Source: Eledone cirrhosa
Taxonomy: Eukaryota
Direction: 5' to 3'
Assembly: GCA_964016885.1 (NCBI GenBank)
Contig: OZ024743.1
Coordinates: 271,436,001-271,500,000, forward strand
Length of the DNA: 64,000 bases
Positions 1 to 64,000 of the stretch are shown in pieces. Numbering within the stretch: position 1 is the first letter of the stretch; every line of letters begins with the position of its first letter. The translations under genes were made by a program, and so were the position numbers. The notes beneath the pieces were generated by a model. That model was not told the origin of the DNA and searched no databases. It worked only from the letters and a program-made list of their open reading frames with translations.

Positions 1-2278
1 CACTTGCTGCTACTTATTGCACCAGAGCACCGGCCACATGTGAAATCTATGTTCTTAGTTAGCTTACCTGTGATCCCACTACATCTTTTATGCACCCATA
101 CTTTGCATTTCTGACACAAAATGGAGTTTCTACCTACGCCTTTCCTACACACTGAGCATGACCATTTCCCGGAAGGGACCGCCGCCTTATTTTCTTTCCT
201 ACAAACTAGAACTTTGGTCTTAGCCAGATTAATTTTAAGGCCTTTTGATTCTAGGCCGTGCTTCCATGTTTGGAATTTCTTCTCTAGCTCGGCCATTGAT
301 TCAGCTATGAGTGTTAGCTCGTCTGCGTATAGGAGTTCCCATGGGCAGCCGGTCTTGAACTCCTCTGTTATAGCCTGAAGGGCAATAATAAATAGTAGGG
401 GGCTGAGAACAGAGCCCTGATGGACGCCAACTTTTACGCTAAACTCTTCACTATATTCGTTGTTAATTTTAACCTTGCTGACTGTTTCTATACATGGCTT
501 GTATAGCTCTCACAAGCCATTCGTCGACACCTAGTTTTCTAAGGGCCCACCAGATAATGGAACGGGGGACTCTGTCGAAGGCTTTCTCCAAGTCGACAAA
601 AGCTAAGTAAAGGGGTTTACTTTTAGCTAGGTACTTCTCCTGTAGTTGTCGTACAATGAAAAGAGCGTCTGTCGTACTTTTGCCTGACACAAACCTGAAC
701 TGCATTTCATCTAGGACAATTCTCTCTCTGATTAGTTGCGCTATTACTTTTTCCGTGACCTTCATGACCTGGTCGATTAATTTAATGCCTCTATAGTTAC
801 TCCTATCTAGGGCATCTCCTTTACCCTTATAACAGTTAACGATGATGCTGCTATGCCAGTCCTTCGGAACAACCCCATTCTGTACGACTTGGTTAACTAT
901 CTGGGTGACCATGGTGTGTCCCACCGTGCCAGAGGCCTTCAGCATCTCAGCAACTATTTCCGAAGGTCCAGCCGCCTTACCCGTCTTCATATCCTTGATT
1001 GCCTTACTTATTATACTACCCTCGACTAACACTGCTGGTCCCTCTATTGGGTCGATGTGGGGGAGACTGTCTTTCTCCCATTTATTCTCCTCATTTAGTA
1101 GCCTTTCATAGTGACACTTCCAAGCTACCTTCTTATCAGCATCGGTGATGGCAAGTACGCCGTCATCATTAAGTACACACTTCTCCCTGACAATATCACG
1201 GTTTTCCTTGACACATTGCCTAGCAATCCTGAACACCACACGTTTTTGGTCCTCGCGTTGTAGAACATGCTTGAACTTTCTTTCCTCTGCTTCCCTTCTT
1301 GCGAAGTACACTTGTCTCCTAGCTTCCCTCCTGGCCACTTGATAGTCTTCTCTACTTCCCCCATCCCGCCATACTTTCCAAGCCTGCTTTTTGGCCTTAA
1401 TTGACCCCTCCACCTTACTGTACCACCACCATGTTACTCTCCTCCTGCCTACAGGCCTGCTCCAGCCACAGACTTCGTCTGCTGCCATCAGCAGGTTTGC
1501 CTTCAGGAATTCCCACTGTCCCTCTATATTGTCCGACTCTAAATGCTCTTCCTTACTGTCGAAAGCATCAAGTAATATGCTTTGGAATTTATTTCTGGCT
1601 GTGGGGTCCTTTAGCTTCCATATTTTTCTCCTGAGGATAGTCCTCTTCTGCTGTCTAGTACGTCTCGTCCTGACTATGAGGTCGCTAATTATCAGTCTAT
1701 GTTGGGAAGTGCATTCTTCATGGAGGAGGGATTTAGTGTTTACAACAGACACTCTGTCGCGTCTTCTGGTAAGGATATAATCTACCTGGCTTATGTGTTC
1801 CCCGGATCTATAGGTGATCAGGTGATTGTCACGTTTTTTGAAGTTAGTGTTACAGATAGTTAGGTTATTTGCGTCACAGAATTCCAGGATTCTGGAGCCT
1901 TCCTCATTTTTAGTACCAAACCCATAGCCTCCATGGATTTCGTTGTAGCCGTCACAATGTTGTCCAACGTGACCATTTAGGTCGCCTGCAATAATTATAT
2001 AGTCACTGTCGGTTATTTGGGAGGTAGTGAGCATCAGTGTCTCATAGAATCTGTCTTTTATAGTGCCGGGCAGTCCGGATTGGGGTGCGTACGCAGATAT
2101 TACTGTCACCGTAGTTCTATTGAGGACAAGTCTTATTTTAATTATTCTGTCGTTCACTCTATTTACGTCTATTATCTTATTTGCCCACTTTTCTGCTACC
2201 ATGATTCCTACTCCACCCAGCCCATCGTCATTTCCCACCCAGAAAAGCTTATAGCATCGTTTTTTACCCTCAATTGTC
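1..2278 (-). mobile_element. RTE-clade LINE, 5'-truncated (partial APE endonuclease + RT), frameshifted near 480, continues past the window start
   Basis: ORF 469-2313(-) has APE motifs (ISAYAPQ, AGDLNGHVG, SQVDYIL, SQHRL) and RT motifs (NYRGIKL, FVDLEKAFDRV). After a frameshift the reading continues KINNEYSEEFSVKVGVHQGSVLSPLLF...LLYADELTL, so the catalytic YADD reads YADE here. Confidence 0.93.
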
Positions 2279-2948
2279 AAGAAGGCCGAGGGTGTCTTGG
2301 CATCACTCAGCAAGACCTTTGTCAGCCGCTCTCCAGCTATCTATTTAAAGCTGTATATAGCTATGATGCGGCCCCACTTAGAATTTGCATCACCAGTCTG
2401 GAACCCCTATCTTGCTCACAACATTGACCTTCTGGAAACTGTTCAGAGACGTGCAGCCAAGCGAATACCCTCCATCAGGCATCTACCATACTCTGAACAC
2501 ATTGCTTCCCTGGGCATGGCTACATTGAAGCTCCAACGTCTGGCAACTGACTTGGTAAACACCCACAAAATTATTAACCATCTTGCCAACAACAACCCTG
2601 AGAACCTTTTTGATTTCCCTGTGTCTAACACACGTGGACATGCCCACAAAGTCAGAAAACAGCACAGCTCCCATGACTTTCGGAAACATTTTTTCACACT
2701 CAGACTTGCTGAAGCATGGAACAAACTACCTCCCTCAGTTATAAGCTGTCGAGACACTGCATCCTTTAAAACCTCCATGCTTCCTGAGATTCACCAACAC
2801 TACACCTAATATTTCCCCTCCATACATGTATATCATGACTCATTCACTATTGACTTCCCTGACATTTGTATATTATTGTATGTACTATACATGCACCTTT
2901 GACGAGTTGTAGTGCACCTGAGTACAGTACACAATAATTTCATTATTA
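2272..2948 (+). mobile_element. CR1-type LINE 3' fragment (ORF2 C-terminus + 3' UTR)
   Basis: IVKKAEGVLASLSKTF...RPHLEFASPVWNP...VQRRAAKRIP...TRGH...FFTLRLAEAWNKLP is the typical CR1-group ORF2 tail. Stop at 2809, then a short UTR ending in ATT repeats. Confidence 0.85.
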
Positions 2949-3149
2949 GGTGGATTGGCAGTATCGGTAGAGAGTCGGACACCATGCTTTGAAGCATAGA
3001 GTTACGTCCCTTTATGATCTGAGTTCAAATCCCGCCGAGGTTAACTTTACCTTTCATTTTTACGGGGTCGATAAAATAAAGTACCAGTAATGTACTGGGT
3101 AATTGCTGGCTTTGTGCCAAAAATAGAAACAATTATTATTATTATTATT
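2949..3149 (+). mobile_element. tRNA-derived SINE, full-length copy
   Basis: A-box-like TGGCAGTATCGG and B-box GAGTTCAAATCC, (ATT)n tail. Similar copies at 16850, 23587, 23973 and 30527. Confidence 0.85.
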
Positions 3150-3151
3150 TT

Positions 3152-4626
3152 AATTAACAATGAATATAGTGAAGAATTTAGCATAAAAGTTGGTGTTCAT
3201 CAAGGCTCTGTCCTTAGCCTATTTATTATTGCCCTTCAGGCTATAACAGAGGAGTTTAAGACCGGTTGCCTATGGGAACTTCTATATGCAGATGATCTAA
3301 CTCTCATAGCTGAATCTATGGCTGAACTAGAGAAGAAATTCCAAACATAGAATCAAAAGGCCTTAAAGTTAACTTGTTTAAGACTAAAGTTCTAGTATGT
3401 AGAAAGGAAAACAGGCACAGGTTCCCTCTGCGAAATGGCCATGCTCAGTGTGTAAGAAAGGAGTTGGTAGAAATGCCATTTTATGTCCCAAATGCAAACT
3501 ATGGGTACATAAAAGATGTAGTGAGATCACAGGTAAACTATCTAAGAACGTAGATTTTATATGTGGCTGATGCTCAGGTGCAATAAGTAGCAAGTGCCCA
3601 CAGGATACTAGCTCCTTGTATTGCCCAGATGGTTCTATAGAAATCATGGACACTTTCCGTTACCTGGGTGACGAAATCAGCAGTGGTGGAGGGTGCTCTG
3701 AAAGTACAGTAGCTAGAGTCAGAATGAGATGGAAAAAGTTCAGCGAGCTTATACCGCTGTTGGCCACAAAAAGGTTTCTCTCTAAAAATGAAAGGCAGAT
3801 TGTATGATGTTTGTATACAAACAGCAATGTTACATGGCAGTGAGACATGGACATTGTGTGCAGAGGACCTGCGCTGAGTGGAAAGGAACAAAGCATGCAT
3901 GCTCCGTTGGGTGTGTAATAGTAATATACGCGAACGGCTAAACATAAATTAACTAAGTGAGAAATTAGGAATAAAAGGGGTCAGATGCTGTTTACTTGAG
4001 AGAAGACTATGTTGGTATGGTCACGTGATGCGCATGAAAGACGACAGCTGTATAAAAAAGTGCAGGGCAATCAAAATTGATGAAAGTTACGGAGTAGGTA
4101 GACCCAGAAAAACCTGGGACGACATGATAAAGTCCGACCTTACACACTTGCACCTCTCTAAGACAATGTCACTGGACCGAGATCTTTGGCGTTACGTAGT
4201 AATACAGAAGACCCGCCTTGCCTAATGTACAAAGCGAAACCTACAGTCAATAGGCACCTCTTAACCAAATATACACCCCAACCTACACCCCTTCTCCATC
4301 CTCCCACTTCCACCAACACCACCCTTTCTCTGTAAAGTTATGTTGGTACCACAACATCCAGTCCAAACTTATGAGGTCGTGTAGGTGTCACAACAAAAAA
4401 ACACACAGTCCACACTGTAATGTGGCCGTGTAGATAACACGGTAAAAACCTCCCAGTCCACACTGTAAATATGGTTGGTGTTAGGAAGGGCATCCAGCCG
4501 TAGAAAACCTGCCAGATAGTCCTATATGAGCGAGACATGGTCACCTGACTAATCTTGCCTCAAGTGGGACAATTCCCGTCTAACCCATGCTAGTGTGGAA
4601 GATAGACGTTAAACGATGATGATGAT
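3152..4626 (+). mobile_element. RTE LINE 3' part, same family as 1-2278 but opposite strand, decayed
   Basis: INNEYSEEFSIKVGVHQGSVL...LLYADDL...FRYLGDEIS...GRPRKTWDD...DRDLWR with stops and frameshifts. The 3' UTR contains GGAAGGGCATCCAGCCGTAGAAA and ends GACGTTAAAC(GAT)n. Confidence 0.9.
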
Positions 4627-4638
4627 TATATATATATA

Positions 4639-5405
4639 CTAGCAGAATGGCCCGGCGTTGCTCGGGATTTGCTATAGGGTTCTTATATATTTGATATATA
4701 TTTATCCTTATCGAACCTCGTGAAATAAATACGTTTGTTTATATTTTGTTATTGTGTATGCAAAAATATCTGTCCATAAATATATAATTATATATATATA
4801 TATATTAAAATAACAGACTAAAGTTTAAGCAAAGAATCACTGCTTTCACCCTTAACGGGATATTCTACCTAAAAGCAGTATGTAGTACACTAAGACTAAT
4901 TGATGTAATCTTTGGCCTTGTTTGTTTATATTTTGTTTTTGTGTATGCAAAAATATCTGTACACGAATATCTATATTAAAATAACATATTAATGTTTAAG
5001 CAAAGAATCGCTGCTTTCAACCTTAACGGGATCTTCTGAAACTAAAAAAATCAATCTGGAAAACAGGAAGACGATACTTTGGTTCGTGAAGACGTTCTCT
5101 GGCATAAGAATATACACACACACACACACTGATCGCGTCATAATGACGTAATGCAGACAGTCAGGCATACAGACAGATATTATGAAGGCGCGACGTCATA
5201 TCTATGTATCTATCTAAAAAGAGAAAGACTAAGAGAAAGAGAAAGAGATCGCTAAATCGTCCAATGCGGTCCCTAGAGCATTGAAAATTTGAAATTTATT
5301 TTGCCCAAAACACTTCCGGGGTCATACGAGTTACATGTACAAAGTTTGAAAAAAACCGGTTGGGTACTTCTCGAGTTTTAGGGAAACAGACACACAGACA
5401 TCCTT

Positions 5406-5477
<72 letters not shown>

Positions 5478-5480
5478 AGA
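4639..5480 (-). mobile_element. Non-autonomous Helitron-like element
   Basis: On the minus strand it ends CCCGAGCAACGCCGGG (hairpin, 4651-4666)-CCATTCTG-CTAG|T, the canonical Helitron 3' end. It has an internal ~190-bp duplication (4733-4860 vs 4920-5030) and GACA repeats. The 5' end is uncertain because it merges with (TA)n. Confidence 0.7.
5410..5475. repeat. (TA)n microsatellite
   Basis: Uninterrupted TA run of about 65 bp. Confidence 0.95.
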
Positions 5481-5769
5481 CCTACCAGTTCAGAGAAACA
5501 ACTGTCAGCAATGAGATTAAAAACCTTTTTTTGTATAGCAAACCGTGTCACTCTTCTTTCCTGATTTATTTATATATATATATATATATATCTGCTATGT
5601 ATTGAGTACCTTACTTACTGTGGTTACCTCCGATTCAACCCGGAATAACGTATATATATATATATATATAAGCAGGGCTGGTTTTTGCCAGCTTGGTATC
5701 AAAAGGATTAAAACAAACAGTTTGATATTACAGGCAGGTTTGTTTCAAATGAGTTAAAAGTGTCTGCTC

Positions 5770-5991
5770 TTACCAGAGAGTCCAAGATTTGCCTCCATTG
5801 CAGTTCTTTTTCACATCTAGTTGTTTACCTATTTGGGACAGATCTGTGAAAATTGGCTGATAAGTCACCATTTTATCACCAGCAGCATCTGATTTTAGTT
5901 GGTTATTTAGATAGAAATTAACATATTTCTTTAGCAGCAGCCAGCTTATCTCTTCAAAGTCACTGATAGAGTCACAGACTAAATGATCAAA
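5770..5991 (-). CDS. Probable downstream (possibly terminal) exon of the polycystin-family gene
   Basis: Strong acceptor TTTTCCACTTCTTTTTCATGTCATTTCAG| followed by an open phase-0 frame FDHLVCDSISDFEEISWLLLKKY..., matching the phase-0 donor at 24521. It ends at TAA (5770) or at an overlapping GTAAGA donor. No recognisable homology, so this rests on splice signals. Confidence 0.55.
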   Translation of the reverse strand, partial: FDHLVCDSISDFEEISWLLLKKYVNFYLNNQLKSDAAGDKMVTYQPIFTDLSQIGKQLDVKKNCNGGKSWTLW

Positions 5992-6126
5992 CTGAAATGA
6001 CATGAAAAAGAAGTGGAAAAGTATCCCAATAAGATTAAGGGAAGATAATGAATTTTCTGGTTGACAATTGGTACTGTTTTACAAGTGGTACTGCCAATTA
6101 ATGTGGTATATATATATATATATATC

Positions 6127-7752
6127 ACAGGGAGGAAGAGAAGGTATTCGAGTCAGATCCGAGGATAGGAAGAGGAAATGGCTAGACCATTTCAGGACCC
6201 TACTAGGAGAGCCACCCTCCACAGCCCAAAGCACTGGGGAGATCAGGCGGCTGTTTGAGGAACTGGATATTGAGACAGAGCCCTTCATCAGAGAGGAGCT
6301 TCAGAGAGACAAGAAGAGGATCAAGGAGGGCAAGGCTCATGGAGAAGATGGAGTGGCATCAGAGGTGATGAAGTGTGTGATTTTGATATCATCCTGGGGT
6401 TCAGTAACCAGGCACTGGAGAAAGGAGTTGCCCCGAATCAGTGGAGGATCAGTAACATCGTCCCAGTGCCAAAGAAAGGAGATCTCTCTAACACCAACAA
6501 CTACAGGGGGATCTCACTGACGTCACTTGTGGCAAAGACCCTCAACAGGATGATTCTTAACAGGATCCAGCCTGAGATGAAGAAGAAGCTCAGGGACAAC
6601 CAGAACGGCTTCAGAGAGGGAAGACCAACCACCAGTCACATCCTGATGCTGAGGAGGATATTAGAGGGAACTAGAGCAAAGTGCCTTTCTGCAGTCATGG
6701 TTTTCATTGACCATCGCTGCCTGATGAAGATCTTACAGGCTTATGGAATCCCCAAGAAGATAGTGGACCTGATATCACTGCTCTACACCACCAAAGCCCA
6801 AGTCATTACACCTGATGGGATGACAGAGTTCTTTGAGATACTGGCTGGAGTGCTCCAGGGAGATACATTGGCTCCCTACCTTTTTATCATCGTAGTGGAC
6901 TATTGTATGCGCCTTGCACTGGAGAAACTCTGGCTTTACTGTAGCACCGGCTCAGAGCAGGAGAGTTAAGGTGAAAAAGGTATCAGATGCTGAATTTGCC
7001 GACGACATAGTTTTGGTGACAAATACAGTGAAGGAGGCAGAGGATTTGATGCAGGAGGTTGAGACTGTGTCGATGAGTGTAGGGCTGAGAATGAATGAGA
7101 CTAAAACAAAATATCTGGTAGAGAATGTTGAGAAGCCAGAGGGGATCACTAATGTAGGCAGGAAGCCACTAGAATTGGTTGAGGACTTCCTGTATTTGGG
7201 AGCAAAGATTGGGAATATGGAAGATGATGTGGTTGAGAGGAAGAGCAAAGTCTGGGCGGCTGCCACAGCTTGAGATCGGTGTGGAAGTCGAACCTTCGTA
7301 AAGACCTGAAAATCCGCCTCTTCATTGCTGTAGTGGAGTCTGTGCTGCTGTACGGGTCTGAGACTTGGACACTGACCAAGAAACTCACTCAGATGGTGGA
7401 TGGGTGCTACACGAGAATGCTGAAGATGACTCTGAACATTAATCAGTATACACTGAGGATGAAAAACTCAGAAGTGTATGGGAGCCTCCCAAAAGTCAGC
7501 TCAAAAGTGACACAGAGGAGACTGAGGTTAGCTGGACATGCTCACCGACATCCAGAGTTGACATTGCACTCAGTGCTCCTGTGGGAGCCCCTACATGGAC
7601 ACACTGGAAGAGGAAGACCAAGGTTAACGTATGTTGATGCCCTAAGGACAGACACTGGTCTGTTGGAGACGCAGGACATGGCAGCGATAATGAGGGACAG
7701 AGACCTCTGGAGAGAACGCGTCCATGGATCACGGGAATTTTACCCGCCCTAG
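6127..7752 (+). mobile_element. RTE-clade LINE (second family), 5'-truncated RT region, inserted in (TA)n
   Basis: Frameshifted ORFs give IVPVPKKGDLSNTNNYRGISL, QNGFREGR, GVLQGDTLAPYLF, EFADDI, DFLYLG, VLLYGSETW, GRGRPRLTY, DRDLWR. TA repeats flank both ends. Confidence 0.9.
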
Positions 7753-7774
7753 ATATATATATGTATATCAAATG

Positions 7775-10645
7775 CGGTTCCTCCTGTTTAGCTGCTATTT
7801 CTAGCACACCTATCGAACACCATGAGGTTTCCCCTGTTTAGCTGATGTAGCTATTTCTAGCACTCCTATGGACCACCAAGAAATTTTCCCCCTATTCAGA
7901 TGATCTTTCTAGCACACGTATGGACCACAATGAAGTTCCCTTATTTAGCTGCTATTTCAGGCACACCTACGAACCACAATGTGATTTTCTTATTTAGCTG
8001 CTATGTCTACCAAGCCTATGGACAACCATGAGGTTCCCCTATTTAGCTGTTATTTCTAGTTCACCTGTAGACCAACATGAGGTTCCCCTGATTTAGTTGC
8101 TATTTCTAACACACCTATGCAACACCATGAGGTTCCCCTTAATTAGCTTCTGTTTCTAGGAAACAGCATGAGGTTCCCCCTGTTTAACTGATGAAGCTGC
8201 TATACTAGCACACCTATGGATCACCATAAAGTCCCCTTATTTAGCAACTATATCTAGCACACCTATGGACCACTATGAGGTATGAGGTTCTCCCTATTTA
8301 GCTGTTATTTCTAAAACTCATATGGCCCATTATGAGGAAACCTCTATTTTTCTGCTATTTCTAACATCCCTGTGGATTACCATGTGGTTCCTCCTATTTA
8401 GCTACTATTTCTAGCACACCTATAGACCACCATGAGGTTCCCCCTGTTTAGCTTATGTAGCTGTCATTTCTAGCACATCTATGAGCCACCATGATGTTCC
8501 CCTTATTTAGATGCTATTTCTAGCACACCTATGGACTGCCATGAGGTTCCAACTGTTTAGCTGTTGTAGCTGCAATTTCTAGTAGACCTATGGATCACCA
8601 TAAAGTTACCCCTTTTTAGCTACTATTTCAAGCACACCATAAGGATCCCCTATTTAGATGCTATTTCTAGCACACATATGGACCACCATGAGTTCCTCTA
8701 TTTAGCTGCTATTTCTAGTAAACGTATGGACCACAAAGAGTTTCGCGCTATTTGGCTGCAATTTCTAGCACACTTATAAACCACCATGAGGTTTTCCCCT
8801 ATTTAGCTGCTATTTCTAGCCCACCTATTGATCACCACGAGATTCCCTCTATTTGCCTGCTATTTCTAACACACCTACGGACCTCCATGAGATTCCCCTA
8901 TTTAGCTGCTATTTCTAGCAAACATATATGGACCACCATGAGGTTCCACCTGTTTAGCTGGACCACCATGCGGTTCCCCTATTTAGCTGCTATTTCTAGC
9001 ACAAATATGAACCATTATGAGGATCTCCCTATTTAGCCTAAGTAGATGTTATTTCTAGCACACCTATAAACCATCACGATGTTCCTCCTATTTAGATGCT
9101 ATTTCTAGCATGCCTATGGATAACCATCAGGTTCCCCTTTTAGCTGTCGTAGATTGTATTTCTAGAAAACCTATAGACCTCAATGAAGTTCCTTCTATTT
9201 AGCAGCTATTTTTAGCAGACCTACGGACCACCACGAGGTTTCCACCTTTAGCTGCTATTTCTAACACATCTATGGACCATTATAAGGTTCCCCCTCTTTA
9301 GCTGCTATTTCTAGCACACCTATGGACCATTATAAGGTTCCACCGATTTAGCTGCTATTTCTAGCACATCTATGGACCACTATAAAGTTCACCTATTTAG
9401 CTGCTATTTCTAGCAAACCTATGGATCACCATGAGGTTCCCCCTATTTAGCTGCTATTTCTAGAACACTTATGGATCACCATAATATTTACCTTATTTAG
9501 CATCAATTTCTAGCACACATTTTGACCACCATGAGGTTCCCTATGTTTATCTGGACAACCACGAGGTTCCCACTATTTAACTGCTATTTCTTGTACATCT
9601 ATGGACCACAATGATGTTCTAGATGTTTAGCTGATGTAGCTGCTATTTCTAGTATACATATGGATCACCACAAAGTCCCTCCTATTTAGCTGCTATTTTT
9701 AGCACACGTGTGGACGACTATTAGGTTCTGCATATTTAGCTGCTATTTCTAGCACACATTTGGACCACTAAAAGGTTCATCCCTTTTAGCTGCTATTTCT
9801 AGCAGACTTTGTTCTACTATGAGGTTCCACCATGTTAGCTGCTTTTACTAGCACACCCATGGACAACCATGTGGTTCACCCTATTTAGCAACTGTATCTA
9901 GAACTCATATGGTCGTTTATGAGGGTCCCACTTTTTAGCTTCTATTTCTAGCACACTTTTGGACCACCATAATGATCCCCCTGTTTAGCTGATTTTATTT
10001 GATTTAGCTGTTATTTCTATAACACATATGGGCCACCACAAGATTCCTTCTATTTAGCTGATATTTCTAGCTCACCTATGAACCACCGTGAGGTTCCCCC
10101 TATTTAGAAGCTATTTCTAGCACACGTATGTACCACCATGAAGTTCCCCCTATTTAGCTGATGTAACTGCTATTTCTAGCACACCTATGAACAATTATGA
10201 GGTTCCTCCTGTTTAGCTGTTGTAGCTGCTATTTCAAGCAGACCTATTGGCCAGTTTGAGTTCCCCCTATTTAGCTATTTTTCTTGCACACCTATAGACC
10301 ACCATGAGATTTCTTCTATTTAGCTGCTATTTCTAGAACACCTATGGACCACCATAAAGTTACCTTTATTTCGCTGCTATTTTTAGCATACCAATAGACC
10401 GCTATCAAGTTCCCCCTATTTAGCTGCTATTTCTAGCACACCTATGAATCACCATGAGTTTCCCTGACTTTAGCTGATGTAGCTGCTATTTCTAGCCCAT
10501 CTACGGAACACCATAACGTTACCTCTGTTTAGCTGATGTAGCTGCTATTACTAGCGCACTAATGGACAACCATAAGGTACACCATATTTAGCTGCTGTTT
10601 CTAGCACAATTATGGATCATCACGAGGTTCCCCTTATTCAGCTGC
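7775..10645 (+). repeat. Degenerate ~49-50-bp minisatellite, arm 1
   Basis: Consensus TTTAGCTGCTATTTCTAGCACACCTATGGACCACCATGAGGTTCCCCTA. Some units carry a 9-bp GATGTAGCT insertion. Confidence 0.95.
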
Positions 10646-10735
10646 AAACATGAAACAACTCTCTTTCACGTAGACACTGTTACCAATCATTTCCATATAA
10701 ACTTCTTACAGCTTATAAACAACCTCTTTGGATTT

Positions 10736-13700
10736 TAGCAGCTTAATAGGGGGAACCTCATGCTGGCTCGTAGCTGTGCAAGAAATAGAAGCTACATTAG
10801 CTATAGTCTATAGGTGTGCCAGAAATAGTAGCTAAAACGAGGTAAGTCATGGTGGCCCATAGGTGGGTTAGAAATAGCAGCTAAATAGGAGGGACCTCAT
10901 ATTGGTCCATGTGTGCTAGAAATAGCAGCTAAAAAGAGGGAATCTCATGGTGGTCCATAAGTGTGTTAGATATAGCAGCTAAATAGGAGGAAGCTGATGG
11001 TGGTCCATAGGTGTGCTAGAAATAGCAGCTAAATAGGTGGAAACTCATGGTGGTTTACAGGTGTGCTAGAAATAGCAGCTAAATAAGGGGAAACTTATAG
11101 TGGTCAAAAGTGTGTTAGAAATGGCAGCAAAATAAAATTACATGGTGATTCATAGGTGTGCTAGAAATAGTGGCTAAGTAGAGGAATCTGTTGCGCTAGA
11201 TTTAGGGGGAACGTCATGGTGGTCCAGTGGTATGGTAGAAATAGCAGCTGATTAGGGGGAACATTTTGGTGTTCCATAGGTGTGGTAGAAGTAGCATCAA
11301 AATAGTGGAAACCTCATCGTGGTTCATATGTGTGCTAGAAATAGCAACTAAATATTGGGAAACTTATGGTAGTTCATAGGTGTGCTAGAAATAGCAGCTA
11401 CATCAGCCAAACAGGGGATTATGTTGGTCCATAGGTTTATCAGAAATAGCAGCTAAATAGGGAGAACCTCATGGTGGTCCATAAATGTGCTAGAAACAGC
11501 AGCTAAATATTACGAAACTTATGGTGGTCTATAGGTGTGCTAGAATTAGCAACTACATAGTCTAAACATGGGAACCCCATGGTGTGCTAGAAACAGTAGC
11601 TACATGGGGGAACCCCATGGTGGTCTATAAGAATACTAGAAATAGCAGCTAAATGGGGGACTTCATGGTGGTCTATAAGTATGTTAGAAATAGCAGCTAA
11701 ATAGGGAGAACCTCATGGTGGTCCGTAGGTGTGATAGAAATAGCAGCCAAATAGGTGGTATCTCATGGTGGGCTAGAAATAGCAGCTAAATATGGGGAAC
11801 AACATGGTGGTCCATAAGTGTGCTATAAATTGCAGCTAAATAGTGGAACCTTATGATGGTCGATACGTGAGCTAGAAATTGCAGTTACATCAGCTAAACA
11901 GAAGAAAAAATTATGGTGGTCCATATGTGTGCTAGAAATAGCAGCTAAATACGGGGAACATCCTAGTGGTCCCTAGGTTTGCTAGAAATAGGAGCTAAAT
12001 AAGGGGTACTTCATGATTGTCTAAGTGATCTAGAAATAGAAACTACATTAGCTAAACAGGGGCAACGTCATGGTTGTCCATAAGTGTGCTAGAAATAGCA
12101 GCTAAATAGGACGTATAGTGGTCCATACGTCTGCTAGTAAAAGCAGCTAAATAGAGGGAATCTAATTGTGGGCCATAGGTGTGCTTGAAATCGCAGCTAA
12201 ATAGGGGGAATCTTTCGGTGGTCCATAGGTAAGCTAGTAATAGCAGCTAAATAGGGGAACCTACTAAAAATAGCAGCTAAACAAAGGGAGTGTCATGGTT
12301 AGCTTGAAATAAGGTCAACATGATGGTTGTCCATAGCTGTGCTAGAAATAGGATCTAAAAAGAAGGAACCTCATGATGGTCCATAGTTGCGCTAGAAATT
12401 GCAGCTACATCCGTTAATCAGAGCAAACCCCATGGTGGTTTATAGGTGTGCTAGAAAAAGTGTCTATAGGTGTCCATAGCAGCTAAATAGGAGTAACTTC
12501 AAGGTGGTCCATATGTGAGCTAAAAATATTAGCTAAATAGGTAAAGCCTCATATTGGTCCATAGGTGCGCTAGAAATAGTAGCTAAATAGGGGTAACCTA
12601 ATGGTAGTACATAGGTGTGCTACAAATACTAGCTAAAGAGGGGAACCACATGGTGGTTTATAGGTATGCTGGAAAAAGCAGCTACATCATCTAAACCGGG
12701 ATAACCACATGGTGGTCCACAGGTGTGCTAAAAATAGCAGCGAAATATTGGTTTTCTTAAAAAAGTGACATAGGAGTTCTAGAACATCGTGGTGTGCTAG
12801 AAATAGTAGCTAAATAGGGCAACCACATGGTGGTCTATAAGAGTGCTAGAAATAGCAGCTAAATAGGGGGAACATCATAGTGGTCCATAGGTGTGCTAGA
12901 AATAATAGCGAAATATGGGAACCTCATGGTGGTCCATACGTATACTAAATATAGTAGTTAAAAAGGGGAACCTTTTGCTGGTCCATAGGTGTGCTAGAAA
13001 TAGCAACTAAATAGCAGGACCTCTTGCTGGTCCATAGGTGTGCTAGAAATAGCTGCTAAATAGGGGGAACCTCTTGCTGGTTCATAGGTATGCTAGAAAT
13101 AGCAACTAAATAGGGGGACCTCTTGCTGGTCCATAGGTGTGCTAGAAATAGCTGCTAAATAGGGGGAACCTCTTGCTGGTGCATAGGTGTGCTAGAAATA
13201 GCAACTAAATAGGGGGACCTCTTGCTGGTCCATAGGTGTGCTAGAAATAGCTGCTAAATAGGGGGAACCTCTTGCTGGTCCATAGGTATGCTAGAAATAG
13301 CAACTAAATAGGAGGACCTCTTGCTGGTACATAGGTGTGCTAGAAATAGCTGCTAAATAGGGGGACCTCTTGCTGGTCCATAGGTGTGCTAGAAATAGCA
13401 ACTAAATGGGGGGACCTCTTTCTGGTCCATAAGTGTGCTAGAAATAGCTGCTAAATAGGGGGAACCTCTTGCTGGTCCATAGGTATGCTAGAAATAGCAA
13501 CTAAATAGGGGGACCTCTTGCTGGTCCATAGGTGTACTAGAAATAGCTGCTAAATAGGGGGAACCTCTTGCTGGTCCATAGGTATGCTAGAAATAGCAAC
13601 TAAATAGGGGGACCTCTTGCTGGTCCATAGGTGTGCTAGAAATAGCAACTAAATAGGGGGACCTCTTGCTGGTCCATAGGTGTGCTAGAAATAGCAACTA

Positions 13701-16005
13701 AATAGGGGGAACCTCTTGCTGGTCCATAGGTATGCTGGAAATAGCAACTAAATAGGGGGACCTCTTGCTGGTCCATATGTGTGCTAGAAATAGCTGCTAA
13801 ATAGGGGGAATCTCATGATAATCCACATGCATGCTAGAAATAGCAGCTAAAGAAACACATGGTGGTCCATAGGTGTGCCAGAAATAGCAGCTAAATAGGG
13901 GAACCTCATGGTGGTCCATATGTATACGAGATATAGCAGCTAAATAGGGGAACCTCTTGCTGATCCATAGGTGGGCTAGAAATAGCAGCTAAATAGGGGG
14001 AACCACATGGTAGTCTATAAGAATGCTAGAAATAGACATGGGAACCTCGTGGTGTGCTAGAAATAGTAGCTAAATAGTGGCAATCACATGGTGGTCTATA
14101 CGTGTGCTAGAAATAGCAGGTAAATAGGGGGAACGTCATAGTGGTCCATAGGTGTGCTAGAGATAGTAGCGAAATAGGGGAACCTCATGGTGGTCCATAT
14201 GTATGCTAGATATAGCAGCTAAATAGGGGAACCACATGGTGGTCCATAGGTATGCTAGAAATAGCAGCTAAATAGGGGGAACCTCTTGCTGGTCCATAGG
14301 TGTGCTAGAAATAGCAGTTAAAGAAACACATGGTGGTCCATAGGTGTGCTAGAAATAGCAGCTAAATAGAGGGAACCTCATGGTGGTCCATAGGTATGCT
14401 AGAAATAGCAGCTATATAGGTCCATCGGTGTGCTATAAATAGCAGTTAAAGAAACACATAGTGGTCCATAGGTGTGCTAGAAATAGCAGCTAAATAGGGG
14501 AACCTCATGGTGGTCCATAGGTGGGCTAGAAATAGTAGCTAAATAGGGGGAACCACATGGTAGTCTATAGATGTGCTAGAGATAGTAGCGAAATAGGGGA
14601 ACCTCATAATTGTCCATATGCACGCTAGAAATAGCAGCTAAATCTCTTGCTGGTTCATATTTGTGCTGGGGAACCTCATCGTGGTATATAGGTGTGCTAC
14701 ACATTCTAGCTAAAGAGAACTACATGGTAGATTTATTATGCTGGAAAAAGCAGCTACATTATCGGGATAATCACATGGTAGTCCACATGTGTGCTAAAAA
14801 TACCATCTACATAGTCTAAACATGGGAATCTCATAGTGTGCTAGAAATAGTAGCTAGATAGAGGGAACCACATAGTGGTCTATAAGAGTGCTAGCAATAG
14901 CAGCTAAATAGGGGAAACTTCATGGTGGTCGATAGGTATGCTAGAAATAGCAGCTAAATAGGGGAACTTCATGTTGGTCTGTATGCATGCTAGAAATAGC
15001 AGCAAAATAGGGGGAACCTCATGGTGGTCCATAGGTGTGTTAGAAATAACAACTAAGTAAGGGGAATCTCATCGTGGTACATAGTTGTGCTACAAATACT
15101 AGTTAAAGAGGGGAACCACATCGTGATTTATATGTTTGCTGGAAAAAGCAGCTACATCATCTAAACCAGGATAATCACACGGTAGCCCACAGATGTGCTA
15201 AATATAGCAGCTAAATATAGGTTTCCATAAAAAAGTGACATAGGAGTTCTAGTAACAGCAGCTAAATAGAAGGAAACTTATGATGGTCCATAGGTGTGCT
15301 AGAATTAGCAGCTACATAGTCTAAACATGGGAACCTCATGGTGTGCTAGAAACAGTAGCTAAATAGGGGGAACCACATAATGATGTATAAGAGTGCTAGA
15401 AATAGCAGCTAAATATGGGCAACGTCATGGTGGTCCATAAGTGTGCTAGAAATAGCAGCTAAATAGGGGGACCTCATGGTGGATTCTAAGTGTGTTATAA
15501 ATAGCAGCTAAATATGGGTAACCTCAGGGTTGTCCATAGGTGTGCTAAAAATTCTAATTACATCAGCTATCCAAAGGGAACCTTATCGTTGTCCATATGT
15601 TTGCTAGAAATAGCAGCTAAATAGGGGAACCTCATGGAGGTCCGTAGGTGTGTTAGAAATAGCAGGCAAATAGAGGGAATCACATGGTGATCAATAGGTG
15701 GGCTAGAAATAGCAGTTACATCTGCTTAACAGAAATCCTCATGGTTGTCCATAAGTGTGCTAGAAATACCAGCTACACCAGCTAAACAGTGGTAACCTCA
15801 TGGTGGTCCATACGTTTGCAAGATGTAGTAGCTATATAGGGGGAACTTCATGGTGGTCGATAGGTGTGCTAGAAATAGCAGCTAAATAGGGGAGCATCAT
15901 TGTGGTCCATATGTATGCTAGAAATAGCAGCTAAATAGAGGAACCTCTTGCTGGTCCATAAGTGTGCTAGAAATAGCAGCTAAATAGGAGAACTTTATGG
16001 TGGTG
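10736..16005 (-). repeat. Same ~49-50-bp minisatellite, arm 2, inverted
   Basis: Units read TAGGGGAACCTCATGGTGGTCCATAGGTGTGCTAGAAATAGCAGCTAAA, the reverse complement of arm 1. Confidence 0.95.
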
Positions 16006-16009
16006 CCAT

Positions 16010-16745
16010 CCGATATTGGGGCACGAAGCTATGGCTATACTGTGAGATGGGTTAGCCTCCTTGTATCATTGTAATTCAGCACTGGGTTCCAACTGGCTTC
16101 TTTGCATATTGGTGCCATCTAACTCCAGGCTCCCCCAAAAGGTGCTTTTGTACTAAAAATGCTTCGTCACATGGTAGAGTCACATGTGTTTAACCAGTTT
16201 AGTATCGAGAAGTGTCCGCCGCATGTAGATTGCCCGACTCCGAAACTGGTGTGCCACTGTGTGAGAGGTTTGGTACGGACAACTGGCCTATCCCTTCTCA
16301 TAGTGGCATCACCAGTGGCGGGCTTCGAAACTGTGGTTCCGCTGTGAGATTGATTTGGCGCAGCCAACTGGCCTGTGTCTCCTCATAGTGGAGTCACATG
16401 CATCCAATACCCGAACTGTGGGTCTGCTGTGTGAAGAGTTTGGTGTGGTCAACTAGCCTGTCCCTCCTCTTAGCAGTGAAATCTAGTCCCAGGCTGTCAG
16501 AGTCTAGTTTCGTATTAAGAAGTGTCCGTCGCATGGAGAGTGCTCCACTTTGAAACTGGGGTATCCTGTGAGAAGAGTTCGGCATGGTCAACCAGCCTGT
16601 CCCTTCTCATAGTGGTATCACTGCCAGAGCAAGGTGCGACACATAGTCAACCCTACCAGACTTGCCTCCGGGCATGGATGACCTGTCTAACCCATACAAA
16701 CGTGAAAAAATTGACATTAAACAGAAATGATGATGATAATAATAA
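16010..16745 (+). mobile_element. Putative non-autonomous retroelement with internal degenerate repeats and an RTE-like 3' tail
   Basis: The 3' end TCTAACCCATACAAACGTGAAAAAATTGACATTAAAC...(GAT)n resembles the RTE tail at 4579-4626. It has four internal AACTGGCCT...CTCATAGTGG-like repeats. Confidence 0.5.
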
Positions 16746-16849
16746 TATACTGGAGAATAAGCATTGAGTGGTCACTTTGATGAACAGTAACTTGACATTA
16801 CAATCCTTAAACTATATATATATACATAGTTACTTGAGTGTGATGATTA

Positions 16850-17037
16850 GGTGGATTGGCAGTATCGGTAGAGGGTCGGACGCCATGCTTTCCAGCATAG
16901 TTATGTCCCTTTACGATCTGAGTTCAAATCCCGCCGAGGTTGACTTTGCCTTTCATCCTTACGGGATCGATAAAATAAAGTACCAGTAATGCACTGGGTA
17001 ATTGCTGGCCTTGTGCCTAAAGTAGAAACAATTATTA
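16850..17037 (+). mobile_element. tRNA-derived SINE
   Basis: Closely similar to 2949-3149, with A and B boxes. Confidence 0.85.
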
Positions 17038-17445
17038 GAACATGTATATGTTCTAATAATGGAGATACATGCTTTAGCTGATAATGACCATGAAACTAGC
17101 AGTTTTTAGGATATATAACTTATACCATGTTTTGATATATATATATATACAGTAAAAACAAATAACGAAACGAAATTAAATTTCGTTTCGTTTGTAACTC
17201 ACTTTTGTATGACTGACGCTTAAACAATTAAGTTAAAAATGTACATCCACATATGTATACTGAAATACTAGTATGCATATGAATACACACACGTGTACAT
17301 ATGTAGATGTACCGAGTTTTCACTGGTCACTTTACTGTGAGTGTCCAGCTATTCTGTATGTAGACACACAGACAAACCGGTTCTTAGAGTCATACTGGTT
17401 TTTGAGGAAACACCTTTCCTCTATTCTCCAGAAAGCCAGACAAGG

Positions 17446-17490
17446 AATATTGGACTAGTTTCGATGTTGTTACATCTCATCAGCAATATT
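17446..17490 (-). ncRNA. Type I hammerhead ribozyme, copy in the inverted unit
   Basis: Exact reverse complement of the motif at 17934-17978. Confidence 0.88.
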
Positions 17491-17933
17491 TACCTATCTT
17501 CCGGCTTCTCTAGAGAATCGTGAAAGCACATATCGTTATATGCTTTTTCTATGAAAATTAGTAGTGGGCAGACCAGAACCGGTTTGTCTGTGTGTCTACA
17601 TACAGAATAGCTGGACACTCACAGTAAAGTGACCAGTGAAAACTCGGTACATCTACATATGTACACGTGTGTGTATTCATATGCATACTAGTATTTCAGT
17701 ATACATATGTGGATGTACATTTTTAACTTAATTGTTTAAGCGTCAGTCATACAAAAGTGAGTTACAAACGAAACGAAATTTAATTTCGTTTCGTTATTTG
17801 TTTTTATCGTCTCCGTTGAACCGGTACGTACTCACGCTCTATGCAAATTGGTCTGCCCACTACTAATTTTCATAGAAAAAGCATATAACGATATGTGCTT
17901 TCACGATTCTCTAGAGAAGCCGGAAGATAGGTA

Positions 17934-17978
17934 AATATTGCTGATGAGATGTAACAACATCGAAACTAGTCCAATATT
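17934..17978 (+). ncRNA. Type I minimal hammerhead ribozyme, first of 12 plus-strand copies (cores at 17941+465n, n=0..11, last at 23056)
   Basis: AATATTG (stem I)-CTGATGA (core)-GATGT AACA ACATC (stem-loop II)-GAAA-C TA GT-C (stem III and GUC cleavage triplet, cut after 17971)-CAATATT (stem I'). Confidence 0.92.
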
Positions 17979-20900
17979 CCTTGTCTGGCTTTCTGGAGAA
18001 TAGAGGAAAGGTGTTTCCTCAAAAACCAGTATGACTCTAAGAACCGGTTTGTCTGTGTGTCTACATACAGAATAGCTGGACACTCACAGTAAAGTGACCA
18101 GTGAAAACTCGGTACATCTACATATGTACACGTGTGTGTATTCATATGCATACTAGTATTTCAGTATACATATGTGGATGTACATTTTTAACTTAATTGT
18201 TTAAGCGTCAGTCATACAAAAGTGAGTTACAAACGAAACGAAATTTAATTTCGTTTCGTTATTTGTTTTTATCGTCTCCGTTGAACCGGTACGTACTCAC
18301 GCTCTATGCAAATTGGTCTGCCCACTACTAATTTTCATAGAAAAAGCATATAACGATATGTGCTTTCACGATTCTCTAGAGAAGCCGGAAGATAGGTAAA
18401 TATTGCTGATGAGATGTAACAACATCGAAACTAGTCCAATATTCCTTGTCTGGCTTTCTGGAGAATAGAGGAAAGGTGTTTCCTCAAAAACCAGTATGAC
18501 TCTAAGAACCGGTTTGTCTGTGTGTCTACATACAGAATAGCTGGACACTCACAGTAAAGTGACCAGTGAAAACTCGGTACATCTACATATGTACACGTGT
18601 GTGTATTCATATGCATACTAGTATTTCAGTATACATATGTGGATGTACATTTTTAACTTAATTGTTTAAGCGTCAGTCATACAAAAGTGAGTTACAAACG
18701 AAACGAAATTTAATTTCGTTTCGTTATTTGTTTTTATCGTCTCCGTTGAACCGGTACGTACTCACGCTCTATGCAAATTGGTCTGCCCACTACTAATTTT
18801 CATAGAAAAAGCATATAACGATATGTGCTTTCACGATTCTCTAGAGAAGCCGGAAGATAGGTAAATATTGCTGATGAGATGTAACAACATCGAAACTAGT
18901 CCAATATTCCTTGTCTGGCTTTCTGGAGAATAGAGGAAAGGTGTTTCCTCAAAAACCAGTATGACTCTAAGAACCGGTTTGTCTGTGTGTCTACATACAG
19001 AATAGCTGGACACTCACAGTAAAGTGACCAGTGAAAACTCGGTACATCTACATATGTACACGTGTGTGTATTCATATGCATACTAGTATTTCAGTATACA
19101 TATGTGGATGTACATTTTTAACTTAATTGTTTAAGCGTCAGTCATACAAAAGTGAGTTACAAACGAAACGAAATTTAATTTCGTTTCGTTATTTGTTTTT
19201 ATCGTCTCCGTTGAACCGGTACGTACTCACGCTCTATGCAAATTGGTCTGCCCACTACTAATTTTCATAGAAAAAGCATATAACGATATGTGCTTTCACG
19301 ATTCTCTAGAGAAGCCGGAAGATAGGTAAATATTGCTGATGAGATGTAACAACATCGAAACTAGTCCAATATTCCTTGTCTGGCTTTCTGGAGAATAGAG
19401 GAAAGGTGTTTCCTCAAAAACCAGTATGACTCTAAGAACCGGTTTGTCTGTGTGTCTACATACAGAATAGCTGGACACTCACAGTAAAGTGACCAGTGAA
19501 AACTCGGTACATCTACATATGTACACGTGTGTGTATTCATATGCATACTAGTATTTCAGTATACATATGTGGATGTACATTTTTAACTTAATTGTTTAAG
19601 CGTCAGTCATACAAAAGTGAGTTACAAACGAAACGAAATTTAATTTCGTTTCGTTATTTGTTTTTATCGTCTCCGTTGAACCGGTACGTACTCACGCTCT
19701 ATGCAAATTGGTCTGCCCACTACTAATTTTCATAGAAAAAGCATATAACGATATGTGCTTTCACGATTCTCTAGAGAAGCCGGAAGATAGGTAAATATTG
19801 CTGATGAGATGTAACAACATCGAAACTAGTCCAATATTCCTTGTCTGGCTTTCTGGAGAATAGAGGAAAGGTGTTTCCTCAAAAACCAGTATGACTCTAA
19901 GAACCGGTTTGTCTGTGTGTCTACATACAGAATAGCTGGACACTCACAGTAAAGTGACCAGTGAAAACTCGGTACATCTACATATGTACACGTGTGTGTA
20001 TTCATATGCATACTAGTATTTCAGTATACATATGTGGATGTACATTTTTAACTTAATTGTTTAAGCGTCAGTCATACAAAAGTGAGTTACAAACGAAACG
20101 AAATTTAATTTCGTTTCGTTATTTGTTTTTATCGTCTCCGTTGAACCGGTACGTACTCACGCTCTATGCAAATTGGTCTGCCCACTACTAATTTTCATAG
20201 AAAAAGCATATAACGATATGTGCTTTCACGATTCTCTAGAGAAGCCGGAAGATAGGTAAATATTGCTGATGAGATGTAACAACATCGAAACTAGTCCAAT
20301 ATTCCTTGTCTGGCTTTCTGGAGAATAGAGGAAAGGTGTTTCCTCAAAAACCAGTATGACTCTAAGAACCGGTTTGTCTGTGTGTCTACATACAGAATAG
20401 CTGGACACTCACAGTAAAGTGACCAGTGAAAACTCGGTACATCTACATATGTACACGTGTGTGTATTCATATGCATACTAGTATTTCAGTATACATATGT
20501 GGATGTACATTTTTAACTTAATTGTTTAAGCGTCAGTCATACAAAAGTGAGTTACAAACGAAACGAAATTTAATTTCGTTTCGTTATTTGTTTTTATCGT
20601 CTCCGTTGAACCGGTACGTACTCACGCTCTATGCAAATTGGTCTGCCCACTACTAATTTTCATAGAAAAAGCATATAACGATATGTGCTTTCACGATTCT
20701 CTAGAGAAGCCGGAAGATAGGTAAATATTGCTGATGAGATGTAACAACATCGAAACTAGTCCAATATTCCTTGTCTGGCTTTCTGGAGAATAGAGGAAAG
20801 GTGTTTCCTCAAAAACCAGTATGACTCTAAGAACCGGTTTGTCTGTGTGTCTACATACAGAATAGCTGGACACTCACAGTAAAGTGACCAGTGAAAACTC

Positions 20901-23324
20901 GGTACATCTACATATGTACACGTGTGTGTATTCATATGCATACTAGTATTTCAGTATACATATGTGGATGTACATTTTTAACTTAATTGTTTAAGCGTCA
21001 GTCATACAAAAGTGAGTTACAAACGAAACGAAATTTAATTTCGTTTCGTTATTTGTTTTTATCGTCTCCGTTGAACCGGTACGTACTCACGCTCTATGCA
21101 AATTGGTCTGCCCACTACTAATTTTCATAGAAAAAGCATATAACGATATGTGCTTTCACGATTCTCTAGAGAAGCCGGAAGATAGGTAAATATTGCTGAT
21201 GAGATGTAACAACATCGAAACTAGTCCAATATTCCTTGTCTGGCTTTCTGGAGAATAGAGGAAAGGTGTTTCCTCAAAAACCAGTATGACTCTAAGAACC
21301 GGTTTGTCTGTGTGTCTACATACAGAATAGCTGGACACTCACAGTAAAGTGACCAGTGAAAACTCGGTACATCTACATATGTACACGTGTGTGTATTCAT
21401 ATGCATACCAGTATTTCAGTATACATATGTGGATGTACATTTTTAACTTAATTGTTTAAGCGTCAGTCATACAAAAGTGAGTTACAAACGAAACGAAATT
21501 TAATTTCGTTTCGTTATTTGTTTTTATCGTCTCCGTTGAACCGGTACGTACTCACGCTCTATGCAAATTGGTCTGCCCACTACTAATTTTCATAGAAAAA
21601 GCATATAACGATATGTGCTTTCACGATTCTCTAGAGAAGCCGGAAGATAGGTAAATATTGCTGATGAGATGTAACAACATCGAAACTAGTCCAATATTCC
21701 TTGTCTGGCTTTCTGGAGAATAGAGGAAAGGTGTTTCCTCAAAAACCAGTATGACTCTAAGAACCGGTTTGTCTGTGTGTCTACATACAGAATAGCTGGA
21801 CACTCACAGTAAAGTGACCAGTGAAAACTCGGTACATCTACATATGTACACGTGTGTGTATTCATATGCATACTAGTATTTCAGTATACATATGTGGATG
21901 TACATTTTTAACTTAATTGTTTAAGCGTCAGTCATACAAAAGTGAGTTACAAACGAAACGAAATTTAATTTCGTTTCGTTATTTGTTTTTATCGTCTCCG
22001 TTGAACCGGTACGTACTCACGCTCTATGCAAATTGGTCTGCCCACTACTAATTTTCATAGAAAAAGCATATAACGATATGTGCTTTCACGATTCTCTAGA
22101 GAAGCCGGAAGATAGGTAAATATTGCTGATGAGATGTAACAACATCGAAACTAGTCCAATATTCCTTGTCTGGCTTTCTGGAGAATAGAGGAAAGGTGTT
22201 TCCTCAAAAACCAGTATGACTCTAAGAACCGGTTTGTCTGTGTGTCTACATACAGAATAGCTGGACACTCACAGTAAAGTGACCAGTGAAAACTCGGTAC
22301 ATCTACATATGTACACGTGTGTGTATTCATATGCATACTAGTATTTCAGTATACATATGTGGATGTACATTTTTAACTTAATTGTTTAAGCGTCAGTCAT
22401 ACAAAAGTGAGTTACAAACGAAACGAAATTTAATTTCGTTTCGTTATTTGTTTTTATCGTCTCCGTTGAACCGGTACGTACTCACGCTCTATGCAAATTG
22501 GTCTGCCCACTACTAATTTTCATAGAAAAAGCATATAACGATATGTGCTTTCACGATTCTCTAGAGAAGCCGGAAGATAGGTAAATATTGCTGATGAGAT
22601 GTAACAACATCGAAACTAGTCCAATATTCCTTGTCTGGCTTTCTGGAGAATAGAGGAAAGGTGTTTCCTCAAAAACCAGTATGACTCTAAGAACCGGTTT
22701 GTCTGTGTGTCTACATACAGAATAGCTGGACACTCACAGTAAAGTGACCAGTGAAAACTCGGTACATCTACATATGTACACGTGTGTGTATTCATATGCA
22801 TACTAGTATTTCAGTATACATATGTGGATGTACATTTTTAACTTAATTGTTTAAGCGTCAGTCATACAAAAGTGAGTTACAAACGAAACGAAATTTAATT
22901 TCGTTTCGTTATTTGTTTTTATCGTCTCCGTTGAACCGGTACGTACTCACGCTCTATGCAAATTGGTCTGCCCACTACTAATTTTCATAGAAAAAGCATA
23001 TAACGATATGTGCTTTCACGATTCTCTAGAGAAGCCGGAAGATAGGTAAATATTGCTGATGAGATGTAACAACATCGAAACTAGTCCAATATTCCTTGTC
23101 TGGCTTTCTGGAGAATAGAGGAAAGGTGTTTCCTCAAAAACCAGTATGACTCTAAGAACCGGTTTGTCTGTGTGTCTACATACAGAATAGCTGGACACTC
23201 ACAGTAAAGTGACCAGTGAAAACTCGGTACATCTACATATGTACACGTGTGTGTATTCATATGCATACTAGTATTTCAGTATACATATGTGGATGTACAT
23301 TTTTAACTTAATTGTTTATATACA

Positions 23325-23325
<1 letters not shown>

Positions 23326-23395
<70 letters not shown>

Positions 23396-23437
23396 TATAT
23401 ATACACACATATACATATGCATATGTGTGTGTGTGTG
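23326..23437. repeat. (TA)n/(CA)n/(TG)n compound microsatellite
   Basis: Seen directly. It continues the TA tract interrupted by the 465-bp array. Confidence 0.9.
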
Positions 23438-23543
23438 AGCAGATCAGCCTGGAATCAGGTCTATAACATTTACATGGATCCTGAACCATGCATATGTGAA
23501 ATGGTCGTAACTGTGTATAATTAATGTGAAACCTCGTTTTGTT

Positions 23544-23586
<43 letters not shown>

Positions 23587-23765
23587 TAATTGTTTCTACT
23601 TTTGGCACAAGGCCAGCAATTACCCAGAACATTACTAGTACATTATTTTATCGACTCCGTAAGGATGAAAGGCAAAGTTAACCTCGGCGGGATTTGAACT
23701 TAGATCGTAAAGGGACGTAACTATGGTTGAAAGCATGGCGTCCGACCCTCTACCGATACTGCCAA
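23587..23765 (-). mobile_element. tRNA-derived SINE
   Basis: Reverse complement of the 16850 copy. Confidence 0.85.
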
Positions 23766-23972
23766 ATATATAATGACAGATATGTATATATAAATCGAGT
23801 ATATAAGATTGGAGTTGATGTGATTATATGTACTGGAGTTGATATGATTGACTAACGTATTAGAACCAGAATTTTAGCATGGTCAAGCCAAATGATCAGA
23901 ATTAGCAATACAATAATAAAAGAATATATAAAACATTTCATATTATTTTCATTGATCATTGATCAGAGGATA

Positions 23973-24160
23973 GTGGATTGGCAGTATCGGTAGAGGGTCG
24001 GACGCCATGCTTTCTAGCATAGAATTACGGCCCTTGCCATTCTAGGTTCAAATCCCGCCGAGGTGAACTTTGCCTCTCATCCTTACGGGGTCGATAAAAT
24101 AAAGTACCAGTAATGCACTGGGTAATTGCTGGCCTTGTACCAAAAGTAGAAACAATTATT
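23973..24160 (+). mobile_element. tRNA-derived SINE with a 19-bp flanking direct repeat
   Basis: SINE body, with ATTATTTTCATTGATCATT at 23942-23960 and 24155-24173. Confidence 0.85.
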
Positions 24161-24520
24161 TTCATTGATCATTCTTTTTTAGTTTTATATTAAGGAGTTA
24201 GGGATAATTAATTACAACTTAAAGAAGATGATCTTCATTCACATTTGTTGAATATACCCCAATATCCTTTGTAATTTATATTATTCCAATTAATTATAAA
24301 TAACATAGGATTTACAGAGAATTAGTAAATTTATGTAGATGCTTTACATTTACTGGGTTTATATTATGTACATATGTGAGCATGTGTGTGTGTATGTATG
24401 TGTAATGCAGGTTCTCTCTGAGACAGTACTTAAATTAAAATAGTTTGGTAGGGGATAATTCTAGTCCAAGGCAAGAGATAATGTATTTTGGTTTGGCTAA
24501 AATCAGAAAAACTAACTTAC

Positions 24521-24576
24521 TTTTTGAAACACATTCTTGGTGAGTTGAGAATTCAATTTTATTGATTCTGTTTTAT
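24521..24576 (-). CDS. Small exon of the polycystin-family gene (cytoplasmic tail)
   Basis: CTTTTTTGTTCATTTCTAG| acceptor, 56-nt open frame (D)KTESIKLNSQLTKNVFQK, |GTAAGT donor. The phase-1 start matches the previous exon. Confidence 0.7.
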
Positions 24577-25109
24577 CTAGAAATGAACAAAAAAGAGATG
24601 TCATAACAAGGTATTACTTTAAAAATATTGTTATATTATAAAAGGAAAAGGTGCTGGTCACCAGATCAGATCAAGAAAACTAGTTCGCTATAGAACACTA
24701 TTGTGGAATTTCCACCAACTGCATTGCTCAAATAGTAGAGGGCTATGAGTGCCTGACAATATTTCAGATGCCAGGCTTGGTCTTTGCTTGACCCATCTAG
24801 GAACATTTACAAATACAGTAGCCTGAGTGTTTGTTTGCACATCAACAGCCATGGCAAGCTGAATCCTCCATTAAAAGGATGTTGGCAGAAGATGGTCTGA
24901 CTGCTTGACCAGTGGGATACATCCCTTCTATAAAAAGGGAAAGAGCAGATGCTCCAATCTTGTGAGAGGAAAAAATGGGCAAGGTAGGAGGCTATATATA
25001 ATGGAAGCAATGTATGCAATCACCACTTCTGCCCAATCTTTCAGGTAGAGCTCCTTCTTGGTTCATTCATGGGTGAGATTAGCTACCCTACTCATTACCT
25101 CATCCCAGT

Positions 25110-25800
25110 TCAGTCCTTAAATCACAAACTACTGTCCTCATGGGCACTGCCCTCATACAGAGGAAAGTACTGTCAGTTTAAATCCTTATTGACACCCAAC
25201 AGACAATAGAAGATCCAATAATTATCATATTTACTATGCAAACTTTACATAACAACAACAACAATAATATTAATAATCCTGGACTCTCTAGTAATATCTG
25301 GAAATAGAAATAATCTGAATGTGGATTATGAAAACACAGAATAATTGATGCTCTAGAATGATAAATAAAACCACACAGGCAGATACATAACCGAACAGGA
25401 TTTACAAATCTATTCAACATACAGAAAATAGCCCTACTAAGCATTGCACACATATTACGAAGAGTACTTTCAATACAATAGAGATAACATCAAAAACAAC
25501 ACTGCACATGCCCAAGCCAAAGAGCTGTGCTTAGTAAAGCAGTAATAACATGTAATAAAAATAAGACTCTTAATAATAATAAAAATAATTAAAATAATAA
25601 AAAACACAGACAAATACATAGCCCAAACCCCAGGATTTACAAATATATACAGCATACAAAAGATAGCACTACTAAGCACTGCACATATATTATGAAAAGT
25701 ACTATCAATACAATAGAAGCATCAGCAAAAACTGCTTATACCCAAGGTGCACAGAGCTGTGCCAGGTAAAGCATTAATGATGCGCAATAAAAATTACAAT
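25110..25800 (+). mobile_element. Three tandem 3'-end fragments of R4/Dong-like (restriction-like endonuclease) non-LTR elements
   Basis: Translations TTVLMGTALIQRKVLSV*, NIQKIALLSIAHILRRVLSIQ* and SIQKIALLSTAHIL resemble the R4-clade terminal motif QKxxLLGTAxILRxVL. AAT/AAC repeats lie between and after them. Confidence 0.6.
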
Positions 25801-25842
25801 ATAAATAATAATAATAATAGTAATAATAAGATTAATAATAAC

Positions 25843-26388
25843 CTTTGTACAAAATCTTCTTTGATCGAAAGAGAGTAGCCATTCTGTACCAGAAATGTTT
25901 GTTGAGTTTGGAATCAAAGTAGTATTCAGATTCAAGAGCATTCATCTGTTCTTTAACAAAACTAAATGCATCATTGATAATACTGATGCAGATATTTAAC
26001 AGAATGATTGAGACTATGATGGAATAGAGGAAAAACACCAGATTTGATGTTACATTGTCTAATCTGAAAGTCTCCTTGAATTTGCCCATGGCGAGGAAAA
26101 TACGGAAGAGAGCCAAATAGGTAGATTGTAAATTGATGAAATATATAGAGACATTATTGAAAGTTATGTGAATGGCAATGGCAAACGCTGTCATTACCAA
26201 GACAAGGATAACACTGAATGAAAGAATTGATGGTAATGATATGATGATACTGGCCTTCATCAAGAACAGGTGGTAATTCAAGCTGAGTGGTTGTAATAGC
26301 TTTACAGCACAGAGTATCACACTGAATGAGAGACCAGCAAAATACAGCTCAACACTGGATAACATTGAGCTCCCCGATACATATGCAT
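25843..26388 (-). CDS. Polycystin (PKD1L/PKD2, TRPP family) cation-channel domain exon: last transmembrane helices, pore region and start of the C-tail
   Basis: TTTCAG| acceptor and G|GTTATT donor, 546 nt, phase 1/1. VKLLQPLSLNYHLFLM...AFAIAIHITF...FFLYSIIVSIILLNICISIINDAF matches the polycystin S4-S6 pattern. Confidence 0.88.
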
Positions 26389-26559
26389 CTGAAACAATAA
26401 AATTCCATATATACATACATATATACGTATATAAGTATACATACATACATGCTAAGAGTATTGCAATCACTTGTCAGATTATAGAGTTTGGTGCACTTTC
26501 ATGCTATGGCCAGCCACACAAACCTGTAACATATCCTTACCAAGTAATGCCTGTGCTTT

Positions 26560-26750
26560 GAAGGTTCTTTTAAGTGGGAAAAAGCCTTGCACTCAAGCAA
26601 TCCCACTCTCTGAGCATCGAAAACACTACCTGAAAAAGAGAACTGGTCAGCATCATCGGATGTTTCCGAAGCCGCAGGGTTTTTTTCAGAGTTTCCCTTT
26701 CCTAGAAAGGTGTTGTGATAATAACTGGGGGCCTTTCACTCTCAGGTAAA
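26560..26750 (-). mobile_element. Dispersed repeat related to 31190-31390, possibly an RTE 5' UTR fragment
   Basis: Both share TTTAAGTGGG...CTCTCTGAGC...CATCGG...GCAGG...CCTAGAA...GGGG..CTTCACTC. The 5' UTR assignment is from recalled similarity only. Confidence 0.4.
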
Positions 26751-26789
26751 AACAAAAATACAAAATAAATAAATAAAAAAAGAAAAAAA

Positions 26790-26950
26790 AAGTACTATTT
26801 GGATGGCCGTTGATTCTGCTGAGTTTATCCGCCTTTTGCCGGGTCTTGTATTTCATCCTGCAGAGTGTCCAAATATCACCCTCCTCACCAAGCAAGCTTG
26901 GTGGGGTTGCCAGTTTAGTCACCGATGACCCGACCATACATACATACATA
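26790..26950 (+). mobile_element. Short retroposon 3' fragment with a (TACA)n tail
   Basis: GC-richer segment with a CACCAAGCAAGCTTGGTG hairpin, ending in ATAC repeats. Confidence 0.35.
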
Positions 26951-27119
26951 ATAGCTGCCTCCTCGTTATTGAGTATGGCATTTGCACGAAAAAAAACAAC
27001 AACAAAAAACATAATAACGACAATAATAATAACAATATAATAAATATATATATATATATACACATACACACATATACACACACACATATATACATATACA
27101 CACACGCACGATAACAATT

Positions 27120-30100
27120 AACAGTGTTGCGATCAAATGTGGCTTTTTAGCCCAGCCAATGATCTAAAATGTCTTGCAGAGTTGGCAACCAAAACATTCA
27201 CTGGGAATAGTCGGCTGTGGTTGGATTTCATGTACTTTTGCATGTCGTTTGAGCCTTCCTGCTGATTTACATTCTCTACCACATTCTTGGCAGGCATGAT
27301 GAGTAGCATCTCCAACAGCAGCCTGGTAGTCAACCATTGGTCTCACTTTATGACTGCGAAGATGACTTTCGAGTCCAGCTTTGCTGAGGCAGAGTCTTGC
27401 ACAAATGCTGCATGTCAGCACCATAGGAGGACCTTCGCTGTCTGGAAATGCAACAGTAATGCCCTTCCTCACATCCCTCTTTACTTTCTCGTATGCAATT
27501 CTAGATGCCTTAAAGGCAACTTTCCCCTCATATACAGTCTTTCTCCAATTATTACGATCAGTAGCAACATTTTCCCATGTATCATCAGAGATGCTAGCGT
27601 CTGTCAAAGAAGCTTTCAACGAATCCTTATACCTCTTTTTTGGTTTATGTGGAGGTCGTTTTCCTTTAACTAACTCTCCATAAAAGAGTTGTTTTGGTAT
27701 TCTAGAATCCTTCATCCTGGCAAGGTGACCACTCCAACAGAGTCTTTGCTTAAGCACAAGAGCTTCTATACTGTCACACAGAGAGCTTTCCAAAATCTCA
27801 ACATCACTGATGTGGTTCCTCCAGTGAACGCCATGGATCCGTCGGAGACACATCTGATGAAAACGCTCCAATTGTTTAAGGGGGTGTCGATATGTGACCC
27901 AGGTCTCGTAGGCATAAAGAAGAGAAGAAAGCACACCTGCCTTGTAAACCATTACCTTTGTCTTCTTGCATATGTCTCGCTGACCCCAGAGTCGCTTTTC
28001 TAACTTTCCGAAAGCATCACATGCTTTCCTAATCCTGAGTGGTTGCTGTATCAATTGACAGTGCTTCCCAAGTAGACAAACTGATCAACCACTCCAAGTC
28101 GTTTACCATACACATAGATATTTGGCTCACTGTATTGCTTACCAGAGGCAGGTTGGTACATGACAATGGTTTTCTTGAGACTGACAGTCAATCCTAGGGC
28201 AGTGCAAGCATCAGAAAATGCATTCAAAATGTGCTGCATATCACTCTCTATGTGTGCTACAAGATCGCAACCATCTGTATACAAAATGTCTCTTATGATT
28301 GATGTAAATATTTTTGTTTTTGCAGCAAAGCGCCTGATGTTAAATATGCTGCCTGAGGTTTGATAAACACCATGCTCGCAATTCCTGAATGCAATAGAGA
28401 AAACCATTGCAAAGTATATGGCAAACAGAGTCGGTGCTGGAATATTCTATTTTTTACTGAGATAGGCTCCAACATGTTACCTCTGACATTAACCCAAGCC
28501 TTCATGTCATCATGGAAAGACCTAACCAAAGCAAGGAACTTATCAGGGCAACCAAGTTTCTGGAGAACCTTCCACAATGCATTTCTGTTAACAGTATCGA
28601 AAGCTTTTGTCAGAAACATGATACAGATCCAAACGTTGTTCCATGCACTTCTACTGGAGCTATCTAGCTGAGAAGATCATATCAGTAGTGCCGCGTCCAG
28701 CATGAAAACCAGCATGAAAACACAATCTGCAATGTGTGTCAGCAGACGGTCCAGAAGCACCCTACATACAATTTTTCCTCTGACAGAAAGCAATGATATA
28801 CCTCTGTAGTTTCCACAATCATTCTTGTAACCCTATCCCTTGTACAAGACCACCATTACTGCATCTCTCCAGTCCTCAGGTATGGATTCACTAACCCATA
28901 TCCTGCCAAACAAAGAGTGAAGATGTTGCAGAAGTCTCTCACCACCATATTGTAGAAGCTCTGCCTGTATGTCATCCATACCTGGAGACCTTCCACTGTT
29001 CAGCTTCGAGATAGCTACCGCAACCTCCACAAGCGTCAGGGGTTCTGCGAGAGCTACTTTCACAGGTTTTTCAAGAATGAGCTTGAGGAAATCTTCATTG
29101 ACGACAGACGGCTGATTCAAAAGTTCATCAAAGTCCTCTCGCCACCTTCATAGAATTCTTTGCCATCCTTGCTGCGAAGTGGTGTCACCAGAGAAGAAGA
29201 CGGTCCATAAACTTCATGCAAGAGACTGTACAACAGCTTTGCATTATTGGAATCTGATGCAGTTTGTATCTCATCAGCCTTCTCACTCCACCACTGATCC
29301 TTCATCTGAGAAAGACTGCCTAACACGTGATTTCACATCCTTGAGTTCCTTATGCAACATATTCTTCTCCTGTGGTTTTGCTGTCAAGTAGCGTGACAGA
29401 GTACACCTCTTATCAGCCAACAAGTCATCTATATGTTCATCATTCTCATTAAACCAGTCTTGCTGTTTTCTCTGCACCAATCCCAGAACACGCCTGCCTA
29501 CATCATAAATCGACTTTTTAAGGGTCGGCCAATCCTCACCAAGATCTGCAACATGCATCTCTTCTCGCAATGTCCTCTTCCCATTTTTATCTCTAAGATG
29601 AGCAGCATTCAATCTCCTGGGTAGGGTAACACCAGGGGCCTGGATTTTATGTTTAGTGATTAGTTTCACTTTTGCGCATACCTGGCAGTGGTCTGTCCAG
29701 CACTCAGCTCCATGAAGAGCATCCTGACAAGGACGTAGTCCAAAAGATGCAGGATGCATCCATGTGGTCTTAAATTTGTTCTTTTGCTGGAACATGGTGT
29801 TGATAACACACAGATCCAGCTCCTCTCCTCACACATCTGCAGCAGGATCATACCATTGTTGTTACACTTTCCCACCCGATGCCTTCTGATTACATTCCAT
29901 GTGTTAAAATCCTTACCCACTCTAGCATTAAAATCACCAAGCATGATGACCTTTTCTGCCTGAGGGGTATTTCTTAAAACACCTTTCAAGGCATGGTAAA
30001 AAGACACTTTTTCTTCATCGACAGAATTCATAGTTGGAGCATACACACTCACCAGGGTCGCATATCTTCCTTTGTCCAGCAGAATTCTCATGGACATAAG

Positions 30101-30505
30101 ACGCTCACTAATCCCCATTGGGAATTCTAATTTATCCACAAGAGCAATACTAACAGCAAATGCTACCCCAGACTCTCTTCTGGTTTCTTCATCTCTTCCT
30201 TTCCAGAATAATGTATATTCTTTACAAAATTCTGTAAGATGACCATCTCCAGCTAACCTCGTCTCAGATAAAGCTACGATGTCAAGATAGTAACATCGAG
30301 GCTCCTTTGCAACAAGACCAGTCCTTCGTTCAGGACATTCCAAAGAATCCCTGTCAAGCAGCGTCCATACATTCCAGCAGCCAATATTAAATGCCTTGTT
30401 TGGCTCTACTACAGTGGCACGATGACGAGCGGGCCCAGGCTGTGATACCCTGGGGCCCCTGCTCTTATTGCCAATTATCTCTTTTATATTGTTTTGGAAC
30501 ATCAT
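27120..30505 (-). mobile_element. Near full-length decayed RTE (BovB-like) LINE with C-terminal C2H2 zinc fingers
   Basis: APE (GCWNVWTL, VALSETRL, SVYAPT, LGDFNARVG, CWTDH), RT (TKAFDTVNR, degenerate LYTDG, FVYLGS), C-terminus (LLYAYETW, LCWSGHLARM, RIPKQLFYGEL) and CxxC...HxxxH fingers. Many frameshifts. Confidence 0.92.
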
Positions 30506-30526
30506 TGAATTTTGAAAAAAAAAAAG

Positions 30527-30646
30527 TAATAATAATAATAATAATTGTTTCTACTTTTGGCACAAGGCCAGCAATTATCCAGTGTATTACTGGTACTTTA
30601 TTTTATCGACCCCGTAAGGATGAAAGGCAAAGTGAACCTCGGCGGG
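30527..30646 (-). mobile_element. tRNA-derived SINE, 3' half only
   Basis: Reverse complement of the SINE 3' portion with an (AAT)n tail. Confidence 0.8.
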
Positions 30647-30681
<35 letters not shown>

Positions 30682-30682
<1 letters not shown>

Positions 30683-31118
30683 CTTTCTTTATTAACCACA
30701 AGGGTTTACACAAAGTAGACATTAAGGACAGTACAGGACAATACAGGACGATACAAATGGGCATTTCTGCGTGTAAAAAAACAAAAAACAGAGGATGTAA
30801 TAAAAGAACAATGAAAAATTCCCCAAAAGGGGGGAGACTTTCGAGGGCCATCGTGGAGAAAGCCCATTAAAAAAAGCCATGGGGACCTTGACCACCAGGG
30901 CAAGTGTCCTCTCCCAGTTTTCCACCTTCAATTTACAGGCATATACTCAGAGTAGGTCCATTCACTCGGGCCATTCTTGCCTCTCTCACCCATCTTTCAA
31001 CAAAAAGCTGGGAAGAGAGCACTTTCCTCTCTACTCTGATTTTCCTTTCCAAATGAAATTGGAAAAAGTTAATCAGGGCATCACCGAAGAGGTAAGTGCT
31101 CGTCTTCAGCCCTTTCAG
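30682..31118 (-). mobile_element. LINE 3' fragment (probably L1/Tx1-like) inserted in (AAT)n
   Basis: The minus strand reads LKGLKTSTYLFGDALINFFQFHLERKIRVERKVL/FVERWVREARMARVNGPTLSICL*, then a UTR with AATAAA. AAT repeats lie on both sides. The clade call is from recall. Confidence 0.55.
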
Positions 31119-31189
31119 AATAATAATAATAACATTATTAATAATTATTAATTAATGCAATTGTGCAATGCCTGTGCATGAAGAATATT

Positions 31190-31430
31190 TTTAAAGTGGG
31201 GAAAGACTGTGCACTGAGCCAATCCTACTCTCTGAGCGACAGTAGCTATAACCCGAAAAGAAGAAAAGATCAAAATCATCGGTAACTACTGAGCTGCAGG
31301 TTTTATGTCGGAGTTAACCCAGTTTCCTGAGATGCCTTCTCCTAGAAGAATGCCCTGACAAAGGCTAGGGGTCCTTCACTCCCAGTGGTTTAACTGCGCG
31401 ATCGGGTATCCAGCCCAATTATTTCTATGT
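31190..31430 (-). mobile_element. Possible 5' UTR of the 27120-30505 RTE, separated from it by later insertions
   Basis: The minus strand has CTAGCCTTTGTCAGGGCATTCTTCTAGGAGAAGGCA, similar to RTE 5' UTR motifs. It lies upstream of the RTE ORF and is paralogous to 26560-26750. Confidence 0.4.
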
Positions 31431-31609
31431 CCCCGCGCATAAAAAAAAATACATATATACATACATATGTATACATATATATATATATAATTATTAAGGC
31501 CAGTTATTATAATGTGCCATACCAGGTATGTACATTTTGTTTGTCTGGAGGACCAACTTGTTCAACCTGTGTTAATGAAAATGAACCTGTTCATATATGT
31601 GTGTGTGTG

Positions 31610-31649
<40 letters not shown>

Positions 31650-32318
31650 TATTGGATGGAACTACCTCACTCCTAGTTATTGCACCACAAGACTTAAGTT
31701 GAATTGGTTCGTGGTAACTTATTCTATTTTTTCCTCGGTTACTCACTTGCATGTTCCATTGTCCTATGTCCCCCCTCCATTCGATTTGCTTACTTCGTTT
31801 TTTCCTTTTTCCTCTTTCTTCTTTCTTCCTCTCTCCTCACTATTTTTTCTTTTTTTTTTCCCTCAGCCTTTTGATTGATAAAAGGCCTTGGGCGCGCTGC
31901 TGATTGCTTTCGATGACCTGTTCTAAGCGCCGAAACATCTATGATCAGCAGTTAACAGCTGATGAACGGTTTCTTCTCTTGTTTCGTTTATATTACCATC
32001 TTAAACTTTGTTTACAGTAACCACACAGCCCGCTTCGTTTCTTATAATTATATATATATATATATATATATCACATTTGGAAAACCTACTTCGTAGAATC
32101 AAGACGTATCTGAGGACCTTGCGATTTTCAGTGTCAGGTTCGATCATCACGTCGATCATGCCTCGAGCTGGTCGCCAGAGAAATGATTGTAATATGTCCA
32201 ATTAATTCCATTGGTCGCAACACTGATTCTCTCTTTTTGTGATATCATACTCTGCTCTGTGAGAGCATCGAGTGCTCAAACGGCCTACCGCTTACGGACG
32301 CTTTAAGCATCCAACACC

Positions 32319-32362
<44 letters not shown>

Positions 32363-32463
32363 GACAAACTTGTGACTTTGTGCAAACACTCGATTTACCC
32401 ACTGACAGATTCCACATCTCACTCGGAGCCAGCACCCAGATAGACATCCAGCACAAGTACATG

Positions 32464-32502
<39 letters not shown>

Positions 32503-32744
32503 CATTATAAGACACTATAGAAATATATGTATTGCAGCCTCTTATATATCAATTAAACCCAAGCTGCACTTTCAACACTCAATCTATACAGGCATACCCT
32601 AAAAATAGGTCAACACCATGACACCAATCCAACAGTTGTACAATGATAATTATATCAATTTCTAATTCAGGCACAATACCAGCAAATTTGAGGATCAGCA
32701 AAGTTAATTAAAGCAAAGTCAGTACTTGACAGTGCTTTAAGCGA

Positions 32745-33160
32745 GCAAAACCTGGAAGAGCATGGCAAAGATAGAGAGACAGCTAAACACATTCCACACC
32801 TGATGCCTGCGAAGGATCCTTCATGTGTCCTGGCACGACTGAGTGTGAAATGAGGAAATCCTGCGGAGAGCTGAGTCATGGACGTTGCAAGGGATGGTCA
32901 TTGAATGCCAGTGCCGCTTGGCTGGCCAACCCAGTGCCTGCCCAACGAACAATAGTTGAAAACAGCGATAAACTGGACTCCACCTGGTGGCAAACTGAAG
33001 CAGGGTTGCCTCAGGATCACCTCGCAATGAACGTTCCAAAAAACCTGATGGCAGCCACTTGGCACAGACGTGAAAAAGCCACTGCTGATCATGATCGTTG
33101 GTGACCACTTACCGCTCAATGCGCTGAAAGGTGTGGAAGAACCTAAGAACTAACAAGTAC
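32745..33160 (+). mobile_element. Decayed RTE 3' fragment
   Basis: TWKSMAKIERQLNTFHT*CLRRILHVSWHD*V*NEEILRRA...DHDRW*PLTAQCAERCGRT* is a typical RTE C-terminus with stops. Confidence 0.75.
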
Positions 33161-33164
33161 TTGA

Positions 33165-33303
33165 CTGATACTTTATATTATTGACCCCAGAAGGATGAAA
33201 GATAAAGTTGACCATGGCAGGATTTGAACTCAGAATGTAAGGAGTCAACAAATAGCACTATGATATTTCATTTGATGCTCTACCAATTCTGCCAATCTAC
33301 CAC
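33165..33303 (-). mobile_element. Diverged tRNA-derived SINE
   Basis: GGATTTGAACTCAGAA (reverse B box) and AAGGATGAAAG...AAAGTTGACC as in the other copies. Confidence 0.7.
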
Positions 33304-33409
33304 CCTTCCCTCAACTATAATTATGATATATCAATATACAAATGTTTAAAATTGAATACAATGATATGTGGTAACTTCCTAACATGATTTAATTAATTAG
33401 GTCAGTCAC

Positions 33410-33725
33410 TTGGCCCTAAGGCCACCTCCCTGCTCACCACCATCAGCACAAAGTTGGCTTCCCATAGGTGTGAGTCTTGTGAGCTGGAATGGCTCTTTCA
33501 GTGCATCTCCCTCACCATCCTCTGGGGAAACGCCTTCGCTATTCTGTCTGTCAGGGCTGCGGGGCGGCCAGCTTGTGATTCCCTATTGGCTCACAATAGT
33601 GAGAGATGGGGAGAGCAGGAGAGACAGAGTAGGTGACAGAGGGAAATTGGTTCTTTTGTGTTTGAACCTGGTGTATATATGTGTATATAAGAAAGAATGA
33701 GTACTTTCATGTCGCATTCTTATTC
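33410..33725 (+). mobile_element. CRE-like non-LTR retrotransposon 3' fragment
   Basis: GPKATSLLTTISTKLASHRCESCELEWLFQCISLTILWGNAFAIL resembles the CRE terminal motif (WLxQRxSxAIxRGNA). Confidence 0.6.
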
Positions 33726-33969
33726 TATAAATATATTATAACTCGATTACTCTTTTACAAGTTTTAGTCATTGGTTAGTGGCCATGCTGAAAGTGTCTAT
33801 AATCATATCTCAATAAGGCATCAGTTTGAGAGAGGTATGTTTCCAGTTGATGGAAGATCAGTGTTGTACCTGTACAAGGTATACTGCGAAGTAGGGCAGA
33901 TTTAAATATTGGAAAAGTCTTCCTTCTATAAATATGAGGTTAATAGTTGGAACAGTTAAGTTAGTCATT

Positions 33970-34082
33970 TTGGCAGAGTCATTAGAATACATGAATTTTG
34001 GTTCTAGTTCTTTGTGTTCTCAGTTCAAATCTGGCCAAGGTCTACTTTGCCTTTCCTTCTTTCGATATTGATAAAGTACCAT
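33970..34082 (+). mobile_element. Strongly diverged SINE
   Basis: TTGGCAGAGTCATTAGA...AGTTCAAATCTGGCCAAGGTCTACTTTGCCTTT...GATAAAGTACC. Confidence 0.55.
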
Positions 34083-34523
34083 TCTGTTACATCTTGGATG
34101 TTCCACTCAATCAGAGGGTTGAAAGGGTGTTTGTTCATGACTATATAGGCACCTAAAACCCTTAGTGAAAACACGGTTACCACGTCATACTCGATTGTGA
34201 GTGACAGCAGTAGTTCGAACATTTATAATGTTATTAATAGCAATTCACCTCAAACATTTAGATATTTTGTCTGACAAAATAGACTGAGAAATTTACTCTT
34301 AAGATCCTGTAATGATTTAGCAGAAAATATCTAAAAACAGGTTTGTTAATTCAAATGTATATAATATTTTTACTACAAAACAGATTGTTGTGAAAATTTG
34401 CAGTATTAGAGTAAAGACTTTAATTGTTAATGTTATGCAGTCATAGTGCTGTTTTTTTTTTTCAATAATATATTGTTAATGTAGCTTCATACGTTACAGG
34501 ACATTAAAATTAAAACAGTTTAC

Positions 34524-35114
34524 CTGGATTCTCAACCAGTTTTCCTTGTAGTTCAAGAAGGGCTTCAATTCTCATCCCAAAGCCAATCTGGATCATTAAA
34601 ATGGAGATTACATTTATCATATCAAGCCAAATCTGATAATCATATAGAGCCTGCATGCGTTGTTTTTTAACAGCCATGACAATTCCAACCAATGTTAACA
34701 AAGATATGATGCTAATGATGATGATTACGAGAAACACCAAGTAGTCCAGAGGATCAACAAATGGATGGAATTTGAAACTGTCTGTACGAATAGTTGGTTC
34801 CATTCTGCCACAGGACAGCCTCTCAAACATAATTACAGTAGATGTGAACAGGCCAGAATTAGCATTGTATGTGCTAATGTCGATAGATACAACTCGGGTA
34901 CGCTCATCTATCCAGGTCTTCGACCGAAGTTTCTCAAATAAATATTTCACTTTATTATGTCTCTCATATAAATCAATGATATAACCAGAACTTTTATATT
35001 CTCCCTGTATTCCATAATGTATAGAGTTATGTCCAGTCTTTTCAACAGGAGTGTATTTGAAGGCAGGAATCACATATTTGTCATCCTTTTTCACTTTAGT
35101 ACCAATTTTCCAGC
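34524..35114 (-). CDS. Polycystin-family exon: extracellular polycystin (TOP) domain and the following transmembrane helices
   Basis: ATACAG|GC TGG acceptor and CCAG|GTAAAC donor, 591 nt, phase 1/1. GW...YGIQGEYKSSGYIIDL...LRSKTWIDERTRVVSIDISTYNANSGLF...FE is the polycystin-domain signature (Y-x-G-x-G-Y, WIDxxTR, YNAN). It splices in frame to 26388 (ENP|DAYV). Confidence 0.92.
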
Positions 35115-35169
35115 CTGTATCAAAGAAAAGTAGTGATTGCGATATGATTATAATATTTACTGAAAAGTG

Positions 35170-38100
35170 TGTGAAAGTAGTAAGTCTTGATATATAAAGG
35201 ACTGTATTAACCCATGGCTGAGTGTGAGAGTGGTAAGTATTAGTTCTGATATATAAAGGACTGTATTAACCAATGGCTGGGTGTGAGAGTGGTAAGTATT
35301 AGTTCTGATATATAAAGGACTGTATTAACCCATGGCTGGGTGTGAGAGTGGTAAGTATTAGTTCTGATATATAAAGGACTGTATTAACCCATGGCTGAGT
35401 GTGAGAGTGGTAAGTATTAGTTCTGATATATAAAGGACTGTATTAACCCATGGCTGAGTGTGAGAGTGGTAAGTATTAGTCTTGATATACAAAGGACTGT
35501 ATTAACCCATGACTGAGTGTGAGAGTGGTAAGTATTAGTTCTGATATATAAAGGACTGTATTAACCCATGGCTGAGTGTGAGAGTGGTAAGTATTAGTTC
35601 TGATATATAAAGGACTGTATTAACCCATGGCTGGGAGTGAGAGTGGTAAGTATTAGTTCTGATATACAAAGGACTGTATTAACCCATGGCTGAGTGTGAG
35701 AGTGGTAAGTATTAGTTCTGATATATAAAGGACTGTATTAACCAATGGCTGAGTGTGAGAGTGGTAAGTATTAGTTCTGATATATAAAGGACTGTATTAA
35801 CCCATGGCTGAGTGTGAGAGTGGTAAGTATTAGTTCTGATATATAAAGGACTGTATTAACCCATGGCTGGGTGTGAGAGTGGTAGGTATTAGTTCTGATA
35901 TACAAAGGACTGTATTAACCCATGGCTGAGTGTGAGAGTGGTAAGTATTAGTTCTGATATATAAAGGACTGTATTAACCAATGGCTGAGTGTGAGAGTGG
36001 TAAGTATTAGTTCTGATATATAAAGGACTGTATTAACCCATGGCTGGGTGTGAGAGTGGTAAGTATTAGTTCTGATATATAAAGGACTGTATTAACCCAT
36101 GGCTGAGTGTGAGAGTGGTAAGTATTAGTTCTGATATATAAAGGACTGTATTAACCAATGGCTGAGTGTGAGAGTGGTAAGTATTAGTTCTGATATATAA
36201 AGGACTGTATTAACCCATGGCTGGGTGTGAGAGTGGTAAGTATTAGTTCTGATATATAAAAGACTGTATTAACCAATGGCTGGGTGTGAGAGTGGTAAGT
36301 ATTAGTCTTGATATATAAAGGACTGTATTAACCCATGGCTGGGTGTGAGAGTGGTAAGTATTAGTTCTGATATATAAAGGACTGTATTAACCCATGGCTG
36401 AGTGTTAGAGTGGTAGGTGTTAGTTCTGATATATAAAGGACTGTATTAACCCATGGCTGAGTGTGAGAGTGGTAAGTATTAGTCTTGATATATAAAGGAC
36501 TGTATTAACCCATGGCTGAGTGTGAGAGTGGTAAGTATTAGTTCTGATATATAAAGGACTGTATTAACCCATGGCTGAGTGTGAGAGTGGTAAGTATTAG
36601 TCTTGATATATAAAGGACTGTATTAACCCATGGCTGGGTGTGAGAGTGGTAAGTATTAGTTCTGATATATAAAGGACTGTATTAACCCATGGCTGAGTGT
36701 GAGAGTGGTAAGTATTAGTCTTGATATATAAAGGACTGTATTAACCCATGGCTGAGTGTGAGAGTGGTAAGTATTAGTTCTGATATATAAAGGACTGTAT
36801 TAACCCATGGCTGAGTGTGAGAGTGGTAAGTATTAGTCTTGATATATAAAGGACTGTATTAACCCATGGCTGAGTGTGAGAGTGGTAAGTATTAGTTCTG
36901 ATATATAAAGGACTGTATTAACCAATGGCTGGGTGTGAGAGTGGTAAGTATTAGTTTTGATATATAAGGGACTGTATTAACCCATGGCTGAGTGTGAGAG
37001 TGGTAAGTATTAGTTCTGATATATAAAGGACTGTATTAACCCATGGCTGAGTGTGAGAGTGGTAAGTATTAGTTCTGATATATAAAGGACTGTATTAACC
37101 CATGGCTGGGTGTGAGAGTGGTAAGTATTAGTTCTGATATACAAAGGACTGTATTAACCCATGGCTGAGTGTGAGAGTGGTAAGTATTAGTTCTGATATA
37201 TAAAGGACTGTATTAACCAATGGCTGAGTGTGAGAGTGGTAAGTATTAGTTCTGATATATAAAGGACTGTATTAACCCATGGCTGAGTGTGAGAGTGGTA
37301 AGTATTAGTTCTGATATATAAAGGACTGTATTAACCAATGGCTGAGTGTGAGAGTGGTAAGTATTAGTCTTGATATATAAAGGACTGTATTAACCCATGG
37401 CTGAGTGTGAGAGTGGTAAGTATTAGTTCTGATATATAAAGGACTGTATTAACCCATGGCTGGGTGTGAGAGTGGTAAGTATTAGTCTTGATATATAAAG
37501 GACTGTATTAACCCATGGCTGAGTGTGAGAGTGGTAAGTATTAGTTCTGATATATAAAGGACTGTATTAACCAATGGCTGGGTGTGAGAGTGGTAAGTAT
37601 TAGTCTTGATATATAAAGGACTGTATTAACCCATGGCTGAGTGTGAGAGTGGTAAGTATTAGTTGTGATATATAAAGGACTGTATTAACCAATGGCTGGG
37701 TGTGAGAGTGGTAAGTATTAGTCTTGATATATAAAGGACTGTATTAACCCAAGGCTGAGTGTGAGAGTGGTAAGTATTAGTCTTGATATATAAAGGACTG
37801 TATTAACCCATGGCTGGGTGTGAGAGTGGTAAGTATTAGTTCTGATATATAAAAGACTGTATTAACCAATGGCTGAGTGTGAGAGTGGTAAGTATTAGTT
37901 CTGATATATAAAGGACTGTATTAACCCATGGCTGGGTGTGAGAGTGGTAAGTATTAGTTCTGATATATAAAAGACTGTATTAACCAATGGCTGGGTGTGA
38001 GAGTGGTAAGTATTAGTCTTGATATATAAAGGACTGTATTAACCCATGGCTGGGTGTGAGAGTGGTAAGTATTAGTTCTGATATATAAAGGACTGTATTA

Positions 38101-41100
38101 ACCCATGGCTGGGTGTGAGAGTGGTAAGTATTAGTTCTGATATATAAAGGACTGTATTAACCCATGGCTGAGTGTGAGAGTGGTAAGTATTAGTCTTGAT
38201 ATATAAAGGACTGTATTAACACATGGCTGAGTGTGAGAGTGGTAAGTATTAGTTCTGATATATAAAAGACTGTATTAACCAATGGCTGAGTGTGAGAGTG
38301 GTAAGTATTAGTTCTGATATATAAAGGACTGTATTAACCCATGGCTGAGTGTGAGAGTGGTAAGTATTAGTTCTGATATATAAAGGACTGTATTAACCCA
38401 TGGCTGGGTGTGAGAGTGGTAAGTATTAGACTTGATATATAAAGGACTGTATTAACCCATGGCTGAGTGTGAGAGTGGTAAGTATTAGTTCTGATATATA
38501 AAGGACTGTATTAACCAATGGCTGGGTGTGAGAGTGGTAAGTATTAGTCTTGATATATAAGGGACTGTATTAACCCATGGCTGAGTGTGAGAGTGGTAAG
38601 TATTAGTTCTGATATATAAAGGACTGTATTAACCCATGGCTGAGTGTAAGAGTGGTAAGTATTAGTTCTGATATATAAAAGACTGTATTAACCCATGGCT
38701 GGGTGTGAGAGTGGTAAGTATTAGTTCTGATATACAAAGGACTGTATTAACCCATGGATGAGTGTGAGAGTGGTAAGTATTAGTTCTGATATATAAAGGA
38801 CTGTATTAACCAATGGCTGAGTGTGAGAGTGGTAAGTATTAGTTCTGATATATAAAGGACTGTATTAACCCATGGCTGAGTGTGAGAGTGGTAAGTATTA
38901 GTTCTGATATATAAAGGACTGTATTAACCAATGGCTGAGTGTGAGAGTGGTAAGTATTAGTCTTGATATATAAAGGACAGTATTAACCCATGGCTGAGTG
39001 TGAGAGTGGTAAGTATTAGTCTTGATATATAAAGGACTGTATTAAGCCATGGCTGAGTGTGAGAGTGGTAAGTATTAGTCTTGATATATAAAGGACTGTA
39101 TTAACCAATGGCTGAGTGTGAGAGTGGTAAGTATTAGTCTTGATATATAAAGGACTGTATTAACCCATGGCTGAGTGTGAGAGTGGTAAGTATTAGTCTT
39201 GATATATAAAGGACTGTATTAACCCATGGCTGGGTGTGAGAGTGGTAAGTATTAGTTCTGATATATAAAAGACTGTATTAACCAATGGCTGAGTGTGAGA
39301 GTGGTAAGTATTAGTTCTGATATATAAAGGACTGTATTAACCCATGGCTGGGTGTGAGAGTGGTAAGTATTAGTTCTGATATATAAAAGACTGTATTAAC
39401 CAATGGCTGGGTGTGAGAGTGGTAAGTATTAGTCTTGATATATAAAGGACTGTATTAACCCATGGCTGGGTGTGAGAGTGGTAAGTATTAGTTCTGATAT
39501 ATAAAGGACTGTATTAACCCATGGCTGGGTGTGAGAGTGGTAAGTATTAGTTCTGATATATAAAGGACTGTATTAACCCATGGCTGAGTGTGAGAGTGGT
39601 AAGTATTAGTCTTGATATATAAAGGACTGTATTAACCCATGGCTGAGTGTGAGAGTGGTAAGTATTAGTTCTGATATATAAAGGACTGTATTAACCCATG
39701 GCTGAGTGTGAGAGTGGTAAGTATTAGTCTTGATATATAAAGGACTGTATTAACCCATGGCTGAGTGTGAGAGTGGTAAGTATTAGTTCTGATATAAAAA
39801 GGACTGTATTAACCAATGGCTGGGTGTGAGAGTGGTAAGTATTAGTTCTGATATATAAAGGACCGTATTAACCCATGGCTTGGTGTGAGAGTGGTAAGTA
39901 TTAGTTCTGATATATAAAGGACTGTATTAACCCATGGCTGAGTGTGAGAGTGGTAAGTATTAGTCTTGATATATAAAGGACTGTATTAACCCATGGCTGA
40001 GTGTGAAAGTGGTAAGTATTAGTCTTGATATATAAAGGACTGTATTAACCCATGGCTGAGTGTGAAAGTGGTAAGTATTAGTCTTGATATATAAAGGACT
40101 GTATTAACCCATGGCTGGGTGTGAGAGTGGTAAGTATTAGTTCTGATATATAAAGGATGTATTAACACATGGCTGGGTGTGAGAGTGGTAAGTATTAGTT
40201 CTGATATATAAAGGACTGTATTAACCCATGGCTGAGTGTGAGAGTGGTAAGTATTAGTTCTGATATATAAAGGACTGTATTAACCCATGGCTGAGTGTGA
40301 GAGTGGTAAGTATTAGTGTTGATATATAAAGGACTGTATTAACCCATGGCTGAGTGTGAGACTGGTAAGTATTAGTTCTGATATATAAAGGACTGTATTA
40401 ACACATGGCTGAGTGTGAGAGTGGTAAGTATTAGTTCTGATATATAAAGGACTGTATTAACCAATGGCTGAGTATGAGAGTGGTAAGTATTAGTCTTGAT
40501 ATACAAAGAACTGTATTAACCCATGGCTGAGTGTGAGAGTGGTAAGTATTAGTCTTGATATATAAAGGACTGTATTAACCCATGGCTGAGTGTGAGAGTG
40601 GTAAGTATTAGTCTTGATATATAAAGGACTGTATTAACCCATGGCTGAGTGTGAGAGTGGTAAGTATTAGTTCTGATATATAAAGGACTGTATTAACCCA
40701 TGGCTGAGTGTGAGAGTGGTAAGTATTAGTCTTGATATATAAAGGACTGTGTTAACACATGGCTGAGTGTGAGAGTGGTAAGTATTAGTCTTGATATATA
40801 AAGGACTGTATTAACCCATGGCTGGGTGTGAGAGCGGTAAGTATAAATCTTGATATATAAAGGACTGTATTAACCCATGGCTGAGTGTGAGAGTGGTAAG
40901 TATTAGTCTTGATATATAAAGGACTGTATTAACCCATGGCTGAGTGTGAAAGTGGTAATTATTAGTCTCGATATATTAAGGACTGTATTAACCCATGGCT
41001 GAGTGTGAGAGTGGTAAGTATTAGTTCTGATATATAAAGGACTGTATTAACCCATGGCTGGGTGTGAGAGTTGTAAGTATTAGTTCTGATATATAAAGGA

Positions 41101-44100
41101 CTGTATTAACCCATGGCTGGGTGTGAGAGTGGTAAGTATTAGTCTTGATATATAAAGGACTGTATTAACCCATGGCTGGGTGTGAGAGTGGTAAGTATTA
41201 GTTCTGATATATAAAGGACTGTATTAACCCATGTCTGAGTGTGAGAGTGGTAAGTATTAGTTATGATATATAAAGGACTGTATTAACCCATGGCTGGGTG
41301 TGAGAGTGGTAAGTATTAGTATTGATATATAAAGGACTGTATTAACCCATGGCTGAGTGTGAGAGTGGTAAGTATTAGTCTTGATATATAAAGGACTGTA
41401 TTAACCCATGGCTGAGTGTGAAAGTGGTAAGTATTAGTCTTGATATATAAAGGACTGTATTAACCCATGGCTGAGTGTGAGAGTGGTAAGTATTAGTTCT
41501 GATATATAAAGGACTGTAATAACCCATGGCTGAGTGTGAGAGTGGTAAGTATTAGTCTTGATATATAAAGGACTGTATTAACCCATGGCCGAGTGTGAAA
41601 GTGGTAAGTATTAGTCTTGATATATAAAGGACTGTATTAACCCATGGCTGAGTGTGAGAGTGGTAAGTATTAGTTCTGATATATAAAGGACTGTATTAAC
41701 CCATGGCTGAGTGTGAGAGTGGTAAGTATTAGTTCTGATATATAAAGGACTGTATTAACCCATGGCTGAGTGTGAGAGTGGTAAGTATTAGTTCTGATAT
41801 ATAAAGGACTGTATTTACCCATGGCTGAGTGTGAGAGTGGTAAGTATTAGTTCTGATATATAAGGGACTGTATTAACCCATGGCTGAGTCTGAGAGTGGT
41901 AAGTATTAGTTCTGATATATAAGGGACTGTATTAATCCATGGCTGAGTGTGAGAGTGGTAAGTATTAGTTCTGATATATAAAGGACTGTATTAACCCATG
42001 GCTGAGTGTGAGAGTGGTAAGTATTAGTCTTGATATATAAAGGACTGTATTAACCCATGGCTGAGTGTGAAAGTGGTAAGTATTAGTCTTGATATATAAA
42101 GGACTGTATTAACCCATGGCTGAGTGTGAGAGTGGTAAGTATTAGTTCTGATATATAAAGGACTGTAATAACCCATGGCTGAGTGTGAGAGTGGTAAGTA
42201 TTAGTCTTGATATATAAAGGACTGTATTAACCCATGGCTGAGTGTGAAAGTGGTAAGTATTAGTCTTGATATATAAAGGACTGTATTAACCCATGGCTGA
42301 GTGTGAGAGTGGTAAGTATTAGTTCTGATATATAAAGGACTGTATTAACCCATGGCTGAGTGTGAGAGTGGTAAGTATTAGTTCTGATATATAAAGGACT
42401 GTATTAACCCATGGCTGAGTGTGAGAGTGGTAAGTATTAGTTCTGATATATAAAGGACTGTATTAACCCATGGCTGAGTGTGAGAGTGGTAAGTATTAGT
42501 TCTGATATATAAGGGACTGTATTAACCCATGGCTGAGTCTGAGAGTGGTAAGTATTAGTTCTGATATATAAGGGACTGTATTAATCCATGGCTGAGTGTG
42601 AGAGTGGTAAGTATTAGTTCTGATATATAAAGGACTGTATTAACCCATGGCTGAGTGTGAGAGTGGTAAGTATTAGTCTTGATATATAAAGGACTGTATT
42701 AACCCATGGCTGGGTGTGAGAGTGGTAAGTATTAGTTCTGATATATAAAAGACTGTATTAACCAATGGCTGGGTGTGAGAGTGGTAAGTATTAGTCTTGA
42801 TATATAAAGGACTGTATTAACCCATGGCTGGGTGTGAGAGTGGTAAGTATTAGTTCTGATATATAAAGGACTGTATTAACCCATGGCTGGGTGTGAGAGT
42901 GGTAAGTATTAGTTCTGATATATAAAGGACTGTATTAACCCATGGCTGAGTGTGAGAGTGGTAAGTATTAGTCTTGATATATAAAGGACTGTATTAACCC
43001 ATGGCTGAGTGTGAGAGTGGTAAGTATTAGTTCTGATATATAAAGGACTGTATTAACCCATGGCTGAGTGTGAGAGTGGTAAGTATTAGTCTTGATATAT
43101 AAAGGACTGTATTAACCCATGGCTGAGTGTGAGAGTGGTAAGTATTAGTTCTGATATAAAAAGGACTGTATTAACCAATGGCTGGGTGTGAGAGTGGTAA
43201 GTATTAGTTCTGATATATAAAGGACCGTATTAACCCATGGCTTGGTGTGAGAGTGGTAAGTATTAGTTCTGATATATAAAGGACTGTATTAACCCATGGC
43301 TGAGTGTGAGAGTGGTAAGTATTAGTCTTGATATATAAAGGACTGTATTAACCCATGGCTGAGTGTGAAAGTGGTAAGTATTAGTCTTGATATATAAAGG
43401 ACTGTATTAACCCATGGCTGAGTGTGAAAGTGGTAAGTATTAGTCTTGATATATAAAGGACTGTATTAACCCATGGCTGGGTGTGAGAGTGGTAAGTATT
43501 AGTTCTGATATATAAAGGATGTATTAACACATGGCTGGGTGTGAGAGTGGTAAGTATTAGTTCTGATATATAAAGGACTGTATTAACCCATGGCTGAGTG
43601 TGAGAGTGGTAAGTATTAGTTCTGATATATAAAGGACTGTATTAACCCATGGCTGAGTGTGAGAGTGGTAAGTATTAGTGTTGATATATAAAGGACTGTA
43701 TTAACCCATGGCTGAGTGTGAGACTGGTAAGTATTAGTTCTGATATATAAAGGACTGTATTAACACATGGCTGAGTGTGAGAGTGGTAAGTATTAGTTCT
43801 GATATATAAAGGACTGTATTAACCAATGGCTGAGTATGAGAGTGGTAAGTATTAGTCTTGATATACAAAGAACTGTATTAACCCATGGCTGAGTGTGAGA
43901 GTGGTAAGTATTAGTCTTGATATATAAAGGACTGTATTAACCCATGGCTGAGTGTGAGAGTGGTAAGTATTAGTCTTGATATATAAAGGACTGTATTAAC
44001 CCATGGCTGAGTGTGAGAGTGGTAAGTATTAGTTCTGATATATAAAGGACTGTATTAACCCATGGCTGAGTGTGAGAGTGGTAAGTATTAGTCTTGATAT

Positions 44101-47100
44101 ATAAAGGACTGTGTTAACACATGGCTGAGTGTGAGAGTGGTAAGTATTAGTCTTGATATATAAAGGACTGTATTAACCCATGGCTGGGTGTGAGAGCGGT
44201 AAGTATAAATCTTGATATATAAAGGACTGTATTAACCCATGGCTGAGTGTGAGAGTGGTAAGTATTAGTCTTGATATATAAAGGACTGTATTAACCCATG
44301 GCTGAGTGTGAAAGTGGTAATTATTAGTCTCGATATATTAAGGACTGTATTAACCCATGGCTGAGTGTGAGAGTGGTAAGTATTAGTTCTGATATATAAA
44401 GGACTGTATTAACCCATGGCTGGGTGTGAGAGTGGTAAGTATTAGTTCTGATATATAAAGGACTGTATTAACCCATGGCTGGGTGTGAGAGTGGTAAGTA
44501 TTAGTCTTGATATATAAAGGACTGTATTAACCCATGGCTGGGTGTGAGAGTGGTAAGTATTAGTTCTGATATATAAAGGACTGTATTAACCCATGTCTGA
44601 GTGTGAGAGTGGTAAGTATTAGTTATGATATATAAAGGACTGTATTAACCCATGGCTGGGTGTGAGAGTGGTAAGTATTAGTATTGATATATAAAGGACT
44701 GTATTAACCCATGGCTGAGTGTGAGAGTGGTAAGTATTAGTCTTGATATATAAAGGACTGTATTAACCCATGGCTGAGTGTGAAAGTGGTAAGTATTAGT
44801 CTTGATATATAAAGGACTGTATTAACCCATGGCTGAGTGTGAGAGTGGTAAGTATTAGTTCTGATATATAAAGGACTGTAATAACCCATGGCTGAGTGTG
44901 AGAGTGGTAAGTATTAGTCTTGATATATAAAGGACTGTATTAACCCATGGCTGAGTGTGAAAGTGGTAAGTATTAGTCTTGATATATAAAGGACTGTATT
45001 AACCCATGGCTGAGTGTGAGAGTGGTAAGTATTAGTTCTGATATATAAAGGACTGTATTAACCCATGGCTGAGTGTGAGAGTGGTAAGTATTAGTTCTGA
45101 TATATAAAGGACTGTATTAACCCATGGCTGAGTGTGAGAGTGGTAAGTATTAGTTCTGATATATAAAGGACTGTATTAACCCATGGCTGAGTGTGAGAGT
45201 GGTAAGTATTAGTTCTGATATATAAGGGACTGTATTAACCCATGGCTGAGTCTGAGAGTGGTAAGTATTAGTTCTGATATATAAGGGACTGTATTAATCC
45301 ATGGCTGAGTGTGAGAGTGGTAAGTATTAGTTCTGATATATAAAGGACTGTATTAACCCATGGCTGAGTGTGAGAGTGGTAAGTATTAGTCTTGATATAT
45401 AAAGGACTGTATTAACCCATGGCTGAGTGTGAAAGTGGTAAGTATTAGTCTTGATATATAAAGGACTGTATTAACCCATGGCTGAGTGTGAGAGTGGTAA
45501 GTATTAGTTCTGATATATAAAGGACTGTAATAACCCATGGCTGAGTGTGAGAGTGGTAAGTATTAGTCTTGATATATAAAGGACTGTATTAACCCATGGC
45601 TGAGTGTGAAAGTGGTAAGTATTAGTCTTGATATATAAAGGACTGTATTAACCCATGGCTGAGTGTGAGAGTGGTAAGTATTAGTTCTGATATATAAAGG
45701 ACTGTATTAACCCATGGCTGAGTGTGAGAGTGGTAAGTATTAGTTCTGATATATAAAGGACTGTATTAACCCATGGCTGAGTGTGAGAGTGGTAAGTATT
45801 AGTTCTGATATATAAAGGACTGTATTAACTCATGGCTGAGTGTGAGAGTGGTAAGTATTAGTTCTGATATATAAGGGACTGTATTAACCCATGGCTGAGT
45901 CTGAGAGTGGTAAGTATTAGTTCTGATATATAAGGGACTGTATTAATCCATGGCTGAGTGTGAGAGTGGTAAGTATTAGTTCTGATATATAAAGGACTGT
46001 ATTAACCCATGGCTGAGTGTGAGAGTGGTAAGTATTAGTCTTGATATATAAAGGACTGTATTAACCCATGGCTGGGTGTGAGAGTGGTAAGTATTAGTTC
46101 TGATATATAAAAGACTGTATTAACCAATGGCTGGGTGTGAGAGTGGTAAGTATTAGTCTTGATATATAAAGGACTGTATTAACCCATGGCTGGGTGTGAG
46201 AGTGGTAAGTATTAGTTCTGATATATAAAGGACTGTATTAACCCATGGCTGGGTGTGAGAGTGGTAAGTATTAGTTCTGATATATAAAGGACTGTATTAA
46301 CCCATGGCTGAGTGTGAGAGTGGTAAGTATTAGTCTTGATATATAAAGGACTGTATTAACCCATGGCTGAGTGTGAGAGTGGTAAGTATTAGTTCTGATA
46401 TATAAAGGACTGTATTAACCCATGGCTGAGTGTGAGAGTGGTAAGTATTAGTCTTGATATATAAAGGACTGTATTAACCCATGGCTGAGTGTGAGAGTGG
46501 TAAGTATTAGTTCTGATATAAAAAGGACTGTATTAACCAATGGCTGGGTGTGAGAGTGGTAAGTATTAGTTCTGATATATAAAGGACCGTATTAACCCAT
46601 GGCTTGGTGTGAGAGTGGTAAGTATTAGTTCTGATATATAAAGGACTGTATTAACCCATGGCTGAGTGTGAGAGTGGTAAGTATTAGTCTTGATATATAA
46701 AGGACTGTATTAACCCATGGCTGAGTGTGAAAGTGGTAAGTATTAGTCTTGATATATAAAGGACTGTATTAACCCATGGCTGAGTGTGAAAGTGGTAAGT
46801 ATTAGTCTTGATATATAAAGGACTGTATTAACCCATGGCTGGGTGTGAGAGTGGTAAGTATTAGTTCTGATATATAAAGGATGTATTAACACATGGCTGG
46901 GTGTGAGAGTGGTAAGTATTAGTTCTGATATATAAAGGACTGTATTAACCCATGGCTGAGTGTGAGAGTGGTAAGTATTAGTTCTGATATATAAAGGACT
47001 GTATTAACCCATGGCTGAGTGTGAGAGTGGTAAGTATTAGTGTTGATATATAAAGGACTGTATTAACCCATGGCTGGGTGTGAGACTGGTAAGTATTAGT

Positions 47101-50100
47101 TCTGATATATAAAGGACTGTATTAACACATGGCTGAGTGTGAGAGTGGTAAGTATTAGTTCTGATATATAAAGGACTGTATTAACCAATGGCTGAGTATG
47201 AGAGTGGTAAGTATTAGTCTTGATATACAAAGAACTGTATTAACCCATGGCTGAGTGTGAGAGTGGTAAGTATTAGTCTTGATATATAAAGGACTGTATT
47301 AACCCATGGCTGAGTGTGAGAGTGGTAAGTATTAGTCTTGATATATAAAGGACTGTATTAACCCATGGCTGAGTGTGAGAGTGGTAAGTATTAGTTCTGA
47401 TATATAAAGGACTGTATTAACCCATGGCTGAGTGTGAGAGTGGTAAGTATTAGTCTTGATATATAAAGGACTGTGTTAACACATGGCTGAGTGTGAGAGT
47501 GGTAAGTATTAGTCTTGATATATAAAGGACTGTATTAACCCATGGCTGGGTGTGAGAGCGGTAAGTATTAGTCTTGATATATAAAGGACTGTATTAACCC
47601 ATGGCTGAGTGTGAGAGTGGTAAGTATTAGTCTTGATATATAAAGGACTGTATTAACCCATGGCTGAGTGTGAAAGTGGTAATTATTAGTCTCGATATAT
47701 TAAGGACTGTATTAACCCATGGCTGAGTGTGAGAGTGGTAAGTATTAGTTCTGATATATAAAGGACTGTATTAACCCATGGCTGGGTGTGAGAGTGGTAA
47801 GTATTAGTTCTGATATATAAAGGACTGTATTAACCCATGGCTGGGTGTGAGAGTGGTAAGTATTAGTCTTGATATATAAAGGACTGTATTAACCCATGGA
47901 TGGGTGTGAGAGTGGTAAGTATTAGTTCTGATATATAAAGGACTGTATTAACCCATGTCTGAGTGTGAGAGTTGTAAGTATTAGTTATGATATATAAAGG
48001 ACTGTATTAACCCATGGCTGGGTGTGAGAGTGGTAAGTATTAGTATTGATATATAAAGGACTGTATTAACCCATGGCTGAGTGTGAGAGTGGTAAGTATT
48101 AGTCTTGATATATAAAGGACTGTATTAACCCATGGCTGAGTGTGAAAGTGGTAAGTATTAGTCTTGATATATAAAGGACTGTATTAACCCATGGCTGAGT
48201 GTGAGAGTGGTAAGTATTAGTTCTGATATATAAAGGACTGTAATAACCCATGGCTGAGTGTGAGAGTGGTAAGTATTAGTCTTGATATATAAAGGACTGT
48301 ATTAACCCATGGCTGAGTGTGAAAGTGGTAAGTATTAGTCTTGATATATAAAGGACTGTATTAACCCATGGCTGAGTGTGAGAGTGGTAAGTATTAGTTC
48401 TGATATATAAAGGACTGTATTAACCCATGGCTGAGTGTGAGAGTGGTAAGTATTAGTTCTGATATATAAAGGACTGTATTAACCCATGGCTGAGTGTGAG
48501 AGTGGTAAGTATTAGTTCTGATATATAAAGGACTGTATTAACCCATGGCTGAGTGTGAGAGTGGTAAGTATTAGTTCTGATATATAAGGGACTGTATTAA
48601 CCCATGGTTGAGTCTGAGAGTGGTAAGTATTAGTTCTGATATATAAGGGACTGTATTAACCCATGGCTGAGTGTGAGAGTGGTAAGTATTAGTTCTGATA
48701 TATAAAGGACTGTATTAACCCATGGCTGAGTGTGAGAGTGGTAAGTATTAGTCTTGATATATAAAGGACTGTATTAACCCATGGCTGGGTCTGAGAGTGG
48801 TAAGTATTAGTCTTGATATATAAAGGACTGTATTAACCCATGGCTGGGTGTGAGAGTGGTAATTATTAGTTCTGATATATAAAGGACTGTATTAACCCAT
48901 GGCTGAGTGTGAGAGTGGTAAATAATAGTCTTGATATATAAAGGACTGTATTAACCAATGGCTGGGTCTGAGAGTGGTAAGTATTAGTCTTGATATATAA
49001 AGGACTGTATTAACCAATGGCTGGGTGTGAGAGTGGTAAGTATTAGTCTTGATATATAAAGGACTGTATTAACCCAAGGCTGAGTGTGAGAGTGGTAAGT
49101 ATTAGTTCTGATATATAAAGGACTGTATTAACCCATGGATGAGTGTGAGAGTGGTAAGTATTAGTTCTGATACATAAAGGACTGTATTAACCCATGGTTG
49201 AGTGTGAGAGTGGTAAGTATTAGTCTTGATATATAAAGGACTGTATTAACCCATGGCTGAGTGTGAGAGTGGTAAGTATTAGTCTTGATATATAAAGGAC
49301 TGTATTAACCCATGGCTGAGTGTGAGAGTGGTAAGTATTAGTCTTGATATATAAAGGACTGTATTAACCAATGGCTGGGTGTGAGAGTGGTAAGTATTAG
49401 TTCTGATATATAAAGGACTGTATTAACCCATGGCTGGGTGTGAGAGTGGTAAGTATTAGTTCTGATATATAAAGGACTGTATTAACCCATGGCTGGGTCT
49501 GAGAGTGGTAAGTATTAGTCTTGATATATAAAGGACTGTATTAACCCATGGCTGAGTGTGAGAGTGGTAAGTATTAGTCTTGATATATAAAGGACTGTAT
49601 TAACCCATGGCTGAGTGTGAGAGTGGTAAGCATTGGTCTTGATATATAAAGGACTGTATTAACCCATGGCTGAGTGTTAAAGTGGTAAGTATTAGTCTTG
49701 ATATATAAAGGACTGTATTAACCCATGGCTGAGTGTGAGAGTGGTAAGTATTAGTTCTGATATATAAAGGACTGTATTAACCCTAGGCTGGGTGTGAGAG
49801 TGGTAAGTATTAGTTCTGATATATAAAGGACTTTATTAACCCATGGCTGGGTGTGAGAGTGGTAAGTATTAGTTATGATATATAAAGGACTGTATTAACC
49901 CATGGCTGGGTGTGAGAGTGGTAAGTATTAGTTCTGATATATAAAGGACTGTATTAACCCATGGCTGGGTGTGAGAGTGGTAAGTATTAGTCTTGATATA
50001 TAAAGGACTGTATTAACTCATGGCTGAGTGTGAGAGTGGTAAGTATTAGTCTTGATATATAAAGGACTGTATTAACCCATGGCTGGGTGTGAGGGTGGTA

Positions 50101-53100
50101 AGTATTAGTCTTGATATATAAAGGACTGTATTAACCAATGGCTGGGTGTGAGAGTGGGAAGTATTAGTTCTGATATATAAAGGACTGTATTAACCCATGG
50201 CTGAGTGTGAGAGTGGTAAGTATTAGTTCTGATATATAAAGGACTGTATTAACCCATGGCTGTGTGTGAGAGTGGTAAGTATTAGTCTTGATATAAAAAG
50301 GACTGTATTAACCCATGGCTGAGTGTGAGACTGGTAAGTATTAGTTCTGATATATAAAGGACTGTATTAACCCATGGATGAGTGTGAGAGTGGTAAGTAT
50401 TATTCTTGATATATAAAGGACTGTATTAACCCATGGCTGAGTGTGAGAGTGGTAAGTATTAGTTCTGATATATAAAGGACTGTATTAACCCATGGCTGAG
50501 TGTGAGAGTGGTAAGTATTATTTCTTTTATATAAAGGACTGTATTAACCCATGACTGGGTGTGAGAGTGGTAAGTATTAGTCTTGATATATAAAGGACCG
50601 TATTAACCCATGGCTGAGTGTGAGAGTGGTAAGTATTAGTCTTGATATATAAAGGACTGTATTAACCCATGGCTGAGTGTGAGAGTGGTAAGTATTAGTT
50701 CTGATATATAAAGGACTGTATTAACCAATGGCTGGGTGTGAGAGTGGTAAGTATTAGTTCTGATATATAAAGGACTGTATTAACCCATGGATGGGTGTGA
50801 GAGTGGTAAGTATTAGTCTTGATATATAAAGGACTGTATTAACCCATGGCTGGGTGTGAGAGCGGTAAGTATTAGTCTTGATATATAAAGGACTGTATTA
50901 ACCCATGGCTGAGTGTGAGAGTGGTAAGCATTAGTCTTGATATATAAAGGACTGTATTAACCCATGGCTGAGTGTGAAAGTGGTAATTATTAGTCTTGCT
51001 ATATAAAAGACTGTATTAACCCATGGCTGAGTGTGAGAGTGGTATGTATTAGTTCTGATATATAAAGGACTCTATTAACCCATGGCAGAGTGTGAGAGTG
51101 GTAAGTATTAGTTCTGATATATAAAGGACTGTATTAACCCATGGCTGGGTGTGAGAGTGGTAAGTATTAGTTCTGATATATAAAGGACTGTATTAACCCA
51201 TGGTTGAGTGTGAGAGTGGTAAGTATTAGTTCTGATATATAAAGGACTGTATTAACCCATGGCTGGGTGTGAGAGTGTTAACTATTAGTTCTGATATATA
51301 AAGGACTGTATTAACCCATGGCTGGGTGTGAGAGTGGTAAGTATTAGTTCTGATATATAAAGGACTGTATTAACCAATGGCTGGGTGTGAGAGTGGTAAG
51401 TATTAGTCTTGATATATAAAGGACTGTATTAACCCATGGCTGAGTGTGAGAGTGGTAACTATTAGTCTTGATATATAAAGGACTGTATTAACCCATAGCT
51501 GAGTGTGAGAGTGGTAAGTATTAGTTCTGATATATAAAGGACTGTATTAACCCATGGCTGAGTGTGAGAGTGTTAAGTATTAGTCTTGATATATAGAGGA
51601 CTGTATTAACCAATGGCTTGGGTGTGAGAGTGGTAAGTATTAGTTCTGATATATAAAGGACTGTATTAACCCATGGCTGAGTGTGAGTGTGGTAAGTATT
51701 AGTCTTGATATATAAAGGACTGTATTAACCCATGGTTGAGTGTGAGAGTGGTAAGTATTAGTTCTGATATATAAAGGACTGTATTAACCCACGGCTGAGT
51801 GTGAGAGTGGTAAGTATTAGTTCTGATATATAAAGGACTGTATTAACCCATGGCTGAGTGTGAGAGTGGTAAGTATTAGTTCTGATATATAAAGGACTGT
51901 ATTAACCCATGGCTGAGTGTGAGAGTGGTAAGTATTAGTTCTGATATATAAAGGACTGTATTAACCCACGAGTGTGAGAGTGGTAAGTATTAGTGCTGAT
52001 ATATAAAGGACTGTATTAACTCATGGCTGAGTGTGAGAGTGGTAAGTATTAGTTCTGATATATAAAGGAATGTATTAACCCATGGCTGAGTGTGAGAGTG
52101 GTAAGTATTGGTTCTGATATATAAAGGACTGTATTAACCCATGGCTGAGTGTGAGAGTGGTAAGTATTAGTTCTGATATATAAAGGACTGTATTAACCCA
52201 TGGCTGGGTGTGAGAGTGGTAAGTATTAGTCTTGATATATAAAGGACTGTATTAACCGATGGCTGAGTGTGAGAGTGGTAAGTATTATTCTTGATATATA
52301 AAGGAGTGTATTAACCAATGGCTGAGTGTGAGAGTGGTAAGTATTAGTCTTGATATATAAAGGACTGTATTAACACATGGCTGAGTGTGAGAGTGGTAAG
52401 TATTAGTCTTGATATATAAAGGACTGTATTAACCCATGGCTGAGTGTGAGAGTGGTAAGTATTAGTTCTGATATATAAAGGACTGTATTAACCAATGGCT
52501 GAGTGTGAGAGTGGTAAGTATTAGTTCTGATATATAAAGGACTGTATTAACCTATGGCTGAGTGTGAAAGTGGTAATTATTAGTCTTGATATATAAAGGA
52601 CTGTATTAACCCATGGCTGAGTGTGAGAGTGGTAAGTATTAGTTCTGATATATAAAGAACTGTATTAACCCATGCCAGAGTGTAAGAGTGGTAAGTATTA
52701 GTTCTGATATATAAAGGACTGTATTAACCCATGGCTAGGTGTGAGAGTGGTAAGTATTAGTTCTGATATATAAAGGACTGTATTAACCCATGGCTGGGTG
52801 TGAGAGTGGTAAGTATTAGTCTTGATATATAAAGGACTGTATTAACCCATGGCTGAGTGTGAGAGTGGTAAGTATTAGTTCTGATATATAAAGGACTGTA
52901 TTAACCAATGGCTGAGTGTGAGAGTGGTAAGTATTAGTCTTGATATATAAAGGACTGTATTAACCAATGACTTGGGTGTGAGAGTGGTAAGTATTAGTTC
53001 TCATATATAAAGGACTGTATTAACCCATGGCTGGGTGTGAGAGTGGTAAGTATTAGTCTTGATATATAAAGGACTGTATTAACCCATGGCTGAGTGTGAG

Positions 53101-56100
53101 AGTGGTAAGTATTAGTCTTGATATATAAAGGACTGTATTAACCCATGGCTGGGTGTGAGAGTGGTAAGTATTAGTCTTGATATATAAAGGACTGTATTAA
53201 CCCATGGCTGAGTGTAGGAGTGGGAAGTATTAGTCTTGATATATAAAGGATTGTATTAACCCATGGCTGGGTGTGAGAGTGCTAAGTATTATTCTTGATA
53301 TATAAAGGACTGTATTAACCCATGGCTGAGTGTGAGAGTGGTAAGTATTAGTTCTGATATATAAAGGACTGTATTAACCCATGGCTGAGTGTGAGAGTGG
53401 TAAGTATTAGTCTTGATATATAAAGGATTGTATTAACCCATGGCTGAGTGTGAGAGTGGTAAGTATTAGTTCTGATATATAAAGGACTGTATTAACCCAT
53501 GGCTGAGTGTGAGAGTGGTAAGTATTAGTTCTGATATTTAAAGGACTGTATTAACCCATGGCTGAGTGTGAGAGTGGTAAGTATTAGTTCTGATATATAA
53601 AGGACTGTATTAACCCATGGATGAGTGTGAGAGTGGTAAGTATTATTCTTGATATATAAAGGACTGTATTAACCCATGGCTGAGTGTGAGAGTGGTAAGT
53701 ATTAGTTCTGATATATAAAGGACTGTATTAACCCATGGCTGAGTGTGAGAGTGGTAAGTATTATTTTATTTTATATAAAGGACTGTATTAACCCATGGCT
53801 GGGTGTGAGAGTGGTAAGTATTAGTCTTGATATTTAAAGGACTGTATTAACCCATGGCTGAGTGTGAGAGTGGTAAGTATTTGTCTTGATATATAAAGGA
53901 CTGTATTGACCAATGGCTGAGTGTGAGAGTGGTAAGTATTAGTCTTGATATATAAAGGACCGTATTAACCCATGGCTGAGTGTGAGAGTGGTAAGTATTA
54001 GTCTTGATATATAAAGGACTGTATTAACCCATGGCTGAGTGTGAGAGTGGTAAGTATTAGTTCTGATATATAAAGGACTGTATTAACCAATGGCTGGGTG
54101 TGAGAGTGGTAAGTATTAGTTCTGATATATAAAGGACTGTATTAACCCATGGATGGGTGTGAGAGTGGTAAGTATTAGTCTTGATATATAAAGGACTGTA
54201 TTAACCCATGGCTGGGTGTGAGAGCGGTAAGTATTAGTCTTGATATATAAAGGACTGTATTAACCCATGGCTGAGTGTGAGAGTGGTAAGCATTAGTCTT
54301 GATATATAAAGGACTCTATTAACCCATGGCAGAGTGTGAGAGTGGTAAGTATTAGTTCTGATATATAAAGGACTGTATTAACCCATGGCTGGGTGTGAGA
54401 GTGGTAAGTATTAGTTCTGATATATAAAGGACTGTATTAAACCATGGTTGGGTGTGAGAGTGGTAAGTATTAGTTCTGATATATAAAGGACTGTATTAAC
54501 CCATGGCTGGGTGTGAGAGTGATAACTATTAGTTCTGATATATAAAGGACTGTATTAACCCATGGCTGGGTGTGAGAGTGGTAAGTATTAGTTCTGATAT
54601 ATAAAGGACTGTATTAACCCATGGCTGGGTGTGAGAGTGGTAAGTATTAGTCTTGATATATAAAGGACTGTATTAACCCATGGCTGAGTGTGAGAGTGGT
54701 AAGTATTAGTTCTGATATATAAAGGACTGTATTAACCCATGGCTGAGTGTGAGAGTGGTAAGTATTAGTTCTGATATATAAAGGACTGTATTAACCCATG
54801 GCTGAGTGTGAGAGTGGTAAGTATTAGTTCTGATATATAAAGGACTGTATTAACCCATGGCTGAGTGTGAGAGTGGTAAGTATTAGTCTTGATATTTAAA
54901 GGACTGTATTAACCCATGGCTGAGTGTGAGAGTGGTAAGTATTTGTCTTGATATATAAAGGACTGTATTGACCAATGGCTGAGTGTGAGAGTGGTAAGTA
55001 TTAGTCTTGATATATAAAGGACCGTATTAACCCATGGCTGAGTGTGAGAGTGGTAAGTATTAGTCTTGATATATAAAGGACTGTATTAACCCATGGCTGA
55101 GTGTGAGAGTGGTAAGTATTAGTTCTGATATATAAAGGACTGTATTAACCAATGGCTGGGTGTGAGAGTGGTAAGTATTAGTTCTGATATATAAAGGACT
55201 GTATTAACCCATGGATGGGTGTGAGAGTGGTAAGTATTAGTCTTGATATATAAAGGACTGTATTAACCCATGGCTGGGTGTGAGAGCGGTAAGTATTAGT
55301 CTTGATATATAAAGGACTGTATTAACCCATGGCTGAGTGTGAGAGTGGTAAGCATTAGTCTTGATATATAAAGGACTCTATTAACCCATGGCAGAGTGTG
55401 AGAGTGGTAAGTATTAGTTCTGATATATAAAGGACTGTATTAACCCATGGCTGAGTGTGAGAGTGGTAAGTATTAGTTCTGATATATAAAGGACTGTATT
55501 AACCCACGAGTGTGAGAGTGGTAAGTATTACTTCTGATATATAAAGGACTGTATTAACCCATGGCAGAGTGTAAGAGTGGTAAGTATTAGTTCTGATATA
55601 TAAAGGACTGTATTAACCCATGGCTAGGTGTGAGAGTGGTAAGTATTAGTTCTGATATATAAAGCACTGTATTAACCCATGGCTGGGTGTGAGAGTGGTA
55701 AGTATTAGTCTTGATATATAAAGGACTGTATTAACCCATGGCAGAGTGTGAGAGTGGTAAGTATTAGTTCTGATATATAAAGGACTGTATTAAACCATGG
55801 TTGGGTGTGAGAGTGGTAAGTATTAGTTCTGATATATAAAGGACTGTATTAACCCATGGCTGGGTGTGAGAGTGTTAACTATTAGTTCTGATATATAAAG
55901 GACTGTATTAACCCATGGCTGGGTGTGAGAGTGGTAAGTATTAGTTCTGATATATAAAGGACTGTATTAACCCATGGCTGGGTGTGAGAGTGGTAAGTAT
56001 TAGTCTTGATATATAAAGGACTGTATTAACCCATGGCTGAGTGTGAGAGTGGTAAGTATTAGTTCTGATATATAAAGGACTGTATTAACCCATGGCTGAG

Positions 56101-59100
56101 TGTGAGAGTGGTAAGTATTAGTTCTGATATATAAAGGACTGTATTAACCCATGGCTGAGTGTGAGAGTGGTAAGTATTAGTTCTGATATATAAAGGACTG
56201 TATTAACCCATGGCTGAGTGTGAGAGTGGTAAGTATTAGTTCTGATATATAAAGGACTGTATTAACCCACGAGTGTGAGAGTGGTAAGTATTACTTCTGA
56301 TATATAAAGGACTGTATTAACCCATGGCAGAGTGTAAGAGTGGTAAGTATTAGTTCTGATATATAAAGGACTGTATTAACCCATGGCTAGGTGTGAGAGT
56401 GGTAAGTATTAGTTCTGATATATAAAGCACTGTATTAACCCATGGCTGGGTGTGAGAGTGGTAAGTATTAGTCTTGATATATAAAGGACTGTATTAACCC
56501 ATGGCAGAGTGTGAGAGTGGTAAGTATTAGTCTTGATATATAAAGGACTGTATTAACCCATGGCTGGGTGTGAGAGTGGTAAGTATTAGTCTTGATATAT
56601 AAAGGACTGTATTAACCCATGGCTAGGTGTGAGAGTGGTAAGTATTAGTTCTGATATATAAAGGACTGTATTAACCCATGGCTGAGTGTGAGAGTGGTAA
56701 GTATTAGTTCTGATATATAAAGGACTGTATTAACCAATGGCTGGGTGTGAGAGTGGTAAGTATTAGTTCTGATATATAAAGGACTGTATTAACCCATGGA
56801 TGGGTGAGAGAGTGGTAAGTATTAGTCTTGATATATAAAGGACTGTATTAACCCATGGCTGGGTGTGAGAGCGGTAAGTATTAGTCTTGATATATAAAGG
56901 ACTGTATTAACCCATGGCTGACTGTGAGAGTGGTAAGCATTAGTCTTGATATATAAAGGACTGTATTAACCCATGGCTGAGTGTGAAAGTGGTAATTATT
57001 AGTCTTGCTATATAAAAGACTGTATTAACCCATGGCTGAGTGTGAGAGTGGTATGTATTAGTTCTGATATATAAAGGACTCTATTAACCCATGGCAGAGT
57101 GTGAGAGTGGTAAGTATTAGTTCTGATATATAAAGGACTGTATTAACCCATGGCTGGGTGTGAGAGTGGTAAGTATTAGTTCTGATATATAAAGGACTGT
57201 ATTAACCCATGGTTGGGTGTGAGAGAGGTAAGTATTAGTTCTGATATATAAAGGACTGTATTAACCCATGGCTGGGTGTGAGAGTGTTAACTATTAGTTC
57301 TGATATATAAAGGACTGTATTAACCCATGGCTGGGTGTGAGAGTGGTAAGTATTAGTTCTGATATATAAAGGACTGTATTAACCCATGGCTGGGTGTGAG
57401 AGTGGTAAGTATTAGTCTTGATATATAAAGGACTGTATTAACCCATGGCTGAGTGTGAGAGTGGTAAGTATTAGTCTTGATATATAAAGGACTGTATTAA
57501 CCCATGGCTGAGTGTGAGAGTGGTAAGTATTAGTTCTGATATATAAAGGACTGTATTAACCCATGGCTGGGTGTGAGAGTGGTAAGTATTAGTCTTGATA
57601 TATAAAGGACTGTATTAACCCATGGTTGAGTGTGAGAGTGGTATGTATTAGTTCTGATATATGAAGGACTGTATTAACCATCGGCTGAGTGTGAGAGTGG
57701 TAAGTATTAGTTCTGATATATAAAGGACTGTATTAACCCATGGCTGAGTGTGAGAGTGGTAAGTATTAGTTCTGATATATAAAGGACTGTATTAACTCAT
57801 GGCTGAGTGTGAGAGTGGTAAGTATTAGTTCTGATATATAAAGGACTGTATTAACCCATGGCTGAGTGTGAGAGTGGTAAGTATTGGTTCTGATATATAA
57901 AGGACTGTATTAACCCATGGCTGAGTGTGAGAGTGGTAAGTATTAGTTCTGATATATAAAGGACTGTATTAACCCATGGCTGGGTGTGAGAGTGGTAAGT
58001 ATTAGTCTTGATATATAAAGGACTGTATTAACCCATGGCTGAGTGTGAGAGTGGTAAGTATTAGTCTTGATATATAAAGGAGTGTATTAACCAATGGCTG
58101 AGTGTGAGAGTGGTAAGTATTAGTCTTGATGTATAAAGGACTGTATTAACACATGGCTGAGTGTGAGAGTGGTAAGTATTAGTCTTGATATATAAAGGAC
58201 TGTATTAACCCATGGCTGAGTGTGAGAGTGGTAAGTATTAGTTCTGATATATAAAGGACTGTATTAACCCATGGCTGGGTGTGAGAGTGGTAAGTATTAG
58301 TCTTGATATATAAAGCACTGTATTAACCCATGGCTGGGTGTGAGAGCGGTAAGTATTAGTCTTGATATATAAAGGACTGTATTAACCCATGGCTGAGTGT
58401 GAGAGTGGTAAGTATTAGTCTTGATATATAAAGGACTGTATTAACCCATGGCTGAGTGTGAAAGTGGTAATTATTAGTTTTGATATATAAAGGACTGTAT
58501 TAACCCATGGCTGAGTGTGAGAGTGGTAAGTATTAGTTCTGATATATAAAGGACTGTATTAACCCATGGCAGAGTGTGAGAGTGGTAAGTATTAGTTCTG
58601 ATATATAAAGGACTGTATTAACCCATGGCTAGGTGTGAGAGTGGTAAGTATTAGTTCTGATATATAAAGGACTTTATTAACCAATGGCTGGGTGTGAGAG
58701 TGGGAAGTATTAGTTCTGATATATAAAGGACTGTATTAACTCATGGCTGAGTGTGAGAGTGGTAAGTATTAGTTCTGATATATAAAGGACTGTATTAACC
58801 CATGGCTGAGTGTGAGAGTGGTAAGTATTAGTTCTGATATATAAAGGACTGTATTAACCCACGAGTGTGAGAGTGGTAAGTATTAGTTCTGATATATAAA
58901 GGACTGTATTAACTCATGGCTGAGTGTGAGAGTGGTAAGTATTAGTTCTGATATATAAAGGACTGTATTAACCCATGGCTGAGTGTGAGAGTGGTAAGTA
59001 TTGGTTCTGATATATAAAGGACTGTATTAACCCATGGCTGAGTGTGAGAGTGGTAAGTATTAGTTCTGATATATAAAGGACTGTATTAACCCATGGCAGA

Positions 59101-62100
59101 GTGTGAGAGTGGTAAGTATTAGTTCTGATATATAAAGGACTGTATTAACCCATGGCTAGGTGTGAGAGTGGTAAGTATTAGTTCTGATATATAAAGGACT
59201 TTATTAACCAATGGCTGGGTGTGAGAGTGGGAAGTATTAGTTCTGATATATAAAGGACTGTATTAACCCATGGCTGAGTGTGAGAGTGGTAAGTATTAGT
59301 TCTGATATATAAAGGACGGTATTAACCCATGGCTGAGTGTGAGAGTGGTAAGTATTAGTTCTGATATATAAAGGACTGTATTAACCAATGGCTGGGTGTG
59401 AGAGTGGTAAGTATTAGTTCTGATAAATAAAGGACTGTATTAACCCATGGCTGAGTGTAGGAGTGGTAAGTATTAGTCTTGATATATAAAGGACTGTATT
59501 AACCCATGGCTGAGTGTCAGAGTGGTAAGTATTAGTTCTGATATATAAAGGACTGTATTAACCCATGGATGAGTGTGAGAGTGGTAAGTATTATTCTTGA
59601 TATATAAAGGACTGTTTTATCCCATGGCTGAGTGTGAGAGTGGTAAGTATTAGTTCTGATATATAAAGGAGTGTATTAACCCATGGCTGAGTGTGAGAGT
59701 GGTAAGTATTAGTTCTGATATATAAAGGACTGTATTAAACCATGGTTGGGTGTGAGAGTGGTAAGTATTAGTTCTGATATATAAAGGACTGTATTAACCA
59801 ATGACTTGGGTGTGAGAGTGGTAAGTATTGGTTCTGATATATAAAGGACTGTATTAACCCATGGATGAGTGTGAGAGTGGTATGTATTAGTTCTGATATA
59901 TAAAGGACTCTATTAACCCATGGCAGAGTGTGAGAGTGGTAAGTATTAGTTCTGATATATAAAGGACTGTATTAACCCATGGCTGGGTGTGAGAGTGGTA
60001 AGTATTAGTTCTGATATATAAAGGACTGTATTAAACCATGGTTGGGTGTGAGAGTGGTAAGTATTAGTTCTGATATATAAAGGACTGTATTAACCCATGG
60101 CTGGGTGTGAGAGTGTTAACTATTAGTTCTGATATATAAAGGACTGTATTAACCCATGGCTGGGTGTGAGAGTGGTAAGTATTAGTTCTGATATATAAAG
60201 GACTGTACTAACCCATGGCTGGGTGTGAGAGTGGTAAGTATTAGTCTTGATATATAAAGGACTGTATTAACCCATGGCTGAGTGTGAGAGTGGTAAGTAT
60301 TAGTTCTGATATATAAAGGACTGTATTAACCCATGGCTGAGTGTGAGAGTGGTAAGTATTAGTTCTGATATATAAAGGACTGTATTAACCCATGGCTGAG
60401 TGTGAGAGTGGTAAGTATTAGTTCTGATATATAAAGGACTGTATTAACCCATGGCTGAGTGTGAGAGTGGTAAGTATTAGTTCTGATATATAAAGGACTG
60501 TATTAACCCACGAGTGTGAGAGTGGTAAGTATTAGTTCTGATATATAAAGGACTGTATTAACCCATGGCAGAGTGTAAGAGTGGTAAGTATTAGTTCTGA
60601 TATATAAAGGACTGTATTAACCCATGGCTAGGTGTGAGAGTGGTAAGTATTAGTTCTGATATATAAAGGACTGTATTAACCCATGGCTGGGTGTGAGAGT
60701 GGTAAGTATTAGTCTTGATATATAAAGGACTGTATTAACCCATGGCTGAGTGTGAGAGTGGTAAGTATTAGTCTTGATATATAAAGGACTGTATTAACCA
60801 ATGACTTGGGTGTGAGAGTGGTAAGTATTAGTTCTGATATATAAAGGACTGTATTAACCCATGGCTGGGTGTGAGAGTGGTAAGTATTAGTCTTGATATA
60901 TAAAGGACTGTATTAACCCATGGCAGAGTGTGAGAGTGGTAAGTATTAGTCTTGATATATAAAGGACTGTATTAACCAATGGCTGGGTGTGAGAGTGGTA
61001 AGTATTAGTCTTGATATATAAAGGACTGTATTAACCCATGGCTAGGTGTGAGAGTGGTAAGCATTAATTCTGATATATAAAGGACTGTATTAACCCATGG
61101 CTGAGTGTGAGAGTGGTAAGTATTAGTTCTGATATATAAAGGACTGTATTAACCAATGGCTGGGTGTGAGAGTGGTAAGTATTAGTTCTGATATATAAAG
61201 GACTGTATTAACCCATGGATGGGTGAGAGAGTGGTAAGTATTAGTCTTGATATATAAAGGACTGTATTAACCCATGGCTGGGTGTGAGAGCGGTAAGTAT
61301 TAGTCTTGATATATAAAGGACTGTATTAACCCATGGCTGACTGTGAGAGTGGTAAGCATTAGTCTTGATATATAAAGGACTGTATTAACCCATGGCTGAG
61401 TGTGAAAGTGGTAATTATTAGTCTTGCTATATAAAAGACTGTATTAACCCATGGCTGAGTGTGAGAGTGGTATGTATTAGTTCTGATATATAAAGGACTC
61501 TATTAACCCATGGCAGAGTGTGAGAGTGGTAAGTATTAGTTCTGATATATAAAGGACTGTATTAACCCATGGCTGGGTGTGAGAGTGGTAAGTATTAGTT
61601 CTGATATATAAAGGACTGTATTAACCCATGGTTGGGTGTGAGAGTGGTAAGTATTAGTTCTGATATATAAAGGACTGTATTAACCCATGGCTGGGTGTGA
61701 GAGTGTTAACTATTAGTTCTGATATATAAAGGACTGTATTAACCCATGGCTGGGTGTGAGAGTGGTAAGTATTAGTTCTGATATATAAAGGACTGTATTA
61801 ACCCATGGCTGGGTGTGAGAGTGGTAAGTATTAGTCTTGATATATAAAGGACTGTATTAACCCATGGCTGAGTGTGAGAGTGGTAAGTATTAGTCTTGAT
61901 ATATAAAGGACTGTATTAACCCATGGCTGAGTGTGAGAGTGGTAAGTATTAGTTCTGATATATAAAGGACTGTATTAACCCATGGCTGGGTGTGAGAGTG
62001 GTAAGTATTAGTCTTGATATATAAAGGACTGTATTAACCCATGGTTGAGTGTGAGAGTGGTATGTATTAGTTCTGATATATGAAGGACTGTATTAACCCA

Positions 62101-64000
62101 CGGCTGAGTGTGAGAGTGGTAAGTATTAGTTCTGATATATAAAGGACTGTATTAACCCATGGCTGAGTGTGAGAGTGGTAAGTATTAGTTCTGATATATA
62201 AAGGACTGTATTAACCCATGGCTGAGTGTGAGAGTGGTAAGTATTAGTTCTGATATATAAAGGACTGTATTAACCCATGGCTGAGTGTGAGAGTGGTAAG
62301 TATTAGTTCTGATATATAAAGGACTTTATTAACCCACGAGTGTGAGAGTGGTAAGTATTAGTTCTGATATATAAAGGACTGTATTAACTCATGGCTGAGT
62401 GTGTGAGTGGTAAGTTTTAGTTCTGATATATAAAGGACTGTATTAACCCATGGCTGAGTGTGAGAGTGGTAAGTATTGGTTCTGATATATAAAGGACTGT
62501 ATTAACCCATGGCTGAGTGTGAGAGTGGTAAGTATTAGTTCTGATATATAAAGGACTGTATTAACCCATGGCTGGGTGTGAGAGTGGTAAGTATTAGTCT
62601 TGATATATAAAGGACTGTATTAACCCATGGCTGAGTGTGAGAGTGGTAAGTATTAGTCTTGATATATGAAGGAGTGTATTAACCAATGGCTGAGTGTGAG
62701 AGTGGTAAGTATTAGTCTTGATGTATAAAGGACTGTATTAACACATGGCTGAGTGTGAGAGTGGTAAGTATTAGTCTTGATATATAAAGGACTGTATTAA
62801 CCCATGGCTGAGTGTGAGAGTGGTAAGTATTAGTTCTGATATATAAAGGACTGTATTAACCCATGGCTGGGTGTGAGAGTGGTAAGTATTAGTCTTGATA
62901 TATAAAGCACTGTATTAACCCATGGCTGGGTGTGAGAGCGGTAAGTATTAGTCTTGATATATAAAGGACTGTATTAACCCATGGCTGAGTGTGAGAGTGG
63001 TAAGTATTAGTCTTGATATATAAAGGACTGTATTAACCCATGGCAGAGTGTGAGAGTGGTAAGTATTAGTTCTGATATATAAAGGACTGTATTAACCCAT
63101 GGCTAGGTGTGAGAGTGGTAAGTATTAGTTCTGATATATAAAGGACTTTATTAACCAATGGCTGGGTGTGAGAGTGGGAAGTATTAGTTCTGATATATAA
63201 AGGACTGTATTAACCCATGGCTGAGTGTGAGAGTGGTAAGTATTAGTTCTGATATATAAAGGACTGTATTAACCCATGGCTGAGTGTGAGAGTGGTAAGT
63301 ATTAGTTCTGATATATAAAGGACTGTATTAACCCACGAGTGTGAGAGTGGTAAGTATTAGTTCTGATATATAAAGGACTGTATTAACTCATGGCTGAGTG
63401 TGAGAGTGGTAAGTATTAGTTCTGATATATAAAGGACTGTATTAACCCATGGCTGAGTGTGAGAGTGGTAAGTATTGGTTCTGATATATAAAGGACTGTA
63501 TTAACCCATGGCTGAGTGTGAGAGTGGTAAGTATTAGTTCTGATATATAAAGGACTGTATTAACCCATGGCAGAGTGTGAGAGTGGTAAGTATTAGTTCT
63601 GATATATAAAGGACTGTATTAACCCATGGCTAGGTGTGAGAGTGGTAAGTATTAGTTCTGATATATAAAGGACTTTATTAACCAATGGCTGGGTGTGAGA
63701 GTGGGAAGTATTAGTTCTGATATATAAAGGACTGTATTAACCCATGGCTGAGTGTGAGAGTGGTAAGTATTAGTTCTGATATATAAAGGACGGTATTAAC
63801 CCATGGCTGAGTGTGAGAGTGGTAAGTATTAGTTCTGATATATAAAGGACTGTATTAACCAATGGCTGGGTGTGAGAGTGGTAAGTATTAGTTCTGATAA
63901 ATAAAGGACTGTATTAACCCATGGCTGAGTGTAGGAGTGGTAAGTATTAGTCTTGATATATAAAGGACTGTATTATCCCATGGCTGAGTGTGAGAGTGGT
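35170..64000. repeat. 59-bp satellite array (>28.8 kb, ~490 units, runs off the window end), presumably intronic
   Basis: Consensus GATATATAAAGGACTGTATTAACCCATGGCTGAGTGTGAGAGTGGTAAGTATTAGTTCT, with recurring variants (TTCT/TCTT, GAG/GGG, CCA/CAA). Confidence 0.98.

Follow-up and report, generated by a model that had tools for sequence, protein, structure and literature searches.

Fixed paired ends of a two-armed hammerhead array in Eledone cirrhosa suggest insertion by Penelope-like elements

A stretch of 64,000 nt from contig OZ024743.1 of Eledone cirrhosa (GCA_964016885.1), here called the window, contains a 6.2-kb tandem array whose units run in two opposite directions from an internal point, raising the question of how such an arrangement was written into the genome. 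How animal retrozymes move is a stated open question in the literature, as is why insertions of Penelope-like elements (PLEs) come as tandem and inverted copies that have a tail on one side only.

Every 465-bp unit of the array carries a type I hammerhead motif, which matches the Rfam model HH9 with an E value of 2e-8 and 38.9 bits, below the gathering score of 52; at the gathering level, Rfam gave zero matches in the window. Cleavage is predicted after unit position 397, and a related family of 64% identity retains the hammerhead core, its stem changes being paired (read by eye). The GC content of the unit is 0.35-0.37, no stop-to-stop frame of at least 150 aa is present at 17-23 kb, and the array lacks the ORF with reverse transcriptase (RT) and GIY-YIG domains expected of an autonomous PLE. 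The predicted circular fold of the unit reaches -153 kcal/mol, compared with -96 +/- 6 kcal/mol in shuffles (z -9.8; 0 of 100 shuffles as stable). With tandem hammerhead units that are a few hundred bp long, low GC, no coding frame, a self-paired predicted circle and a flanking duplication of 11 bp (more than 4 bp), the array is, judged by its sequence, a non-coding hammerhead repeat of the non-LTR retrozyme class.

The array is bounded by two copies of TATATACAGTA, which is absent from the remainder of the 64 kb on both strands, does not extend beyond 11 bp as a direct repeat and is overlapped by the element end by TA on the left and right alike (Table 1). The informative part of this duplication is a CAG interruption, in register at both junctions, and informative matches arose 0.07 times per 55 shuffled left/right flank pairs (30 shuffles; 55 other closed loci). 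The inverted arm matches the unit exactly across the unit boundary (465/1) and has a single A at 17575 in common with the direct arm, which comprises 12 whole units plus 164 bp, with a single mismatch among its near-identical units. Both outer ends are 3' ends in the hammerhead sense, at units 232 and 164, and neither is the cut site, whereas the inner ends lie at unit 275 in the inverted and unit 1 in the direct arm. The duplication, the inversion with its shared base and the position of the outer ends, all claimed in a sequence-only reading of this DNA, were thus confirmed. That the units number 12 depends on the assembly, because no listed read or contig piece spans either junction; four sequencing runs mapped to 16700-17620 were swamped by the flank repeat, and three of them had no depth on the unique flank at 17072-17133.

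Table 1. Features of the array and its target site, in positions of the window.
Feature	Position	Strand	Basis
Left target-site duplication, 11 bp, last TA common with the element end; end of a short (TA)n tract	17144..17154	+	sequence match
Inverted arm of 423 bp, running from unit 275 to unit 232 in the ribozyme sense, with priming site B at its outer end; one crossing of the ribozyme cut site	17153..17575	-	exact match to unit
Inverted-arm hammerhead, from its core to the cut site (unit 367-397)	17453..17483	-	position derived from exact match
Direct arm of 12.35 x 465 bp with a single mismatch, at 21409; priming site A (unit 164) at the outer end and unit 1 at the inner end	17575..23318	+	unit comparison
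Predicted 13-bp hairpin between sites A and B ('tail' region), in every unit	17767..17795	+	circular fold
Type I hammerhead of the first direct unit, present once in each unit; cleavage predicted after 17971; stem III palindromic, 2 bp	17923..17994	+	Rfam HH9
Right target-site duplication, first TA common with the element end	23317..23327	+	sequence match
(TA)n microsatellite, the target tract	23328..23418	.	sequence

The array belongs to a family of about two thousand copies in TA microsatellites, mostly with two head-to-head arms. Arms end at two fixed sites about 70 nt apart, site A at unit 156-164 and site B at unit 227-233, and exact site-B ends adjoining (TA)n number 1,932 genome-wide (control 0). 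Among the first 19 loci examined, A was coupled with B in all 13 that were two-armed; 46 of 59 closed B-anchored loci finish at A and 0 at B, while 44 of 50 A-anchored loci finish at B, 2 at A and 4 at neither. Permuted ends, which the sequence-only reading had suggested looking for at other loci, were rejected since the ends sit genome-wide at these two fixed sites. An informative duplication was found in only 5 of 55 loci, 4 of them in periodic microsatellites, and most pure TA targets are uninformative; the duplication in one locus (L090) is 56 bp long. When unselected arms were considered, 68 of 83 cross the ribozyme cut site (30 at least twice) and 52 are longer than one unit, with a median of 589 bp, and the earlier proposal of an RNA template continuous across the cut site is supported by a family pattern repeated hundreds of times. 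The lengths of the two arms are uncorrelated (rho 0.07; 35 unselected loci). Inner ends are spread over the unit and are joined mostly with a few shared bases; their mild enrichment just 3' of the cut site (15 vs 6.9 expected, P 0.004, in a window chosen post hoc) also fits linear RNAs with a cleaved 5' end.

In L1 twin priming, the second target strand primes internally, giving an inverted segment and a duplication; a poly(A) tail is required, the second site is variable and the arms are adjacent, non-overlapping parts of one linear RNA. The array, in contrast, has both sites fixed and arms that overlap many times. The description of the array as twin-priming-like holds for the inverted arm and the priming by both strands, but not for an L1-type event, which we rejected: there is no poly(A), the inner end of the direct arm at unit 1 does not abut the inverted priming site at 232, and inner ends are spread over the unit.

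The same two-armed, fixed-end anatomy was observed for three protein-coding Penelope-like families of this genome, namely a Neptune-type family (11 of 11 loci with both ends found; 20 loci in all), a Hydra-type family (3 of 3; 44 in all) and the family P2 (7 loci by script and 2 resolved by eye). Clade labels were assigned from motifs given in PMC8557442, and Pfam returned 0 families for 2 PLE proteins. The retrozyme shows what characterizes PLE-mobilised insertions, with two fixed internal 3' ends, a one-sided tail, an inverted 5'-truncated head-to-head copy and a (TA)n target, suggesting that the PLEs of this genome, ending likewise at two fixed sites, insert it. In vitro, both DNA strands are cut and extended by a purified PLE protein, which begins copying at two internal RNA sites that define the tail (PMC11167929). 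The sequence-only view of one insertion in which both target strands primed internally, away from the cut site, agrees with these in vitro data and with hundreds of family copies. Furthermore, a retrozyme arm is joined straight to a PLE piece, with no TA between, at four loci (L211, L031, L067, L092) that span two PLE families: a P2 arm ending at A meets a retrozyme arm ending at B in L211, and L092 couples B with the Neptune downstream site. Each of these joins could also arise by a later PLE insertion with deletion. By blastn the retrozyme unit has no DNA similarity to the three PLE families, so there is no pLTR homology among those three; a core regex found no hammerhead inside Hydra-type or Neptune-type elements, and an Rfam scan of three Hydra-type loci found none at E 0.01. 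A DNA search with the Neptune-type 3' end returned no matches though copies exist, common words being skipped by the search. P2, a very young PLE of 1,280 aa, is the best candidate for the helper.

We consider it probable that the array was inserted by two-site target-primed reverse transcription by a PLE, with both cut strands primed on one RNA, most plausibly a circular monomer. Array transcripts would self-cleave at unit 397 and the monomers circularise, and the GIY-YIG endonuclease would cut the TA tract with the 7-11 nt stagger suggested by the duplication, leaving a 3' end on each strand. One strand would then be extended from B and the other from A through 1-3 nt of TA microhomology, a scheme whose end pattern is seen at the loci and whose chemistry is presumed. 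Both copies pass the ribozyme cut site, often many times and with the same sequence type, presumably by circling one RNA, before they would be joined at the unrelated inner points observed. Arms may lengthen later by DNA-level duplication, as seen at some older loci. Rolling-circle copying would follow from this scheme, and the 12 units with one differing base fit it, as they fit a homogeneous linear multimer or a recent DNA-level expansion.

The same two-site priming could have acted on a linear transcript, long and incompletely cleaved, from a homogeneous source array, making a circle unnecessary, which we regard as unlikely but worth weighing. Stem III is merely 2 bp long, short-stem-III ribozymes cleave poorly as monomers and multimeric RNAs build up in salamanders (PMC7229834), and hammerhead cleavage is dispensable for PLE insertion in vitro (PMC11167929). 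Long source arrays are present in the genome, an excess of inner ends lies close to the cut site, and the retrozyme arm of L211 also begins close to it. However, the sequence type is common to both arms of a locus, which differ by a median of 0.5% compared with 5.6% between loci, the own partner arm being strictly closest in 21 of 27 cases. Loci are homogeneous internally, yet 15 types occur among 25 loci, which points to a one-unit bottleneck at most generations. Of the 12 genomic copies of a variant in L043, none lies outside this locus, and its two arms hold 9 and 3 of them; a linear template would have to come from an unassembled source in which 9 or more variant units were adjacent and which left no further daughter. 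Another variant (L041) is confined to two loci genome-wide, while 3 of 5 variants tested genome-wide are not private and are sub-lineage markers with 284, 152 and 188 matches. A fixed 815-nt dimer circle considered for L038 was rejected, as the skip does not recur every 815 nt.

Growth at the DNA level bears on the number of units. Repeating variant blocks are limited to one arm in L054, L082 and L104, where one arm continues for ~33 kb (L104), and long arms are thus not all RT products; the direct arm in the window holds a single singleton. It is improbable, in our judgement, that a short two-armed insertion of 1-2 units came first and most of the 12 units were added later, satellite-like, through unequal crossing-over or slippage, even if the one-arm blocks, the short median of unselected arms and the preference of Li et al. 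for local amplification through unequal crossover (bioRxiv 10.64898/2026.07.22.740005) speak for it. Very young loci are already long and identical in both arms (L065, 18 units without substitutions; C6, 29 units with 2 singletons; L037, 15 units with 1 singleton), the first insertion must still have exceeded one unit, as 52 of 83 unselected arms do, and the fixed paired ends are left unexplained.

It is very improbable that the inverted arm arose when the first cDNA folded back and primed its own copying, the route suggested for head-to-head repeats of PLEs (PMC3846280), and this reading was rejected: symmetric inner ends at internal palindromes occur in 5 of 48 loci against a chance expectation of 3.2 (P 0.21), offsets are scattered across the unit (275 vs 1 in the array studied here) and the stop of the second arm at the other fixed site is left unexplained. 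That inversion and duplication are assembly artefacts or microsatellite chance is hardly credible, for although no independent read spans the junctions and inverted repeats within TA tracts are difficult to assemble, dozens of loci, as well as three unrelated PLE families, repeat the same anatomy with different inner junctions, and informative flank matches are very rare in shuffles.

Extending two-site priming on a circle beyond this locus, we tentatively propose, as a possibility short of a firm expectation, that a dimer of the PLE RT/endonuclease holds a single circular retrozyme RNA by its two fixed sites, that two simultaneous rolling-circle reverse transcriptions from both strands of the cut (TA)n write head-to-head multimers in one event, that one-site-per-strand priming explains in general why PLEs have an inverted repeat and a one-sided tail, and that the retrozyme-P2 chimeras name the helper. 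If true, genomes would here document that a telomerase-related RT carries out rolling-circle reverse transcription in an animal germ line, and satellites would have a route by which they are seeded as ready-made arrays. The family provides some two thousand insertions whose start sites are defined, along with natural chimeras and, in the same genome, candidate helpers that are young and intact; a single purified protein and a single 465-nt circle would thus suffice to test both questions posed at the outset. The retrozyme class, the PLE link and the circle model are already published; insertion-level evidence of the present kind was not found in print.

In the model of Cervera and de la Pena (2020), circRNA is reverse-transcribed to multimeric cDNA, with PLEs as candidate helpers (PMC7229834; PMC7761336). 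The metazoan non-LTR retrozymes of these two reports resemble the array in that their units are arranged in tandem, low in GC and non-coding and each carry a type I hammerhead, in a highly self-paired predicted circle and in a duplication of more than 4 bp, the 465-bp unit lying slightly above their 150-450 bp. What sets the family apart from them is its pair of head-to-head arms, the two fixed sites at which these end in pairs, and its targeting of (TA)n; inverted arms, fixed ends and a helper motif are not described in the available portions of PMC7229834. Li, Clavereau and Pollet (2026) regard animal retrozymes as non-autonomous PLE derivatives mobilised by PLE machinery, based on co-occurrence and pLTR homology in Xenopus; in the part of that preprint at hand, arrays are put down to unequal crossover, and insertion ends, arms and chimeras are not analysed (bioRxiv 10.64898/2026.07.22.740005). 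Compared with the Xenopus retrozymes, pLTR homology was not found here among the three PLE families, whereas the insertion anatomy is common with PLEs. Non-autonomous Chlamys elements such as MRC1 are likewise non-coding PLE passengers with multicopy head-to-tail insertions, but their 3' sequence is common with the helper and hammerheads are mostly absent (PMC8557442). In insertion anatomy the family resembles EN+ PLEs (Poseidon PAc, PMC11167929; Neptune, Hydra and Naiad, PMC8557442; Adineta Penelope, PMC3846280), with an inverted 5'-truncated copy, a one-sided tail, partial tandems, insertion into (TA)n, duplications of 8-10 bp, cutting and extension of both strands, and two internal start sites. 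The retrozyme differs in having no ORF, a tail of ~70 nt instead of 30-40 and arms that are multimers of a small unit. Finally, the in vitro work of Frangieh (2024; PMC11167929) revealed no difference between the strands in start site, whereas the genome studied here shows a near-strict one-A-one-B arrangement per insertion.

The array in the window (G000:C4:271436001-271500000, in a 3.0-Gb assembly) is real and belongs to a large retrozyme family that has been active recently. The sequence TATATACAGTA was found in the 64-kb window solely at 17144 and 23317, and the target-site duplication, inverted arm and direct array that the sequence-only reading had described were all confirmed, with a single A common to both arms. 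The duplication, which is legible thanks to a CAG interruption, suggests a stagger of 7-11 nt that would have given both strands a 3′ end, each end leading into one arm as cDNA, and 12 passes of reverse transcription are plausible here.

Arms of the array, other features of the window, and related loci elsewhere in the genome (A and B, the two outer-end sites of the unit; PLE, Penelope-like element; P2 and Neptune, PLE families)
Feature	Position	Description
Inverted arm	17153-17575	Exact match to unit positions 275 to 232
Direct arm	17575-23318	12.35 units of 465 bp, one mismatch
Short interspersed repeat	16850-17037, 23600-23765, 23970-24155	Very abundant, flanks the array; we take it to resemble octopod SINEs
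Broken LINE-type endonuclease/RT frames	469-2340, 6065-7752, 27164-30550	Several
Diverged 49-50 bp tandem repeat	7772-16009	Two opposite orientations, switch near 10700-10800
Open frames, minus strand	25832-26473, 34510-35265	Presumably resemble exons of a polycystin/PKD-type channel gene
59-bp satellite	35188-64000	~489 copies, 94% matches, strong G skew, continues past window end
Retrozyme locus L104	G000:C1:81846867-81880635	One arm ~33 kb, heterogeneous units, 7-unit repeat block
Second hammerhead tandem family (L161; also L172, L174, L176, L180)	L161 ~170-2400	~64-74% identity to unit, period ~500-540 bp, paired stem changes; cut site GUA, where the unit has GUC
P2 locus L212 and relatives	G000:C1:154522001-154532000	Very young PLE family, many inverted two-armed copies; ORF carries Asn/His/Thr-rich N-terminal insert
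Chimera L211		P2 arm ending at A, joined head to head to a retrozyme arm of 24 units that ends at B
Chimera L031		B arm and P2, interrupted by contig end
Chimera L067		B arm and Neptune piece ending at Neptune upstream site
Chimera L092		B arm and Neptune piece ending at Neptune downstream site

With the unit as query, 30 of 513 candidates yielded 307 matches, and an exact 30-mer (B end plus TA) occurred 1,932 times in the genome (reversed control, 0). In a first sample of 19 loci (18 listed loci and the window), 13 had two head-to-head arms, and each of these 13 combined an outer end at unit 159-164 (site A) with one at 230-233 (site B). The remaining six comprised four one-armed loci, one whose second arm, ending at A, measured 17 bp, and one joined to a PLE. 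An unselected B-anchored sample comprised the first 60 stretches among the 30-mer matches listed. Of these loci, 55 closed within 7.5 kb, and a script placed the far end at A in 42 and at another site in one, with five one-armed, seven unclear and no B+B pair among the 55. Manual reading assigned one locus (L087) to A, left L076 doubtful and identified L078 and L079 as duplicates, while extension of five open loci closed four, all at A. The search with the A end, run to detect A+A pairs and covering up to C1:88 Mb, yielded 50 loci, 26 of them already within the B sample (hand-matched); the far end of the other 24 was B in 18, A in two and neither in four. The permuted ends anticipated from the sequence were therefore not borne out by this catalogue: with A+B in 46 of 59 B-anchored and 44 of 50 A-anchored loci (A+A in two), the ends lie at fixed sites and occur as a pair. 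Almost every copy lies within (TA)n, which hides most duplications; informative ones were present in 5 of 55 loci, versus 0.07 in shuffled flank pairs, four within periodic microsatellites and one clear (56 bp, at the one-armed L090).

Units within an insertion are closely alike. Across the arms of 25 loci with at least three whole units they differed by 0.70 substitutions, versus a median of 12 between loci (one locus, L044, contributes a false unit spanning the junction), and in 27 loci the two arms diverged by a median of 0.5%, versus 5.6% to other loci, with the partner arm strictly nearest in 21. Among five variants fixed in both arms and tallied genome-wide, one was private to a single locus (12 of 12 matches in L043, 9 and 3 by arm), another was confined to two loci, and three instead marked larger sub-lineages. 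The simplest reading is a one-unit bottleneck followed by amplification inside the insertion, as a monomer circle predicts. The ribozyme cut site was crossed by 68 of 83 unselected arms, and at least twice by 30 (not counting 4 A arms, every A arm below 40 bp and 11 B arms affected by internal rearrangement, duplication or overlap with a palindrome), and both arms exceeded one unit in 12 of 35 unselected two-armed loci. There is one type I hammerhead per unit; it matches Rfam HH9 with E 2e-8 and 38.9 bits, short of the gathering score (52), and its cut is predicted to fall after unit 397. A relative 64% identical, elsewhere in the genome, retains the core with stems I and II altered pairwise, as judged by eye. 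The predicted circular fold reaches -153 kcal/mol, versus -96 ± 6 for 100 shuffles. We lean towards a circular monomer as the template. Internal jumps were seen in arms of three loci (L037, L038, L039), and an identical 115-nt skip (unit 263-376) on two of several passes in L038 suggests repeated RT skipping across one structured region.

Some loci have gained units by growth at the DNA level or by misassembly, as indicated by repeating variant blocks restricted to one arm in L054, L082 and L104, the last a retrozyme insertion turning into satellite. Unit 398-425 holds a mild excess of inner ends (15 versus 6.9 expected, P 0.004; for the unselected set, 10 versus 5.1; interval picked after inspection), which is compatible with linear templates whose 5′ end was made by cleavage, with a circle reopened by its own ribozyme or with stalling.

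Three PLE families that encode proteins with a C-terminal GIY-YIG domain share the anatomy of the retrozyme insertions, including a tail, the stretch between the two start sites, at one end only. The Hydra-type family (713 aa; motifs RWR, DKT, CxCX5C; tail ~88 nt) showed A/B-type pairing in 3 of 3 two-ended copies among 44 stretches, and the Neptune-type family (784 aa; GLKF, DKG, CX4CxxC, CCHH; tail 41 nt) in 11 of 11 among 20 loci. P2 (~1,280 aa; tail ~58 nt, at the ORF start), with dozens of copies identical across the query and a minimal hammerhead in its terminal repeat (pLTR), was paired in 7 of 20 loci by script, and two apparent B+B cases were A+B on inspection by eye. Published accounts describe canonical hammerheads as general in the Hydra and Neptune clades; a regular-expression search found no hammerhead core in Hydra-type and Neptune-type elements with intact ORFs (L145, L168), and DNA similarity between the unit and any of the three families was undetectable. 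Retrozyme and PLE are joined without intervening TA at four loci (the chimeras in the table), which fits shared machinery; each join could also stem from later insertion and deletion. P2 is a possible helper, put forward tentatively. The 48 inner junctions comprised 31 with a few-base overlap, 6 blunt and 11 with extra bases. Fold-back priming, which predicts symmetric inner ends, was rejected (5 of 48 versus 3.2 expected). The inversion likened to twin priming in the sequence-only reading stands, but under L1 twin priming a poly(A) tail and arms adjacent to one another would be expected, and neither is present. We consider PLE-type priming from both strands very probable.

PMC7229834 and PMC7761336 propose that reverse transcription turns retrozyme circRNAs into multimers and name PLEs as candidate helpers, and a 2026 preprint (bioRxiv 10.64898/2026.07.22.740005) argues for a PLE origin via co-occurrence and pLTR homology. 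PMC8557442 and PMC3846280 describe, for PLEs, inverted copies, tails on one side only and insertion targeted to TA, and PMC11167929 describes two internal start sites with extension of both strands in vitro. In the literature searched, mostly open-access main texts, no description of retrozyme insertions with two arms, of A/B end pairing or of chimeras between retrozymes and PLEs was found. The retrozyme class and the general model are already known; the insertion anatomy that links the retrozyme to PLE two-site priming, together with the single-template evidence, appears to be new.
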